Part shown: in pieces, positions 1 through 32,000 of the stretch
Numbering within the stretch: position 1 is the stretch's first letter
How the letters are laid out: every line of letters starts with the position of its first letter
From: Candidatus Kuenenia stuttgartensis
Lineage (GTDB): Bacteria > Planctomycetota > Brocadiia > Brocadiales > Brocadiaceae
Length of the DNA: 32,000 nucleotides
Direction: 5' to 3'
NCBI RefSeq assembly: GCF_900232105.1
Contig: NZ_LT934425.1
Span: 3,990,001-4,022,000, forward strand
Program-made: the position numbers and the translations under genes
The notes under the pieces: generated by a model
Told to the model about the DNA's origin: nothing
Databases searched by the model: none
What the model saw: only the letters and a program-made list of their open reading frames with translations

Positions 1-2
1 CA

Positions 3-149
3 CTTGGTTACGATATAGACAAACCTTTTTCTGTCACACTTCCTCTTAGAAAGACAGGGAGAGAATATAAGCGTTTCAAGATAGATGTTGAATCAGGCAA
101 AGTCTTATCAATGCAAATTAGAAAACCTGACCAAATTCAGAACTTCTGA
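3..149 (+). CDS. 3' end of an unidentified CDS (partial, begins upstream of the window)
   Basis: Only frame open from the window edge (48 sense codons, ...GREYKRFKIDVESGKVLSMQIRKPDQIQNF) ending at TGA 147-149. No family recognised. Confidence 0.25.
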   Translation, partial: LGYDIDKPFSVTLPLRKTGREYKRFKIDVESGKVLSMQIRKPDQIQNF

Positions 150-401
150 TCCGTGGAATTCTGTTTGATGCCAAATTGCAAGAAGTGCAGTCGCTCACAC
201 GTATCCATGTTGCTTATTTTCCTGTATGTATGCACCACACAAGCAGATTCGGCGGACAATACTCCTTTTTTATGAAAATAGGGATCACATCATTTTCCAA
301 TCAGCAAGGAAACGACTTCTTTCTGTCTATCACATATCTAACTATAATTGTTAGACTTGGATGTTTTTTACTGAAAAATACATTTCAGGAGTTTTGAATT
401 T

Positions 402-884
402 ATGGATTATATAAAAATTTTTAATAAATATCGTAATAAAGGCGTGCTGATAGATTCAAATCTCCTTATATTATTTTTTGTCGGCACATATAATCAATCG
501 ACCATTCAATGTTTTAAAAGAACGCAAAAATATAACATCGAAGATTTTGAACTATTAGAGTCCTTTATTAAGTATTTTAAAAAGGTAGTTACTACCCCTA
601 ACATTTTGACGGAGGTAAGCAATTTGTGTGGAAAGCTACCAGAGATATTTAAGTTAGAATTTGCTAAACATATTGAACTGTTAGATGAATATTATACTCC
701 CAGTCGCCATATCAGTAAATTAGAACATTTTAAAAAGTACGGTCTTACGGATTCTGGTATTATAAATTTAGTGAAAGGGGAATACCTTGTTTTGTCAGAT
801 GATTGGCCACTTGTTAGTTTTATGCAGGTAAAAAATATTGATACAATAAATTTCAATCATTTAAGGTATGTCAATTGGAGTTAA
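402..884 (+). CDS. PIN-domain-like putative nuclease (VapC-like fold), no partner antitoxin recognised
   Basis: 160-aa ORF with four spaced acidic positions in PIN-like contexts (VLIDSN, NILTEVSN, GLTDSG, VLSDDW). Call rests on the motif pattern only. Confidence 0.5.
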   Translation: MDYIKIFNKYRNKGVLIDSNLLILFFVGTYNQSTIQCFKRTQKYNIEDFELLESFIKYFKKVVTTPNILTEVSNLCGKLPEIFKLEFAKHIELLDEYYTPSRHISKLEHFKKYGLTDSGIINLVKGEYLVLSDDWPLVSFMQVKNIDTINFNHLRYVNWS

Positions 885-1168
885 AGGAGAAGATGACCTG
901 AGGGGTCAAATCTCTATTATTGGCGTACCCAGCAAGGTTGGGCTTGAGGCACAAAACCCAACGGTTAAATGTCGCGAACGGCAGTGAAACTGGGACTTTC
1001 TTTTTGATGTAACGAGTTTCGCAGGTTGGCCTGAATAATTTGAATCGTTGGGTTTCGCTTCGCTCAACTCAACTCAACACGACTTATTTAACAAAAAATG
1101 TATATCGGATATACGTATTAAGAAAATTGCTTGTGGTAAAATGATAAAAAGATGAATCTGGGGTAGAC

Positions 1169-1370
1169 ATGACCAGTATCAAAGAGATAAAATTTATCGT
1201 AATGTTAACGTCGGAAGACAGATATCGTCATTGTCATATTAGATTCAAAAGACAAGTTATCCGTTTTGCTGTACAATACGAAACCAAATTTTAAGGCAAG
1301 TGGCTGCCTGTGGTGAGATATGATACAGAACACGGTTTCGCCCATCGCGATTTATTAGACAAAGAAGGTA
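1169..1370 (+). pseudogene. 5' part of a small conserved-looking hypothetical gene, split by IS630 and carrying an in-frame TAA
   Basis: The frame from ATG 1169 reads ...RFAVQYETKF-TAA(1292-1294)-GKWLPVVRYDTEHGFAHRDLLDKEG and then runs into the IS end at 1370/1371. Joining 1370 to 2499 (removing the IS plus one TA) continues the same frame to TAA 2630-2632. Confidence 0.6.
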
Positions 1371-2496
1371 TAGTAAAAAGCATTTATTTTTATAAAAATC
1401 TGTTTTTTTCTTGCATTTGAATTGTTTCTAGAGTATTAAATTCTGCATGAATCCATTTCTCAGTGAAAAAACCCGAATAGAATTTAAAAAAGCACATAAG
1501 AAAGAGCCTCATAGACGTCATGCCGACCGAATCAAAGCTATACTTCTTCTTGATTCAGGATGGAGTTATGAAGAAGTAGCAGAAGCGCTCTTGTTAGACG
1601 ATCAAACAATCAGGAATTACGAAAAACTATACAAAGATAAAGGTTTCGACGGGCTTTTATCTGACAATTATGTTGGCTGTATGCCAAAACTCACTTGCGA
1701 ACAAGAAGAACAATTAAAAGATCATATCAGGAAAAACAACTATAGCGCGGCAAAAGAAATTGTTGAATATGTAAAACAGACATTCAATAAAATCTATACA
1801 CCCGAAGGAATGGTACATACCCTCGATAGATTAGGCTTTACTTACAAGAAAACTACAATAGTTCCAGGCAAAGCAAACCCTGAAAAACAAAAAGAATTTA
1901 TCGAAAACTACAAACAACTCAAAGAAGAGAAAGCCCCTGGAGATAAGATACTTTTTATGGATGGAGTTCATCCACAGCACAATTCTACGTCTGCATATTG
2001 CTGGATAGAGAAAGGCAAAAAGAAGGAAATACCCTCTAATACCGGCAGGAAAAGAATAAATTTAAACGGGGCTATTGACATAGAAACCTTTGAAGTAACA
2101 ATCCGGGAAGATGAAAGCATCAATGCTCAATCAACAATAAAGCTTTTCCATGAAATAGAGTCAAGGTATGCTCAAGCCGGTACTATTTACATAATCTCTG
2201 ATAATGCTAAATATTACAGGTCTAAGTTGGTCAAAGAATACCTTGCAAATTCGAGAATAAAGATCAAATTTCTCCCTTCCTATTCACCCAATTTAAATCT
2301 CATTGAAAGATTATGGAAATTCTTTCGCAAAAAAATATTGTATAACAAGTATTATGATACTTATGAGAAGTTTAAAAACAAATGTTTAAGTTTTTTCAAA
2401 AATATTAACGAGTATACAGATGAATTGTCTACTCTTTTAACTGAAAATTTTCAAATTATTGGCGAGCAAATTTCGAAAATCTGATTTGTTTGACTA
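1371..2496 (+). mobile_element. IS630-family insertion sequence (1126 bp) with TA target-site duplication
   Basis: Flanked by TA at 1369-1370 and 2497-2498. The ends TAGTAAAA... and ...TTTGACTA form a short imperfect IR (TAGTMAAA). It encloses an intact transposase gene. TA duplication is the IS630/Tc1-mariner hallmark, and excision restores the host ORF frame. Confidence 0.8.
1447..2484 (+). CDS. IS630-family DDE transposase
   Basis: 345 aa. N-terminal HTH region (ILLLDSGWSYEEVAEALLLDDQTIRNY) and DDE-type triad contexts LFMDGVHPQHN, IISDNAKYYRS and NLIERLWKFFRK. Confidence 0.9.
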   Translation: MNPFLSEKTRIEFKKAHKKEPHRRHADRIKAILLLDSGWSYEEVAEALLLDDQTIRNYEKLYKDKGFDGLLSDNYVGCMPKLTCEQEEQLKDHIRKNNYSAAKEIVEYVKQTFNKIYTPEGMVHTLDRLGFTYKKTTIVPGKANPEKQKEFIENYKQLKEEKAPGDKILFMDGVHPQHNSTSAYCWIEKGKKKEIPSNTGRKRINLNGAIDIETFEVTIREDESINAQSTIKLFHEIESRYAQAGTIYIISDNAKYYRSKLVKEYLANSRIKIKFLPSYSPNLNLIERLWKFFRKKILYNKYYDTYEKFKNKCLSFFKNINEYTDELSTLLTENFQIIGEQISKI

Positions 2497-2498
2497 TA

Positions 2499-2632
2499 AT
2501 AAGCAAAAAACACCTATATTTGTCAAAGATTATAATGAGGCATTGACTTTTGCTGAGTACGATATTAAATCGAATTGGAAACTGTATAAACAAACCTTCT
2601 TAGGAGGTACAGAGTATGAAGGGAAAAAGTAA
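2499..2632 (+). pseudogene. 3' part of the gene split by IS630
   Basis: Hand translation gives (N)KQKTPIFVKDYNEALTFAEYDIKSNWKLYKQTFLGGTEYEGKK*, in frame with 1169-1370 once the IS and one TA are removed. Confidence 0.6.
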
Positions 2633-2912
2633 GGATTTTTTTATGAGGAACTCTGGATTAAGCACAGAGTTTAGTAAATATATTTTAGACCATCCTGAGA
2701 TGGATGAACTTTTAACAGAAGAAAAAGTAATTATATTTCTGCCAGAATTCGACCCTGAGCTTAAAAAATTTAATCTCACTATGGCAAAAGAGATCGAGGC
2801 CGGAGGAGGAAAAGTTACCTATGTGAAAGTAAAGCAGTTATCTCCAAAGGTTCAATCGAGATTAGTTGGAGTAGAAATAGGAGGAGACTTGGGGTCGCAT
2901 CTTAAATATTAA
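2616..2912 (+). CDS. small hypothetical protein, downstream partner of the disrupted gene
   Basis: 98-aa ORF with AGGAGG 8 nt upstream of ATG 2616. It overlaps the end of the upstream (disrupted) gene by 17 nt, an operon-like pair. No family recognised with confidence. Confidence 0.5.
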   Translation: MKGKSKDFFMRNSGLSTEFSKYILDHPEMDELLTEEKVIIFLPEFDPELKKFNLTMAKEIEAGGGKVTYVKVKQLSPKVQSRLVGVEIGGDLGSHLKY

Positions 2913-3036
2913 ACCAGGTTGGATGATGTACGACTCGAAGAGAAAGCAAAGCGAAACCCAACCCAACCCAACTCTTAACGTTTGTAAAATATCGCAAATG
3001 GTTGTCGCTGGATTTCACCTTGTCCTACTCCACCTT

Positions 3037-3198
3037 TTGTTCGCAGGTGAGTTTTGGTACACAGCCAACATAATTGTCAGATAAAAGCCCGTCAGAACCT
3101 TTATCTTTGTATAGTTTTTCGTAATTCCTGATTGTTTGATCGTCTAACAAGAGCGCCTCTGCTACTTCTTCATAACTCCATCCTGAATCAAGAAGAAG
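3037..3198 (-). pseudogene. internal fragment of an IS630-family transposase gene (HTH region only)
   Basis: The reverse complement matches 1543-1704 of the intact IS with 6 mismatches in 162 nt, counted by eye. Track ORF 3025..3216 translates to ILLLDSGWSYEEVAEALLLDDQTIRNYEKLYKDKGSDGLL.... Both ends are truncated. Confidence 0.85.
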
Positions 3199-3357
3199 AA
3201 TTCTTGACATGCACACAGCTTAATCATTTAAAAAACGAGGTATTGGATTGCATTAGTCTTTTACGACAAAGAGCAGAAAAACGCATTGAGCGAATAATTG
3301 CCAATTTGCGGAGCGGGAAAATGTTATTTTAATCATCAAATTTAAGGAGTGTAAAAC

Positions 3358-3561
3358 ATGAAAGCTTATGAATATTATGCAGAGGTTTTGCCTGATGGGC
3401 ATTTGTCTATTCCAAAAGGTCTTAAGGATAAACTGAAACCTGATTCAAAGGTAAGAATCATGCTTTTGCTTGATGATGAGGAAACAGCGTGGAATAACTT
3501 TGCGATGTCACAGTTTCTGAAAGGTTACTCGGAAAAGGATGCCATATATGACAACCTATAA
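3358..3561 (+). CDS. AbrB/MazE-type (SpoVT-AbrB fold) type II antitoxin
   Basis: 67 aa; LPDGHLSIPKGLKDKLKPDSKVRIML resembles swapped-hairpin antitoxins. AAGGAG lies 8 nt upstream of the ATG. It overlaps the following MazF-like remnant by 14 nt. Confidence 0.6.
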   Translation: MKAYEYYAEVLPDGHLSIPKGLKDKLKPDSKVRIMLLLDDEETAWNNFAMSQFLKGYSEKDAIYDNL

Positions 3562-3700
3562 CTTTGGCGAAATTATTCTTGTGAGATTTCCCCATACTGA
3601 CTTGCAGGACATTTCTAAAATGCCTGCCCTTATTTTATACGATTCGGGGGATCAAGATATTCTCATAGCAAGAATAACAACACAGGAATATACCACTTAA
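3548..3700 (+). pseudogene. truncated MazF/PemK-family toxin (50 codons only)
   Basis: ORF below the track cut-off, translated by hand: MTTYNFGEIILVRFPHTDLQDISKMPALILYDSGDQDILIARITTQEYTT*. It matches the N-terminal half of MazF/PemK toxins (G.I.LV.FP.TD...PAL.L...ITxQ) but stops at about half the normal length. Confidence 0.55.
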
Positions 3701-3719
3701 CTAAAAAATAGGTATACCA

Positions 3720-3920
3720 ATGCAAACATTTACCGTTACCATAGCCAAGGGGGAAAAGTTTTACATTGCACAGTGCAAGGAACACTCAAATTGTTTTACT
3801 CAGGGGAAAACAATAGAGGAGGCCATTCATAATATAAAAGAGGTTATTGAGCTTATACTGGAAATCAAAAAGCCTAAAATAAAGGTGGTATTAAAAGAAG
3901 ATCTTGTAAATGCCTTGTAA
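3720..3920 (+). CDS. HicB-like (UPF0150) antitoxin-fold protein, no HicA partner
   Basis: 66 aa. FTVTIAKGEKFYIAQCKEHSNCFTQGKTIEEAIHNIKEVIEL fits the HicB N-terminal domain pattern. No HicA-like ORF is seen on either side. Confidence 0.55.
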   Translation: MQTFTVTIAKGEKFYIAQCKEHSNCFTQGKTIEEAIHNIKEVIELILEIKKPKIKVVLKEDLVNAL

Positions 3921-4118
3921 AAAAGGCAAAACAGAGTCAGAGATTGGAACTCGAAATTCTATCACTGAACAAAGACCCCACACACGTCTCTATGCACGGC
4001 ATCTTGTTGCCTGTTTTTAACGCCTTTACAAACATATACAAACACTACCAAGTAAATTGCTTTTTTATAACATTTCTGCTGTCAAGTAAATTCTAAATTA
4101 TTTTCGCTGAATAGTTAC

Positions 4119-4218
4119 AAAATATCTACATTGATACCGTCATTGTGAGCGACAGCGAAGCAATCTTAAGTCTTTTGGGAACAAGAGATTGCTTCGTCGC
4201 TCCACTCCTCGCAATGAC
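4119..4218. repeat. palindromic repeat element (copy A, complete hairpin)
   Basis: 4119-4198 equals 5606-5685 with 1 mismatch in 80 nt. 4139-4218 forms a long imperfect palindrome, GTCATTGTGAGCGACAGCGAAGCAATCT...AGATTGCTTCGTCGCTCCACTCCTCGCAATGAC. Confidence 0.85.
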
Positions 4219-4249
4219 ATTTTTTAAGGGAAGTGTCCCTATATTAATT

Positions 4250-4630
4250 ATGCGCCGATATCATTTACAAAAGAAAGAACGAGAAATAAAGGAGTTTGAT
4301 GAAATACTCGATATTATAAAGAAGGGGAAATACATCACTATAGCAATGTGCAGGAAAAACGAGCCCTACATCGTCACCTTGAGCTATGGTTTTGATAAAA
4401 CAAAAAACGCTTTTTATCTACACAGTGCATTAAAGGGATTAAAATACGAATTTCTAAGAGAAAATAGCAGTGTATGCGCAACAATAATAGATGATAAAGG
4501 TTATATAATTAATGAATGTGCGCATGCATATCGTTCACTTGTAGTATGGGGAAAAATGTGTTTGGTGGGAAAAGGTCTATGGCATGGACATACTTCTTGC
4601 ACATCTGGAAAATACCCCAGAACAGATTAA
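4250..4630 (+). pseudogene. PNPOx-like (pyridoxamine 5'-phosphate oxidase family, FMN-binding split barrel) gene, frame broken near 4565-4585
   Basis: From ATG 4250 the frame reads MRRYHLQKKEREIKEFDEILDIIKKGKYITIAMCRKNEPYIVTLSYGFD...FYLHSALKGLKYEFLRENSSVCATII...VVWGKM. The expected C-terminal continuation (..YGMDILLAHLENTPEQIKKG..) lies in a different frame (track ORF 4584..). The track's upstream extension from 4145 is just the translated repeat. Confidence 0.6.
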
Positions 4631-4806
4631 AAAAGGGGCATTATCTAACATCCATATTTATAAAACAGTAAGTGGCTGTAAGAATAGAAAGATATATCAC
4701 CACAAAATTACAACGTCTGATAATGTATATTATGTTGTGTTTATAATGGATTTAAGTCGAAACTACGTTCTTATGGCATATTCGCACCTATTTAAACAAA
4801 TTCCAC

Positions 4807-5406
4807 TTACTTTGTCTTTTTCTGTGTTTTGGTTGTCTGTTTTGTGTCTATCCTTTTTGCTTTGCGCAATTCACGCAATGCAAGATAGAATTGCCTTTCC
4901 AGAGATGATTCATATTTCATTATTTCGCTCATCTTATCTTTTTCTTCAATAATTTTTAATGCCTTTAATTGTTGCAATTCATTTTTTGTTCTCTTCTTAG
5001 ATGTGAAAAATCCCTGTTCATATTCCTGAATACCGGAAGAGGCATGTTCAATAATCTGCTTCTCTATATTTAGACATCTTTTCATCCGCCATATACTAGA
5101 AACTATCCTGTCAGCGAAAAACGACTCAATTTCGTTTGAAGGTTTAAACTCCTTGTCTATAATAGCTCTCAAATCATTAAGGTCGTCAATGTTTTCACCT
5201 TCGATTAATATTTCATTACTAAATATATATTTTCTAATTACAGTGCTTTTAGGTACGGAGTCTTGTTCTTTTTCTGTAACTTCTTTTACAACAGTTTTTG
5301 TAGTTGGTTTTTTAATGATAGTATCCATAATCTTTTCTACTTTACCTTTACTGCCATTCTTCCTACTTTTTTCCTGCAAAACGTTTTCTTTTAATATTGC
5401 CGACAT
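4807..5406 (-). CDS. hypothetical Lys/Glu-rich protein
   Basis: 199-aa ORF with no recognisable family. The charged, helical-looking C-terminal half (..FADRIVSSIWRMKRCLNIEKQIIEH..) looks protein-like. Confidence 0.45.
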   Translation of the reverse strand: MSAILKENVLQEKSRKNGSKGKVEKIMDTIIKKPTTKTVVKEVTEKEQDSVPKSTVIRKYIFSNEILIEGENIDDLNDLRAIIDKEFKPSNEIESFFADRIVSSIWRMKRCLNIEKQIIEHASSGIQEYEQGFFTSKKRTKNELQQLKALKIIEEKDKMSEIMKYESSLERQFYLALRELRKAKRIDTKQTTKTQKKTK

Positions 5407-5605
5407 AAATCATCCTCCAAAGTAAAAATTAATATCTATTTTACGTAATAGCATGCCAATACGAAAGATACACACATACAGGAAGTAATATCTCATATTT
5501 GCTATTAATATTCAATAAATATTTTATCCCCTAATGCATATATGATCATAACTTATTATATTTCCACGGTATGGAAAAAGATGAAAACTAGTATAGCGTT
5601 TTATT

Positions 5606-5685
5606 AAAATATCTACATTGATACCGTCATTGTGAGCGACAGCGAAGCAATCTTAAGTCTTTTGGAAACAAGAGATTGCTTCGTC
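5606..5685. repeat. palindromic repeat element (copy B, right arm truncated)
   Basis: 80 nt with 1 mismatch relative to 4119-4198. The homology ends inside the right arm (..AGATTGCTTCGTC|TTAACG). Confidence 0.85.
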
Positions 5686-5983
5686 TTAACGAAACGATGT
5701 AATAGTTGATGCAATTATTCTGTTAGAGATTTCTAAATTAAATTTAACTTTTGTTGACATAAATAGTTATAGCATTTGTGAAATCACATTTTGTGAACTT
5801 CTTGAGTATATAATAGATTATATTACATAGGTATTGCATAGTTATCGCCAAAGGTATTATTTATAATATACGTTGCCGGATCTTGATTTACTGATGCACT
5901 ACGGTTACTATACTACAGTCTGTAATCTGGTTTTAATAATCACTGGACGGGCAATCGTAACTTAATACGGATGCGTCTGACTA

Positions 5984-6343
5984 ATGACGTTTACATTTTA
6001 CTGGGAAAATGGTTTTTTTATGGAGGGACATGTGAAAAAAAAGGTTGTATTTAGCATATCATTGAGGGATCAGGATAATATTCCCGTACAGATGAAGAAC
6101 AAATTATTAGATAAATTTAATGAATTTGGCATTGAACCGGTTGATATAGGTTGGAATTTTGGAATAACAGACGCCTCTGACCTGGGATTGACAAAATATT
6201 TTACAAAAATAACTTACCAAACCGAGGGTAAAGAGGTCGATGATACGAAGGCATACACAAAAAAACTATATGAAACAATTGAAAAAACATTTACTGCTCT
6301 CAATCCTGATTTAAAAATTCAAAGTTATGAAATACAGGATTGA
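5984..6343 (+). CDS. hypothetical protein (start uncertain)
   Basis: 119-aa ORF. An internal GTG at about 6035 preceded by GGAGGG is an alternative start. The ORF is followed by a strong hairpin. No family recognised. Confidence 0.4.
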   Translation: MTFTFYWENGFFMEGHVKKKVVFSISLRDQDNIPVQMKNKLLDKFNEFGIEPVDIGWNFGITDASDLGLTKYFTKITYQTEGKEVDDTKAYTKKLYETIEKTFTALNPDLKIQSYEIQD

Positions 6344-6404
6344 ACAAACAAGGTTTGCAGTTTTTGATTTATTAAATTGATACAGGGCAAACATTACATA
6401 AAAA

Positions 6405-6438
6405 AACCCTGACAGGGTTTGGAACCCCTGTCAGGGTT
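6405..6438. terminator. bidirectional stem-loop between convergent genes
   Basis: AACCCTGACAGGGTT-TGG-AACCCCTGTCAGGGTT: CCCTGACAGGG and CCCTGTCAGGG are exact reverse complements (11-bp stem). An A-run lies upstream, and there is no clean T-run on the plus strand. Confidence 0.45.
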
Positions 6439-6489
6439 AATATGCAAAATACTATCAGACTTATTTATTGAAGTTTTTTAAAAACCTAA

Positions 6490-6792
6490 TCAATGTTGCT
6501 CTTTCCTCTTTTCGCATTTTTCATCATTGCAATATTTGCATGGGTCCTTTTTAAATGCGGCCGCACACCCCTCGCAACAAAGCGTAATTGATTTTTCCTC
6601 GCATTTTACAATGACTGCTTTTCCCGCTTCATTTGCTTTACCACAAACAGCACACTTTGCATTAGTAATTTCCTCGGCGGTTGCCTGTTTCGTTCCGCAA
6701 CAACTTGATGCAAGTGTCGTATTTACCGCATTATAGGTAACTAAAGTAAATACAATCGCCAATACTCCGCAAATTAATCCAATACGCTTCAC
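6490..6792 (-). CDS. small exported Cys-rich protein with TRASH/YHS-like metal-binding motif
   Basis: GTG start at 6792 with AGGAG 7 nt upstream. The N-terminal hydrophobic anchor is VKRIGLICGVLAIVFTLV. CAVCG-x21-CCEGC...FKKDP fits the TRASH pattern C-x2-C-x19-22-C-x3-C. The longer track ORF (to 6870) has no SD. Confidence 0.6.
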   Translation of the reverse strand: MKRIGLICGVLAIVFTLVTYNAVNTTLASSCCGTKQATAEEITNAKCAVCGKANEAGKAVIVKCEEKSITLCCEGCAAAFKKDPCKYCNDEKCEKRKEQH

Positions 6793-7018
6793 AAATTTGC
6801 TCCTTTCTCGAACTTGACATGTATAAAAATTACAATAAACGATGAGCCTTTCTCCAAATAGACCCACCAACGATTATGTAAAACAATAAATTTACTGAAA
6901 ATGTTTCAACATTTTAAAAAGGCCGCATTTTACCTAAAAAAATCATATTAGTTTACCGCCGAGGGAGCCAAGAATGCAGAAAAAATAAATAAACGGTAAG
7001 CGGAACTATTACAAAAGA

Positions 7019-7774
7019 TCATACGGTAAAATGGCTGAGGAATTCTCTCGTACGAATATTTTGAGGATTACAAAAAACCATTTCAGGGCTTCCGGACTCG
7101 ACAATCTTCCCTTTTTCCAAAAAAATTACCTGCCGGGAAATGCTTTTTGCAAAATGCATTTCATGAGTCGCAATAACCGTTGTCATTCCTTCCGATACCA
7201 ATTCCCTTATGACTGCAAGGACATCATCTGTCATTTCGGGGTCTAACGAGGATGTAGGTTCATCAAAAAGCATTGCTTCAGGTTTCATGGTAAGGGCGCG
7301 CGCAATTGCAACGCGCTGCTGCTCTCCACCCGATAACTGGCCTGGGTAGCTCTTTGCTTTTTTTTCCATACAAACCCTCTGAAGCATGCCCATCGCCCTC
7401 GATTCGGCTTCAGGATGGTTAATCCCCAAAACATGTACAGACGCAACCATTACATTATGCAAAACGGTCATATGCGGGAAGAGATTAAACTGTTGAAAAA
7501 CCATTCCGATTTTTCTGCGTATATCTTCTACTACACCATTGTTTTTTTTATAGCGGTAATCAGGTTCGAGCGTGCCGTATATGGTAAGCTCGTCAACGGA
7601 AATTTTTCCCTTTTGAAAACATTCAAGTCCGTTGATACAACGTAATAGAGTGCTTTTCCCGCTTCCCGAAGGGCCTATGATTGAGACAATATCCCCTTTT
7701 GCAATATCAAGATGAAAACCTGTGAAAAGAGGCTCGTGGTCGTATTGTTTTGTAAGGTCACGAATTTTAATCAT
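7019..7774 (-). CDS. polar amino-acid ABC transporter ATP-binding protein
   Basis: Walker A GPSGSGKST, signature LSGGEQQRVAIARAL, Walker B MLFDEPTSSLD, H-loop ATHEM. Confidence 0.92.
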   Translation of the reverse strand: MIKIRDLTKQYDHEPLFTGFHLDIAKGDIVSIIGPSGSGKSTLLRCINGLECFQKGKISVDELTIYGTLEPDYRYKKNNGVVEDIRRKIGMVFQQFNLFPHMTVLHNVMVASVHVLGINHPEAESRAMGMLQRVCMEKKAKSYPGQLSGGEQQRVAIARALTMKPEAMLFDEPTSSLDPEMTDDVLAVIRELVSEGMTTVIATHEMHFAKSISRQVIFLEKGKIVESGSPEMVFCNPQNIRTREFLSHFTV

Positions 7775-7790
7775 TTAAAATAGTGCTGAT

Positions 7791-7862
7791 GTATGGGCGA
7801 AGCATTTGTGATAACTGGCATACATGCGTTCATGCCCGAAAACGCAAATGCTTCTCCCCTAC
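7791..7862. repeat. REP-like palindromic element (copy 1), between permease and ATPase genes
   Basis: GTATGGGCGAAGCATTTG...CAAATGCTTCTCCCCTAC: 18-nt arms with 2 mismatches. The interior is homologous to the copy at 10026-10098. Confidence 0.8.
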
Positions 7863-7866
7863 AGTT

Positions 7867-9372
7867 TCAAAAGACGTTTAGCCTTTTCTCCAGTCTTCTG
7901 GAGTAAAGAGAAAGCGGATAACTCATCCCAAAGTACAACAAAGCGGTAATAATCCCCAGTTGAAAGAATTTCATAGAAGATGCCGCAAGTATGCTATAAC
8001 TTTTAGTAAGCTCTACTAACGCAATTACCGAAACCAAAGAAGAATCTTTAAATAACGATATAAAATCGTTCGTAATCGGAGGCAATGTAATCCTCAATGC
8101 TTGAGGGAAAATAATCTTTTCAAATGTTAACCGCCCCGACATGCCCAATGAAAAGGCCGCCTCTGTTTGGCCTTTCGGGATTGCCTGTATGCCCGCTCGG
8201 TAAACTTCCGCTTCATACGCCGCATAATTCATCCCCAGCCCTAAAATGGCTGCGGCGAATGCCGACATGGTGATACCGATGTTGGGAAGCCCGTAATATA
8301 AAATGTAGAGTTGTATCAGGAGGGGTGTTCCGCGATATACTTCTATATATACGGTAGAAATTTTTTTAATCCATGTATTGCCGTACAAACGCATGACTGC
8401 CAATACAATTCCTAATGAAACGGCAAGCATCATAGATAAAACCGAAATGCCAATGGTAACTAACGCCCCTTTTAATAACGTTGGTACGAAGGTAGTTACT
8501 ATTAAAGGAATTCGCTCTTCAGGTGATGGCGGATTTTCAGCATATTTTTGCAATAATCCCTCATGCAAATAAAGTTTTTCCTGCGCCGCATTCCAGAGTC
8601 CCCATTTCCGGCATATTTTTTTTATTTCACCCGTCCTTAAAAGTTTTTCAATGACACGGTTTAGTTCTTCCACTAACGCAGCATCTTCTTTCCGTAAGGC
8701 AATGCCATAATATCCCTCCCCTACCGGTCCCCCTACCAATCTCAATTGGGGATTTGGCTTGGCGTAATAGGAAGCAACAGGTAAGTCCACAAAAACGGCA
8801 TCCAGGCGGTTATCCAGTAAATCCTTAAATGGTTCTACCTGTCCGCTGTATATCTTTATGGTCACGTCCCCCATTTTTTCAAGCATTTGTTTTGCAACGG
8901 TATTGTACAGTGTTCCTACCCGTTTACCGTGAAGATCTTCAAATGTATTGATTTTGAAGTCAGAGGCACGGACAACAATTTGTTCGCTAAAGACAAAATA
9001 TGGACGTGAGAATAGCACGGAGTGCTGTCGTTCGGGTGTAATTTCGATACCATTCAATGCAATATCGAAATCGCCGCGTTGGAGAGACATGAGGATGCTA
9101 TCCCATTCATTCTGAAAGTAATTTAGTTTTATCCCAAGTTCTTTTGCAATTGCTTCTGCAATTTCTACTTCAAAGCCGATATATTTTTTCGGATGCCTTT
9201 GATCTGGAAATACATAAGGAGCCCCCCCATCCGCATCAAAACCCCATGTTAATACGCCGGTCTGTCTGATCTTTTCCAGCGTATCCTGTCCGGCGCAAAC
9301 AGTATTGTACGGATGGAGTATTGCCAGAAGTAGAATTGATATAACCGAAAGTGTGAAAAAGTGTCGTTTCAT
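7867..9372 (-). CDS. fused periplasmic amino-acid-binding protein / ABC permease
   Basis: 501 aa. It has a signal peptide, an SBP family-3-like N-terminal half (GFEVEIAEAIAKELG, DIALNGIEITPER), and a C-terminal multi-TM permease with an EAA-type loop (EAAFSLGMSGRLTFEKIIFPQALRITLPP). Confidence 0.9.
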   Translation of the reverse strand: MKRHFFTLSVISILLLAILHPYNTVCAGQDTLEKIRQTGVLTWGFDADGGAPYVFPDQRHPKKYIGFEVEIAEAIAKELGIKLNYFQNEWDSILMSLQRGDFDIALNGIEITPERQHSVLFSRPYFVFSEQIVVRASDFKINTFEDLHGKRVGTLYNTVAKQMLEKMGDVTIKIYSGQVEPFKDLLDNRLDAVFVDLPVASYYAKPNPQLRLVGGPVGEGYYGIALRKEDAALVEELNRVIEKLLRTGEIKKICRKWGLWNAAQEKLYLHEGLLQKYAENPPSPEERIPLIVTTFVPTLLKGALVTIGISVLSMMLAVSLGIVLAVMRLYGNTWIKKISTVYIEVYRGTPLLIQLYILYYGLPNIGITMSAFAAAILGLGMNYAAYEAEVYRAGIQAIPKGQTEAAFSLGMSGRLTFEKIIFPQALRITLPPITNDFISLFKDSSLVSVIALVELTKSYSILAASSMKFFQLGIITALLYFGMSYPLSLYSRRLEKRLNVF

Positions 9373-9378
9373 AAATTT

Positions 9379-9945
9379 TTATATATTTTTTCCTATAGAA
9401 AATGCCTTGCCAAGGCAGCTTCCAATGCCGTAATATGCACGTGTTTCAGGGGCATATATCATAGGCCGGATCTTTTCAATATCAGGCACGCCGTCATTGT
9501 TTAAGGCTGATTCTTCCGCCTTAACATCCATAATCTCGCCGATAAATTGCGTGTGCAATCCTATTTCGAAGGTGTGAAGCAGTTTACACTCCAGAATAAC
9601 CGGAAATTCATTTATATACGGTGCGTCAACAAACTCTCCCTTGATGGGAGTAAGTCCGGCAGCAGAAAATTTATCCACATCCTTACCGGTAACAACGCCA
9701 AAATAGTCTGCCTGCTTTGCATATTTTTCAGACGGAATATTAATCGTATACGCCTGCCTTTCAACAATACAATTATACGAATATGTCGCTTTTCTCAGTG
9801 AGATGGCAACGCATGGCGGACTCGAACAGCATATGCCGCCCCATGCTACGTTCATTGCGTTTGGTTTGCCTTCTTTATCATAGGAACAAACAATAAATAC
9901 GGGGGTTGGGTATGCAATAGCTTTTGCGCCTAAGGATTTTTTCAT
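9379..9945 (-). CDS. flavin reductase-like FMN-binding domain protein
   Basis: 188 aa. [25 protein letters not shown]...[10 protein letters not shown]...YTINIPSE is typical of the Flavin_Reduct family. It lies 6 nt upstream of the transporter gene. Confidence 0.8.
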
Positions 9946-10025
9946 TATTACACCTTTCTATAATAACAAATAACAACCGAAGTATTTTTTCCAAAAAATC
10001 AAATTGTCACTATTTTTGTCGTAGT

Positions 10026-10098
10026 GTAGGGGCAAAGCACTTGCTGTGAATTGTCATAAATGCGTTCACACCCAAACGGGCAAATGCTTCTCCCCTAC
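10026..10098. repeat. REP-like palindromic element (copy 2), immediately downstream of manC
   Basis: GTAGGGGCAAAGCACTTGC...GCAAATGCTTCTCCCCTAC, in the same orientation relative to the minus-strand genes as copy 1. Confidence 0.8.
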
Positions 10099-10104
10099 TT
10101 TTTT

Positions 10105-11541
10105 TTATTTGTAGGTTGTATACCGGACGATATCATCTTCACCTACATAACTCCCAATCTGCACTTCTATAACTTTTGCAATTTTGTCCGTGGGATTGTG
10201 TATCCTATGTTTGGCATTCTGAGGAACAAAGACGCTTTCATTTTTCTGTATTTGCTTTTTTGTATTGCCTATATATATATCAATTTTCCCCTCAACAACA
10301 TTCCAATGTTCGCTCCTGTATTTATGTTTTTGCAATGAAAGAGTTTTTTGGGGATACACACCGATTTCTTTTACCTTGTAATTGTCTTGCTCATGCAACA
10401 CCGTATAGTACCCCCACGGCCTGTACACTGTGCTGCCGGTCTTTGTGTGTTGTAGTCCTTTTTTATTTATCGCCGATACGAGTTCTTTTACATTATCCGA
10501 ACAACCCCTTTTAACGATCAATAAAGAATCCGCAGCATCAATCGCCATTACATCATTCACACCTAAAAAACAAACAAGCCTGTTGTCCGAATACGCAAAG
10601 CAATTCTTTGAATCAAAAAATTCAGCATCTCCAATGGTAAAATTTCCCTTTCCATTGGTATAAAACTGTAAATAACTATCCCAGCTTCCCAAATCCGACC
10701 ATTTAAGATTAAATTTGATCAATGCCGCATTTTTTGTTTTTTGCATAATCCCGTAATCAATAGAATCTGCCACTATGTTTTCAAAATTCCTGCAAAATTC
10801 ATCATACGTATATTGATAATATTTGTAGCTTGACGGTGAACATGCTGCGAGTTCTCCCAGGAATGTTTTTTTATTAAAACAAAATATCCCGGAATTCCAC
10901 AACCCCCCTTTTTTTATAAGTAATTTGGCTTTTTGAATCGAAGGCTTTTCTACAAATGTATCCACCAAATACCCTGCACCGAACTTTCTTTTCAGGAGAA
11001 TATATCCGTATCCTTCCTTGGGGAATGTCGGTTTCACCCCAAATACAATAATTTTATCCTGTTCTGTGAGTGTTTCCGCCTGCCGTATGCATTTTTCAAA
11101 ATCGTTCACCGGTTCAATTATATGATCGGACGGCAATACACATATGAGTTCGTTCTCATTTAAAATAGTTCTACTCTCAATATATTTTAACGAGAGCATT
11201 ATGGCTGGGAGGGTGTTTTTGGGAACAGGTTCTAAAATAATATTTTCCTTTAACAAATTCTTGATTGCATTTTTTACTCCAGGCAATAATTGAATCTGAT
11301 TCAAAACGGTAAACTTATAACTTTCATGAGAAACGATAAAAATGTCTTTTGGGGAAAAACATGGCAAAAGCCTTTCTATCGTTAACTGAAACAAAGACAA
11401 TCCATCCTTAAATTCAACAAATTGTTTCGGGTGGTCTTCTCTGGATAAGGGCCATAGTCTGGTTCCTTTTCCCCCAGCCAGAATGATTGCCTTTCCGTTT
11501 ATTTTATCTGTGACAATAACAGTCTTTGTTTTTTTGTTCAT
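10105..11541 (-). CDS. manC: mannose-1-phosphate guanylyltransferase / mannose-6-phosphate isomerase (bifunctional type)
   Basis: 478 aa. N-terminal nucleotidyltransferase motif LAGGKGTRLWPLSR and a C-terminal cupin (HKYRSEHWNVVEGK...HRIHNP). Confidence 0.9.
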   Translation of the reverse strand: MNKKTKTVIVTDKINGKAIILAGGKGTRLWPLSREDHPKQFVEFKDGLSLFQLTIERLLPCFSPKDIFIVSHESYKFTVLNQIQLLPGVKNAIKNLLKENIILEPVPKNTLPAIMLSLKYIESRTILNENELICVLPSDHIIEPVNDFEKCIRQAETLTEQDKIIVFGVKPTFPKEGYGYILLKRKFGAGYLVDTFVEKPSIQKAKLLIKKGGLWNSGIFCFNKKTFLGELAACSPSSYKYYQYTYDEFCRNFENIVADSIDYGIMQKTKNAALIKFNLKWSDLGSWDSYLQFYTNGKGNFTIGDAEFFDSKNCFAYSDNRLVCFLGVNDVMAIDAADSLLIVKRGCSDNVKELVSAINKKGLQHTKTGSTVYRPWGYYTVLHEQDNYKVKEIGVYPQKTLSLQKHKYRSEHWNVVEGKIDIYIGNTKKQIQKNESVFVPQNAKHRIHNPTDKIAKVIEVQIGSYVGEDDIVRYTTYK

Positions 11542-11577
11542 CTTATCGTTATTTCTAAAAAAATCCTGACTACTGTA

Positions 11578-13275
11578 TTATTTATATTTTACCATAGGTA
11601 AGTTGGCATATACTCTTAATACGGCATCTGCGAGTTTGTCCGGATCATGGCGAAGCAGATCCTGTTTTTCCCAGAGGATACGTTTTTTATCAAAATCTTC
11701 TACCAAATCCGCTTTTTTTATATTTATGTTTAATCCGTGCACACCATTGTCAAATTCCGCCAATTCAGCCCCTTCTTTTTTGTACCGGTCAAGAATCTCT
11801 TTTTTGGGAATTTTGTCATTAACAATCACATAATCAACCATGCCATCAACAAGATATTTATTAATTGCCTGAATATGATCCGATACTTTATATTTATCCG
11901 TTTGCCCTGGTTGTGTAACGATATTACAGACATAAATTTTTACTGCATTGCTGTTACAAATAGCGGTGCGTATTCCGGTCACCAGCAAATTTGTTATAAG
12001 GCTTGTGTACAAACTGCCTGGGCCGATAACAATAATGTCCGCGTTGAGAATTTCTTCCACGGCTTCCGGCAATGGTTCGACATTTTCATTTTTTAAAAAC
12101 ACCCTTTTAATAGGAGACTTTCCCACGGCACGGACATTAAACTCTTCTTCTACATAAGCCCCATCTTCCAATTCTGCGCATATGTGTGTATCATTAAGCG
12201 TTGATGGTAGCACTTTTCCCCTAATATTTAAAATCTTGCTGGCCTTTTTTATCGCCAGGTCGAAGCTGCCGGTAAGGTCAGTTAAAGCGGCCATTAATAA
12301 ATTTCCCAGACTCATGCCATTTAACGAACCCTTGTTGAATCTGTATTGAAAAAGCTGGTATAATTCCTGTTCCTGTTCTTCAGTTTCCGACAAAGCTATG
12401 AGGCAATTTCTTGCGTCGCCCGGGGGGAGAATTCCAAACTCTTCCCTTAAAATCCCGGAGCTTCTTCCTGAATCAGTAACGGTAACCATCGCCGAGAGGT
12501 GTTTGCTGTACGTCTTAGCGCCTTCAAGCATAATCGGCAGACCGGTTCCGCCGCCAATTGCGACAATCTTGAGATTATCAGGGGTCTTACCGCTATTGTA
12601 AAGTTGAAGAATCGTAGGAATCTGAAAGATGCGTTTTATTTTATAGTCCGGTTTATCGCATTCGTGTATTGGTTGTTCCAGTTTAAATCTTCCATGTAAC
12701 ATCTGTATCGTAATCAATCCGAGGGACTTTGCAGCCCTTAATTCATTCCGCGTCCTGTCGCCCACCATAACCGCTTCGTTTGGATTTAAATTATGTCTTT
12801 TGAGACAATCAAGTATGCAGTCTTCCATAAGCATACCAATTTCCTGGTCATTAATGATAATTTCACTAAAACACGATTTCAAACCAAGTATTTTGACCTT
12901 GTTTTCCTGCCTTTCATGCACCCCCACGGTAAGTAAAAACAGTTTGAATCCTCTTTTCTTTAAATCTCTGAGGGTGGGTATTACATCGGAAAAGGGGACG
13001 ATCCCGGAAAGCTCGCTGCTATTGTATGCACGATACGCAATATTGATAAATTTTTTGTTTGCGCGAAATTTTTTTACAATTTCGTTAAACACGGGATGGT
13101 AAGGGCCATGCCTGGCGATAAGTTCCTTTTGTAATTGATATGCGTTCTCTTCCGTAGTGGGAAGTCCTGCCTCAACCATTGCTTTTGCTGCCCGTCTCCT
13201 GGAAGCGTCAATCAACAGATTTGTACAGTCGTACAAAGTATCGTCTAAATCAAAAAATATCGCCTTTATTTTCAT
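11578..13275 (-). CDS. fusion protein: N-terminal HAD-superfamily hydrolase + C-terminal YvcK/UPF0052 (CofD-like) domain
   Basis: 565 aa. HAD motifs are FFDLDDTLYD and VMVGDRTRNEL. From about residue 235, IVAIGGGTGLP...VTVTDSGRSSGILR...PPGDARNCLIAL...VIGPGSLYTSLITNLLV aligns by eye along the whole length of B. subtilis YvcK. Confidence 0.85.
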   Translation of the reverse strand: MKIKAIFFDLDDTLYDCTNLLIDASRRRAAKAMVEAGLPTTEENAYQLQKELIARHGPYHPVFNEIVKKFRANKKFINIAYRAYNSSELSGIVPFSDVIPTLRDLKKRGFKLFLLTVGVHERQENKVKILGLKSCFSEIIINDQEIGMLMEDCILDCLKRHNLNPNEAVMVGDRTRNELRAAKSLGLITIQMLHGRFKLEQPIHECDKPDYKIKRIFQIPTILQLYNSGKTPDNLKIVAIGGGTGLPIMLEGAKTYSKHLSAMVTVTDSGRSSGILREEFGILPPGDARNCLIALSETEEQEQELYQLFQYRFNKGSLNGMSLGNLLMAALTDLTGSFDLAIKKASKILNIRGKVLPSTLNDTHICAELEDGAYVEEEFNVRAVGKSPIKRVFLKNENVEPLPEAVEEILNADIIVIGPGSLYTSLITNLLVTGIRTAICNSNAVKIYVCNIVTQPGQTDKYKVSDHIQAINKYLVDGMVDYVIVNDKIPKKEILDRYKKEGAELAEFDNGVHGLNINIKKADLVEDFDKKRILWEKQDLLRHDPDKLADAVLRVYANLPMVKYK

Positions 13276-13400
13276 ACAATATCCTTCCTCATGAATATCT
13301 ATTATAACGAAGTGTTCCTGTTATTTATAGTACTTAGTTTTTAATAAAAGAGTTACATCAGGTGCCTTTGGCAGCACTATATTCTGTTATTGATGTTAAT

Positions 13401-13427
13401 GTAGAGACGCATCGCATGCGTCTCTAC
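13401..13427. repeat. perfect 11-bp-stem hairpin (GTAGAGACGCA-TCGCA-TGCGTCTCTAC)
   Basis: Exact inverted repeat read directly, located between nfi and the HAD-YvcK gene. No T-run on the transcribed (minus) strand, so it is not a canonical terminator. Confidence 0.7.
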
Positions 13428-13443
13428 AAAAATATTGAATTTC

Positions 13444-14154
13444 CTATGTAATTGAAGAGATTCTTTGAGTTTTTTTTATGTTTTGAACGCGTAGTTTATT
13501 TACCAACAAATGTGCTTGCCGAACCGGTTCAGTAATGCGATACCCCCTGCATACCTTTAAAACAAACTGCGTTGCAAAAGAAAGGCTTGTCTTGTGCCCG
13601 ACAGAAACAAAAATAGGATTTGTATTTAATTTTGTTCTCAATGCGACTCCTACCATTTTATCTTTATAAATGAGGTTGGAGTATGCGCCTACTGCATTTT
13701 CAACAGCAGAATACTCACCTACCAGACAGCTTTTTGCGCAACCAATGGCCGGTTTGTCTAAGATAAGGCCTAAATGCGATGCAAGACCTAAAAACCGGGG
13801 ATGCGCTATTCCTTGTCCATCAAAAAGAATTATATCTGGTGCTGTTTTTAATTTCTTAAATGATTTAAGAAGTACGGGTGCTTCTCTAAATGACAAAAGG
13901 CCGGGTATATATGGAAACATGGCCTTTTCAATAGCAGTTGCTTCTTCAATCTTTTCAAGATTTTTATTACACCTAAAGACAATTACTGCAGCAAATACAA
14001 GATCGCTATATTTATCGTATGAAACATCGGCGCCCGCTACCGTGCATATTTTACCGTGATCTTTTTTTAAAATTAATGCATTGCTCAATTCTCTCTGGAT
14101 TTGAACAGCTTTCGCATAATTTTTCGTCCACGGATGTATTTTTCTTATATGCAT
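13444..14154 (-). CDS. nfi: endonuclease V (deoxyinosine 3' endonuclease)
   Basis: AGADVSY, FPYIPGLLSFREAP, DGQGIAHPRFLGLASHLG and PAIGCAKS match E. coli Nfi blocks. ATG 14154 is preferred to the TTG at 14223 used by the ORF track. Confidence 0.85.
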   Translation of the reverse strand: MHIRKIHPWTKNYAKAVQIQRELSNALILKKDHGKICTVAGADVSYDKYSDLVFAAVIVFRCNKNLEKIEEATAIEKAMFPYIPGLLSFREAPVLLKSFKKLKTAPDIILFDGQGIAHPRFLGLASHLGLILDKPAIGCAKSCLVGEYSAVENAVGAYSNLIYKDKMVGVALRTKLNTNPIFVSVGHKTSLSFATQFVLKVCRGYRITEPVRQAHLLVNKLRVQNIKKTQRISSIT

Positions 14155-15002
14155 TAAAAAGCTGGATTTTGATCGCCACCGAAGTGCGGAGTTAAAGGAT
14201 GTGAAATTTGTTCCCGACGCCAATCGGGAATTTGTGTCGTACTCATAAAAGTTGAAGCTTTTTTCAAAAAACTACCGTACTACAAAACATTGGTATCAAT
14301 TACAATTCTCATAATGCGGTATTATATACAACAACATAAGTTTTGCAAGAATTTTAAGACATAACTGCTCGAATTCAGAGGTGGATGTGGGGCGTGATGA
14401 ATGCTAATGAATATAAGAAGGGCGAACAAATCGTTCCGGCGGACAGTAAACAACCTCCGGGCGGGATGGCTTCGGACAATAGAGGCGTTTTCAGGTGAAA
14501 AGCCTAAGGTAAAACAACTGGCATTGTTTTCGGATTACCGTGACGAATTGTCCATAATAACCTGAGAGACCCTCCAGATACGGCTAGACAAAATGAATTG
14601 TGCCGTACAAGTGAATGGAGCGCGTACTGGTTGGGATTGTATTTGTGGGATTCCTGGAGCCGGACACATTTTGGAAACAGCGTTTGCCATCAAGTCGTAA
14701 TGGGACAAGCAGACTGAATATTCTGCTTTGTCTAAGTAACGTCTGGCAGTGTATTGCGCAAAAAGAAATATCCCACAGTACCAGAAAACAACGACCCTGC
14801 TATTATACCAAGGAGTTCATCGAACATCCGGCTGCGGATTTTTTCCCGCAAAGATTTGTAGCCGGTTTAAACAAAATCATTCAAGGCTCCTTTAATTATC
14901 AATAAAAAATTATCTGCGCAGTTGTATAAAGGCGACCGTCTGTTTATTCAAAAGGAAGCACCCTTCCCCCCTTATAGCAAAAGTAGAGAGGGGGCGGAGG
15001 GT

Positions 15003-16386
15003 CATAAGCGCTAACTTGTTTTATTGACAAATTTTATTCATCATGGTATTTTTATGTTAATTATCCCGCTAATCACTCTATAGGAGGATAAAGCCATGAT
15101 GAGAGAAGATTGGGATCTTCTAAGAACTTTCTTCCCAAACGATTGGAAAAGTTTAGCCGTTGATACAAATGCTTTAAAAGGCTTGCGCAAGGATAAATCT
15201 GAAGAAAAGCTTCTTCGAACATTATTAATTCATTTAGGATGTGGCTATTCATTGCGTGAAACAGTAGTTCGAGCCAAGCGTGCTAACTTAGCAGATTTAT
15301 CCGATGTTGCCTTATTAAAGCGATTAAAAAAGAGCAAAGAATGGCTATATAAATTATGTTTATCTTTATTCCGTGAGCGTGGCCTCCAAATTAATAAACG
15401 GAATAATTTTCATCTTCGCTTATTTGATGCAACAACAGTAAAGGAACCTGGGAAAACAGGAAGTCTTTGGCGCATTCATTATAGTATTGAGGTTCCTTCA
15501 TTATCTTGCGATTTCTTTAAACTTACGGGAACTGAAGGAGAAGGCACAGGAGAATCTTTTCGGCAGTTTCCGATGAAAAAAGATGATTATATTATAGCTG
15601 ACAGAGGTTACTGTACTGGCCAAGGAATTCATCATGCAACAAGGAAAGGCGCTTATCTTAGCGTTAGAGTTAATTCGCAATCTCTACGGATATTCGGCGA
15701 AGAAAAGAAACCCTTTCCTTTATTGAAAGAAATCCAATATTTAAAAAGACCCCTTGCTATAAAATCATGGAACGTTTTTATTCCAAACGTTGATAATACT
15801 GAATATGTCAAAGGTCGTCTTTGTATAATACGCAAAACAGAAGAAGCCATTAAAATAGCTCATAAAAAACTTAAAAGACATGCAAGCAAAAAGGGCATTG
15901 AACTAAAACCGGAGACCCTTATTTATGCCAAGTACGTAATAGTATTCACAACGTTTCCTGAAAATCAATTTACCGCTTTTGATATCTTAGAATGGTATCG
16001 AGTTCGATGGCAAATTGAACTGGTCTTTAAAAGATTTAAACAAATAGCACAATTTGGACACTTACCTAAATACGATGATGATAGCTCAAAAGCTTGGCTT
16101 TATGGCAAACTATTCGTTGCTCTTTTGACAGAAAAACTAATAGATTTTGCTACGTCTTTTTCCCCCTGGGGATACTTCATTGTCAAGCAAGAAGACTAAA
16201 AGCAAATGGCGTGAATTTGCTTTTATGCTTAATCAAGTAAAACGGGCTATAGAACCAGCGTTATCATTACAGGAAGTTCTTAAGTGCTGGAATGACATTG
16301 CTTGTTCTTTAGCAGAAAATACAAGAATCCGAAAAACACAGATATCAAAATACTTCGAGCATACCTAAAACAAGTTAGCGCTTATG
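15003..16386 (+). mobile_element. IS4-family insertion sequence (1384 bp) with 21-bp perfect IRs and 11-bp target duplication
   Basis: IR-L is CATAAGCGCTAACTTGTTTTA (15003-15023) and IR-R is its exact complement (16366-16386). The direct repeat GGGCGGAGGGT lies at 14992-15002 and 16387-16397. Confidence 0.9.
15096..16368 (+). pseudogene. IS4-family DDE transposase with split reading frame (15096-16199 and 16147-16368)
   Basis: The IS4 signature Y-x2-R-x3-E-x6-K is present (YRVRWQIELVFKRFK). The frame changes in or near TTTTTCCCCCTGGGG (about 16160-16175). The second frame ends at a TAA inside IR-R, as expected for the genuine C-terminus. Confidence 0.8.
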
Positions 16387-16611
16387 GGGCGGAGGGTACT
16401 ACTTAAAACATTTGCATACTCAAGAGACTCACGATGTTTGATTTATAGACAATGTCATACAGGTTCAACACGAACACGGCCCTTCGGGGTTAGAAATAAA
16501 GATAAAGTGAAACTTTCACTCTTGCTTTCTATTTATCCCCAAAAGGCCGTACCTCCCTGGTATCAATTTAAAATTCACATTTAATGGGCACCCTGTTTTG
16601 CAATATAATTG

Positions 16612-18069
16612 TTACCCCTGGTTGACAAGCTCACCCAGTCTAATATGCTTGCGCATTACAGCATCGATATCCTCCATGTATCTCCCGTCCGCAGGGTAAC
16701 ACTGAGTACCATGAATATGCATGTCCAGCCCGTCAAGCTCTTCTGCTTCAGATACCCTGATACCGATGGTATGTTTTAGTCCAAAGAATATGACGAAGCC
16801 CAGTCCACCTGCCCATACTATGGCGGTGGCGAAGGCGATGAGCTGGGCAAGAAACTGCTGGCCGGAACCAACGATCAGCCCACTTACTCCTCCATATGAA
16901 CCGTCGGCAAAAATCCCTACGGCAAGAAGCCCCCACAACCCATTAGCGCCGTGCACAGATACCGCACCAAGGGGATCATCCACTCTAAACTTACGTTCAA
17001 CAAGCCACACCGAGCCGCACATCAACAAACCGCCAACTAACCCTATAATAACGGCAGCCCATGGCGCAATGAACGCACATGGCGCCGATACAGCTACAAA
17101 ACCTCCCAGTGCGCCATTACAAGCCTCCGCTATATCCGCTTTTCTAGATTTCCAGTAGGTATATAATACGACAATGACAGCGCCTGAAATACCGGCAAGG
17201 AGGGTATTGGCAGCAATAATTGAAGACCGTAATTCCGATATTGCGAGGGTGCTGCCAGCATCATAAGCAAGCCACCCAAAGGCTAAAACAACGGTGCCAA
17301 TAAGTACATAGGCAATGTTGTGTCCATGGATATGGTTAGAAGAGCCGTCCTTATTAAATTTTCCGATTCTCGGACCTAGCGCCCATGCACCCATAAAGGC
17401 ACAGATTCCACCAATTGCATGGACTACTCCAGATCCGGCAAAGTCCTTGACTCCCACCCCCAATTTTAACTTAGCAAGCCATCCTTCGCCCCATATCCAG
17501 TGGCCGTAGAATGAATAAGCAAATGTATACACGAGAAGCCCTGCGATTAAAAAGGCGGAAAACTTAATCCTTTCTGCAACAGCGCCGGCAATGATGCTGC
17601 CAATAAAAGTGGCAACAACCGCCATGAAGGTAAAGAGCAGAATGGTCTTTACATCATACGTATCTCCTAAAAGCATAAAGCCGCCATAACCTATAAAGGG
17701 ATTACCTTTATCAAGGCCTGACGCCAAGTGAGAACCGCCGAACATAAATGCAAAACCAAATAGCCAGAAAATAAAGACTCCCGCCGTTGTAGCCATAAAG
17801 CAATGAGCCATGTAGCTAAGCATATTTTTGGAGCGAACAAGCCCGCCAAGCAGCATAAACCCGGCCTGCATAAAGAGAATAAGAAACGCCGCCACCAATA
17901 TCCAAACAAAGTTTCCTGAAGTGCTCAAGCCTTCGAAGCTTTGCGTGAACGTGAATGCGCCACTGGGATCGCCTGCCTGCACACAGTTTGCCCATAGGAA
18001 AAACATAGTAACGCTGCAAAAAAGGACCAAGCCAAAGCGACTCATCTTGATCCTGCACATATTCTGCAT
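16612..18069 (-). CDS. amt: ammonium transporter (Amt family)
   Basis: 485 aa with a signal peptide and multiple TM segments. Twin-His contexts are DFAGSGVVHAIGG and DDPLGAVSVHGANG. The C-terminal GLDMHIHG resembles AmtB GLDVNSHG. AAGGAG lies 7 nt upstream of the ATG. Confidence 0.92.
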   Translation of the reverse strand: MQNMCRIKMSRFGLVLFCSVTMFFLWANCVQAGDPSGAFTFTQSFEGLSTSGNFVWILVAAFLILFMQAGFMLLGGLVRSKNMLSYMAHCFMATTAGVFIFWLFGFAFMFGGSHLASGLDKGNPFIGYGGFMLLGDTYDVKTILLFTFMAVVATFIGSIIAGAVAERIKFSAFLIAGLLVYTFAYSFYGHWIWGEGWLAKLKLGVGVKDFAGSGVVHAIGGICAFMGAWALGPRIGKFNKDGSSNHIHGHNIAYVLIGTVVLAFGWLAYDAGSTLAISELRSSIIAANTLLAGISGAVIVVLYTYWKSRKADIAEACNGALGGFVAVSAPCAFIAPWAAVIIGLVGGLLMCGSVWLVERKFRVDDPLGAVSVHGANGLWGLLAVGIFADGSYGGVSGLIVGSGQQFLAQLIAFATAIVWAGGLGFVIFFGLKHTIGIRVSEAEELDGLDMHIHGTQCYPADGRYMEDIDAVMRKHIRLGELVNQG

Positions 18070-18112
18070 TTTAAATCTCCTTTATATACATAATGCTATA
18101 AATAATTTAGCA

Positions 18113-18213
18113 TATACTCAATCAGACTGAAATCACTGGTTTCTGACATGCGCATTCATTGCCTTCTATACTCAATCAGATTGAAGCCGCTGGCTTCCGT
18201 CTGATTGAGTATA
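18113..18213 (-). promoter_or_regulatory. three copies of a 14-nt element (two direct, one inverted) between the PII gene and amt; strong hairpin with an alternative pairing partner
   Basis: TATACTCAATCAGA at 18113-18126 and 18167-18180, with the exact complement TCTGATTGAGTATA at 18200-18213. The 19-nt spacer contains its own stem, GAAGCC-GCT-GGCTTC. Confidence 0.45.
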
Positions 18214-18324
18214 TATTGTGTAGCATATGCCCGTTTACAAACTTTTCTATCACTAAACGCGTATATTTTATACGTTACTTTTTATTTAATCGTAGAGCGT
18301 TGTTTAAAATCTGACGATGTTTTT

Positions 18325-18771
18325 TTACTTTGGAAAAACTTCGTTCAGGGAAGCACGCTCTTTTTTGAGACTCTCAACAGCCTTCATATCCCCCGATTCT
18401 TTTGGAGATAATTTTACAACCCTTCCGTTAGCGCTAATGGCATTATGACCAGTTTCGCCCGTGCGTATGCGACAGGCTGATTCCACATGAGTCACAAATA
18501 CTTTTCCATCGCCAATAACCCCTGTTTTTGCCTCTTCCATAATTATTTTGATTGCCGTCTCCAATTCTGCTTCCGGGACTACAACCTCGAGTTTTATCTT
18601 TTTGTGTAAATCTACCATATATTCTCTTCCACGCCATACCCGTGTCTTACTGATTTCACTTCCTTGCCCTCTGATTTCAGTAACATGCATTCCCATTATT
18701 CCCGTTTCCTGCAACATAGAACTAACCGCCATAAAACGTTCAGGGCGAATAATTGCCTCTATTTTTTTCAT
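18325..18771 (-). CDS. PII-family nitrogen regulatory protein with Trp at the T-loop Tyr51 position and a ~36-aa C-terminal extension
   Basis: MKKIEAIIRPERF...MHVTEIRGQG...RVWRGREYMVDL...KLEVVV...KTGVIGDGKVFV...RIRTGE is collinear with GlnB/GlnK. It is 148 aa against the usual ~112. Confidence 0.85.
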   Translation of the reverse strand: MKKIEAIIRPERFMAVSSMLQETGIMGMHVTEIRGQGSEISKTRVWRGREYMVDLHKKIKLEVVVPEAELETAIKIIMEEAKTGVIGDGKVFVTHVESACRIRTGETGHNAISANGRVVKLSPKESGDMKAVESLKKERASLNEVFPK

Positions 18772-18810
18772 TTTATTTCCTCCTAATAATATTCCTGTTG
18801 TAGCTAAAGA

Positions 18811-19242
18811 TTAAGGGCAGACGTCCACAATCTTTAAAACCTCACTTTGTCTCGTAAGTGGCGTCCCTTCAGAAAAAACGTGTTCCTGCTTTGGCGTCAA
18901 TGATACCCATCTGCCATCTTCCGTTATTATATCTTTTTTAATTATGCCTGACTTTAACCGCAACGCATATTCGTATTCACAGTTATTTCCATCTTCTTCA
19001 TGTAAGAATCTGCTTATGTTCCGCAATGCATCGTCTACTGCGTTTTCTTCTAAGACAACTTCTATCTTTACATTCTTTATTATATCTACTACGTACTCGT
19101 CATCGCGCCAAAAGACAGACCTGGTTGCTATTTGGTCTTGATCTTTTATATACGTCTTTATTACCGGATGTCCAATTTCTCCGAAATAATTTTCTAATAT
19201 CTGTACGGCACCTGGCTTTATAAATGCGGATATTTTTTTCAT
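18811..19242 (-). CDS. highly diverged PII-like paralogue lacking the nucleotide-binding B-loop
   Basis: It aligns by eye with the neighbouring PII (MKKI.A.I.P; FWRDDEYVVDI vs VWRGREYMVDL; VKIEVVL vs IKLEVVV). HEEDGNNCEYEY replaces TGVIGDGKVFV. It shares the C-terminal motif DGRWVSLTPKQE / NGRVVKLSPKE. Confidence 0.6.
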   Translation of the reverse strand: MKKISAFIKPGAVQILENYFGEIGHPVIKTYIKDQDQIATRSVFWRDDEYVVDIIKNVKIEVVLEENAVDDALRNISRFLHEEDGNNCEYEYALRLKSGIIKKDIITEDGRWVSLTPKQEHVFSEGTPLTRQSEVLKIVDVCP

Positions 19243-19308
19243 TATTCATTCCCACCTATTCTTTAAGAAAGTGTAAAAGACCTAATGGATTAAGTTGTAA
19301 TAACCTAA

Positions 19309-19325
19309 GCGCAACTGCAGTACCA
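19309..19325 (-). promoter_or_regulatory. sigma54-type -24/-12 promoter upstream of the PII-like/PII/amt genes
   Basis: The minus strand reads TGGTAC-TGCAG-TTGCGC. GG and GC are at the exact consensus spacing (TGGCAC-N5-TTGC) with one mismatch. The -12 element is ~70 nt upstream of ATG 19242, and a sigma54 activator gene is adjacent. Confidence 0.55.
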
Positions 19326-19582
19326 ATAGTATAAAAAAATAAAAAAGTCGCTAAGAAGTTTTCTAAGTGGTTTCAAATATAAGATTTATTTGCAGAAGAG
19401 CTGTGCTTCAAAAGCAAATATCAAATATATACTTTTCGGGCAATAACATCTTAAAAAAGGGTAATATTTAATGTGAAAGAGATATAAACCTGTAACACGT
19501 AATTGTTTATAAAAAAATCGGGCATGAATGGCATATTCGGGCGTTTATGCACCAAAAGAATGAGTTTTTACCCTGCCACTAA

Positions 19583-20977
19583 TTAATCCTTGAAGGTATC
19601 CTTGTTTATGTTATATTTCTTCATTTTCCGGTAAAGGGTTTTTGCGTCGATACCGGAAATCCTGGCAGAAGAGTCAATTCGTCCTTTGCATTGTTTTAAA
19701 AGTTTCATTATATACAGGACTTCGCACTCTGATAAGAAGGTTTCCATGTCGATATTGGTAACATGGTCATTAGGGGTATTAACGAATGCTTCTTTCTGTT
19801 GTTTTTGGTGGAGTATTGGCATATCAACCTCGTTAATTATATTGTCTTTTGCCATAATTACTGCCCTCTCTGTCAAGTTCTCGAGTTCCCTGACATTGCC
19901 AGGCCAATGGTATGACATCATGATATTAAGGGCATTTTGAGAGATAGATTTAATATTTTTTTTAAACGCTTTATTATATTTTTCGATAAAGTGCAATACA
20001 AGCAAAGGGATATCTTCTAATCTTTCTTTCAAGGGCGGCAATTGAATGGGAATAACATTTAAACGATAGTATAAATCTTTTCTGAAACCCCCTTCTTCCG
20101 ATAAGTTATTGAGGTCTTTATTGGTGGCGGCAATAACCCTTACGTCAACCTTTATTGTCTTATTTCCGCCAATCCTTTCGAAAGATTTCTCCTGCAATAA
20201 CCTGAGAAGTTTTGTTTGCATAGAAAGAGGCAAGTTCCCCATTTCATCAAAAAAAACCGTACCTTTGTTTGCATGTTCAAACTTGCCTGTCCTCTGTTTT
20301 ACAGCGCCGGTGAAAGCGCCCTCTTCATGTCCAAAAAGTTCTGTTTCCAGCAGCGACTCAGGCAATGCACTGCAATTTATGACGACAAAAGGAGCATCTT
20401 TCCTGCTGCTGTTGTGATGAACAGCGTGCGCTATAAGCTCTTTACCTGTGCCCGTTTCCCCGGTTATCAGTATCGTAGCGTCAGTGTCTGCCACCTGCAT
20501 GATCAGGTCATATATTTGCCGCATTCTGTGCGACCCCCCTATTATATTGCCAAAGCTAAACCTCTCTTCCAGTTCCTTTCGTAATGCCCTGTTTTCTATT
20601 ATCAGATTTTGTTTTTCAAAGGCGCGTTTGATGACCAGTCTCAACTCCTCTGCAGAAACTGGTTTCGTGAGATAATCATAAGCGCCTATCTTTATCGCTT
20701 CCACAGCAGTTCTCACGCTGCCATATGCAGTCATCATAATCAAAAATACTTCCGGATATTCAAGCTTTAATTGTTTTAATAATTCAAACCCATCCATTTT
20801 AGGCATTTTAAGGTCTGCAATAACCAGATCATGCGGCGATTTTCTATAAATACTCATCGCCTCCAAACCATTAGACGCCGTACTGATCTCGTATCCTTCG
20901 CTGTCCAGAACACTTTTAATACTACCGAGGACGTATTCGTCATCCTCCACCACCAGTATCTTTTTTTCCCCAACCAT
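19583..20977 (-). CDS. sigma54-dependent response regulator (NtrC family: REC + AAA+ + Fis-type HTH)
   Basis: REC domain (VVEDDE, DLVIADLKMPKMDG, MMTAY), Walker A GETGTGKE, GAFTGA loop (EEGAFTGA), WPGNVRELEN, and a C-terminal HTH (ISGIDAKTLYRKMKKYNI). Confidence 0.93.
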   Translation of the reverse strand: MVGEKKILVVEDDEYVLGSIKSVLDSEGYEISTASNGLEAMSIYRKSPHDLVIADLKMPKMDGFELLKQLKLEYPEVFLIMMTAYGSVRTAVEAIKIGAYDYLTKPVSAEELRLVIKRAFEKQNLIIENRALRKELEERFSFGNIIGGSHRMRQIYDLIMQVADTDATILITGETGTGKELIAHAVHHNSSRKDAPFVVINCSALPESLLETELFGHEEGAFTGAVKQRTGKFEHANKGTVFFDEMGNLPLSMQTKLLRLLQEKSFERIGGNKTIKVDVRVIAATNKDLNNLSEEGGFRKDLYYRLNVIPIQLPPLKERLEDIPLLVLHFIEKYNKAFKKNIKSISQNALNIMMSYHWPGNVRELENLTERAVIMAKDNIINEVDMPILHQKQQKEAFVNTPNDHVTNIDMETFLSECEVLYIMKLLKQCKGRIDSSARISGIDAKTLYRKMKKYNINKDTFKD

Positions 20978-21132
20978 TGGTTAATAATCTCGCTCAAAAT
21001 TAACAAAGAGGCTGTTTTTAGCCGTTTTTCGCAAATAAAAGACCTATTTCCGCCGCTATTTAAAAACAATATTTAATACGTGATAAATACAACCTATTGC
21101 AGTGCAATATGTTATACCGTTGAGGTGTTTGT

Positions 21133-21147
21133 TGGCACACCTATTGC
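21133..21147 (+). promoter_or_regulatory. consensus sigma54 -24/-12 promoter upstream of the 122-aa unknown gene
   Basis: TGGCAC-ACCTA-TTGC is a perfect match to TGGCAC-N5-TTGC, 57 nt upstream of ATG 21204 and divergent from the sigma54 activator gene. Confidence 0.65.
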
Positions 21148-21203
21148 CCTATGTTGTAGTAGAACTATTAGAATTCATTTTAAATATTTACAAGGAGTTT
21201 ACT

Positions 21204-21572
21204 ATGAAAAACATTAAAAACGCCGGTTTTGAACAAAGCATTTATTCTGAACCAGAGGTAATAATAGATAAAGTTGTTGACAATAAGAGATACCGGTTTT
21301 GCAGGTTTCCCGCCAACGAGAATCTCTATAAGGAAATAAGCAGCATTGCCAGGCGCTGGAGAGACGGAGAAATATCTCAAACAGATGCCTCCGGGTTGCT
21401 GGAGATTGCTTCACTTCCCTACGAAAGATGGATTTTTGATATGATTGCCGACCTTGCCGAGGAGACGAAACACCTTGAATATATTGCGGATGACAATGAC
21501 TATAAGGGTGTAAAGGCGATTGCCTTCTTACAACATGGCAATGAGAGATCATATAATATCCAATATAAATAA
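21204..21572 (+). CDS. hypothetical 122-aa protein, probable sigma54-dependent gene
   Basis: ATG 21204 with AAGGAG 7 nt upstream; the track ORF from 21102 overlaps the promoter and is not credible. No TM segment, signal peptide or recognisable family. Confidence 0.6.
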   Translation: MKNIKNAGFEQSIYSEPEVIIDKVVDNKRYRFCRFPANENLYKEISSIARRWRDGEISQTDASGLLEIASLPYERWIFDMIADLAEETKHLEYIADDNDYKGVKAIAFLQHGNERSYNIQYK

Positions 21573-21601
21573 AGCCCTTGCATACTGAATCATAGCGGAA
21601 A

Positions 21602-24600
21602 CTATGCATCAGTTTTTAAAATCGGCAGTAGTATCTGAAAAGTGGTTCCCTCATTAAGGGTGCTTTTGATGCCGATCTTTCCGGCGTGTTCCGTTATAAT
21701 ATTGTAACATATCCATAAACCCAACCCTGTGCCGGTCCCTTTTTTCGTGCTAAAAAAGGGCTCAAAAATATTTGGCAAATCTTTTTCCCTTATTCCGCAT
21801 CCGTTATCGGCAAACTCAATCTGTAACTGATTGTTTTTTGCTTGTGCAGTTATATTAATAGTTCCGCCGTTTGGCATTGCGTCAAGAGAATTGAGTATAA
21901 GGTTTGTAAACACCTGTTCTAATTGGTTGGAATGGCATCTTATGCAGGGAATATTTTTGTCAATCGTTTGTTTTACCGTTATTTTTGACTGAGAAAGTTT
22001 CTTCTGTAATAAATTCACGACATTTTGTATGTGATAATTAATATTATGATCGCCTTTTTCTTCCATTATATGCAGGTTAGAGTCTAACAAACTCCTTACA
22101 ATTCCCGCTATCCTGTAAATGCCGTCCATGACGAGTTCCACATATTTCCTTTTCTCATCCTTCTCCCCCATTCTCTCCAGCAACAATTGCAGGTAATTAA
22201 TAATGCCTTCCAGCGGGTTATTGATCTCATGCGCAACGCTTGAGACGACCCTGCCTGTTGAAGCCAGCTTTTCCGCCTCTAACAGTTGCGATTCCAGACT
22301 TTTTTCCGCCGTAATATCCCTGTAAACGGACCTGATGGCGGTAATTCTGCCATTATCATCACAAATATGATTATCGTTCAGGCTGACGTCTATAATGCAT
22401 CCGTCTTTTTTTATAAGTTGTAGTTCTGGTCCCTTTACAAGCTGTCCGCTCAAACGTTTGGGTAATAATTTTTTCATTACTTCCCTGTTTTTTTTCGTTT
22501 GAAAATCGAAGATATGCCTTCCTATAAGTTCCTCTTTTTTATATCCTAAAATCTCTGCGCCTGTTTTATTGCAATTGATTATAATCCCGTTTTCATCGTT
22601 TGTTATATAGATATCCGGAGCATTATCATAAAGGTCTTTGTATCTTTTCTCAGACTCCCTTGTTTTTTTAAATAATCTGGCATTTTCCATGGCGATGGCC
22701 AACTGTATGGCAATCTGTTTCAGTAGTGTAAAATGTTTTTCAGAAAAGCTGTTTTTTTTTGAACTTCCAAAGTTAATCGTTCCGATAATATTGCCTTTGT
22801 ATTCAAGCGGGAAACTGAGCCGCGACATTATACCTTCTTTGAGCAACAGACGATCTGGCTCAAAAGCGCTTTTTGAAGTATCTCTCACAATAAACGGCCT
22901 GCCGGTAAAAGTTACCTGCTCTAACAAGCTCCCTTCTTTTCTGAGCCAGTCATTTTCGCTAATTGCCGTGTAATCATACGATTTGTCCATGGCGGCAACC
23001 TCAACATTTTGTTTTTTTTCATCAATCAAGGCAATGCTGACCCTGTCAAACTCCATGACGCGCTTCAGCTCATTACTTATTGACCTAAATAGCATATCCG
23101 ACATAAGATCAGAAGAAACAATCTTATTAATATTGTATATAATTTCCTTCTGATGTTCCATTTCCCACATTTTGGTAATATCCTGAACCAGCTCAAGCAC
23201 ATGGGTAATATTTCCCTGAACGTCTTTGATTGGTGACCCAATAAAGTGGTAATATTTCTTCTCGTTGTCCCTGCCAATTACCAGCTTTTTTATTTCTTCT
23301 CTCTTACCGCTCATAAATACGCGTTTTGCAGTGCAGTCCTCCGTGGAAGCATTGCCGCAGCCAAAAATTTTATTACACGCATCATTTTTAAAACCATATA
23401 CCATTCCAAACTGTTCCACGAAGGGTTTGTTGCCCCACGTAATCTTCATTTCTCTATCGATGAGGCATAAGTATGCGCCTATTCCGGTCACTATCATATC
23501 GAGTTTCTTTTCTTCTCTCTCCAGTTCCGCACGTGCTTTTTCAAGGTCGTTCAGCATGTACAATGTTGCTTCTCTAAAGTCTGACAATTCATTTATAAGT
23601 TTTTTTGTATGCCTCATATCCCTGGCAACGCCGACAACATTTATCACCTCTCCATCGCTGTTACGCATTATACGCCCGCAAAAATTCACAGGGATATCTT
23701 CTCCTTTATGCGTATGATACATAATATCGTAATCCTTTAATACATCTTCCTTCCAAAGATCACTCCAGCTCCGGTTCGCAATGGGGTTGTCTTTGTCTCT
23801 CAGGATCATATCTATATTATTGCCAATTAACTCCTTTTCTTCATACCCTAACAGATCGAGCATTGATTTATTTACGGTTTTTATCCTGCCATGTTGGTCT
23901 ACCACAACCAACGTATCGATCATGCTTTCAATTAAATTTTCCACATAAGCCTTTGACACAGTAGTCTTCTGCATATCTTCTGTCATTTTGTTTATAGAGG
24001 TAGCCAGCATTCCAATTTCGCCCCCTGAGGAAAGATGTATCCTCTTGTCAAGATCACCGTCGGCAATGGCGGCCATTACACGTGATATTTTTGAAATGGG
24101 GCTTGTAATCAACCTTTTTGTCAATAAGTATGTAATAAAAACAATTGCGGCAACAGAGACCAGTGCAATACAGATAAGTATTATTATGTTTGATTTCACG
24201 CTTGCATGAATAAGTCTTAATGGCGCTATGACGCTTATCGCTCCCCACAAATTGCCCTCCTTATATGCCTCATTCTCATGACCGGGAATGGTTGTTTTTC
24301 CTGCATGCCCTCCGTGGCATCCGAGACAGGACTTCTTCATATAGAGTGGGGCAATATAACGAAATATTTTTTCATTATTTATGCCAAACGACTCACCACA
24401 ATACGCATCATGTGGTTTCTGTTCTTCCATGTTTTTCAAGACGGCTTCTTCCAAATCATCCGGGTGGTTATCTGTATTTATGTGTTTCAGTGCTATCAGC
24501 CGAACCGTGTATGGTCTGTTTTCGTTGATGGTGTTGGAAAATTCCGCGCAGATTTCTGAAGGGTGCAAATGTATAAAAACCGTATTGCTGCCAGCGCGGC

Positions 24601-24796
24601 CAGTATTGAAACTATTCTGAGCCTCTGCTAAACGACTGTGGATCATTTCTATTTGCTTAACAAGAATGTTTGCATGTTTTTTTATTTCGTCTTCCAGCAA
24701 ATAGTCTTGCCTTTTAATGATCAGTGTAAAGCTTACCCCCAGTACCAGTGGTACAAAAAGGCTGATTGATAAGATATATTTAGCGCCCAGTTTCAT
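21602..24796 (-). CDS. multi-sensor histidine kinase: periplasmic CXXCH (Tll0287/DUF3365-like) domain, TM, HAMP, PAS-like repeats, GAF, HisKA, HATPase
   Basis: 1064 aa with an N-terminal TM. The periplasmic segment carries RLIALKHIN..PDD.E...YRYIAPLYMKKSCLGCHG...GNLWGAISV (CLGCH at 24314-24328). A second TM, HAMP (GDLDKRI...EIG.L..SINKM), GAF (RVSIALIDEKK...IGTINFGS), H-box SSVAHEINNPLEGI and the ATPase motifs DNGCGI and GTGLGL follow. Confidence 0.9.
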   Translation of the reverse strand: MKLGAKYILSISLFVPLVLGVSFTLIIKRQDYLLEDEIKKHANILVKQIEMIHSRLAEAQNSFNTGRAGSNTVFIHLHPSEICAEFSNTINENRPYTVRLIALKHINTDNHPDDLEEAVLKNMEEQKPHDAYCGESFGINNEKIFRYIAPLYMKKSCLGCHGGHAGKTTIPGHENEAYKEGNLWGAISVIAPLRLIHASVKSNIIILICIALVSVAAIVFITYLLTKRLITSPISKISRVMAAIADGDLDKRIHLSSGGEIGMLATSINKMTEDMQKTTVSKAYVENLIESMIDTLVVVDQHGRIKTVNKSMLDLLGYEEKELIGNNIDMILRDKDNPIANRSWSDLWKEDVLKDYDIMYHTHKGEDIPVNFCGRIMRNSDGEVINVVGVARDMRHTKKLINELSDFREATLYMLNDLEKARAELEREEKKLDMIVTGIGAYLCLIDREMKITWGNKPFVEQFGMVYGFKNDACNKIFGCGNASTEDCTAKRVFMSGKREEIKKLVIGRDNEKKYYHFIGSPIKDVQGNITHVLELVQDITKMWEMEHQKEIIYNINKIVSSDLMSDMLFRSISNELKRVMEFDRVSIALIDEKKQNVEVAAMDKSYDYTAISENDWLRKEGSLLEQVTFTGRPFIVRDTSKSAFEPDRLLLKEGIMSRLSFPLEYKGNIIGTINFGSSKKNSFSEKHFTLLKQIAIQLAIAMENARLFKKTRESEKRYKDLYDNAPDIYITNDENGIIINCNKTGAEILGYKKEELIGRHIFDFQTKKNREVMKKLLPKRLSGQLVKGPELQLIKKDGCIIDVSLNDNHICDDNGRITAIRSVYRDITAEKSLESQLLEAEKLASTGRVVSSVAHEINNPLEGIINYLQLLLERMGEKDEKRKYVELVMDGIYRIAGIVRSLLDSNLHIMEEKGDHNINYHIQNVVNLLQKKLSQSKITVKQTIDKNIPCIRCHSNQLEQVFTNLILNSLDAMPNGGTINITAQAKNNQLQIEFADNGCGIREKDLPNIFEPFFSTKKGTGTGLGLWICYNIITEHAGKIGIKSTLNEGTTFQILLPILKTDA

Positions 24797-24805
24797 AGAT
24801 TATAT

Positions 24806-26425
24806 TTATTTTGGTTTTTTTAAAGCGTAAAGGTCTTCTTCCATTTTTTTCATCTTTAATTCCCTGCCGACAGCTACTTTTGCAAAGTTCTCCAATTGTT
24901 CGGCTTTTTTCTTGAAATCATCCCGCGATTTTTCCAATTCCGAGGTTCTTTTCTTCACATCTTCTTCAAGATTTCTCTTTATGTCCTCCAGTTCCCTTGT
25001 TCTGTCTTTTATTTTGTCCTGTAATGCCGCATTCAAGTCCTGAACTTTTGTGATTTTAACAAAGTCAAGCCATGATGTGACGTCTGCATATTCACTGATA
25101 TTTAATCCCTTAACCTCTTCTTCGGTGCTGATTCTAATGCCTACCAGTTTCTTCATACACCAGAAAAATAAAAGTCCCAATGAAAAAGCCCAGGCAAATG
25201 CCACAATAATTCCCAGACATTGCACGCCAACCTGTAAAAGGCGGCTGAAGTTTGTCATTGAAAATGCAGACACGGGAGTAAACAAGCTAACGGCCAGGGT
25301 GCCCCAGACGCCGCAAAATCCGTGGACGGGAACCGCCCCCACCGGGTCGTCCACTCTTAATATCTTTTCGATAAAATCCTTAGCCAATATTGCGATGATG
25401 CCTGCGCATAATCCAACTATACATGCATATACGGGGCTCACCCTGCTGCAACCTGCGCCAATGGCAACGATTCCCCCCATGATTCCTAAAAGTATTTCTG
25501 CGGCGTCCAATGTTTTGTTTTTCAGTTTTCTGAAAACTGCAGCAGCAACACCCGCTACCGACCCAGACAAGGTTGTATTGATAATTACCAACCCGATGCT
25601 GGTATCAGCCTGCAAAAGAGCCCCTCCGTTAAAACCAAACCAGCCAAACCACAAAAAAAATGTACCTATTGTGGCAAGTGGTAGATTGTGTCCGTACATC
25701 CTGTTCACGGTGCCATCAGGATTAAACTTTCCGGTCCTCGGCCCCAGCACAATGGCGCCCGACAAAGCAATCCATCCGCTTACAGAATGGACTACCGTAG
25801 AACCAGCAAAATCTATAAATCCGAGCCTTTCAAGCCATCCATACTGCTGGGTATGCAATAAATGTCCCCATGCCCAATGGCCAAAGACGGGATAAATCAG
25901 GCAAACAACAACAATGGTCGTACAAATATGAGTTAACAGTTTTGCTCTTTCGGCATAAGCGCCAGATGTAATAGTGGCTGCGGTACCTGCAAATACCAGT
26001 TGGATAAAAACAAAGGCATATCCCAGGGAGGTTAGATGAGTATCAATACCATATAACAGAAAATTACTTATGCCGATATAGCCGTTATAGCTCACGCCAA
26101 ACATAATCCCAAACCCTACGATAAAATATGTTATGGAACTTATAAGAAAATTCAATATATTTTTTATGGAAACGCTTATGGCATTTTTTGCCTGTACTGA
26201 GCCAGCTTCATATGCCGTAAAACCCACCTGCATGAAAAAAACCATGCTGGCAGCGACAATAATCCAGATAAAATCAAGTTTTTTCTGGATTAATTGCAGA
26301 GATGTTTCCTCATTTTCAGCATGAACATTATAATGCGGGTAAAAAACTAATGCGGTCGCTATAATGCAGGCAAAGATAATTATTATTTGCCTTTTGTGCC
26401 TGTTATCGCTTTGTATGTTACTCAT
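24806..26425 (-). CDS. Amt-family protein with a ~92-aa C-terminal coiled-coil extension (candidate ammonium sensor/transceptor)
   Basis: 539 aa. The Amt core has twin-His contexts DFAGSTVVHSVSG and DDPVGAVPVHGFCG. The conserved cytoplasmic GLDxxxHG is changed to GLNISEYA. The tail QDLNAALQDKIKDRTRELEDIKRNLEEDVKKRTSELEKSRDDFKKKAEQLENFAKVAVGRELKMKKMEEDLYALKK is heptad-like and highly charged. The stop lies 9 nt before the kinase ATG. Confidence 0.88.
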   Translation of the reverse strand: MSNIQSDNRHKRQIIIIFACIIATALVFYPHYNVHAENEETSLQLIQKKLDFIWIIVAASMVFFMQVGFTAYEAGSVQAKNAISVSIKNILNFLISSITYFIVGFGIMFGVSYNGYIGISNFLLYGIDTHLTSLGYAFVFIQLVFAGTAATITSGAYAERAKLLTHICTTIVVVCLIYPVFGHWAWGHLLHTQQYGWLERLGFIDFAGSTVVHSVSGWIALSGAIVLGPRTGKFNPDGTVNRMYGHNLPLATIGTFFLWFGWFGFNGGALLQADTSIGLVIINTTLSGSVAGVAAAVFRKLKNKTLDAAEILLGIMGGIVAIGAGCSRVSPVYACIVGLCAGIIAILAKDFIEKILRVDDPVGAVPVHGFCGVWGTLAVSLFTPVSAFSMTNFSRLLQVGVQCLGIIVAFAWAFSLGLLFFWCMKKLVGIRISTEEEVKGLNISEYADVTSWLDFVKITKVQDLNAALQDKIKDRTRELEDIKRNLEEDVKKRTSELEKSRDDFKKKAEQLENFAKVAVGRELKMKKMEEDLYALKKPK

Positions 26426-26729
26426 TCTGCACTCCCTTGTTTTCTAAGGAATTATTTACAGTATCATCTTTATTATTCAGTATTATTCATTTGTTTTCTG
26501 CTCATCTTTTCATCATGTTGGAATCTTCGGCACGATGGCAACGATTCTTTGTATGATAATACTATTTTGGGGATTTCCAAGTTTTGCGTGGGGCAAGTTA
26601 TCGGGTTTTTTAGATGAACGTGTAGACTTAAAATGTTTTGATGTGATTTTCGTATTCATCATTTGACAATAGACAATCCTGCCAAGTCGGACAATCATCA
26701 ATCATCCCATCCGGAACAAATCATTGCGG

Positions 26730-27662
26730 CTAAAAACGCTTCTGATAAAAATGGCAATAGGGTTGTTTCCCGGTTTTATGATAATAGTCCTGATGATAAT
26801 CCTCGGCAAACCAAAATTGCCCGGCCTTTTCCACGGTGGTGGCTATTTTGTAGCCTTTATCCTTAAGAATATTGATCAGTTTTTCGGCAGTTTTCTTTTG
26901 TTCCTCTGAATTATAGAAGACGGCGGAACGATACTGGTAGCCGATATCGGGTCCCTGACGATTGATCTGAGTGGGGTCGTGGATTTCAAAAAATAAACGC
27001 GTAAGTTCCTCATAGGAGACAATGGATGGATCAAAGACCACTTCTACAGCTTCGACATGGCCTGTGGCTCCCGAACAGACTTCCTCATAGGTAGGATTCT
27101 TCTTTGTGCCGCCGATGTATCCGGAGGTAGCTGAAATAACACCCTCTTTGTCCCCGAAGTAATGCTCCACACCCCAGAAACAGCCGCCGGCGAAGATGGC
27201 CTTCTCCGTATTCACGACCTTCGTCTTTTCAGCCGATATGAAATTCAGTGAGAGAGAATTCACGCAGTGGCGGGTGTTCTTTTTGGTGAGGCCTTCACCC
27301 AAAAAGACATGTCCGAGATGGGCGCGACAATTTTTGCAGACTATTTCAGTACGTATGCCATCGGAATCGAGGTGCCTTTCCACGGCGCCGGGAATTTCTT
27401 CGTCAAAGCTGGGCCAGCCGCATTGGGCGTCAAATTTATCATCGGAGCGATATAAAGGCGCGTCACAGCGCTTGCAGGTGTATGTGCCCTTTACATCGTG
27501 ATAATAATATTTTCCGCTGTAAGGGCGTTCAGTGCCTTTGTGGACGATAACGCGTTCTTCTTCGGGAGTTAAGGGATTGACCTTCATTTTCTTATCCTGA
27601 GCATTAAGGTTTAGGGTTATGAACAAACTTAAACTAAAAAAGAGAATGATTTTCTTCTGCAT
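26730..27662 (-). CDS. msrBA: exported bifunctional methionine sulfoxide reductase, MsrB-MsrA order
   Basis: ATG 27662 with AAGGAG 10 nt upstream and signal peptide MQKKIILFFSLSLFITLNLNA. MsrB is shown by two CxxC motifs (CKRCDAPL, CKNCRAHLGH) plus RHCVNS, and MsrA by GGCFWGVEHYF. Confidence 0.9.
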   Translation of the reverse strand: MQKKIILFFSLSLFITLNLNAQDKKMKVNPLTPEEERVIVHKGTERPYSGKYYYHDVKGTYTCKRCDAPLYRSDDKFDAQCGWPSFDEEIPGAVERHLDSDGIRTEIVCKNCRAHLGHVFLGEGLTKKNTRHCVNSLSLNFISAEKTKVVNTEKAIFAGGCFWGVEHYFGDKEGVISATSGYIGGTKKNPTYEEVCSGATGHVEAVEVVFDPSIVSYEELTRLFFEIHDPTQINRQGPDIGYQYRSAVFYNSEEQKKTAEKLINILKDKGYKIATTVEKAGQFWFAEDYHQDYYHKTGKQPYCHFYQKRF

Positions 27663-28169
27663 ACTATTTTCGCTCCTTATGAAATTTTCCATGCCCAAAT
27701 GGTCAGCTTGCCCCGATGAAGCCGGATTTTAAGCCAACCAGAGGGAAACGATAAAGGGCTGCTGGTTTTGTTGTTTTAAGGGTGACGCATCCGGACTCCC
27801 TCCCCTGCCGGAAGAATTATACGGTTAAAAGGTAGAAAGAATATCAAATATTGAACAATGAATAAAGAATGCCGAAGGATAAGAGAACTTCGTAATTCGA
27901 AATTCCCTGAAGGTTGTTGAGAAGGGCAACCGCTAATGAACAACAATGAACGTGAATCTTCATTCAAAATTCAAATAATTTGTCTCGCTTCAATCTTTCC
28001 TAACATTTTATTATTCTTCTTGCTGAAGCATGAGAATAACGCATGGACGGATTTTTCAGAAGGCTAAAATGTTACAAAATTTTAAATATACCCAAAATAT
28101 TTATTTTAACAAAGTAATGTAATAAACTTAAAGAACTGTTTATTCTGCAATAGACTTTATCTCCTGCAA

Positions 28170-30845
28170 TCAGTTCTTGTGCTCAAACGATTTTGTTAAA
28201 TGTTCAAAGCTCATATTCACCATTACCGCATTATGTGGAATTAAAACATATTTCCAGGGTTTCCCTCCATTGGAAATAGTAAAATCTGTAGCAACCTTAC
28301 AATACTCTAAGGCTGCCTGGGCTTTTCCCTGAACATCTTCCGATTCAATATCTGCCTCTTTCTTCGTTTCTATAAGATAAATAGCATCTTTTGTTTCCAC
28401 GACAAAATCAGGGTTGTATTGCCTTGAATTGTGCTTCCAGTATAGGTGGAATTGATTAGATGCAGGCCTTAGCCACTTAAGAACTACTTTGTCCTGCTCT
28501 AAAATGACTGCAAAATCTTTTTCTGTCTTGGAATCAAATTTATACAGATTGTGGCATGCTTTTTTGAAACCACTAAATACCTTATTAGGAATGGCATTGG
28601 TTGGAGTGATTGTCTCGGTAAAATGATGAATGCTGTCTTTCGTGTATTTTGAAAAATTATGTTCTTCAATCCTTGTAAAAGGCTTTACCATTGGCTTTTC
28701 ATAGCTTGGCGCTTCACAGTAAAAATGTTGCTTCATCTGGGAATAAATATAACTTCCAATCTCTTTTTTGTGAAATTGCACAACATTCATCAGTTTATCG
28801 TCGTCAAGATATGCCCTGAATTTCTCAATTGCCTGACCAGTTAATCTAAAAAGCAATTCAGTCTGTTCGTCATAATCTATTTCAGGGTAATTCATGAGTT
28901 CATTAACAATGATATTTTCCGGACCGTCATGTATGCCCCTGCCCTTCCCGCTTATAATATCAACACTGTTTTCCTGTTCACGGAGCTTTTTTACTAAAAT
29001 TTCTTCCGACACCGGTTGGTAATTGAGACTCCTGGTATCAAGGTCAAAATCCTTAAAGCCCGACCTTACTTCATTGCTTTGCTGAATGGTGATTCTTGGA
29101 ATTTCTATTATATTCTGTAAAAAATCATGTACCACCGCTTCATAGGCATCCTCAACTTCTTTTATCATCTCTGCAGTAAATAAATTTTTCTGAGGAGTAC
29201 TGTAAATCTTTTGTTTTATTCTTTCTACAGCTATTTGTTTGATTTCTGACCTTGTCAATTCATTGACATTGGTTACGGTATTGTTTAGTCCCGGAAGTGT
29301 TGAAAGAATCGTCTTTCTGACTTCCAAGTTAATCTGGGCTTTTTGTCTCTGTTCAGGCTCAACAATAAGCCCAATCTTCCTTTGCTCTTCATCAAATTTT
29401 TGTTCAACGTTTGAAGTGGAGGTAATTACCTCTTTTTGTTGACTGATTTCCTGTGGATCAATTTCAATAATATTTTGCCTTTTAATGATAGAATCGGGTT
29501 GATTGGCTGCGTCAATTATCTCCTGAAATTTATCATGGGCTACAATCGTAAGTTTATCCACTTTATCAACACCCGTTCTTTTTCCATACGGCAAGCGTAA
29601 CCCCCTGCCAATAGTCTGTTCCCTCAAAGTCATAGACGTAGCCGTTCTTAAGGGAATAATCGTATAGAGATTAGTTACGTCCCACCCTTCTTTCAGCATA
29701 TTGACATGGATAACAATTTCAATTTTATTTTCTGGCTTTTCCAAAGAAATCAGTTGTGCAATATTTTCTTCTTTTTCTTCCCCTGATTGGTTCGAGTGGA
29801 TTTCCATTACCTTATCGGCATAATAACCTTCAAAAAATGCGTTTGAAATGATCAACTGCTTTAATTTGCCGGCATGGGTTGTATCCTGTGCAACAACCAG
29901 CACAAAAGGCTTTACCGCTTTTACTCTATTATCCCGCGCATAGATATCCAAAGCCACTTTCGTGTCTTCATGGATACGAATGCCGTCTTCCAGTTTTATC
30001 CTGTCCAGTTCATCAGCGGAGTATTGTGAAGGATTAAAATCTTTACGGGTAGCCACTGCCGGTTCCTTTACAAAACCGTCCTGAATAGCCTTCGCTAATG
30101 AATATTCAAACACGACATTTTTAAACTTAATAGGCCCTCCGCTTCGTTCTATTTGGGGTGTCGCTGTAAGTTCCAATCCTAAAATAGGGTTTAATTCATT
30201 AATAACCTGCATGCCTCTGGCTGCCCGGTAGTGATGTGATTCGTCCATCAGCAAAACCAGGCCATCGAGGTTTGAAAGGTAATTGAAATAAGAATCGCCT
30301 AAATATTCTGAAAGCCTTTTTACGCGTGGAAGCTTGCCGCCCTTCGTTTCGGCATTTATCTTGGAGATGTTAAAAATGTTGATATGAATATCAGTTATGA
30401 ACATTTTTGTCTGGCGAATTTCATTATAATTATCGCCGGTAATAATACGGGGTTGGTTATGAACAAACTCCCCAATGCCCTGAAATACGTATTTTGGGCA
30501 ATTCGGATTGGAAAAGTCCTCAATGAGCTTATTATAAATGGTAATATTCGGCGCTAGTACGAAATAGTGCTTTATGCCCTTTGAAAGATATAAATAAGCG
30601 ACAAATGCCCCCATTAAGCGCGTCTTTCCAACACCAGTGGCTAAAGCGAAACAGAGAGAAGGGAAGTTTCTTTCAAAGTCAGCACAAGCAGGATAGGCGC
30701 TTTTGACTATCTCCAGTGCCGCGAATAAATCGCCATTTTTCTGAAGGGTCAATTTATCCGTCAGCTCTGCCAGTATATTCAGGCTGTCTGCCTGCGGCAA
30801 GCGAAGGCTTAAGCGATTCTTGATGGTATTTGCTATGCGATTCAT
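28170..30845 (-). CDS. res: type III restriction enzyme Res subunit (SF2 helicase + C-terminal PD-(D/E)xK nuclease)
   Basis: 891 aa. Motif I LATGVGKTRL, motif II LLMDESHHY, motif VI QTIGRGLRLPYG, and a C-terminal nuclease-like NPDFVV...IYLIETKKE. Confidence 0.85.
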   Translation of the reverse strand: MNRIANTIKNRLSLRLPQADSLNILAELTDKLTLQKNGDLFAALEIVKSAYPACADFERNFPSLCFALATGVGKTRLMGAFVAYLYLSKGIKHYFVLAPNITIYNKLIEDFSNPNCPKYVFQGIGEFVHNQPRIITGDNYNEIRQTKMFITDIHINIFNISKINAETKGGKLPRVKRLSEYLGDSYFNYLSNLDGLVLLMDESHHYRAARGMQVINELNPILGLELTATPQIERSGGPIKFKNVVFEYSLAKAIQDGFVKEPAVATRKDFNPSQYSADELDRIKLEDGIRIHEDTKVALDIYARDNRVKAVKPFVLVVAQDTTHAGKLKQLIISNAFFEGYYADKVMEIHSNQSGEEKEENIAQLISLEKPENKIEIVIHVNMLKEGWDVTNLYTIIPLRTATSMTLREQTIGRGLRLPYGKRTGVDKVDKLTIVAHDKFQEIIDAANQPDSIIKRQNIIEIDPQEISQQKEVITSTSNVEQKFDEEQRKIGLIVEPEQRQKAQINLEVRKTILSTLPGLNNTVTNVNELTRSEIKQIAVERIKQKIYSTPQKNLFTAEMIKEVEDAYEAVVHDFLQNIIEIPRITIQQSNEVRSGFKDFDLDTRSLNYQPVSEEILVKKLREQENSVDIISGKGRGIHDGPENIIVNELMNYPEIDYDEQTELLFRLTGQAIEKFRAYLDDDKLMNVVQFHKKEIGSYIYSQMKQHFYCEAPSYEKPMVKPFTRIEEHNFSKYTKDSIHHFTETITPTNAIPNKVFSGFKKACHNLYKFDSKTEKDFAVILEQDKVVLKWLRPASNQFHLYWKHNSRQYNPDFVVETKDAIYLIETKKEADIESEDVQGKAQAALEYCKVATDFTISNGGKPWKYVLIPHNAVMVNMSFEHLTKSFEHKN

Positions 30846-30854
30846 TTTTTGTCC

Positions 30855-31169
30855 TTAGGCAATGCTATTATCAAAAATATCTTCTTTCAGTAAACGGCTT
30901 CCATGCAGTACCGTAACGATCATTACTTTATCTTTTGCTTCATCATACCGGTAAATTATCCGATAATTGCCCATAATCAATTCCCGATACGGCGTATTTG
31001 GAAATTCCGGTAAAAAACGTCCCGCATTGGGGAATAATTGCAATCTTTCTGTGGATTTAAAGATATTTTGGATAGTATATTGTGCGTATAAAAGGGAATC
31101 TCTTGCTATATAGTCATAAATACCTTCTGAATCTGATATGGCTCTTTCAGACCAGATTACTGTTGCCAT
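30855..31169 (-). CDS. RelE/ParE-family type II toxin
   Basis: 104 aa. ...LQLFPNAGRFLPEFPNTPYRELIMGNYRIIYRYDEAKDKVMIVTVLHGSRLL is the classic ParE/RelE C-terminal pattern. It overlaps the upstream antitoxin by 13 nt. Confidence 0.8.
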   Translation of the reverse strand: MATVIWSERAISDSEGIYDYIARDSLLYAQYTIQNIFKSTERLQLFPNAGRFLPEFPNTPYRELIMGNYRIIYRYDEAKDKVMIVTVLHGSRLLKEDIFDNSIA

Positions 31170-31345
31170 TTCTTCGATAACCTTTCTATCGCTTCTTCAT
31201 GGGAAAATGTTCGCCCTTCGGCTATATCTTTTTCACCCATCTCAATTTTTTGAAGCATGTATATACGATACATAACGTCTTCCACCTCTACCTTTTCGGG
31301 TAACTCTTTTATCAGTTCTTCCAATTTTGATTTAATAATCTGCAT
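31157..31345 (-). CDS. cognate small antitoxin of the ParE/RelE toxin
   Basis: 62 aa; the position, size and 13-nt overlap with the toxin fit an antitoxin. ...VEDVMYRIYMLQKIEMGEKDIAEGRTFSHEEAIERLSKKW resembles antitoxins found with RelE/ParE toxins. Confidence 0.65.
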   Translation of the reverse strand: MQIIKSKLEELIKELPEKVEVEDVMYRIYMLQKIEMGEKDIAEGRTFSHEEAIERLSKKWQQ

Positions 31346-31544
31346 TCTGTAACTCCCCTATTTTTATTTAAAAAAGTAACTATTGACCACTTGCACATCA
31401 CGTCGCTATAGGCTAATCTTGCGATAGTCTGCTCTTATCACCGTAGTGATAGGAACACCTTTGGCTCATAATGTAACCCCTTCAATATGAGATATGATAA
31501 AATTGTCCGGCAGGAATAATTTCAGAGCAACTACCAATGCCGGA

Positions 31545-32000
31545 TTATTTCTCACGTGCTTTTTCCTCTGCAAAGAGAGACCGTTGAACTATTTTTTTCT
31601 TTGTGCGTCCCTTACTTCTTTTCTTTTGAGGCGAAATAGCGGTAGGATTTGTTTCCTGAGATTCAATTTTCTCCTCATCCGCTTCAACTGGTAAATTGAC
31701 AATATTTAAACTATAATCCTCTTTCCCAAACTCGCACCTGCCAAGCAACATCTTGGGAATCTTTTTTATGGTGATATTAGCGTAACGATTTTCGCAAGCT
31801 TCCTGAAAAGATTTACAACAAATCAGAAGGCTTTCGTCCGGTTTCATTTCTTCGTGAATCTTATCCAGAGACTGTACCGTAACAAACTGTGTGGTGATAA
31901 AAATATAATCCTTTTCAGTGGAACGGCCTTGCTTCCAGTAAATATGCTCATCCGGGCAGTGTCTAAAACCTTCATGCTTTGCCATAGCTGCGGCGAGCAT
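31545..32000 (-). CDS. mod: C-terminal part of a DNA methyltransferase, probable type III Mod subunit (partial, continues beyond the window)
   Basis: ORF open to the window edge. ..DYIFITTQFVT...LLICCKSF...NITIKKIPKMLLGRCEFGKEDYSLNI resembles the C-termini of methylases encoded next to Res-type helicases. It sits upstream of res. No catalytic motifs are visible in the part present. Confidence 0.55.
   Translation of the reverse strand: MLAAAMAKHEGFRHCPDEHIYWKQGRSTEKDYIFITTQFVTVQSLDKIHEEMKPDESLLICCKSFQEACENRYANITIKKIPKMLLGRCEFGKEDYSLNIVNLPVEADEEKIESQETNPTAISPQKKRSKGRTKKKIVQRSLFAEEKAREK

Follow-up and report, generated by a model that had tools for sequence, protein, structure and literature searches.

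A seven-gene anammox signalling module with a candidate Amt-like receptor and a separate haem sensor kinase

The 32 kb stretch of DNA from Candidatus Kuenenia stuttgartensis analysed here (the window) carries seven adjacent genes that encode an Amt-like protein, a membrane sensor kinase, a 122-aa protein, a sigma-54 activator, two PII-like proteins and a second Amt (Table 1). Its proteins agree exactly with those of K. stuttgartiensis. All open reading frames, domains and sigma-54-type elements that an earlier note had claimed for this DNA were found in place by an ORF check and Pfam searches. The gene order proposed there was examined by neighbourhood comparison and is kept, between unrelated flanks, in every anammox locus long enough to display it, i.e., among loci from Scalindua, Loosdrechtia, Jettenia, Brocadia and unclassified Brocadiales, where order was scored only if the locus was complete enough. 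amtb_1 lies directly 5' of the kinase gene in all loci spanning both. As had been noted, the kinase ATG follows its TAA stop after exactly 9 nt; among orthologues the spacing is 3–7 nt in two cases and 139 nt in another. Between the kinase and regulator genes lies a gene of opposite orientation, and the two are not transcribed together. The 122-aa and nrp_4 families are confined to these anammox bacteria. The seven genes form a signalling module restricted to anammox, in which an Amt-like receptor and a separate haem sensor kinase are combined with a sigma-54 activator and nitrogen-responsive outputs. The genes and the expression of the PII-PII-amt operon have been described previously; the circuit is not described there (Smeulders 2020).

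Table 1. Features of the seven-gene region, in window coordinates
Feature	Position	Strand	Remarks
amtb_1 (KSMBR1_3722), Amt-like ammonium receptor candidate, 539 aa	24806-26425	-	Amt domain 25079-26269; conserved coiled-coil tail 24809-25078
Membrane sensor histidine kinase, 1064 aa (KSMBR1_3721 by gene order)	21602-24796	-	TM, Tll0287-like, TM, HAMP, PAS, PAS, GAF, PAS, HisKA, HATPase
Haem-c Cache (Tll0287-like) of kinase	24221-24697	-	residues 34-192; Pfam 85 bits, cut-off 24
CLGCH of kinase	24314-24328	-	residues 157-161
HAMP of kinase	23972-24118	-	Pfam
HisKA of kinase	22082-22255	-	H-box AHEINNPL at residue 856
HATPase of kinase	21620-21931	-	Pfam HATPase_c
122-aa protein, function unassigned (KSMBR1_3720)	21204-21572	+	convergent with kinase, divergent from regulator
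Sigma-54-type element TGGCAC-N5-TTGC, TGGCACACCTATTGC	21133-21147	+	exact match; 56 nt before 122-aa ATG
Palindrome GGCTG-N4-CAGCC (21010-21023) and degenerate copy (21040-21055)	21010-21055	+	candidate enhancer/regulator site, ~85-125 bp upstream of promoter
NtrC-family sigma-54 enhancer-binding response regulator, 464 aa (KSMBR1_3719 by gene order)	19583-20977	-	Pfam Response_reg, Sigma54_activat, AAA_lid_14, HTH_8
Hairpin and T-run between regulator gene and PII promoter	19333-19370	-	likely intrinsic terminator of regulator gene
Conserved blocks GGTGCAT..GCCCGAA..CATGCCCGA (19507-19553) and TGCCCGAA (19432-19444)	19432-19553	-	candidate enhancer sites, 10-region alignment
Sigma-54-type element TGGTAC-N5-TTGC, TGGTACTGCAGTTGC, of nrp4-nrp3-amt_4	19311-19325	-	exact match; 68 nt before nrp_4 ATG
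nrp_4 (KSMBR1_3718), degenerate PII-like, 143 aa	18811-19242	-	Pfam P-II 17.7 bits, under cut-off 25
nrp_3 (KSMBR1_3717), PII protein, 148 aa	18325-18771	-	Pfam P-II 87.6 bits
amt_4 (KSMBR1_3716), ordinary-type Amt, 485 aa	16612-18069	-	PF00909 355 bits; TIGR00836 above cut-off

The amtb_1 product matches PF00909 (Ammonium_transp) with 352.8 bits, and its nearest solved Amts are the characterised receptors Ks-Amt5 (6EU6, E 2.8e-141) and Sd-Amt1 (5e-92), with transporters far more distant (Af-Amt1, 1e-52). Six of the seven residues of the AmR signature are present, the exception being D50, which is N in amtb_1 and G, D, V or I among its relatives. The N1-site ligands Q, E, N, T and S and the switch lysine are retained and the N2-site Asp is absent. 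Outside the orthologue group, amtb_1 is most closely related to Amt-kinase and Amt-PAS-kinase fusions with the same linker. Judged by sequence, amtb_1 is a member of the experimentally defined ammonium-receptor clade and not an ordinary transporter. Its tail of ~90 aa, 49% of which is charged and in which hydrophobic residues fall mostly at heptad positions a and d, matched no Pfam domain. Over its first ~40 residues the tail is homologous to the linker of Ks-Amt5 (hhalign probability 99%); for the distal ~55 residues homology to known signalling modules was not detected. The tail is 81–92% identical across orthologues, and this conservation indicates that it is under selection, with a constraint equal to that of the Amt domain.

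Two characterised receptors are instructive here. K. stuttgartiensis itself also has Ks-Amt5 (kuste3690/KSMBR1_3866), an ammonium sensor histidine kinase from the same Amt subclade (49% overall identity) whose DHp and catalytic domains are fused in a 679-aa chain, whereas amtb_1 ends after its coiled coil (PMC5764959, Pfluger 2018). Both have the post-Amt linker EYxDVxSWLDFxxIxxxQDxN...RTxEL, the N1-site ligands and the twin-His region; they differ at D50, and the island kinase is encoded by a gene of its own and brings a membrane anchor and sensor domains. The part of the Ks-Amt5 literature available to us reports neither regulator nor outputs, for which the island has candidates alongside. 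Sd-Amt1 of Shewanella denitrificans, an Amt-HAMP-diguanylate cyclase receptor and the second-best solved relative of amtb_1, has the switch lysine and the signature residues Q, E, N, F, T and S in common with it (Pfluger 2024, PMC11152129). It differs by retaining the signature Asp and by a fused cyclase that makes c-di-GMP instead of feeding a two-component phosphorelay. The logic proposed for the island, in which a membrane protein of a transport family informs a separate kinase of the ligand in trans, is known from UhpC-UhpB-UhpA, DctA/DcuB-DcuS and BceAB-BceS, where the co-sensors are of other protein families than Amt, and such systems include kinases with almost no outer loop. None of these co-sensors is an Amt, and none is known to work with a kinase that bears a haem-c domain.

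For the kinase, Pfam agrees with the periplasmic CXXCH domain (here CLGCH), HAMP, PAS-like repeats, GAF, HisKA and HATPase claimed earlier. The haem-c domain is flanked by hydrophobic segments (residues 3–29 and 193–231), and three PAS regions and a GAF domain follow in the cytoplasmic part. With the haem Cache, the three PAS regions and the GAF domain the protein already has ample sensory capacity, an observation that was counted against the proposal of Amt coupling. CXXCH is conserved in all eight orthologues that retain the haem domain. Two lineages, known from metagenome-assembled genomes (L011 and L012), carry in-frame deletions of this domain, keep TM1, TM2, HAMP, the Amt tail and the adjacency of the two genes, and so resemble the co-sensor kinases with almost no outer loop. 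The kinase scores best in NCBIfam on AtoS (308 bits, below cut-off) and reaches 105.9 against a cut-off of 240 on the NtrB equivalog; together with its membrane anchoring and extracytoplasmic haem-c domain this bears out the claim that it is unlike cytoplasmic NtrB. Its H-box we take to be of the NtrB/AtoS type. PAS1 of the Amt-PAS-kinase fusions aligns best with PAS1 of this kinase (E 7e-30); L015, the fusion whose kinase core is readable, is nearer to the Ks-Amt5 kinase than to the island kinase, and the fusion argument is therefore valid only at the family level. The haem domain is of the sCache_heme/Tll0287-like type (DUF3365; PF11845 above threshold), with the conserved CXXCH, and is laid out TM-domain-TM-HAMP like the "signalling" subtype, for which NO-sensor properties have been reported (preprint Deshpande 2026, PMC12889525). 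The main text of that preprint contains neither "anammox" nor "Planctomycet" and gives no anammox example; the island domain further differs in that two lineages do without it and in its pairing with an Amt receptor.

The regulator is an NtrC-type sigma-54 activator, as claimed, with D55, Walker A at 173, GAFTGA at 220 and a Fis-type HTH. Its top NCBIfam match is AtoC (499.6 bits, below cut-off), and it scores 433 against the cut-off of 558.6 of the NtrC equivalog. As each protein scores best on a member of the AtoS/AtoC pair and the H-box type agrees, kinase and regulator are probably a cognate-type pair. The hairpin behind the regulator gene folds at -15 to -17 kcal/mol (z -4 to -6) in orthologues, with differing stem sequences, and is degenerate in Kuenenia (only -1.8 kcal/mol).

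Both PII proteins are atypical, as had been noted. nrp_3, whose best solved relative is M. thermolithotrophicus GlnK1 (E 7e-30, residues 1–112), has a C-terminal extension of ~36 aa and a Q39E substitution. nrp_4 matches solved PII proteins over its N-terminal 78 aa (E 9e-6) and keeps the T-loop WR..EY motif; its nucleotide-binding loops are gone (GxGRQ and TGxxGDGKIF lost in the alignment). The extension motif GR(V/W)VxLxPK is common to the two. NifI1/NifI2 are likewise adjacent PII paralogues, which may act as a hetero-oligomer, but the island pair differs in its amt instead of nif context, in the loss of nucleotide-binding loops from one paralogue and in the shared extension. amt_4 is no closer to one solved Amt than to another (E about 1e-51 to 1e-56), and the receptor signature was not found in it beyond the shared Q. 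The 122-aa gene has an AAGGAG ribosome-binding site at 21192, its product has no match in Pfam or NCBIfam, its orthologues are 70–93% identical, and it has only three representatives among 1.84 billion proteins.

The perfect TGGCAC-N5-TTGC ahead of the 122-aa gene and the TGGTAC-N5-TTGC about 70 nt upstream of the PII genes, both proposed before, are the only two exact matches to TGGYAC-N5-TTGC in the 32 kb; both have the form GG-N10-GC. The count within the window is not above chance for a loose pattern (6 matches against 5.1 expected), and the elements are significant because a single TGG-N8-TTGC recurs at the same distance in orthologous regions, i.e., 81–87 nt from the start codon in 10/10 PII regions and 74–94 nt in 11/11 regions of the 122-aa gene, with spacer bases that vary among loci. 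In the 11-region alignment the 14-bp palindrome consensus GGCTGATTTCAGCC occurs once in Brocadia/Jettenia-type and twice in Kuenenia/Scalindua-type loci. The PII-operon blocks lie ~110–230 bp upstream of the -24 element.

Genes behind both predicted promoters respond in published RNA-seq data, where nrp_3, nrp_4, amt_4 and KSMBR1_3720 are four of the 66 genes that differ between ammonium and nitrite limitation, a contrast that confounds ammonium with nitrite/NO since nitrite is altered as much. From ammonium-limited to nitrite-limited cells (ammonium excess) the PII-PII-amt operon rises 8–10x (nrp_4 33 to 304 RPKM, nrp_3 64 to 621, amt_4 64 to 509). KSMBR1_3720 behaves in the opposite way, with 395.9 RPKM in ammonium limitation and 35.1 in nitrite limitation (11x). 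The two promoters thus respond reciprocally, and they have no upstream motif in common. One activator cannot simply turn on both, and at least one promoter is not simply activated by the phosphorylated neighbouring regulator; the simple reading of a single adjacent activator driving both outputs fails on these opposite directions and different conserved motifs.

The explanation to which we give a little better than an even chance is that of an anammox-specific nitrogen-status module around a split Amt-based receptor. amtb_1 would be a non- or poorly transporting receptor of the Ks-Amt5/Sd-Amt1 type which, having no fused transducer, may modulate the adjacent kinase through its coiled-coil tail. 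The kinase would add inputs of its own through the haem-c Cache (probably NO or redox) and PAS/GAF, and would phosphorylate the neighbouring regulator. Ammonium enhances kinase phosphorylation in Ks-Amt5 (PMC11152129); by analogy it may turn the kinase on, so that the regulator would activate the nrp4-nrp3-amt_4 promoter in ammonium excess. The 122-aa gene, with its own promoter and palindrome, would be on under the opposite condition, most likely through another activator or an alternative state of the system. The steps from Amt to kinase, kinase to regulator and regulator to promoter are suggested by adjacency, family type and conservation, and the ligands and the choice of promoter are likewise proposed.

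An ordinary NtrBC-GlnK-AmtB nitrogen-limitation system with extra domains is highly improbable. The enterobacterial NtrB/NtrC and glnK-amtB systems resemble the island in that an NtrC-family activator, PII and Amt are encoded together with a sigma-54 promoter ahead of PII-amt; the membrane-bound haem kinase and the two extended PII paralogues, one of them degenerate, set it apart. This identity is contradicted by the family scores and by the direction of expression, the operon being up in ammonium excess, opposite to glnK-amtB, whereas the classical-looking amt/nrp cluster of K. stuttgartiensis is induced in ammonium limitation (published RNA-seq). It is possible, if on the doubtful side, that the wiring is as proposed but that the regulator, active at low ammonium or high nitrite/NO, drives the 122-aa gene through the palindrome, and that another enhancer-binding protein encoded elsewhere serves the PII operon. 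The palindrome suits a dimeric Fis-type HTH and lies in the regulator/122-aa divergent region, 85–125 bp from the promoter of a strongly regulated gene, and the PII-operon blocks resemble direct repeats instead. These blocks are, however, conserved at least equally well and also lie at typical enhancer distances, and by the Ks-Amt5 analogy one would expect higher target expression in ammonium excess, which is what the PII operon shows.

It is unlikely that the kinase senses NO/redox by haem-c Cache and PAS/GAF, with amtb_1 merely co-expressed (as a receptor acting independently, a slow transporter or what is left of an Amt-kinase fusion) and the island reporting nitrite/NO. Such sensing would agree with the NO-sensor behaviour of the domain family, the conserved CXXCH, the equal shift of nitrite in the RNA-seq contrast, in which the nirS cluster is up together with nrp3/4-amt_4, the missing N2-site Asp and the tail without a recognised domain. 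Against it, the two lineages that lost the haem domain retained the amtb_1-kinase pair and an intact tail, the constraint on the tail is at odds with a decaying remnant, amtb_1 is immediately upstream of the kinase wherever both are covered, and the Amts most closely related to it are physically joined to kinases. For the split-receptor reading, the idea of an ammonium-signalling island stands as regards anatomy, a receptor-clade Amt and responsive outputs, but an ammonium-only input is doubtful: since the haem domain family is linked to NO sensing, the island is probably not an ammonium-only circuit. The module is real and conserved, a split form of known Amt-based receptors that is new as such, and it puts the downstream pathway of an "ammonium receptor" within reach of testing.

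The seven open reading frames that the earlier note assigned to a self-contained ammonium-signalling island are found exactly at the coordinates it gave, as are the 9 nt between the amtb_1 stop codon and the kinase ATG, and all seven proteins are exact matches to Candidatus Kuenenia stuttgartiensis proteins (see table). The names amtb_1 and amt_4, and those of the PII-type genes nrp_3 and nrp_4, were taken from Smeulders et al. (2020; PMC7438415). KSMBR1_3720, annotated as 'hypothetical protein', was matched by position to the 122-aa gene, and KSMBR1_3719 and KSMBR1_3721 are, from the gene order, presumably the regulator and the kinase. For comparison, orthologous loci were collected from contigs of amtb_1 orthologues (78–86% identity) and by a one-genome-per-species search with the 122-aa protein; the two sets together include Scalindua, Loosdrechtia, Jettenia, Brocadia and unclassified Brocadiales. 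The expectation that the gene neighbourhood would recur was borne out: every sufficiently long anammox locus carries tailed Amt, kinase, convergent 122-aa gene, regulator, PII-like protein, PII and Amt in identical order and orientation, and the genes outside this seven-gene unit differ completely between loci. In Kuenenia the flanking genes (DDE transposase, endonuclease V, MsrB-MsrA and type III restriction helicase) are unrelated to the island. Just three members of the 122-aa family turned up among 1.84 billion clustered proteins, and the nrp_4 family is about as narrow. The conserved order between differing neighbours, the conserved promoter elements and the narrow families show that the seven genes are a real, conserved and anammox-specific module. 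From the amt_4 end of the island to the transposase (PF01609, E 2.5e-15) the distance is 412 bp, and the restriction-enzyme res-subunit/helicase has an endonuclease-like C-terminal region. In strain RU1 the two PII genes of the island are listed as 'Not identified' (Smeulders et al., 2020, Table 1; PMC7438415).

Features of the island and of related loci. RPKM values are from the supplement of Smeulders et al. (2020; PMC7438415) and compare ammonium-limited with nitrite-limited chemostat culture, in which ammonium and nitrite are confounded.
Feature	Location (strand)	Length	Locus tag; accession	RPKM, ammonium-limited	RPKM, nitrite-limited
DDE transposase	15096-16199 (+)	367 aa			
amt_4	16612-18069 (-)	485 aa	KSMBR1_3716; A0A2C9CJU7	64	509
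nrp_3	18325-18771 (-)	148 aa	KSMBR1_3717	64	621
nrp_4	18811-19242 (-)	143 aa	KSMBR1_3718	33	304
Sigma-54-type element, nrp4-nrp3-amt_4	19311-19325 (-)				
Hairpin with T-run	19333-19370 (-)				
Regulator	19583-20977 (-)	464 aa	KSMBR1_3719 (presumed)		
Sigma-54-type element, 122-aa gene	21133-21147 (+)				
122-aa gene	ATG at 21204 (+)	122 aa	KSMBR1_3720	396	35
122-aa gene, longer reading from GTG	21102-21572 (+)	156 aa			
Kinase	21602-24796 (-)	1064 aa	KSMBR1_3721 (presumed)		
amtb_1	24806-26425 (-)	539 aa	KSMBR1_3722; A0A2C9CKL7		
Type III restriction res-subunit/helicase	28170-30845 (-)	891 aa			
Longer nrp_3 orthologue	L003:17698-18186	162 aa			
Extra Amt-PII-Amt cluster, MAG B27T3L11	L006:712-4545 (+)				
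Split kinase, Planctomycetia bacterium H5_AMX3	L010:10467-13634 (-)				
Kinase lacking the haem domain, Brocadia MAG	L011:3830-6604 (-)	924 aa			
Kinase lacking the haem domain, Scalindua MAG	L012:10397-13099 (-)	900 aa			
Amt-PAS-PAS-HisKA-HATPase, Brocadiales-type contig	L015:2-4243 (+)				

At the input end, amtb_1 belongs to the Amt/Mep/Rh family (PF00909, 352.8 bits; TIGR00836, 370.1 with a cut-off of 343.3). Its closest solved relatives are Ks-Amt5 (E 2.8e-141) and Sd-Amt1 (5e-92), both characterised ammonium receptors, as against 1e-52 for the transporter Af-Amt1 and about 1e-36 for E. coli AmtB, and amtb_1 thus stands apart from ordinary homologues of transporters. Pfluger et al. (2024; PMC11152129) proposed as a signature for such receptors, AmR, the pattern Q-X6-E-X15-N-X2-D-[F/T]-X54-60-T-X2-[S/T]. 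Of this amtb_1 keeps Q, E, N, F, T and S, together with the 'switch' lysine, and has Asn instead of Asp. The same position is N, G or D in its orthologues and V in the Brocadia/Jettenia Amt-kinase fusions; amt_4 keeps only the first Gln of the signature positions. The nearest relatives of amtb_1 other than its orthologues are fusions of two kinds, Amt-kinase (as in Ks-Amt5, about 679 aa) and Amt-PAS-kinase, and the first ~40 residues past the Amt domain are homologous among all three architectures (hhalign probability 99%). Beyond this linker amtb_1 continues for ~50 further residues as a charged, heptad-patterned helix and then stops, so that no fused transducer follows the Amt domain, only a coiled-coil tail of ~90 aa without a Pfam domain. 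Amt and kinase are separate genes in all orthologues as well. Among orthologues the tail is 81–92% identical, the Amt domain 81–88% and the N-terminal leader 35–59%. As the tail is conserved to the same degree as the Amt domain and far more than the leader, it is under selection and not a decaying remnant.

Several other readings of amtb_1 were considered and rejected. The distal tail (..VAVGRELKMK..) was tried as a DHp helix with a lost His or degenerate H-box, and hhalign homology covers only the ~40 linker residues, the remainder being of low confidence. The '-HK' label given to amtb_1 by Smeulders et al. (2020) does not hold, as the kinase gene is separate in the sequence and no domain is fused; one 548-aa member of the amtb_1 cluster is a frameshift variant rather than an in-frame fusion. 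Pfluger (2018) described Ks-Amt5 as the sole Kuenenia Amt of seven with a kinase extension. Nor are the Amt-PAS-kinase proteins true fused forms of the island kinase. The similarity of their PAS1 to that of the island kinase is real (E 7e-30), but only one such fusion has a kinase core that can be read (L015, a related Brocadiales-type contig), and there this core is nearer the Ks-Amt5 kinase and the downstream regulators are others; the argument from fusions is therefore kept at the family level only. The L015 protein is called as three open reading frames, probably owing to frameshifts. Next to it come genes for a single-domain receiver and for a receiver-ATPase protein; the pathway behind this sister Amt receptor is a different one.

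The input side was proposed to be unlike a cytoplasmic NtrB, and the kinase agrees with this: it scores 105.9 against 240 for NtrB (NR-II, NF008293), has two hydrophobic membrane segments (residues 3–29 and 193–231), and carries between them a domain of the sCache_heme/Tll0287-like family (PF11845, 85 bits; cut-off 24.1). The motif CLGCH is found at residues 157–161, and C-x-x-C-H is kept in all 8 orthologues that have the domain. The Tll0287-like family was reclassified as haem-c Cache domains in a 2026 preprint, where members linked to TM-HAMP are reported as NO sensors and not oxygen sensors (PMC12889525). By analogy with that work the kinase domain would be expected to bind haem covalently and to bind NO. 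The whole domain has been removed by an in-frame deletion from the kinase of a Brocadia MAG, and by a different in-frame deletion from that of a Scalindua MAG, with the caveat that both are metagenome assemblies. Both retain TM1, TM2, HAMP, the remaining kinase, the tailed Amt and the Amt-kinase adjacency, which argues that the haem domain is an accessory input and the Amt-kinase pairing the constant feature. The kinase of Planctomycetia bacterium H5_AMX3 is broken up among three reading frames, and its tailed Amt aligns just to residue 507; a pseudogene or assembly errors could account for this.

Among NCBIfam models the kinase matches AtoS best and the regulator AtoC, the cognate partner of AtoS, in each case below the equivalog threshold. 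For the regulator the scores are 499.6 against 714 for AtoC (NF008469) and 433.2 against 558.6 for NtrC (NR-I, TIGR01818), and it is an orthologue of neither. All its Pfam domains are above threshold, with D55, a Walker A motif (GETGTGK) at 173, GAFTGA at 220 and a Fis-type HTH, and it thus belongs to the NtrC family of sigma-54 enhancer-binding response regulators, as had been claimed. The two sigma-54-type elements of the note also stand. Whereas a loose sigma-54-like pattern is not enriched in the window (6 observed, 5.1 expected), exact TGGYAC-N5-TTGC occurs only twice, both times at these intergenic positions. One TGG-N8-TTGC is present upstream of the PII-like gene in each of 10 orthologous regions, 81–87 nt from the start codon, and likewise upstream of the 122-aa gene in 11 of 11, at 74–94 nt. 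GG and TTGC are invariant and the spacer bases vary, so that both predicted elements have the spacing, upstream position and conservation of a GG(-24)/GC(-12) sigma-54 promoter. The rpoN gene lies outside the window, and no literature on sigma-54 or NtrC in anammox bacteria was found. Further upstream, the PII operon has the conserved blocks GGTGCAT..GCCCGAA..CATGCCCGA and TGCCCGAA, and the 122-aa gene has one or two copies of a conserved palindrome, GGCTG-N4-CAGCC; an enhancer motif common to both promoter regions was not found. Generic scans for sigma-70 promoters and terminators gave counts not above those of shuffled sequence. Past the regulator gene and just upstream of the PII promoter there is a hairpin with a T-run, which fits the regulator gene and the PII operon being separate transcription units. 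Orthologous hairpins have -15 to -17 kcal/mol and stems that differ between genera yet remain complementary. The Kuenenia hairpin is weak or decayed, and read-through from the regulator gene may consequently differ between species.

In the data of Smeulders et al. (2020; PMC7438415) reads connect nrp_3, nrp_4 and amt_4 as a single operon, whose neighbour amtb_1 is expressed constitutively at a low level. Of only 66 responsive genes genome-wide, four lie behind the two predicted promoters, which strongly supports that the island outputs track ammonium/nitrite status. The two promoters respond reciprocally, and the PII-amt operon is regulated in the direction opposite to classical glnK-amtB. A textbook NtrBC reading was rejected on this ground and on the family scores. 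Given the reciprocal response and the differing upstream blocks, one phosphorylation-activated enhancer-binding protein alone cannot switch on both promoters, and a second activator or another control layer is needed. The start of the 122-aa gene conserved in orthologues is the ATG, with AAGGAG 6 nt upstream. The longer reading would overlap the sigma-54 element, and database variants of the protein have 142–146 aa. AlphaFold2 models of the 122-aa protein and of nrp_4 (mean pLDDT 51.7 and 38.0, respectively) were too poor for use.

The domains named in the earlier note were each confirmed by Pfam or NCBIfam, except that the 143-aa 'PII', nrp_4, reaches only 17.7 bits with PF00543 (cut-off 25). 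Its match to solved PII proteins covers residues 1–78 only (E 9e-6), it lacks the nucleotide-binding motifs GxGRQ and B-loop (TGxxGDGKIF), K58 is replaced and the T-loop WR..EY is retained. On these features nrp_4 is a remote, degenerate PII relative. By contrast nrp_3 is a genuine PII: PF00543 gives 87.6 bits, the best solved relative is methanogen GlnK1 (E 7e-30), and it keeps the B-loop, the RxR at the C-terminus (as RIRTGE) and, in the numbering of E. coli GlnB, Y51, R47 and K58, among them the Arg and Tyr of the T-loop. It departs from other PII proteins in Q39 to E and a C-terminal extension of ~36 aa, and the pair is thus atypical, as had been noted. The extension motif GR(V/W)VxLxPK is common to both proteins, which shows that the two genes descend from a single PII that had the extension before it was duplicated. 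In Brocadia/Jettenia/Loosdrechtia-type loci (L003, L008, L009, L010) the nrp_3 orthologue is longer, with an extra conserved C-terminal stretch, ..Y(S/L)(K/E)LQKD..NNYxQP. The third protein of the operon, amt_4, is likewise of the Amt/Mep/Rh family (PF00909, 355.3 bits; TIGR00836, 370.5) and is equidistant from all solved Amts compared (E ~1e-51 to 1e-56). It is a reasonable, if hypothetical, idea that an nrp_3/nrp_4 hetero-oligomer gates amt_4. In MAG B27T3L11 a second Amt-PII-Amt cluster directly adjoins the island; with ~50% identity to amt_4 and nrp_3, it is similar to the Kuenenia amt_1-3 cluster, which is induced by ammonium limitation. Upstream of it there is no convincing sigma-54 element, and the palindrome of the 122-aa gene, tried as an element there, is absent.

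The most likely mechanism, with a slightly better than even chance for the scheme as a whole, is that amtb_1 and the kinase form a split Amt receptor. Ammonium binding by amtb_1 would be relayed through the coiled-coil tail to the adjacent kinase, which would also integrate cytoplasmic signals through PAS/GAF, and NO or redox state through the haem Cache, and would phosphorylate the neighbouring regulator. Kinase phosphorylation is increased by ammonium in Ks-Amt5 (PMC11152129), and by analogy the regulator would activate nrp4-nrp3-amt_4 under ammonium excess, with the 122-aa gene under reciprocal control via its own palindrome. The direct target of the regulator might instead be the 122-aa gene and not the PII operon; this reading, which the remainder of the scheme would accommodate, is possible but doubtful. 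A kinase that functions without amtb_1 is unlikely; the adjacency of the two persists where the haem domain is lost.

Returning to the split receptor, it is tempting to speculate that the module compares both substrates of hydrazine synthase, ammonium being sensed by amtb_1 in trans through its tail and NO by the haem-c Cache of the kinase, with the reciprocal sigma-54 outputs reporting the limiting one. In anammox bacteria the maturation of c-type haem is generally linked to the anammoxosome, so amtb_1 and the kinase might be located in the membrane of this organelle and read its lumen instead of the exterior. This proposal is an unlikely one; if true, it would describe the first split Amt receptor.

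UhpC-UhpB, DctA-DcuS and BceAB-BceS are transporter-like co-sensors of kinases, which, as generally described, the island resembles in function. Of the known systems Ks-Amt5 and Sd-Amt1 come nearest. With them amtb_1 shares the Amt subclade and most of the AmR signature; unlike them it has no fused transducer and is one signature residue short. For this reason the module is best characterised as Amt-receptor-like in its working, and not filed in the AmR class. The '-HK' label and the expression of the operon have already been reported (Smeulders et al., 2020; PMC7438415), where the main text does not name KSMBR1_3719 or KSMBR1_3721 or contain the words 'sigma' and 'two-component', and the 122-aa gene appears in a supplementary table only. 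Amt-based ammonium receptors were structurally defined in 2018 and 2024, and the accessible parts of these papers leave their place in a network open and report no downstream regulator or target genes (Pfluger, 2018, 2024). Here 10 kb hold an Amt of the receptor clade together with a kinase and an activator, two conserved promoters and outputs that respond to ammonium/nitrite, in an arrangement kept across anammox genera, so that what an Amt receptor controls, and how, becomes directly testable. Anammox bacteria are important for global nitrogen loss and wastewater treatment, and the island suggests that Amt receptors can act in trans on a separate kinase, that these bacteria may integrate ammonium with NO and, hypothetically, that an unusual PII pair controls an Amt induced by ammonium excess, against the textbook direction.

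Follow-up and report, generated by a model that had tools for sequence, protein, structure and literature searches.

Few signal transducers have been studied as thoroughly as the PII proteins, and GlnK, whose gene is linked to amt in E. coli and in archaea and which plugs the cytoplasmic pore exits of AmtB, is the textbook example of a transporter plug. The PII effector cleft is built from the B-loop and the T-loop base of one subunit together with the C-loop of its neighbour (PMC8395244). NifI1 and NifI2 from the nif operons of methanogens and anaerobes are two diverged PII paralogues encoded in tandem and needed together, which form an obligate 2:1 heterotrimer (2xNifI1-NifI2) that binds MgATP and 2-oxoglutarate in GlnK geometry (bioRxiv 10.64898/2025.12.07.692841). 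Their target is nitrogenase, and the T-loop of NifI2 is long (residues 36-70). Plant PII proteins carry a C-terminal extension, the Q-loop (PMC8395244). In plants and green algae this function-adding extension, a glutamine-binding element that acts on NAGK, emerges close to both the T-loop base and the effector cleft. SbtB, a cyanobacterial PII-like protein, binds adenine nucleotides and cAMP, partners with a different transporter (SbtA) and bears a functional C-terminal extension, the R-loop, which is a CGPxGC redox hairpin.

We analysed a stretch of 32,000 nucleotides from Candidatus Kuenenia stuttgartiensis (contig NZ_LT934425.1, positions 3,990,001 to 4,022,000), referred to here as the window. 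An earlier note, made from the sequence alone, had described two diverged PII genes in tandem ahead of an amt gene at this place, and the ORF coordinates bore this out. Two ORFs, here called A and B, lie 39 nt apart on the minus strand and upstream of amt_4, in the following surroundings:

16612..18069, minus strand: amt_4 (KSMBR1_3716), ammonium transporter, 485 aa, Pfam Ammonium_transp 355 bits
16615-16701, minus strand: conserved C-terminal extension of amt_4, 29 aa
18325..18771, minus strand: A, nrp3 (KSMBR1_3717), 148 aa, complete GlnK-type PII with a 36-aa tail (ORF)
18811..19242, minus strand: B, nrp4 (KSMBR1_3718), 143 aa, PII-derived protein lacking effector sites, a pseudo-PII (ORF)
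19311..19325, minus strand: sigma-54 type promoter TGGTACTGCAGTTGC, 68 nt ahead of the start codon of B (pattern search)
19583..20977, minus strand: NtrC-type sigma-54 activator response regulator (Response_reg, Sigma54_activat and HTH_8)
21602..24796, minus strand: sensor histidine kinase with a Tll0287-like domain (CLGCH haem-c motif), HAMP, PAS and GAF
24806..26425, minus strand: amtb_1 (KSMBR1_3722), Amt paralogue with a charged C-terminal extension of ~85 aa, directly 5' of the kinase gene

Protein A is the product of the published gene nrp3 and identical to GJQ48405.1, and B is the product of nrp4 and shows 100% identity to Kuenenia GJQ48406.1. The order B, A, amt_4 was fixed in five genera (Kuenenia, Scalindua, Jettenia, Brocadia and Loosdrechtia) and was seen at every locus with enough DNA. 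Such a pair upstream of one amt gene was found to be specific to anammox bacteria and was encountered in no other organisms. The genes nrp3, nrp4 and amt_4 form one co-transcript that is induced by nitrite limitation (PMC7438415), and in their adjacency to amt and co-transcription with it nrp3 and nrp4 agree with the GlnK subfamily. In our literature search this paper alone mentioned the two loci, and it treated them as ordinary GlnK. A simple terminator scan of the minus strand was negative both for the spacer between A and amt_4 and for the region downstream of the regulator gene. That spacer, 255 nt long, contains a palindromic repeat element.

The pattern search for sigma-54 promoters returned two matches where 0.14 were expected, and the promoter core GG-N10-TTGC was invariant in the four genera compared (Kuenenia, Scalindua, Jettenia and a Brocadia-like MAG). 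The gene for the NtrC-type regulator was syntenic across all loci, and this regulator likely activates the B-A-amt_4 promoter. No nif genes were present in the window or at related loci, where the neighbours were amt, kinase and sigma-54 regulator genes. Fusion of amtb_1 with the kinase was ruled out, the two being separate ORFs with a TAA stop and 9 nt between them.

Judged by its sequence, protein A is a full PII protein, with the following features:

18496..18525, minus strand: B-loop TGVIGDGKVF, intact
18613..18669, minus strand: T-loop, residues 35-53, GQGSEISKTRVWRGREYMV (W46, R47 and Y51 present; S38/E39 in place of R38/Q39)

It matched the Pfam P-II model (PF00543) with 87.6 bits (cut-off 25) over residues 1-106 and profile positions 1-102. 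Against the NCBIfam equivalog models it reached 109 with a cut-off of 202, which places it in the PII family but not among the E. coli-type equivalogs. The core of its AF2 model had a pLDDT of 76-92 and the ferredoxin-like beta-alpha-beta-beta-alpha-beta fold, and the best 50 Foldseek matches in the PDB were all PII proteins, with E-values down to 5e-11. In 22 A-family sequences T83, G84, G87, D88 and G89 of the B-loop were invariant. The other nucleotide and 2-oxoglutarate ligands were also kept (K58 and R103 invariant, R101 in 20 of 21 sequences, G35 and G37 conserved), the exceptions being position 38, which is S, T or N, and position 39, which is E. The T-loop has standard length; at its base S38, E39 and H56 are unusual residues that are invariant within the A family. 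W46, S38 and H56 are not peculiar to A: ordinary anammox PII proteins and haloarchaeal GlnK (PDB 4OZJ) have them too.

The earlier note had further proposed that Tyr51 is replaced by Trp in both proteins, so that the tyrosine used for uridylylation or adenylylation would be absent. This was a numbering error. The E. coli GlnB segment LYRGAEY corresponds to L45-Y46-R47-G48-A49-E50-Y51, and hence VWRGREY of A reads V45-W46 and ends on Y51, while FWRDDEY of B reads F44-W45 and ends on Y50, its counterpart. In an alignment that included E. coli GlnB and GlnK, Y51 and R47 were invariant (22/22 sequences) and the Trp aligned with Y46; Tyr51 was present in all 21 A and all 37 B proteins. Trp46 itself is a common, lineage-typical variant without novelty: it occurred in 80 of 254 other PII proteins sampled (31%), among them ordinary 112-aa PII proteins of Kuenenia and Brocadiales, and in GlnK2 of Haloferax. 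An escape of A and B from covalent modification through a Tyr51-to-Trp exchange is thus refuted by the alignment, given an invariant Tyr51 in both families and a Trp46 that is shared with so many other PII proteins and with a solved GlnK2 structure. Since Tyr51 is retained, the sequence gives no sign that A or B cannot be uridylylated or adenylylated, and the correction avoids a false annotation as non-modifiable PII.

Protein B is a degenerate relative, in which the following regions could be delimited:

18949..18966, minus strand: C-loop block ALRLKS, R95/K97 aligning with R101/R103 (MAFFT)
18967..19005, minus strand: degenerate B-loop region LHEEDGNNCEYEY (alignments)
19087..19146, minus strand: T-loop, residues 33-52, KDQDQIATRSVFWRDDEYVV; tip kept, base glycines and R38/Q39 gone

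The earlier note had aligned both proteins with the PII family. This held at PF00543 for the 148-aa protein and failed for the 143-aa protein, which scored 17.7 bits, under the cut-off of 25, and matched profile positions 48-84 only. The NCBIfam GlnB model gave 30.5 bits over residues 1-78 of B (cut-off 202). Some B orthologues carry a weak precomputed PF00543 match. In the AF2 model of B, residues 1-82 (block-mean pLDDT about 60-86) formed a beta-alpha-beta unit, a hairpin and a beta-alpha unit, and this part matched PII structures only (E 2.6e-5, about 85 columns); residues 83-143 had a pLDDT below 50.

The loss of the B-loop from the shorter protein, as originally suggested, was confirmed: HEEDGNN and a 5-residue gap stand in place of TGxxGDGKIF. 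G27, G35, G37, R38, Q39, K58 and T83-K90 are missing from B, and in all 37 B sequences G35, G37, R38, Q39, K58 and G87-K90 were replaced or deleted, in agreement with the proposal of a pseudo-PII devoid of nucleotide and 2-oxoglutarate ligands. Other parts were well kept. In 20 B sequences R41, F44, W45, R46, E49, Y50 and V52 of the T-loop, which is one residue shorter than standard, were invariant, so that positions 41-52 hold 7 invariant residues of 12 against 27 of 143 in the whole protein. In the C-loop L96 and K97 were invariant and R95 was at least 90% conserved, the correspondence of R95/K97 to R101/R103 being that of MAFFT, as hmmalign leaves the region unaligned.

The B family forms a discrete clade. 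A decaying duplicate without a function of its own might be suspected behind the lost effector sites, the sub-threshold Pfam score and the low-confidence C-terminal half of the AF2 model. Such decay is very improbable in view of an ORF that is intact (138-144 aa) in all anammox genera sampled, a mean column identity of 74%, a core dN/dS of 0.10-0.26 in seven of eight pairs (0.62 in the remaining one), and a gene that is transcribed and regulated (PMC7438415). By these sequence measures B is under purifying selection. Specific descent of B from A could not be upheld from the core, because the scores of a B-core profile were not higher for A than for other PII proteins (median 37.9 bits against 43.3 bits); this leaves the tail and the adjacency of the genes as the arguments for such descent.

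A and B exceed the 112-aa standard by 31-36 aa, in line with the initial estimate of ~30-36 aa. Their C-terminal tails comprise:

18328..18435, minus strand: A tail, residues 113-148, motif NGRVVKLSPK at 18400-18429, distal part variable
18814..18945, minus strand: B tail, residues 100-143, motif DGRWVSLTPK at 18889-18918
18814-18843, minus strand: conserved C-terminal (E)VL(E)IxDV of the B tail

The common motif GR(V/W)Vx(L/M) sits at the same offset in both proteins, 13 residues past R103 in A or K97 in B. G116, R117 and V119 of the A tail and G110, R111 and W112 of the B tail were invariant, and L136 and D140 of B were at least 90% conserved. A B-tail profile gave the A tails a median score of 9.7 bits; among 11,000 shuffled tails, a fraction of 9e-5 scored that high. 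The two tails are homologous on this sequence comparison, their match going beyond chance. Together with the equal offset and the conservation across five anammox genera, this substantiated the shared motif that the earlier note had seen. Its further view that the tail is functional and no product of a mis-called stop also stood, since the tail shows conservation and the evolutionary rate of its motif is as low as that of the core: dN/dS was about 0-0.42 for the 11-codon motif of A, against 0.3-2.5 in the distal tail, and about 0-0.7 for the motif of B.

In the suggested search for the tail in other genomes only one of 13,874 PII representative clusters carried it, and by sequence the tail is restricted to anammox bacteria. 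Other long PII proteins (140-190 aa) were discarded as relatives after a search of 1.84 billion representatives, their extensions being unrelated, junk-like and probably due to read-through or frameshifts. A Pfam scan of six tails at E-values up to 10 yielded nothing relevant, and a tail query against all PDB sequences gave no match past the PII core; after these negative results a likeness of GRVV..PKE to the AbrB/SpoVT swapped-hairpin motifs was dropped. The AF2 models of both proteins are monomeric, with a pLDDT below 50 in the tails (from residue 122 onwards in A).

Amt_4 retains the pore residues W148, D160, H168, S219 and H318. Its C-terminal extension, CYPxxG(R/K)(Y/H)xEDIDx(V/I)xR(K/R)HIxLGx(L/F)V, was kept in eight orthologues and is absent from E. 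coli AmtB. From its residues Amt_4 thus looks like a functional channel that carries an extension of its own.

With GlnK-AmtB the anammox module shares the linkage of a PII gene to amt and, in A, the PII fold, the B-loop, K58, R101/R103 and a T-loop of normal length with R47 at its tip and Y51; by analogy the expected action would be the plugging of the cytoplasmic pore exits. An effector-controlled binding to the Amt trimer by way of the T-loop would be predicted from the kept R47 and Y51 and from the normal length of this loop. It differs in having two PII genes, the second without effector sites, in the order PII-PII-amt, in the conserved C-terminal tail of both, which is unseen elsewhere, and in the additional conserved C-terminal segment of Amt_4. 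The module is also sigma-54-dependent and upregulated under nitrite limitation, which equals ammonium excess, and not under nitrogen starvation. NifI1/NifI2 provide a precedent for a mixed trimer whose subunits differ in their roles. A and B, however, lie next to amt and outside a nif operon, their T-loops are of standard length (A) or one residue below it (B), B cannot form its own half of the cleft, and NifI proteins have no GRxVxL tail. In the case of the Q-loop, Chlamydomonas PII (4USH) aligned weakly and only up to residue 123 of A (E 0.02 overall), and the anammox motif is kept even in the subunit without effector sites. GlnK2 of Haloferax mediterranei (PDB 4OZJ) has S38, W46 and H56 in common with A, and related haloarchaeal-type sequences have E39 as well; haloarchaeal GlnK2 has neither a tail nor a pseudo-PII partner. 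SbtB is comparable as a transporter plug of the PII superfamily with a functional C-terminal extension, although its CGPxGC motif has no equivalent in A or B.

From gene order, residue conservation and loss, the promoter and the published co-transcription we infer binding to Amt_4, a mixed trimer and a role of the tails. We give a probability of roughly 0.45 to the reading that Amt_4 is plugged jointly by A and B, probably in the form of a mixed trimer, with the tails as a module-specific docking element. A and B would then be a co-expressed, anammox-specific PII pair that regulates the Amt_4 encoded in the same sigma-54-dependent operon. A would act as the sensing subunit, having all ATP/ADP and 2-oxoglutarate ligands except R38 (S/T/N) and Q39 (E). 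B would be the non-sensing subunit, in which the 'cis' half of the cleft (B-loop, T-loop base and K58) is gone and the 'trans' half (C-loop R/K) is kept along with an almost invariant T-loop tip W-R-x-x-E-Y. The retained C-loop R/K of B is suggestive of a mixed trimer, and the arrangement would most likely be an A/B trimer as in the 2xNifI1-NifI2 complex. As with GlnK on AmtB, Arg47 of the T-loops could enter the pore exits on the cytoplasmic side of the Amt_4 trimer, and the effector response would be confined to clefts that use the B-loop of A. MjGlnK1 with a tag on its C-terminus shows disturbed 2-oxoglutarate binding (PMC8395244), and this effect and the plant Q-loop indicate that the PII C-terminus adjoins the effector site. 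The tail motif GR(V/W)Vx(L/M) would accordingly leave the core close to the T-loop base and the effector cleft, and the tail may serve as a docking or strand-addition element for the module, possibly onto the Amt_4-specific C-terminal helix.

Several observations speak against this mechanism and would suit separate homotrimers with different partners, A being the GlnK of Amt_4 and B an effector-blind constitutive adaptor or decoy that might have the sensor-type Amt (amtb_1), the kinase or the response regulator as its partner, or might rival A for access to Amt_4. The B core shows no preferential similarity to A over other PII proteins, the T-loop of B (RDDEY) is more acidic than that of A in Kuenenia and Scalindua and might fit another target, and the island offers alternative partners in a second Amt paralogue and a two-component system. 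Most characterised PII proteins are, moreover, homotrimers (bioRxiv 10.64898/2025.12.07.692841). Yet the B gene is fixed directly 5' of A and amt_4 under the same promoter and not beside amtb_1 or the kinase gene, its kept C-loop R/K would have no obvious use in a trimer devoid of B-loops, and the common tail motif suggests a common partner. We therefore regard separate homotrimers as rather unlikely.

The tail could instead be a small-molecule sensing loop like the glutamine-binding Q-loop of plants and algae, giving A a new input such as an anammox-relevant metabolite. An exit beside the effector cleft, the Q-loop precedent and the family-wide invariance of the unusual S38, E39 and H56 at the T-loop base of A would agree with this. 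We consider it improbable, however: the tail resembles neither the Q-loop nor any PDB chain and has no Pfam match, B, too, has preserved the motif although no effector cleft is left there for it to modulate, and S38, W46 and H56 also occur in haloarchaeal GlnK without a tail.

If A and B indeed act together on Amt_4, a clade-wide pair of a sensing PII and an effector-blind, PII-derived partner, with unique tails and matched to a channel with its own extra tail, would carry the heterotrimer idea of NifI1/NifI2 over to transporter control. A, B, their tail-less versions and the Amt_4 C-terminus are constructs with which ammonium gating in anammox bacteria could be tested. Closing the channel at nitrogen sufficiency would be counterproductive in these organisms because ammonium is imported as fuel. 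A more speculative extension, which we hold to be doubtful, is that the tails of a heteromeric A/B PII clamp the Amt_4-specific C-terminal helix and that the three pores are gated in a graded or partial way, not all-or-none, because some subunits cannot respond to effectors. If true, catabolic ammonium import would be uncoupled from the assimilatory 2-oxoglutarate signal, and this would provide a regulatory answer to the question of how dissimilatory ammonium uptake is controlled, which was raised in PMC7438415.

The B-A-amt_4 operon encodes a PII-derived protein (B), a PII protein (A) and an ammonium transporter, and the reading frames, their lengths and their placement in front of amt were as claimed in an earlier note. 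The genes of this neighbourhood in the window, whose source is Candidatus Kuenenia stuttgartiensis, are as follows.

24806-26425, minus strand: amtb_1, second Amt paralogue
21602-24796, minus strand: histidine kinase with Tll0287-like, HAMP, PAS and GAF domains
21204-21572, plus strand: small conserved ORF (122 aa) between the kinase and regulator genes
19583-20977, minus strand: NtrC-type sigma-54 activator
19325-19311, minus strand: sigma-54 type promoter TGGTACTGCAGTTGC, 68 nt upstream of B
18811-19242, minus strand: B, 143 aa (KSMBR1_3718, nrp_4)
18325-18771, minus strand: A, 148 aa (KSMBR1_3717, nrp_3)
16612-18069, minus strand: amt_4, 485 aa (KSMBR1_3716)

Locus tags and the names nrp_4, nrp_3 and amt_4 are those of Table 1 in Smeulders et al. 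2020 (PMC7438415), where both nrp genes were handled as ordinary GlnK and the three genes were reported as co-transcribed and upregulated under nitrite limitation. No other paper naming these loci was found in the literature searched. Identical proteins are GJQ48406.1 (B), GJQ48405.1 (A) and A0A2C9CJU7 (Amt_4). Every locus with sufficient DNA kept the gene order B, A, amt_4. The 255 nt spacer between A and amt_4 contains a palindromic repeat element (18097-18228; 3 copies of a 19-mer, inverted arms of 22-32 nt) that was limited to Kuenenia, the spacer measuring 6-120 nt in other genera, and that may have arisen by insertion of a small mobile or REP-like element. A DDE_Tnp_1 transposase gene of an IS element (15096-16199, plus strand) lies about 400 nt past the 3' end of amt_4.

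The promoter core GG-N10-TTGC upstream of B was invariant in four genera, and a sigma-54 type promoter at this site fits the neighbouring sigma-54 activator and kinase. The N-terminal Tll0287-like domain of the kinase carries CLGCH, a c-type haem-binding motif (24314-24328), which suggests haem-based sensing of redox state or of a nitrogen oxide by a kinase that may control the sigma-54 regulator and, through it, the B-A-amt_4 operon. Another match of the sigma-54 type, TGGCACACCTATTGC (21133-21147, plus strand), precedes the 122-aa ORF, which is encoded opposite to the flanking kinase and regulator genes, matched no Pfam family, showed about 75-80% identity in Scalindua and Jettenia and was kept in all syntenic loci. 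The gene amtb_1 ends in TAA with 9 nt left before the kinase start codon, and its C-terminal extension of about 85 aa (24809-25066) is highly charged, heptad-like and conserved in three genera. Its product resembles a sensor-type Amt that has been separated from its kinase, whereas in Ks-Amt5 the two are fused.

By sequence and structure model, A is a complete PII. It scored 87.6 bits against Pfam P-II, its AF2 core had a pLDDT of 76-92, all top fold matches of the model were GlnK or GlnB structures, and T83, G84, G87, D88, G89, K58 and R103 were invariant in the family. The family-specific residues S/T/N38, E39 and H56 were rejected as unique to A, being common to a tail-less haloarchaeal-type GlnK group. 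The earlier note had described Tyr51 as replaced by Trp in both proteins, which proved wrong: LYRGAEY comprises residues 45-51 of E. coli GlnB, the Trp of VWRGREY (A) and FWRDDEY (B) falls on Tyr46, and the last Tyr of each string on Tyr51. Y51 and R47 were invariant across all 22 sequences in an alignment with E. coli GlnB and GlnK, and with Y51 kept in 21/21 A-family and 37/37 B-family proteins a model built on its absence has next to no chance of being right. Nor is Trp46 a special feature, since it occurred in 80 of 254 other sampled PII proteins, in ordinary 112-aa PII of Kuenenia and Brocadiales, and in the solved Haloferax GlnK2 (PDB 4OZJ), which has S38 and H56 in common with A. Four such short proteins (P0096, P0054, P0081, P0082) all carry Trp46, and three of them Phe51, so a missing modifiable tyrosine is a feature of some ordinary paralogues and not of A or B.

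B fell below the curated thresholds (Pfam 17.7 bits vs 25; NCBIfam 30.5 vs 202). Its N-terminal 82 residues were modelled by AF2 as the first beta-alpha-beta, hairpin and beta-alpha of PII and matched PII structures only; the C-terminal half was unresolved in the monomer model. B appears to be derived from PII. The whole B-loop is absent, as had been noticed before, and G27, G35, G37, R38, Q39 and K58 are missing as well. The T-loop tip is the most conserved stretch (R41, F44, W45, R46, E49, Y50 and V52 invariant), followed by the block YEYALRLKS, in which a MAFFT-dependent alignment places R95 and K97 opposite R101 and R103; GRW in the tail and the C-terminal segment (E)VL(E)IxDV come next. 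The core comparison revealed no special kinship of B to A. In Scalindua, B genes start with GTG instead of ATG (L001:10001, L007:6001, L008:6001). B is not decaying, given that every sampled anammox genus has intact 138-144 aa orthologues, a mean column identity of 74% across the family, a core dN/dS of 0.10-0.26 in 7/8 pairs, and regulated transcription (PMC7438415); that it has no function is therefore very improbable.

Both proteins are longer than standard PII, and the shared tail motif proposed earlier was borne out. It lies 13 residues past R103 in A and 13 past K97 in B, and a B-tail profile scored A tails with a median of 9.7 bits, which shuffled tails reached at a frequency of 9e-5 (11,000 shuffles). 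In A, the proximal motif (N/K)GR(V/I/L)Vx(L/M/I), with G116, R117 and V119 invariant, had a core-like dN/dS of ~0-0.42; the distal tail is variable. The tails were unresolved in AF2 monomer models and matched neither a Pfam family nor a PDB sequence. Searching 5.8 billion proteins with a B profile gave 37 clusters of at least 154 bits; the next hits were ordinary PII, none above 54 bits. In a one-genome-per-GTDB-species scan B occurred only in Scalindua, Loosdrechtia, Brocadia, Jettenia and unnamed Brocadiaceae/Planctomycetota MAGs, plus one short, probably misbinned contig. A 3.6-kb 'Bacteroidetes'-binned contig, L014 (724-1140), encodes the N-terminal ~65 residues of a B orthologue and an adjoining regulator C-terminus followed by unrelated sequence, and is probably anammox DNA that was misbinned or joined into a chimera. 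An A profile matched 13,874 PII proteins among 1.84 billion cluster representatives, the tail in one cluster only; extensions of other long PII proteins were unrelated. Amt_4, which retains W148, D160, the twin His residues and S219, also extends 29 aa beyond the E. coli AmtB end (CYPADGRYMEDIDAVMRKHIRLGELVNQG, 16615-16701, minus strand). This extension, absent from E. coli AmtB, was conserved in 8/8 anammox orthologues, so that all three operon proteins bear module-specific C-terminal additions.

[quoted passage not shown] B has lost the former half and kept the C-loop half and a plug-like T-loop tip, a pattern expected of a subunit beside a competent one, which points to a mixed trimer in which B would sit next to A. 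The 2xNifI1-NifI2 heterotrimer, formed by the tandem PII pair of nif operons, is a precedent. Set against this half-cleft pattern, separate A and B homotrimers with different partners seem unlikely. Since PII proteins have their C-terminus next to the effector site, the tails should emerge on the side of the T-loops and the target, where they might dock onto the partner subunit or the Amt_4 tail. Docking would be the simplest reading of a motif kept in sensing and non-sensing subunits; ligand sensing by the tail, as by the Q-loop (the C-terminal extension of plant and algal PII), is less likely still than separate homotrimers. We give the mixed trimer with tail docking a tentative probability of about 0.45; it is much likelier, and probable in itself, that A functions as a GlnK-type regulator of Amt_4. 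The finding of the earlier note is thus real and was partly mis-described: the genes already had names, but their special features were undescribed, namely the pseudo-PII, the tail that both PII proteins share and that is exclusive to the clade, and the matching extension of the channel.

Follow-up and report, generated by a model that had tools for sequence, protein, structure and literature searches.

The Amt-tail gene amtb_1 of Kuenenia stuttgartiensis probably encodes an ammonium receptor of the same kind as Ks-Amt5 and Sd-Amt1, but with its kinase unattached, that feeds the nrp4-nrp3-amt_4 circuit; we put the probability of this reading at about 0.6. It builds on the observed gene order and its conservation, the clade of the Amt, the kinase linkage of the T-module family to which the tail belongs, a conserved promoter and a published expression pattern. 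Physical contact between the T module and the kinase is inferred, with no complex model to support it. Only two Amt-built ammonium receptors have been studied, and each is a single polypeptide. If true, a detached receptor would mean that an Amt sensor is able to signal in trans, would correct the published kinase-domain description of amtb_1, and would provide a testable circuit of sensor, kinase, sigma-54 regulator and P-II/Amt operon for matching anammox ammonium uptake to supply, a question left open by the transcriptome study (PMC7438415). Positions below are those of the 32,000-nucleotide stretch of DNA that was analysed (the window).

The Amt core and its clade

The Amt-tail gene (24806–26425, minus strand; 539 amino acids plus a TAA stop codon at 24806–24808) was identified from the open reading frame list, its translation and an exact-sequence look-up as amtb_1 (KSMBR1_3722; UniProt A0A2C9CKL7), the name used in the gene table of PMC7438415. 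That study (2020) labels the product as an Amt "with histidine kinase domain". However, no HisKA, HATPase_c, GGDEF or MCPsignal domain was detected by Pfam in the 539-residue ORF, which ends with the T module; the published description is wrong, as the protein has no such domain. The Pfam Ammonium_transp model (PF00909) spans residues 53–449 (E = 3e-105; 352.8 bits against a cut-off of 23.2), and TIGR00836 matches with 370 bits (cut-off 343). Residues 1–42 (26300–26425, minus strand) form an N-terminal extension with one hydrophobic, signal-peptide-like helix (residues 6–27 in the AlphaFold2 model). This extension is absent from Ks-Amt5, to which the BLASTP alignment begins at residue 43, and is merely 29–57% identical across orthologues.

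The Amt core proper (residues 43–430; 25136–26299, minus strand) was delimited by the gap-free alignment to Ks-Amt5, with an offset of +42, and by a site table, with residue roles taken from PMC5764959 and PMC11152129. It contains W186, the Phe gate F145/F265 and the twin histidines H213/H368. Both pore histidines had been reported as kept in an earlier note on this DNA, made from the sequence alone, and H213 (VVHSVSG) and H368 (VPVHGFCG) are indeed invariant in our alignment A2. The vestibule serine of Ks-Amt5 (S227) is an alanine in amtb_1 (A269), as also in three of eight orthologue clusters. The earlier note had further pointed to an altered cytoplasmic C-terminal motif, GLNISEYA (from residue 440) in place of the GLDxxxHG of AmtB, with GLDMHIHG in the other Amt of the window. 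The replacement stands, but it is not peculiar to amtb_1: GLNxxEY was common to all Ks-Amt5-type sensor Amts in a comparison of C-terminal sequences and, judged from these, is a signature of the receptor clade and no novelty of this protein. Of the features of a GlnK-regulated AmtB, both the GLDxxxHG region and an adjoining glnK are missing from amtb_1, and the neighbour is a kinase.

Among relatives of solved structure, amtb_1 scored best against Ks-Amt5 (6EU6; 475 bits) and Sd-Amt1 (8QJ3; 312 bits), with lower scores for Af-Amt1 (182 bits) and E. coli AmtB (about 130 bits). Aligned by BLASTP, amtb_1 and Ks-Amt5 are 49% identical over 475 residues without a gap, and loop 5 has 20 residues in both proteins. 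The N1/N2 signature of ammonium receptors (AmR) has been defined as Q-X6-E-X15-N-X2-D-F/T-X54-60-T-X2-S/T (PMC11152129). The ligand set of amtb_1 reads Q66-X6-E73-X15-N89-X2-N92-F93-X57-T151-X2-S154, keeping six of the seven signature positions, with D replaced by N. The mismatched ligand, D50 of Ks-Amt5 and N92 of amtb_1, varies between D, E, V, I and L across 87 bona fide Amt-HK fusions of anammox bacteria; one amtb_1 orthologue (P0008) has D there. In an NJ tree with 300 bootstraps, the tail-Amts were monophyletic (100%) and nested amid Amts fused to PAS-HK, HK or MCP modules (68/77/96%), with 96% support for the fused-sensor clade. By these sequence measures, the Amt core of amtb_1 belongs to the experimentally defined ammonium-receptor clade.

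High-affinity binding of NH4+ without translocation is part of the AmR definition (PMC11152129). The pore of Ks-Amt5 is blocked by the bulky helix-I residues F27, Y30 and F34. Two of these blockers are kept in amtb_1 (F69 and Y72), and the third is small (F34 corresponds to S76), so that transport by amtb_1 is not excluded. Genuine transporters, plant AMT1s for example, are also found among the signature-bearing "cluster 2" Amts. Since it has no C-terminally fused transducer module, amtb_1 may be AmR-like in its working without being a bimodular AmR; its binding of NH4+ and loss of transport are inferred.

The tail, its family and the adjacent kinase

The core is followed by a cytoplasmic connector (residues 431–480, EEEVKGLNISEYADVTSWLDFVKITKVQDLNAALQDKIKDRTRELE; 24986–25135, minus strand), which is common to Amt-HK and Amt-PAS fusions and 84–92% identical among orthologues. 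Beyond it lies the T module (residues 481–539, DIKRNLEEDVKKRTSELEKSRDDFKKKAEQLENFAKVAVGRELKMKKMEEDLYALKKPK; 24809–24985, minus strand), a C-terminal tail conserved among sensor proteins that lack an output domain, assigned by profile match. The profile tested on the window was built from 35 non-Amt tails and contained no Amt sequences. Against the whole amtb_1 ORF it scored 72.5 bits (E = 5.5e-22), the sole match with E < 1 in the six-frame window, and the match stops four residues short of the stop codon. The distal tail is 76–92% identical across orthologues, as conserved as the membrane core, at N-terminal identities of only 29–57%, which argues that the tail is under selection.

AlphaFold2 modeled residues 451–535 as a single continuous helix (pLDDT 63–77), with a low-confidence preceding linker (442–459). 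A disordered tail, which the earlier note had named as grounds for abandoning its docking hypothesis, is thus not predicted. The same note had described the tail as charged and heptad-like. Charged residues make up 52% of it, its hydrophobic periodicity has a maximum at 3.5–3.55 residues, and the heptad a/d positions have an occupancy of 0.67, compared to 0.565 in shuffled sequences (p about 0.03); the tail is therefore helical, heptad-like and charged as described, but its coiled-coil character by sequence is only modest. Pfam, PDB and NCBIfam searches for a known family yielded generic coiled-coil noise and a weak match to a NosR-family-regulator linker. The family names NahK and NosR appeared in the analysis just as weak NCBIfam matches.

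Two possible origins of the tail were rejected. One was a degenerate DHp: the Ks-Amt5 BLASTP alignment continues ungapped into the H-box region, but when the distal tail was compared by hhalign with the DHp/CA region of 87 Amt-HK fusions, the probability was 0.15%. Derivation from its own kinase found no support either, BLASTP of tail against kinase giving nothing (best E 2.6).

The tail profile found 529 relatives at E ≤ 1e-3 among 1.84 billion representatives, and the T module lies near the C-terminus (within 30 residues) in 148 of 149 locally re-scored matches. At least 566 T-module loci were found in GTDB species genomes by a search with a narrow tail alignment, which samples only tails with GRELKM[IV]E; a word-indexed homologue search with the tail profile returned four fragments only. 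The 117 T-proteins examined for domains carried input domains only and no transmitter (PAS 42, HAMP 25, GAF 9, dCache 8, along with HisKA_7TM, MASE3 and CHASE), and a kinase core was present in none of 119. A same-strand gene lies within 300 nt of the T-protein gene in 116 of 118 cases, with a median gap of 15 nt. For 38 of 95 T-proteins (40%), the next downstream gene encodes a histidine kinase, compared to 33 of 685 (4.8%) other genes at these loci (odds ratio 13, p 1e-19), and HisKA/HATPase_c is the enriched family among these 95 neighbours; 60% of immediate neighbours are not kinases. No P-II family appeared among the 25 families listed for them. A head motif, A-x-L-N-I-L-E-D ("xALLNILED"), was present in 28 of the 38 partner kinases and in 5 of 102 generic PAS kinases. 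A literature search on the motifs LNILED, LNMLED and GRELKM found no paper. The T module is a C-terminal family without a Pfam or NCBIfam model, and its existence, C-terminal position and kinase linkage are directly observed.

Whether tail and head together make up a general, unannotated plug-and-socket for two-component signalling, through which detached sensors attach non-covalently to separate kinases, is more tentative, and we hold it at somewhat under even odds. The proposed plug is the T module of about 55 residues (...LExFxxxAVGRELKMxELKxEI...), carried by Amt, Cache-HAMP, PAS, GAF, 7TM, CHASE and MASE3 sensors, and the proposed socket is the "xALLNILED" head helix of the kinase, in many cases as tandem repeats of 21 residues. 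Arrays of up to seven tandem T-sensors ahead of one kinase would then give that kinase many inputs, and the plug-and-socket so read would span Geobacter/Desulfuromonadaceae, Acidobacteriota, Nitrospirota, Gammaproteobacteria, anammox Planctomycetes, CPR/Patescibacteria and DPANN archaea. In the literature, "split histidine kinase" denotes separated DHp and CA domains, which is different from a detached sensor. If the tail is a portable docking module, thousands of output-less "PAS domain" and "HAMP domain-containing" proteins could be interpreted as removable inputs of neighbouring kinases, reduced genomes (CPR bacteria, DPANN archaea) would be included, and the tail/head motif pair could act as a natural part for sensor-kinase rewiring.

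In the window, the Amt stop and the kinase ATG (24796) are separated by the 9-nt junction atataatct (24797–24805, minus strand), read directly from the sequence. This confirms the 9-nt distance given earlier, although the gene start of 24797 used then had taken in the gap, the ORF itself being 24806–26425. The two ORFs share a frame, with two stops between them (TAA ATA TAA TCT ATG). The reported lack of a Shine-Dalgarno (SD) sequence also holds, no GGAGG-like sequence occurring in the 25 nt ahead of the kinase ATG; SD sequences are present in the downstream genes (GGTGGG before nrp4, AGGAGG before P-II, AAGGAG before amt_4). The tight junction is not universal: the gap is 7 nt in Scalindua, in a different frame, and 139 nt in a third lineage (L003).

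The kinase (A0A2C9CKA1; 1064 aa; 21602–24796, minus strand) was identified by Pfam and exact look-up. Its domains run TM, Tll0287-like periplasmic, TM, HAMP, PAS, PAS, GAF, PAS, HisKA and HATPase_c. Amt and kinase are thus separate polypeptides, as first noted, and the kinase has its own TM anchor and PAS, GAF and Tll0287-like sensor domains. Orthologues in Scalindua, Jettenia and others are 68–77% identical. Pfam PF11845 covers residues 34–192, and the Tll0287-like domain includes a c-type haem-binding motif, CLGCH (residues 157–161; 24314–24328, minus strand), of which the CxxCH at 157 is invariant in 12 orthologues. In the PAS1-PAS2 linker, the head-motif HMM picked out a divergent head-like motif, ELSDFREATLYMLNDLEKARAELERE (residues 403–428; 23513–23590, minus strand), its best match in the six-frame window yet a marginal one (8.0 bits, E 0.07). 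In this motif, EATLYMLNDLEKAR, Y replaces the N of the family, and the motif is kept in all kinase orthologues. Residues 403–428 are a candidate docking site for the T module; the contact is inferred.

A Rosetta-stone argument from the Amt-PAS fusion P0009 was discarded. Its PAS region aligns just past the kinase HAMP (35% identity, E 7e-30), but generic PAS kinases reach about 33% identity to this kinase. The fusion at L008 is a shorter Amt-PAS-PAS-HisKA-HATPase protein with different regulators. It thus represents a third architecture and no fused version of the amtb_1/kinase pair.

The gene cassette, the proposed circuit and its alternatives

The genes lie in the order Amt-tail, kinase, small ORF, sigma-54 regulator, P-II-like, P-II and Amt. 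This seven-gene cassette is kept in Kuenenia, Scalindua and GCA_009612875.1 with differing flanks. The earlier note would have counted tail-bearing Amts without linked kinases against its hypothesis; in our survey of neighbours, the same kinase came next in all seven tail-Amt loci examined, representing three Amt clusters and three lineages (L005–L007 of Kuenenia, L001/L002 of Scalindua and L003/L004 of GCA_009612875.1).

Between kinase and regulator lies a conserved 122-aa gene of unknown function (21204–21572, plus strand), recognized by its similar translations, which are highly alike in the window, L001 and L003; neither Pfam nor NCBIfam gave a match. A minus-strand ORF that overlaps it (21214–21609) is probably spurious. 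The NtrC-type sigma-54-dependent response regulator (464 aa; 19583–20977, minus strand; REC, AAA+ sigma-54 interaction domain and HTH_8 by Pfam) is in the same position in all orthologous loci. Downstream of it, three GCCCGAWW boxes (19434–19542, minus strand), found by motif count, are candidate upstream activator sites for the regulator: three of the four occurrences in the 32-kb window fall inside 109 bp, and the blocks are partly kept in L001 and L003. A sigma-54-type -24/-12 promoter, TGGTACTGCAGTTGCG (19310–19325, minus strand), lies some 65 nt ahead of the first codon of nrp4. Its GG-N10-GC element is kept in Scalindua (TGGCACTTTTATTGCG) and L003 (TGGTACTTTGGTTGCA) in an intergenic alignment otherwise about 60% identical. 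A window-wide scan for the sigma-54 consensus showed no enrichment (14 matches, 15 expected), and the promoter call is therefore based on position and cross-species conservation.

The promoter precedes nrp4 (143 aa; 18811–19242, minus strand), a sub-threshold P-II match (Pfam E 0.005; NCBIfam PRK10858 E 4e-7) called "P-II-like" in the exact look-up sources, and nrp3 (148 aa; 18325–18771, minus strand), a P-II protein (Pfam E 8e-25). The last gene is amt_4 (A0A2C9CJU7, KSMBR1_3716; 485 aa; 16612–18069, minus strand), a canonical Amt according to Pfam, the site table and exact look-up. It has GLDMHIHG, lacks the N1/N2 signature and meets the AmtB criteria (GLDxxxHG and an adjoining P-II gene); amt_4 is likely the output of the circuit. 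All NtrB/NtrC-type parts are present, namely a HisKA/HATPase_c kinase, a REC-AAA+(sigma-54)-HTH_8 regulator and a target -24/-12 promoter. The phosphotransfer partner and the dependence of the promoter on the regulator are inferred.

In the proposed mechanism, the Amt-fold membrane domain would take NH4+ in the membrane-embedded N1/N2 pocket. The signal would exit via the clade-specific connector (GLNxxEYxDVxSWLDF...RTxELE) to the helix of about 85 residues, the last 55 or so of which would be the T module (...LENFAKVAVGRELKMKKMEEDL...). The T module would couple non-covalently to the kinase whose gene begins 9 nt further on, perhaps at the head-like helix (residues 403–428) before PAS2. Because the kinase has its own periplasmic haem-c (Tll0287-like) and PAS/GAF inputs, it would combine the ammonium input with one or more further signals. 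It would phosphorylate the adjacent NtrC-type regulator, which would turn on the conserved sigma-54 promoter of nrp4-nrp3-amt_4, setting the transporter genes on when ammonium is plentiful. The split Amt-kinase sensor suggested by the earlier note is supported by our results, with docking, ammonium binding and loss of transport as its inferred parts. None of the refuting conditions set out in that note was fulfilled: the tail is predicted to be helical, the tail-bearing Amts are linked to kinases at the loci examined, and the Amt core falls in the receptor clade.

Expression of amtb_1 is low and constitutive (<100 RPKM; PMC7438415). In the same study, nrp4-nrp3-amt_4 forms one operon that is up under nitrite limitation, read there as relatively high ammonium. 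Phosphorylation of the Ks-Amt5 kinase is raised by NH4+ (PMC11152129), an effect of the same sign as the published up-regulation. The published contrast (nitrite-limited vs ammonium-limited) cannot tell ammonium from a nitrite, NO or redox signal received through the kinase haem domain.

We consider it unlikely that amtb_1 is a working transporter or "transceptor" whose tail serves trimer stability, localisation (e.g., cytoplasmic vs anammoxosome membrane) or self-regulation, with the kinase merely co-transcribed and relying on its own haem-c/PAS/GAF sensing. The transport motifs are all kept (W186, F145/F265, H213/H368), the pore-blocking F34 of Ks-Amt5 is a serine, real transporters occur among signature-bearing Amts, and the kinase is itself well supplied with sensor domains. 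However, the T module recurs on non-transporter PAS, HAMP and Cache sensors and tracks downstream kinases; amtb_1 also nests in the fused-receptor clade, and its low, constitutive expression is unlike that of regulated transporter genes. Quite unlikely, too, is signalling from the tail to a partner other than the kinase (Nrp4, Nrp3, the 122-aa protein or the sigma-54 regulator). HisKA/HATPase_c is the family enriched in the 95 T-protein neighbours, with no P-II among the 25 families listed, and the GLDxxxHG region of P-II-regulated AmtB is replaced in amtb_1, although the canonical partner of AmtB is a P-II protein, the cassette includes two genes of P-II type and a conserved one of unknown function, and the head-like motif of the kinase is only marginal.

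An inert tail, left over from an ancestral fusion of Amt and kinase after the kinase was lost, would fit the position of amtb_1 amid fused receptors and the homology of its connector to theirs. This reading is already disfavoured and seems to us highly improbable: the distal tail matches the membrane core in conservation, is no degenerate DHp/CA (hhalign 0.15%) and is a member of a large separate family. We give hardly any credence to a single fused gene whose apparent split comes from faulty sequencing or is overcome by read-through. The ORFs do lie in the same frame 9 nt apart, and the literature uses the label "KSMBR1_3722-HK" for an Amt "with histidine kinase domain" (PMC7438415), but two in-frame TAA codons intervene, 201 contigs carry a gene call for the identical 539-aa product, the gap is 7 nt in a different frame in Scalindua and 139 nt in L003, and hundreds of unrelated T-proteins stop at the same point.

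Comparison with known systems

Ks-Amt5 (kuste3690 / KSMBR1_3866; PMC5764959; PDB 6EU6), an ammonium sensor histidine kinase, comes from the same organism and Amt sub-clade as amtb_1. The two share the connector GLNxxEYxDVxSWLDF...TxxL, a long loop 5 and, of the N1/N2 ligands, Q, E, N and T, plus a conservative T to S change. In Ks-Amt5, the DHp/CA is fused right after the connector, whereas in amtb_1 the connector leads to the T module and the end of the protein, and the kinase, a membrane protein of 1064 aa that has sensors itself, is separate. Further differences in amtb_1 are D50 to N, F34 to S and the N-terminal signal-like helix. Sd-Amt1 of Shewanella denitrificans (PMC11152129; PDB 8QJ3), an Amt-HAMP-GGDEF protein, falls in the same N1/N2-defined receptor class. 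Unlike amtb_1, it has a fused diguanylate cyclase, connected via HAMP, as its transducer, and neither a T module nor a separate kinase.

In the AmtB-GlnK system, an Amt takes part in nitrogen signalling via its cytoplasmic face, and the cassette probably has a pair of this kind, nrp3-amt_4, as its output; in amtb_1, by contrast, GLDxxxHG is replaced, the neighbour is a kinase and there is no glnK. The "trigger transporters" UhpC/UhpB, DctA/DcuS and BceAB/BceS are systems in which a histidine kinase encoded by a gene of its own is informed of a substrate by a transporter-fold membrane protein, and they are thought to interact mainly via membrane or PAS contacts. We know of no portable C-terminal docking module shared by them, whereas the coupling element of amtb_1 is a soluble helical tail that is also found on non-transporter sensors. 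In H-NOX/HahK and NosP/NahK, sensor and kinase are likewise separate polypeptides of one operon. These sensors are globular haem proteins without a T tail, whereas the T-protein partnership is defined by a tail/head motif pair over many sensor types.

Gene content and conservation of the cassette

The interval singled out in the earlier note contains only one ORF (24806–26425, minus strand), encoding 539 aa followed by TAA, with the Pfam family Ammonium_transp at residues 53–449. The next ORF, for a 1064-aa kinase, starts at 24796, 9 nt (atataatct) past the stop of this "Amt-tail" gene; the two are in the same frame, with two stops between them (TAA ATA TAA TCT ATG). ORF calls, Pfam matches and the 9-nt gap confirmed the proposed arrangement of an Amt with an altered motif and a tail abutting a kinase. 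No Shine-Dalgarno sequence was seen before the kinase ATG, as had also been claimed; Shine-Dalgarno-like sequences precede nrp4, the P-II gene and amt_4. By Pfam, the kinase consists of a Tll0287-like domain (residues 34–192), HAMP, PAS, PAS, GAF, PAS, HisKA and HATPase_c. Downstream on the same strand lie an NtrC-type sigma-54 regulator, nrp4 (18811–19242, minus strand; 143 aa, P-II-like but degenerate, its matches all below threshold), nrp3 (18325–18771, minus strand; a 148-aa P-II whose C-terminus extends ~36 residues beyond the usual 112) and the second Amt, amt_4 (485 aa), placing two P-II-type genes in tandem before amt_4.

An exact-sequence look-up assigned all six proteins to Candidatus Kuenenia stuttgartiensis and gave UniProt entries A0A2C9CKL7 (Amt-tail), A0A2C9CKA1 (kinase) and A0A2C9CJU7 (second Amt). 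In Table 1 of Smeulders et al. 2020 (PMC7438415), A0A2C9CKL7 is amtb_1 ('KSMBR1_3722-HK') and A0A2C9CJU7 is amt_4 (KSMBR1_3716); locus tags 3716–3722 are consistent with the seven genes of the cassette. Both the table and the text of that paper describe amtb_1 (KSMBR1_3722) as an ammonium transporter 'with histidine kinase domain'. However, neither HisKA nor HATPase_c was found by Pfam in the 539-aa product, and the label is not literally true: the kinase is encoded by a gene of its own, directly downstream.

Seven fetched loci, from Scalindua (L001/L002), GCA_009612875.1 (L003/L004) and Kuenenia (L005–L007), share this gene order between unrelated flanks: Amt-tail, Tll0287-HAMP-PAS-GAF-PAS kinase, small opposite-strand gene, sigma-54 regulator, P-II-type pair and Amt, the last three being a 140–143-aa protein, a P-II and an Amt of 483–485 aa. 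In a survey of tail-bearing Amts and their neighbors, the kinase was the next gene in all seven loci, at a distance of 9, 7 or 139 nt depending on the lineage; a lack of such linkage would have counted against the split-sensor hypothesis of the earlier note. Further orthologues of the kinase are found in Jettenia, S. japonica and S. rubra.

The small gene (21204–21572, plus strand, between kinase and regulator) encodes 122 aa with no match in Pfam or NCBIfam; its counterparts (L001 14832–15200; L003 14939–15307) are highly similar across Kuenenia, Scalindua and the third lineage. The overlapping 131-aa minus-strand ORF (21214–21609) is probably spurious. Upstream of the cassette (26730–31169, minus strand) are an MsrB-MsrA fusion, a ResIII/helicase protein and a ParE toxin, and a related Kuenenia contig (L005 76–8560) also carries a reverse transcriptase (RVT_1) and an N6/N4 methyltransferase. 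This neighborhood looks mobile or defence-like, and its difference from the Scalindua flanks is consistent with a cassette that can move as a unit.

The Amt core and its connector

The Amt-tail orthologues form eight clusters (78–99% identity, 534–541 aa), all with the tail. The other nearest relatives (49–60% identity) are almost all Amts fused to signalling modules: ~100 Amt-HisKA-HATPase proteins of ~680 aa, including Ks-Amt5 (P0101), and a few Amt-PAS proteins, with Amt-MCP fusions more distant. Among solved structures, Ks-Amt5 (6EU6) ranked first at 475 bits, followed by Sd-Amt1 (312), Af-Amt1 (182) and E. coli AmtB (~130); Ks-Amt5 and Sd-Amt1 are the only Amt proteins with an experimentally shown receptor role (PMC5764959, PMC11152129).

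The alignment to Ks-Amt5 covers 475 residues with zero gaps (offset +42), allowing published residue roles to be carried straight over. The protein retains the selectivity Trp, Phe gate and twin histidines. The ligands of the N1/N2 ammonium pocket correspond as Q24 to Q66, E31 to E73, N47 to N89, T109 to T151 and T112 to S154, while D50 becomes N92 and T51 becomes F93. At the positions of the pore blockers F27, Y30 and F34 stand F69, Y72 and S76; the vestibule residue S227 is replaced by A269, and loop 5 has the long form (20 residues). The proposed receptor signature, Q-X6-E-X15-N-X2-D-F/T-X54-60-T-X2-S/T (PMC11152129), is matched at 6 of 7 positions, the D position being the one that differs. 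Anammox Amt-HK fusions have D, E, V, I or L there, and one Amt-tail orthologue has D. The signature is wholly absent from the second Amt of the window.

In a neighbour-joining tree (400 columns, 300 bootstraps), the tail-Amts were monophyletic (100%), with the Amt-PAS fusions as sister group (68%), and together these grouped with the Ks-Amt5 clade (77%) inside a clade (96%) whose remaining sampled members have fused kinases or MCP modules. The simplest reading is that the tail-Amts derive from a fused receptor that lost its covalent link to the transducer. A third anammox-lineage architecture, Amt-PAS-PAS-HisKA-HATPase, was seen at L008 2–2643, broken by frameshifts in a metagenome contig and followed by REC and REC-ATPase genes; its Amt domain is the nearest sister of the tail-Amts.

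The altered C-terminal motif is present, but it is not special to this protein: GLNISEYADVTSWLDFVKITKVQDLNAALQDKIKDRTRELE of the Amt-tail protein can be aligned residue by residue with GLNVAEYEDVASWLDFIRITRLQDINTILEKRVQEKTADLQ of Ks-Amt5, and likewise with the Amt-PAS fusions, which identifies it as the signal-output connector of the clade. Beyond RTxEL the three architectures part: what follows is a DHp H-box, a PAS domain or, in the Amt-tail protein, the tail.

The tail as a C-terminal module next to separate kinases

An AlphaFold2 model (32-row alignment, mean pLDDT 82) has one helix at residues 451–535 (pLDDT 63–77), with a low-confidence hinge at 442–459. Hydrophobic periodicity peaks at 3.5–3.55, half of the residues are charged, and heptad a/d occupancy is 0.67 against 0.565 in shuffles (p ~0.03). 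The suggested coiled coil therefore stands as a helical, charged, heptad-like tail, with only a modest a/d excess over shuffles. Orthologues share 76–92% identity in the distal tail (481–530), 81–92% in the membrane core and 29–57% at the N-terminus; the distal tail is conserved on a par with the core and far above the N-terminus. We considered the possibility that the tail is a decayed DHp, which was ruled out by hhalign (probability 0.15%). No resemblance was found between the tail and its own adjacent kinase, and no family in Pfam, NCBIfam or the PDB covers it. Amt residues 459–513 and residues 267–340 of protein P0243 weakly match (22–28 bits, far under cut-off) the inter-domain linker (positions ~116–194) of NF053512, an NCBIfam family of NosR-type response regulator c-di-GMP phosphodiesterases, on which basis a tail-related helix may link domains within some fused proteins.

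A profile of the final 59 residues, run against a set of 1.84 billion representative proteins, matched 529 proteins (E ≤ 1e-3). In 148 of 149 locally re-scored proteins the match ended ≤30 residues from the C-terminus (median 6). The consensus of this T module is LExxVKxRTxELExxxxELxxKxxxLExFxKVxVGRELKMxELKKEIxxLK. A profile rebuilt from 35 non-Amt tails recovered the window tail (72.5 bits, E 5.5e-22) and no other six-frame match in the window with E < 1. Ten T-proteins examined with Pfam had sCache-/dCache-TM-HAMP, PAS, PAS-GAF-PAS or HisKA_7TM-PAS architectures, and none had a Pfam annotation in the tail region.

The exact pattern GRELKM[IV]E, searched in one genome per GTDB species, gave at least 566 loci, of which 80 were fetched, from Patescibacteria, DPANN archaea, Geobacter/Desulfuromonadaceae, Acidobacteriota, Nitrospirota, Gammaproteobacteria and Methanosarcinales. 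Our own ORF calls yielded 119 T-bearing ORFs across 79 loci, none of which (0/119) matched a kinase-core HMM. In 117 T-proteins, Pfam found PAS (~42), HAMP (25), GAF (9), dCache (8) and REC (7), as well as PocR, HisKA_7TM, MASE3, CHASE and 6TM_PilS, i.e., input modules usually N-terminal to kinases; HisKA, HATPase_c, GGDEF, EAL and MCPsignal were absent among the 25 families listed.

A same-strand ORF starts ≤300 nt away from 116 of 118 plus-strand T-bearing ORFs (median gap 15 nt, many at -4 or +1 to +5), and the non-T neighbors contain HATPase_c (40/90) and HisKA (38/90). With the kinase-core HMM, kinases made up 38 of 95 immediate neighbors of T-bearing ORFs vs. 33 of the 685 remaining genes at these loci (odds ratio 13, Fisher p 1e-19). 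All of these numbers depend on crude ORF calls and on a sample biased toward one tail variant. T genes form tandem arrays of two to seven at 18 fetched loci (including L029 3062–9762, L066 1037–13208, L032 5017–10922, L068 2–8897, L041 and L021), which suggests one kinase with many detachable inputs. A Nealsonbacteria genome has seven, a Desulfuromonadaceae genome six, and Geobacter and Nitrospirae four or five; the L029 array terminates in a kinase bearing the head motif described below.

This head motif, A-x-[LFM]-N-[ILMV]-[LMF]-[ED]-D (e.g., RRALLNILEDxxxEK and RLALLNMLEDTEEAR), often lies at the start of partner kinases or directly before a PAS domain, mostly 133–149 residues, or one PAS domain, ahead of the kinase core. 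It was present in 28/38 partner kinases vs. 11/34 other kinases of the fetched loci, and in 5/102 generic PAS kinases, 7/570 non-kinase ORFs and 0/111 Amt fusions. Several Acidobacteriota and Proteobacteria kinases downstream of T-proteins (L030, L043, L067, L070, L083, L087, L088) repeat it three to five times at exact 21-residue intervals (three heptads); these kinases are short, with one PAS domain or none, and the repeats lie at their N-terminus. No paper containing the strings LNILED, LNMLED or GRELKM was found in the literature searched. In the six-frame window, the best match to a head-motif HMM was in the adjacent kinase, at residues 403–428 (ELSDFREATLYMLNDLEKARAELERE) in the PAS1-PAS2 linker. 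The match is marginal (8.0 bits, E 0.07), with Tyr in place of the family Asn, and the segment is conserved across all kinase orthologues; it is a candidate docking site for the T module, no more.

Probable output operon and comparison with known receptors

A -24/-12 element in the regulator–nrp4 spacer is kept in three lineages (TGGTACTGCAGTTGCG in the window, TGGCACTTTTATTGCG in L001, TGGTACTTTGGTTGCA in L003; the whole alignment is ~60% identical), and three of the four GCCCGAWW boxes in the window sit 110–215 bp upstream of it. Transcriptomes showed nrp4-nrp3-amt_4 to be a single transcript, up under nitrite limitation, which the authors took as relatively high ammonium (PMC7438415). Expression of amtb_1 was low and constitutive (PMC7438415), matching the expectation for a sensor. 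The spacer between the P-II gene and amt_4 (18112–18214) contains an inverted repeat (18167–18188/18192–18213; 22-nt arms, 91% complementary, 3-nt loop), and the same 31-nt unit occurs a third time at 18113–18143. The arrangement may represent an attenuator, a processing site or a small repeat element.

Ammonium may not be the only input. The periplasmic Tll0287-like (DUF3365) domain of the kinase carries a CxxCH haem-c motif (residues 157–161; 24314–24328) that is invariant in 12 orthologues, making it likely that the kinase has a second input through haem (redox, NO or similar), and the published expression contrast cannot separate this from ammonium. The reading of the pair as a split Amt–kinase sensor has support from phylogeny and synteny and also, unexpectedly, from the association, seen across the tail family, between the tail and separately encoded kinases. 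That the Amt-tail protein and the adjacent kinase are functional partners is a narrower claim that we hold with good confidence. Ammonium binding, absence of transport, tail–kinase contact and the regulatory links are all inferences, and we put the full mechanism that includes them at a probability of roughly 0.6.

NH4+ increases phosphorylation of the Ks-Amt5 kinase (PMC11152129), which agrees in sign with "more ammonium, more amt_4" in the present cassette. Unlike receptors such as Ks-Amt5, the Amt-tail protein has no fused transducer, and one of its signature ligands is different. The system resembles Ks-Amt5 in its working, yet, with the fused transducer lacking and that ligand changed, it is not a bimodular receptor.
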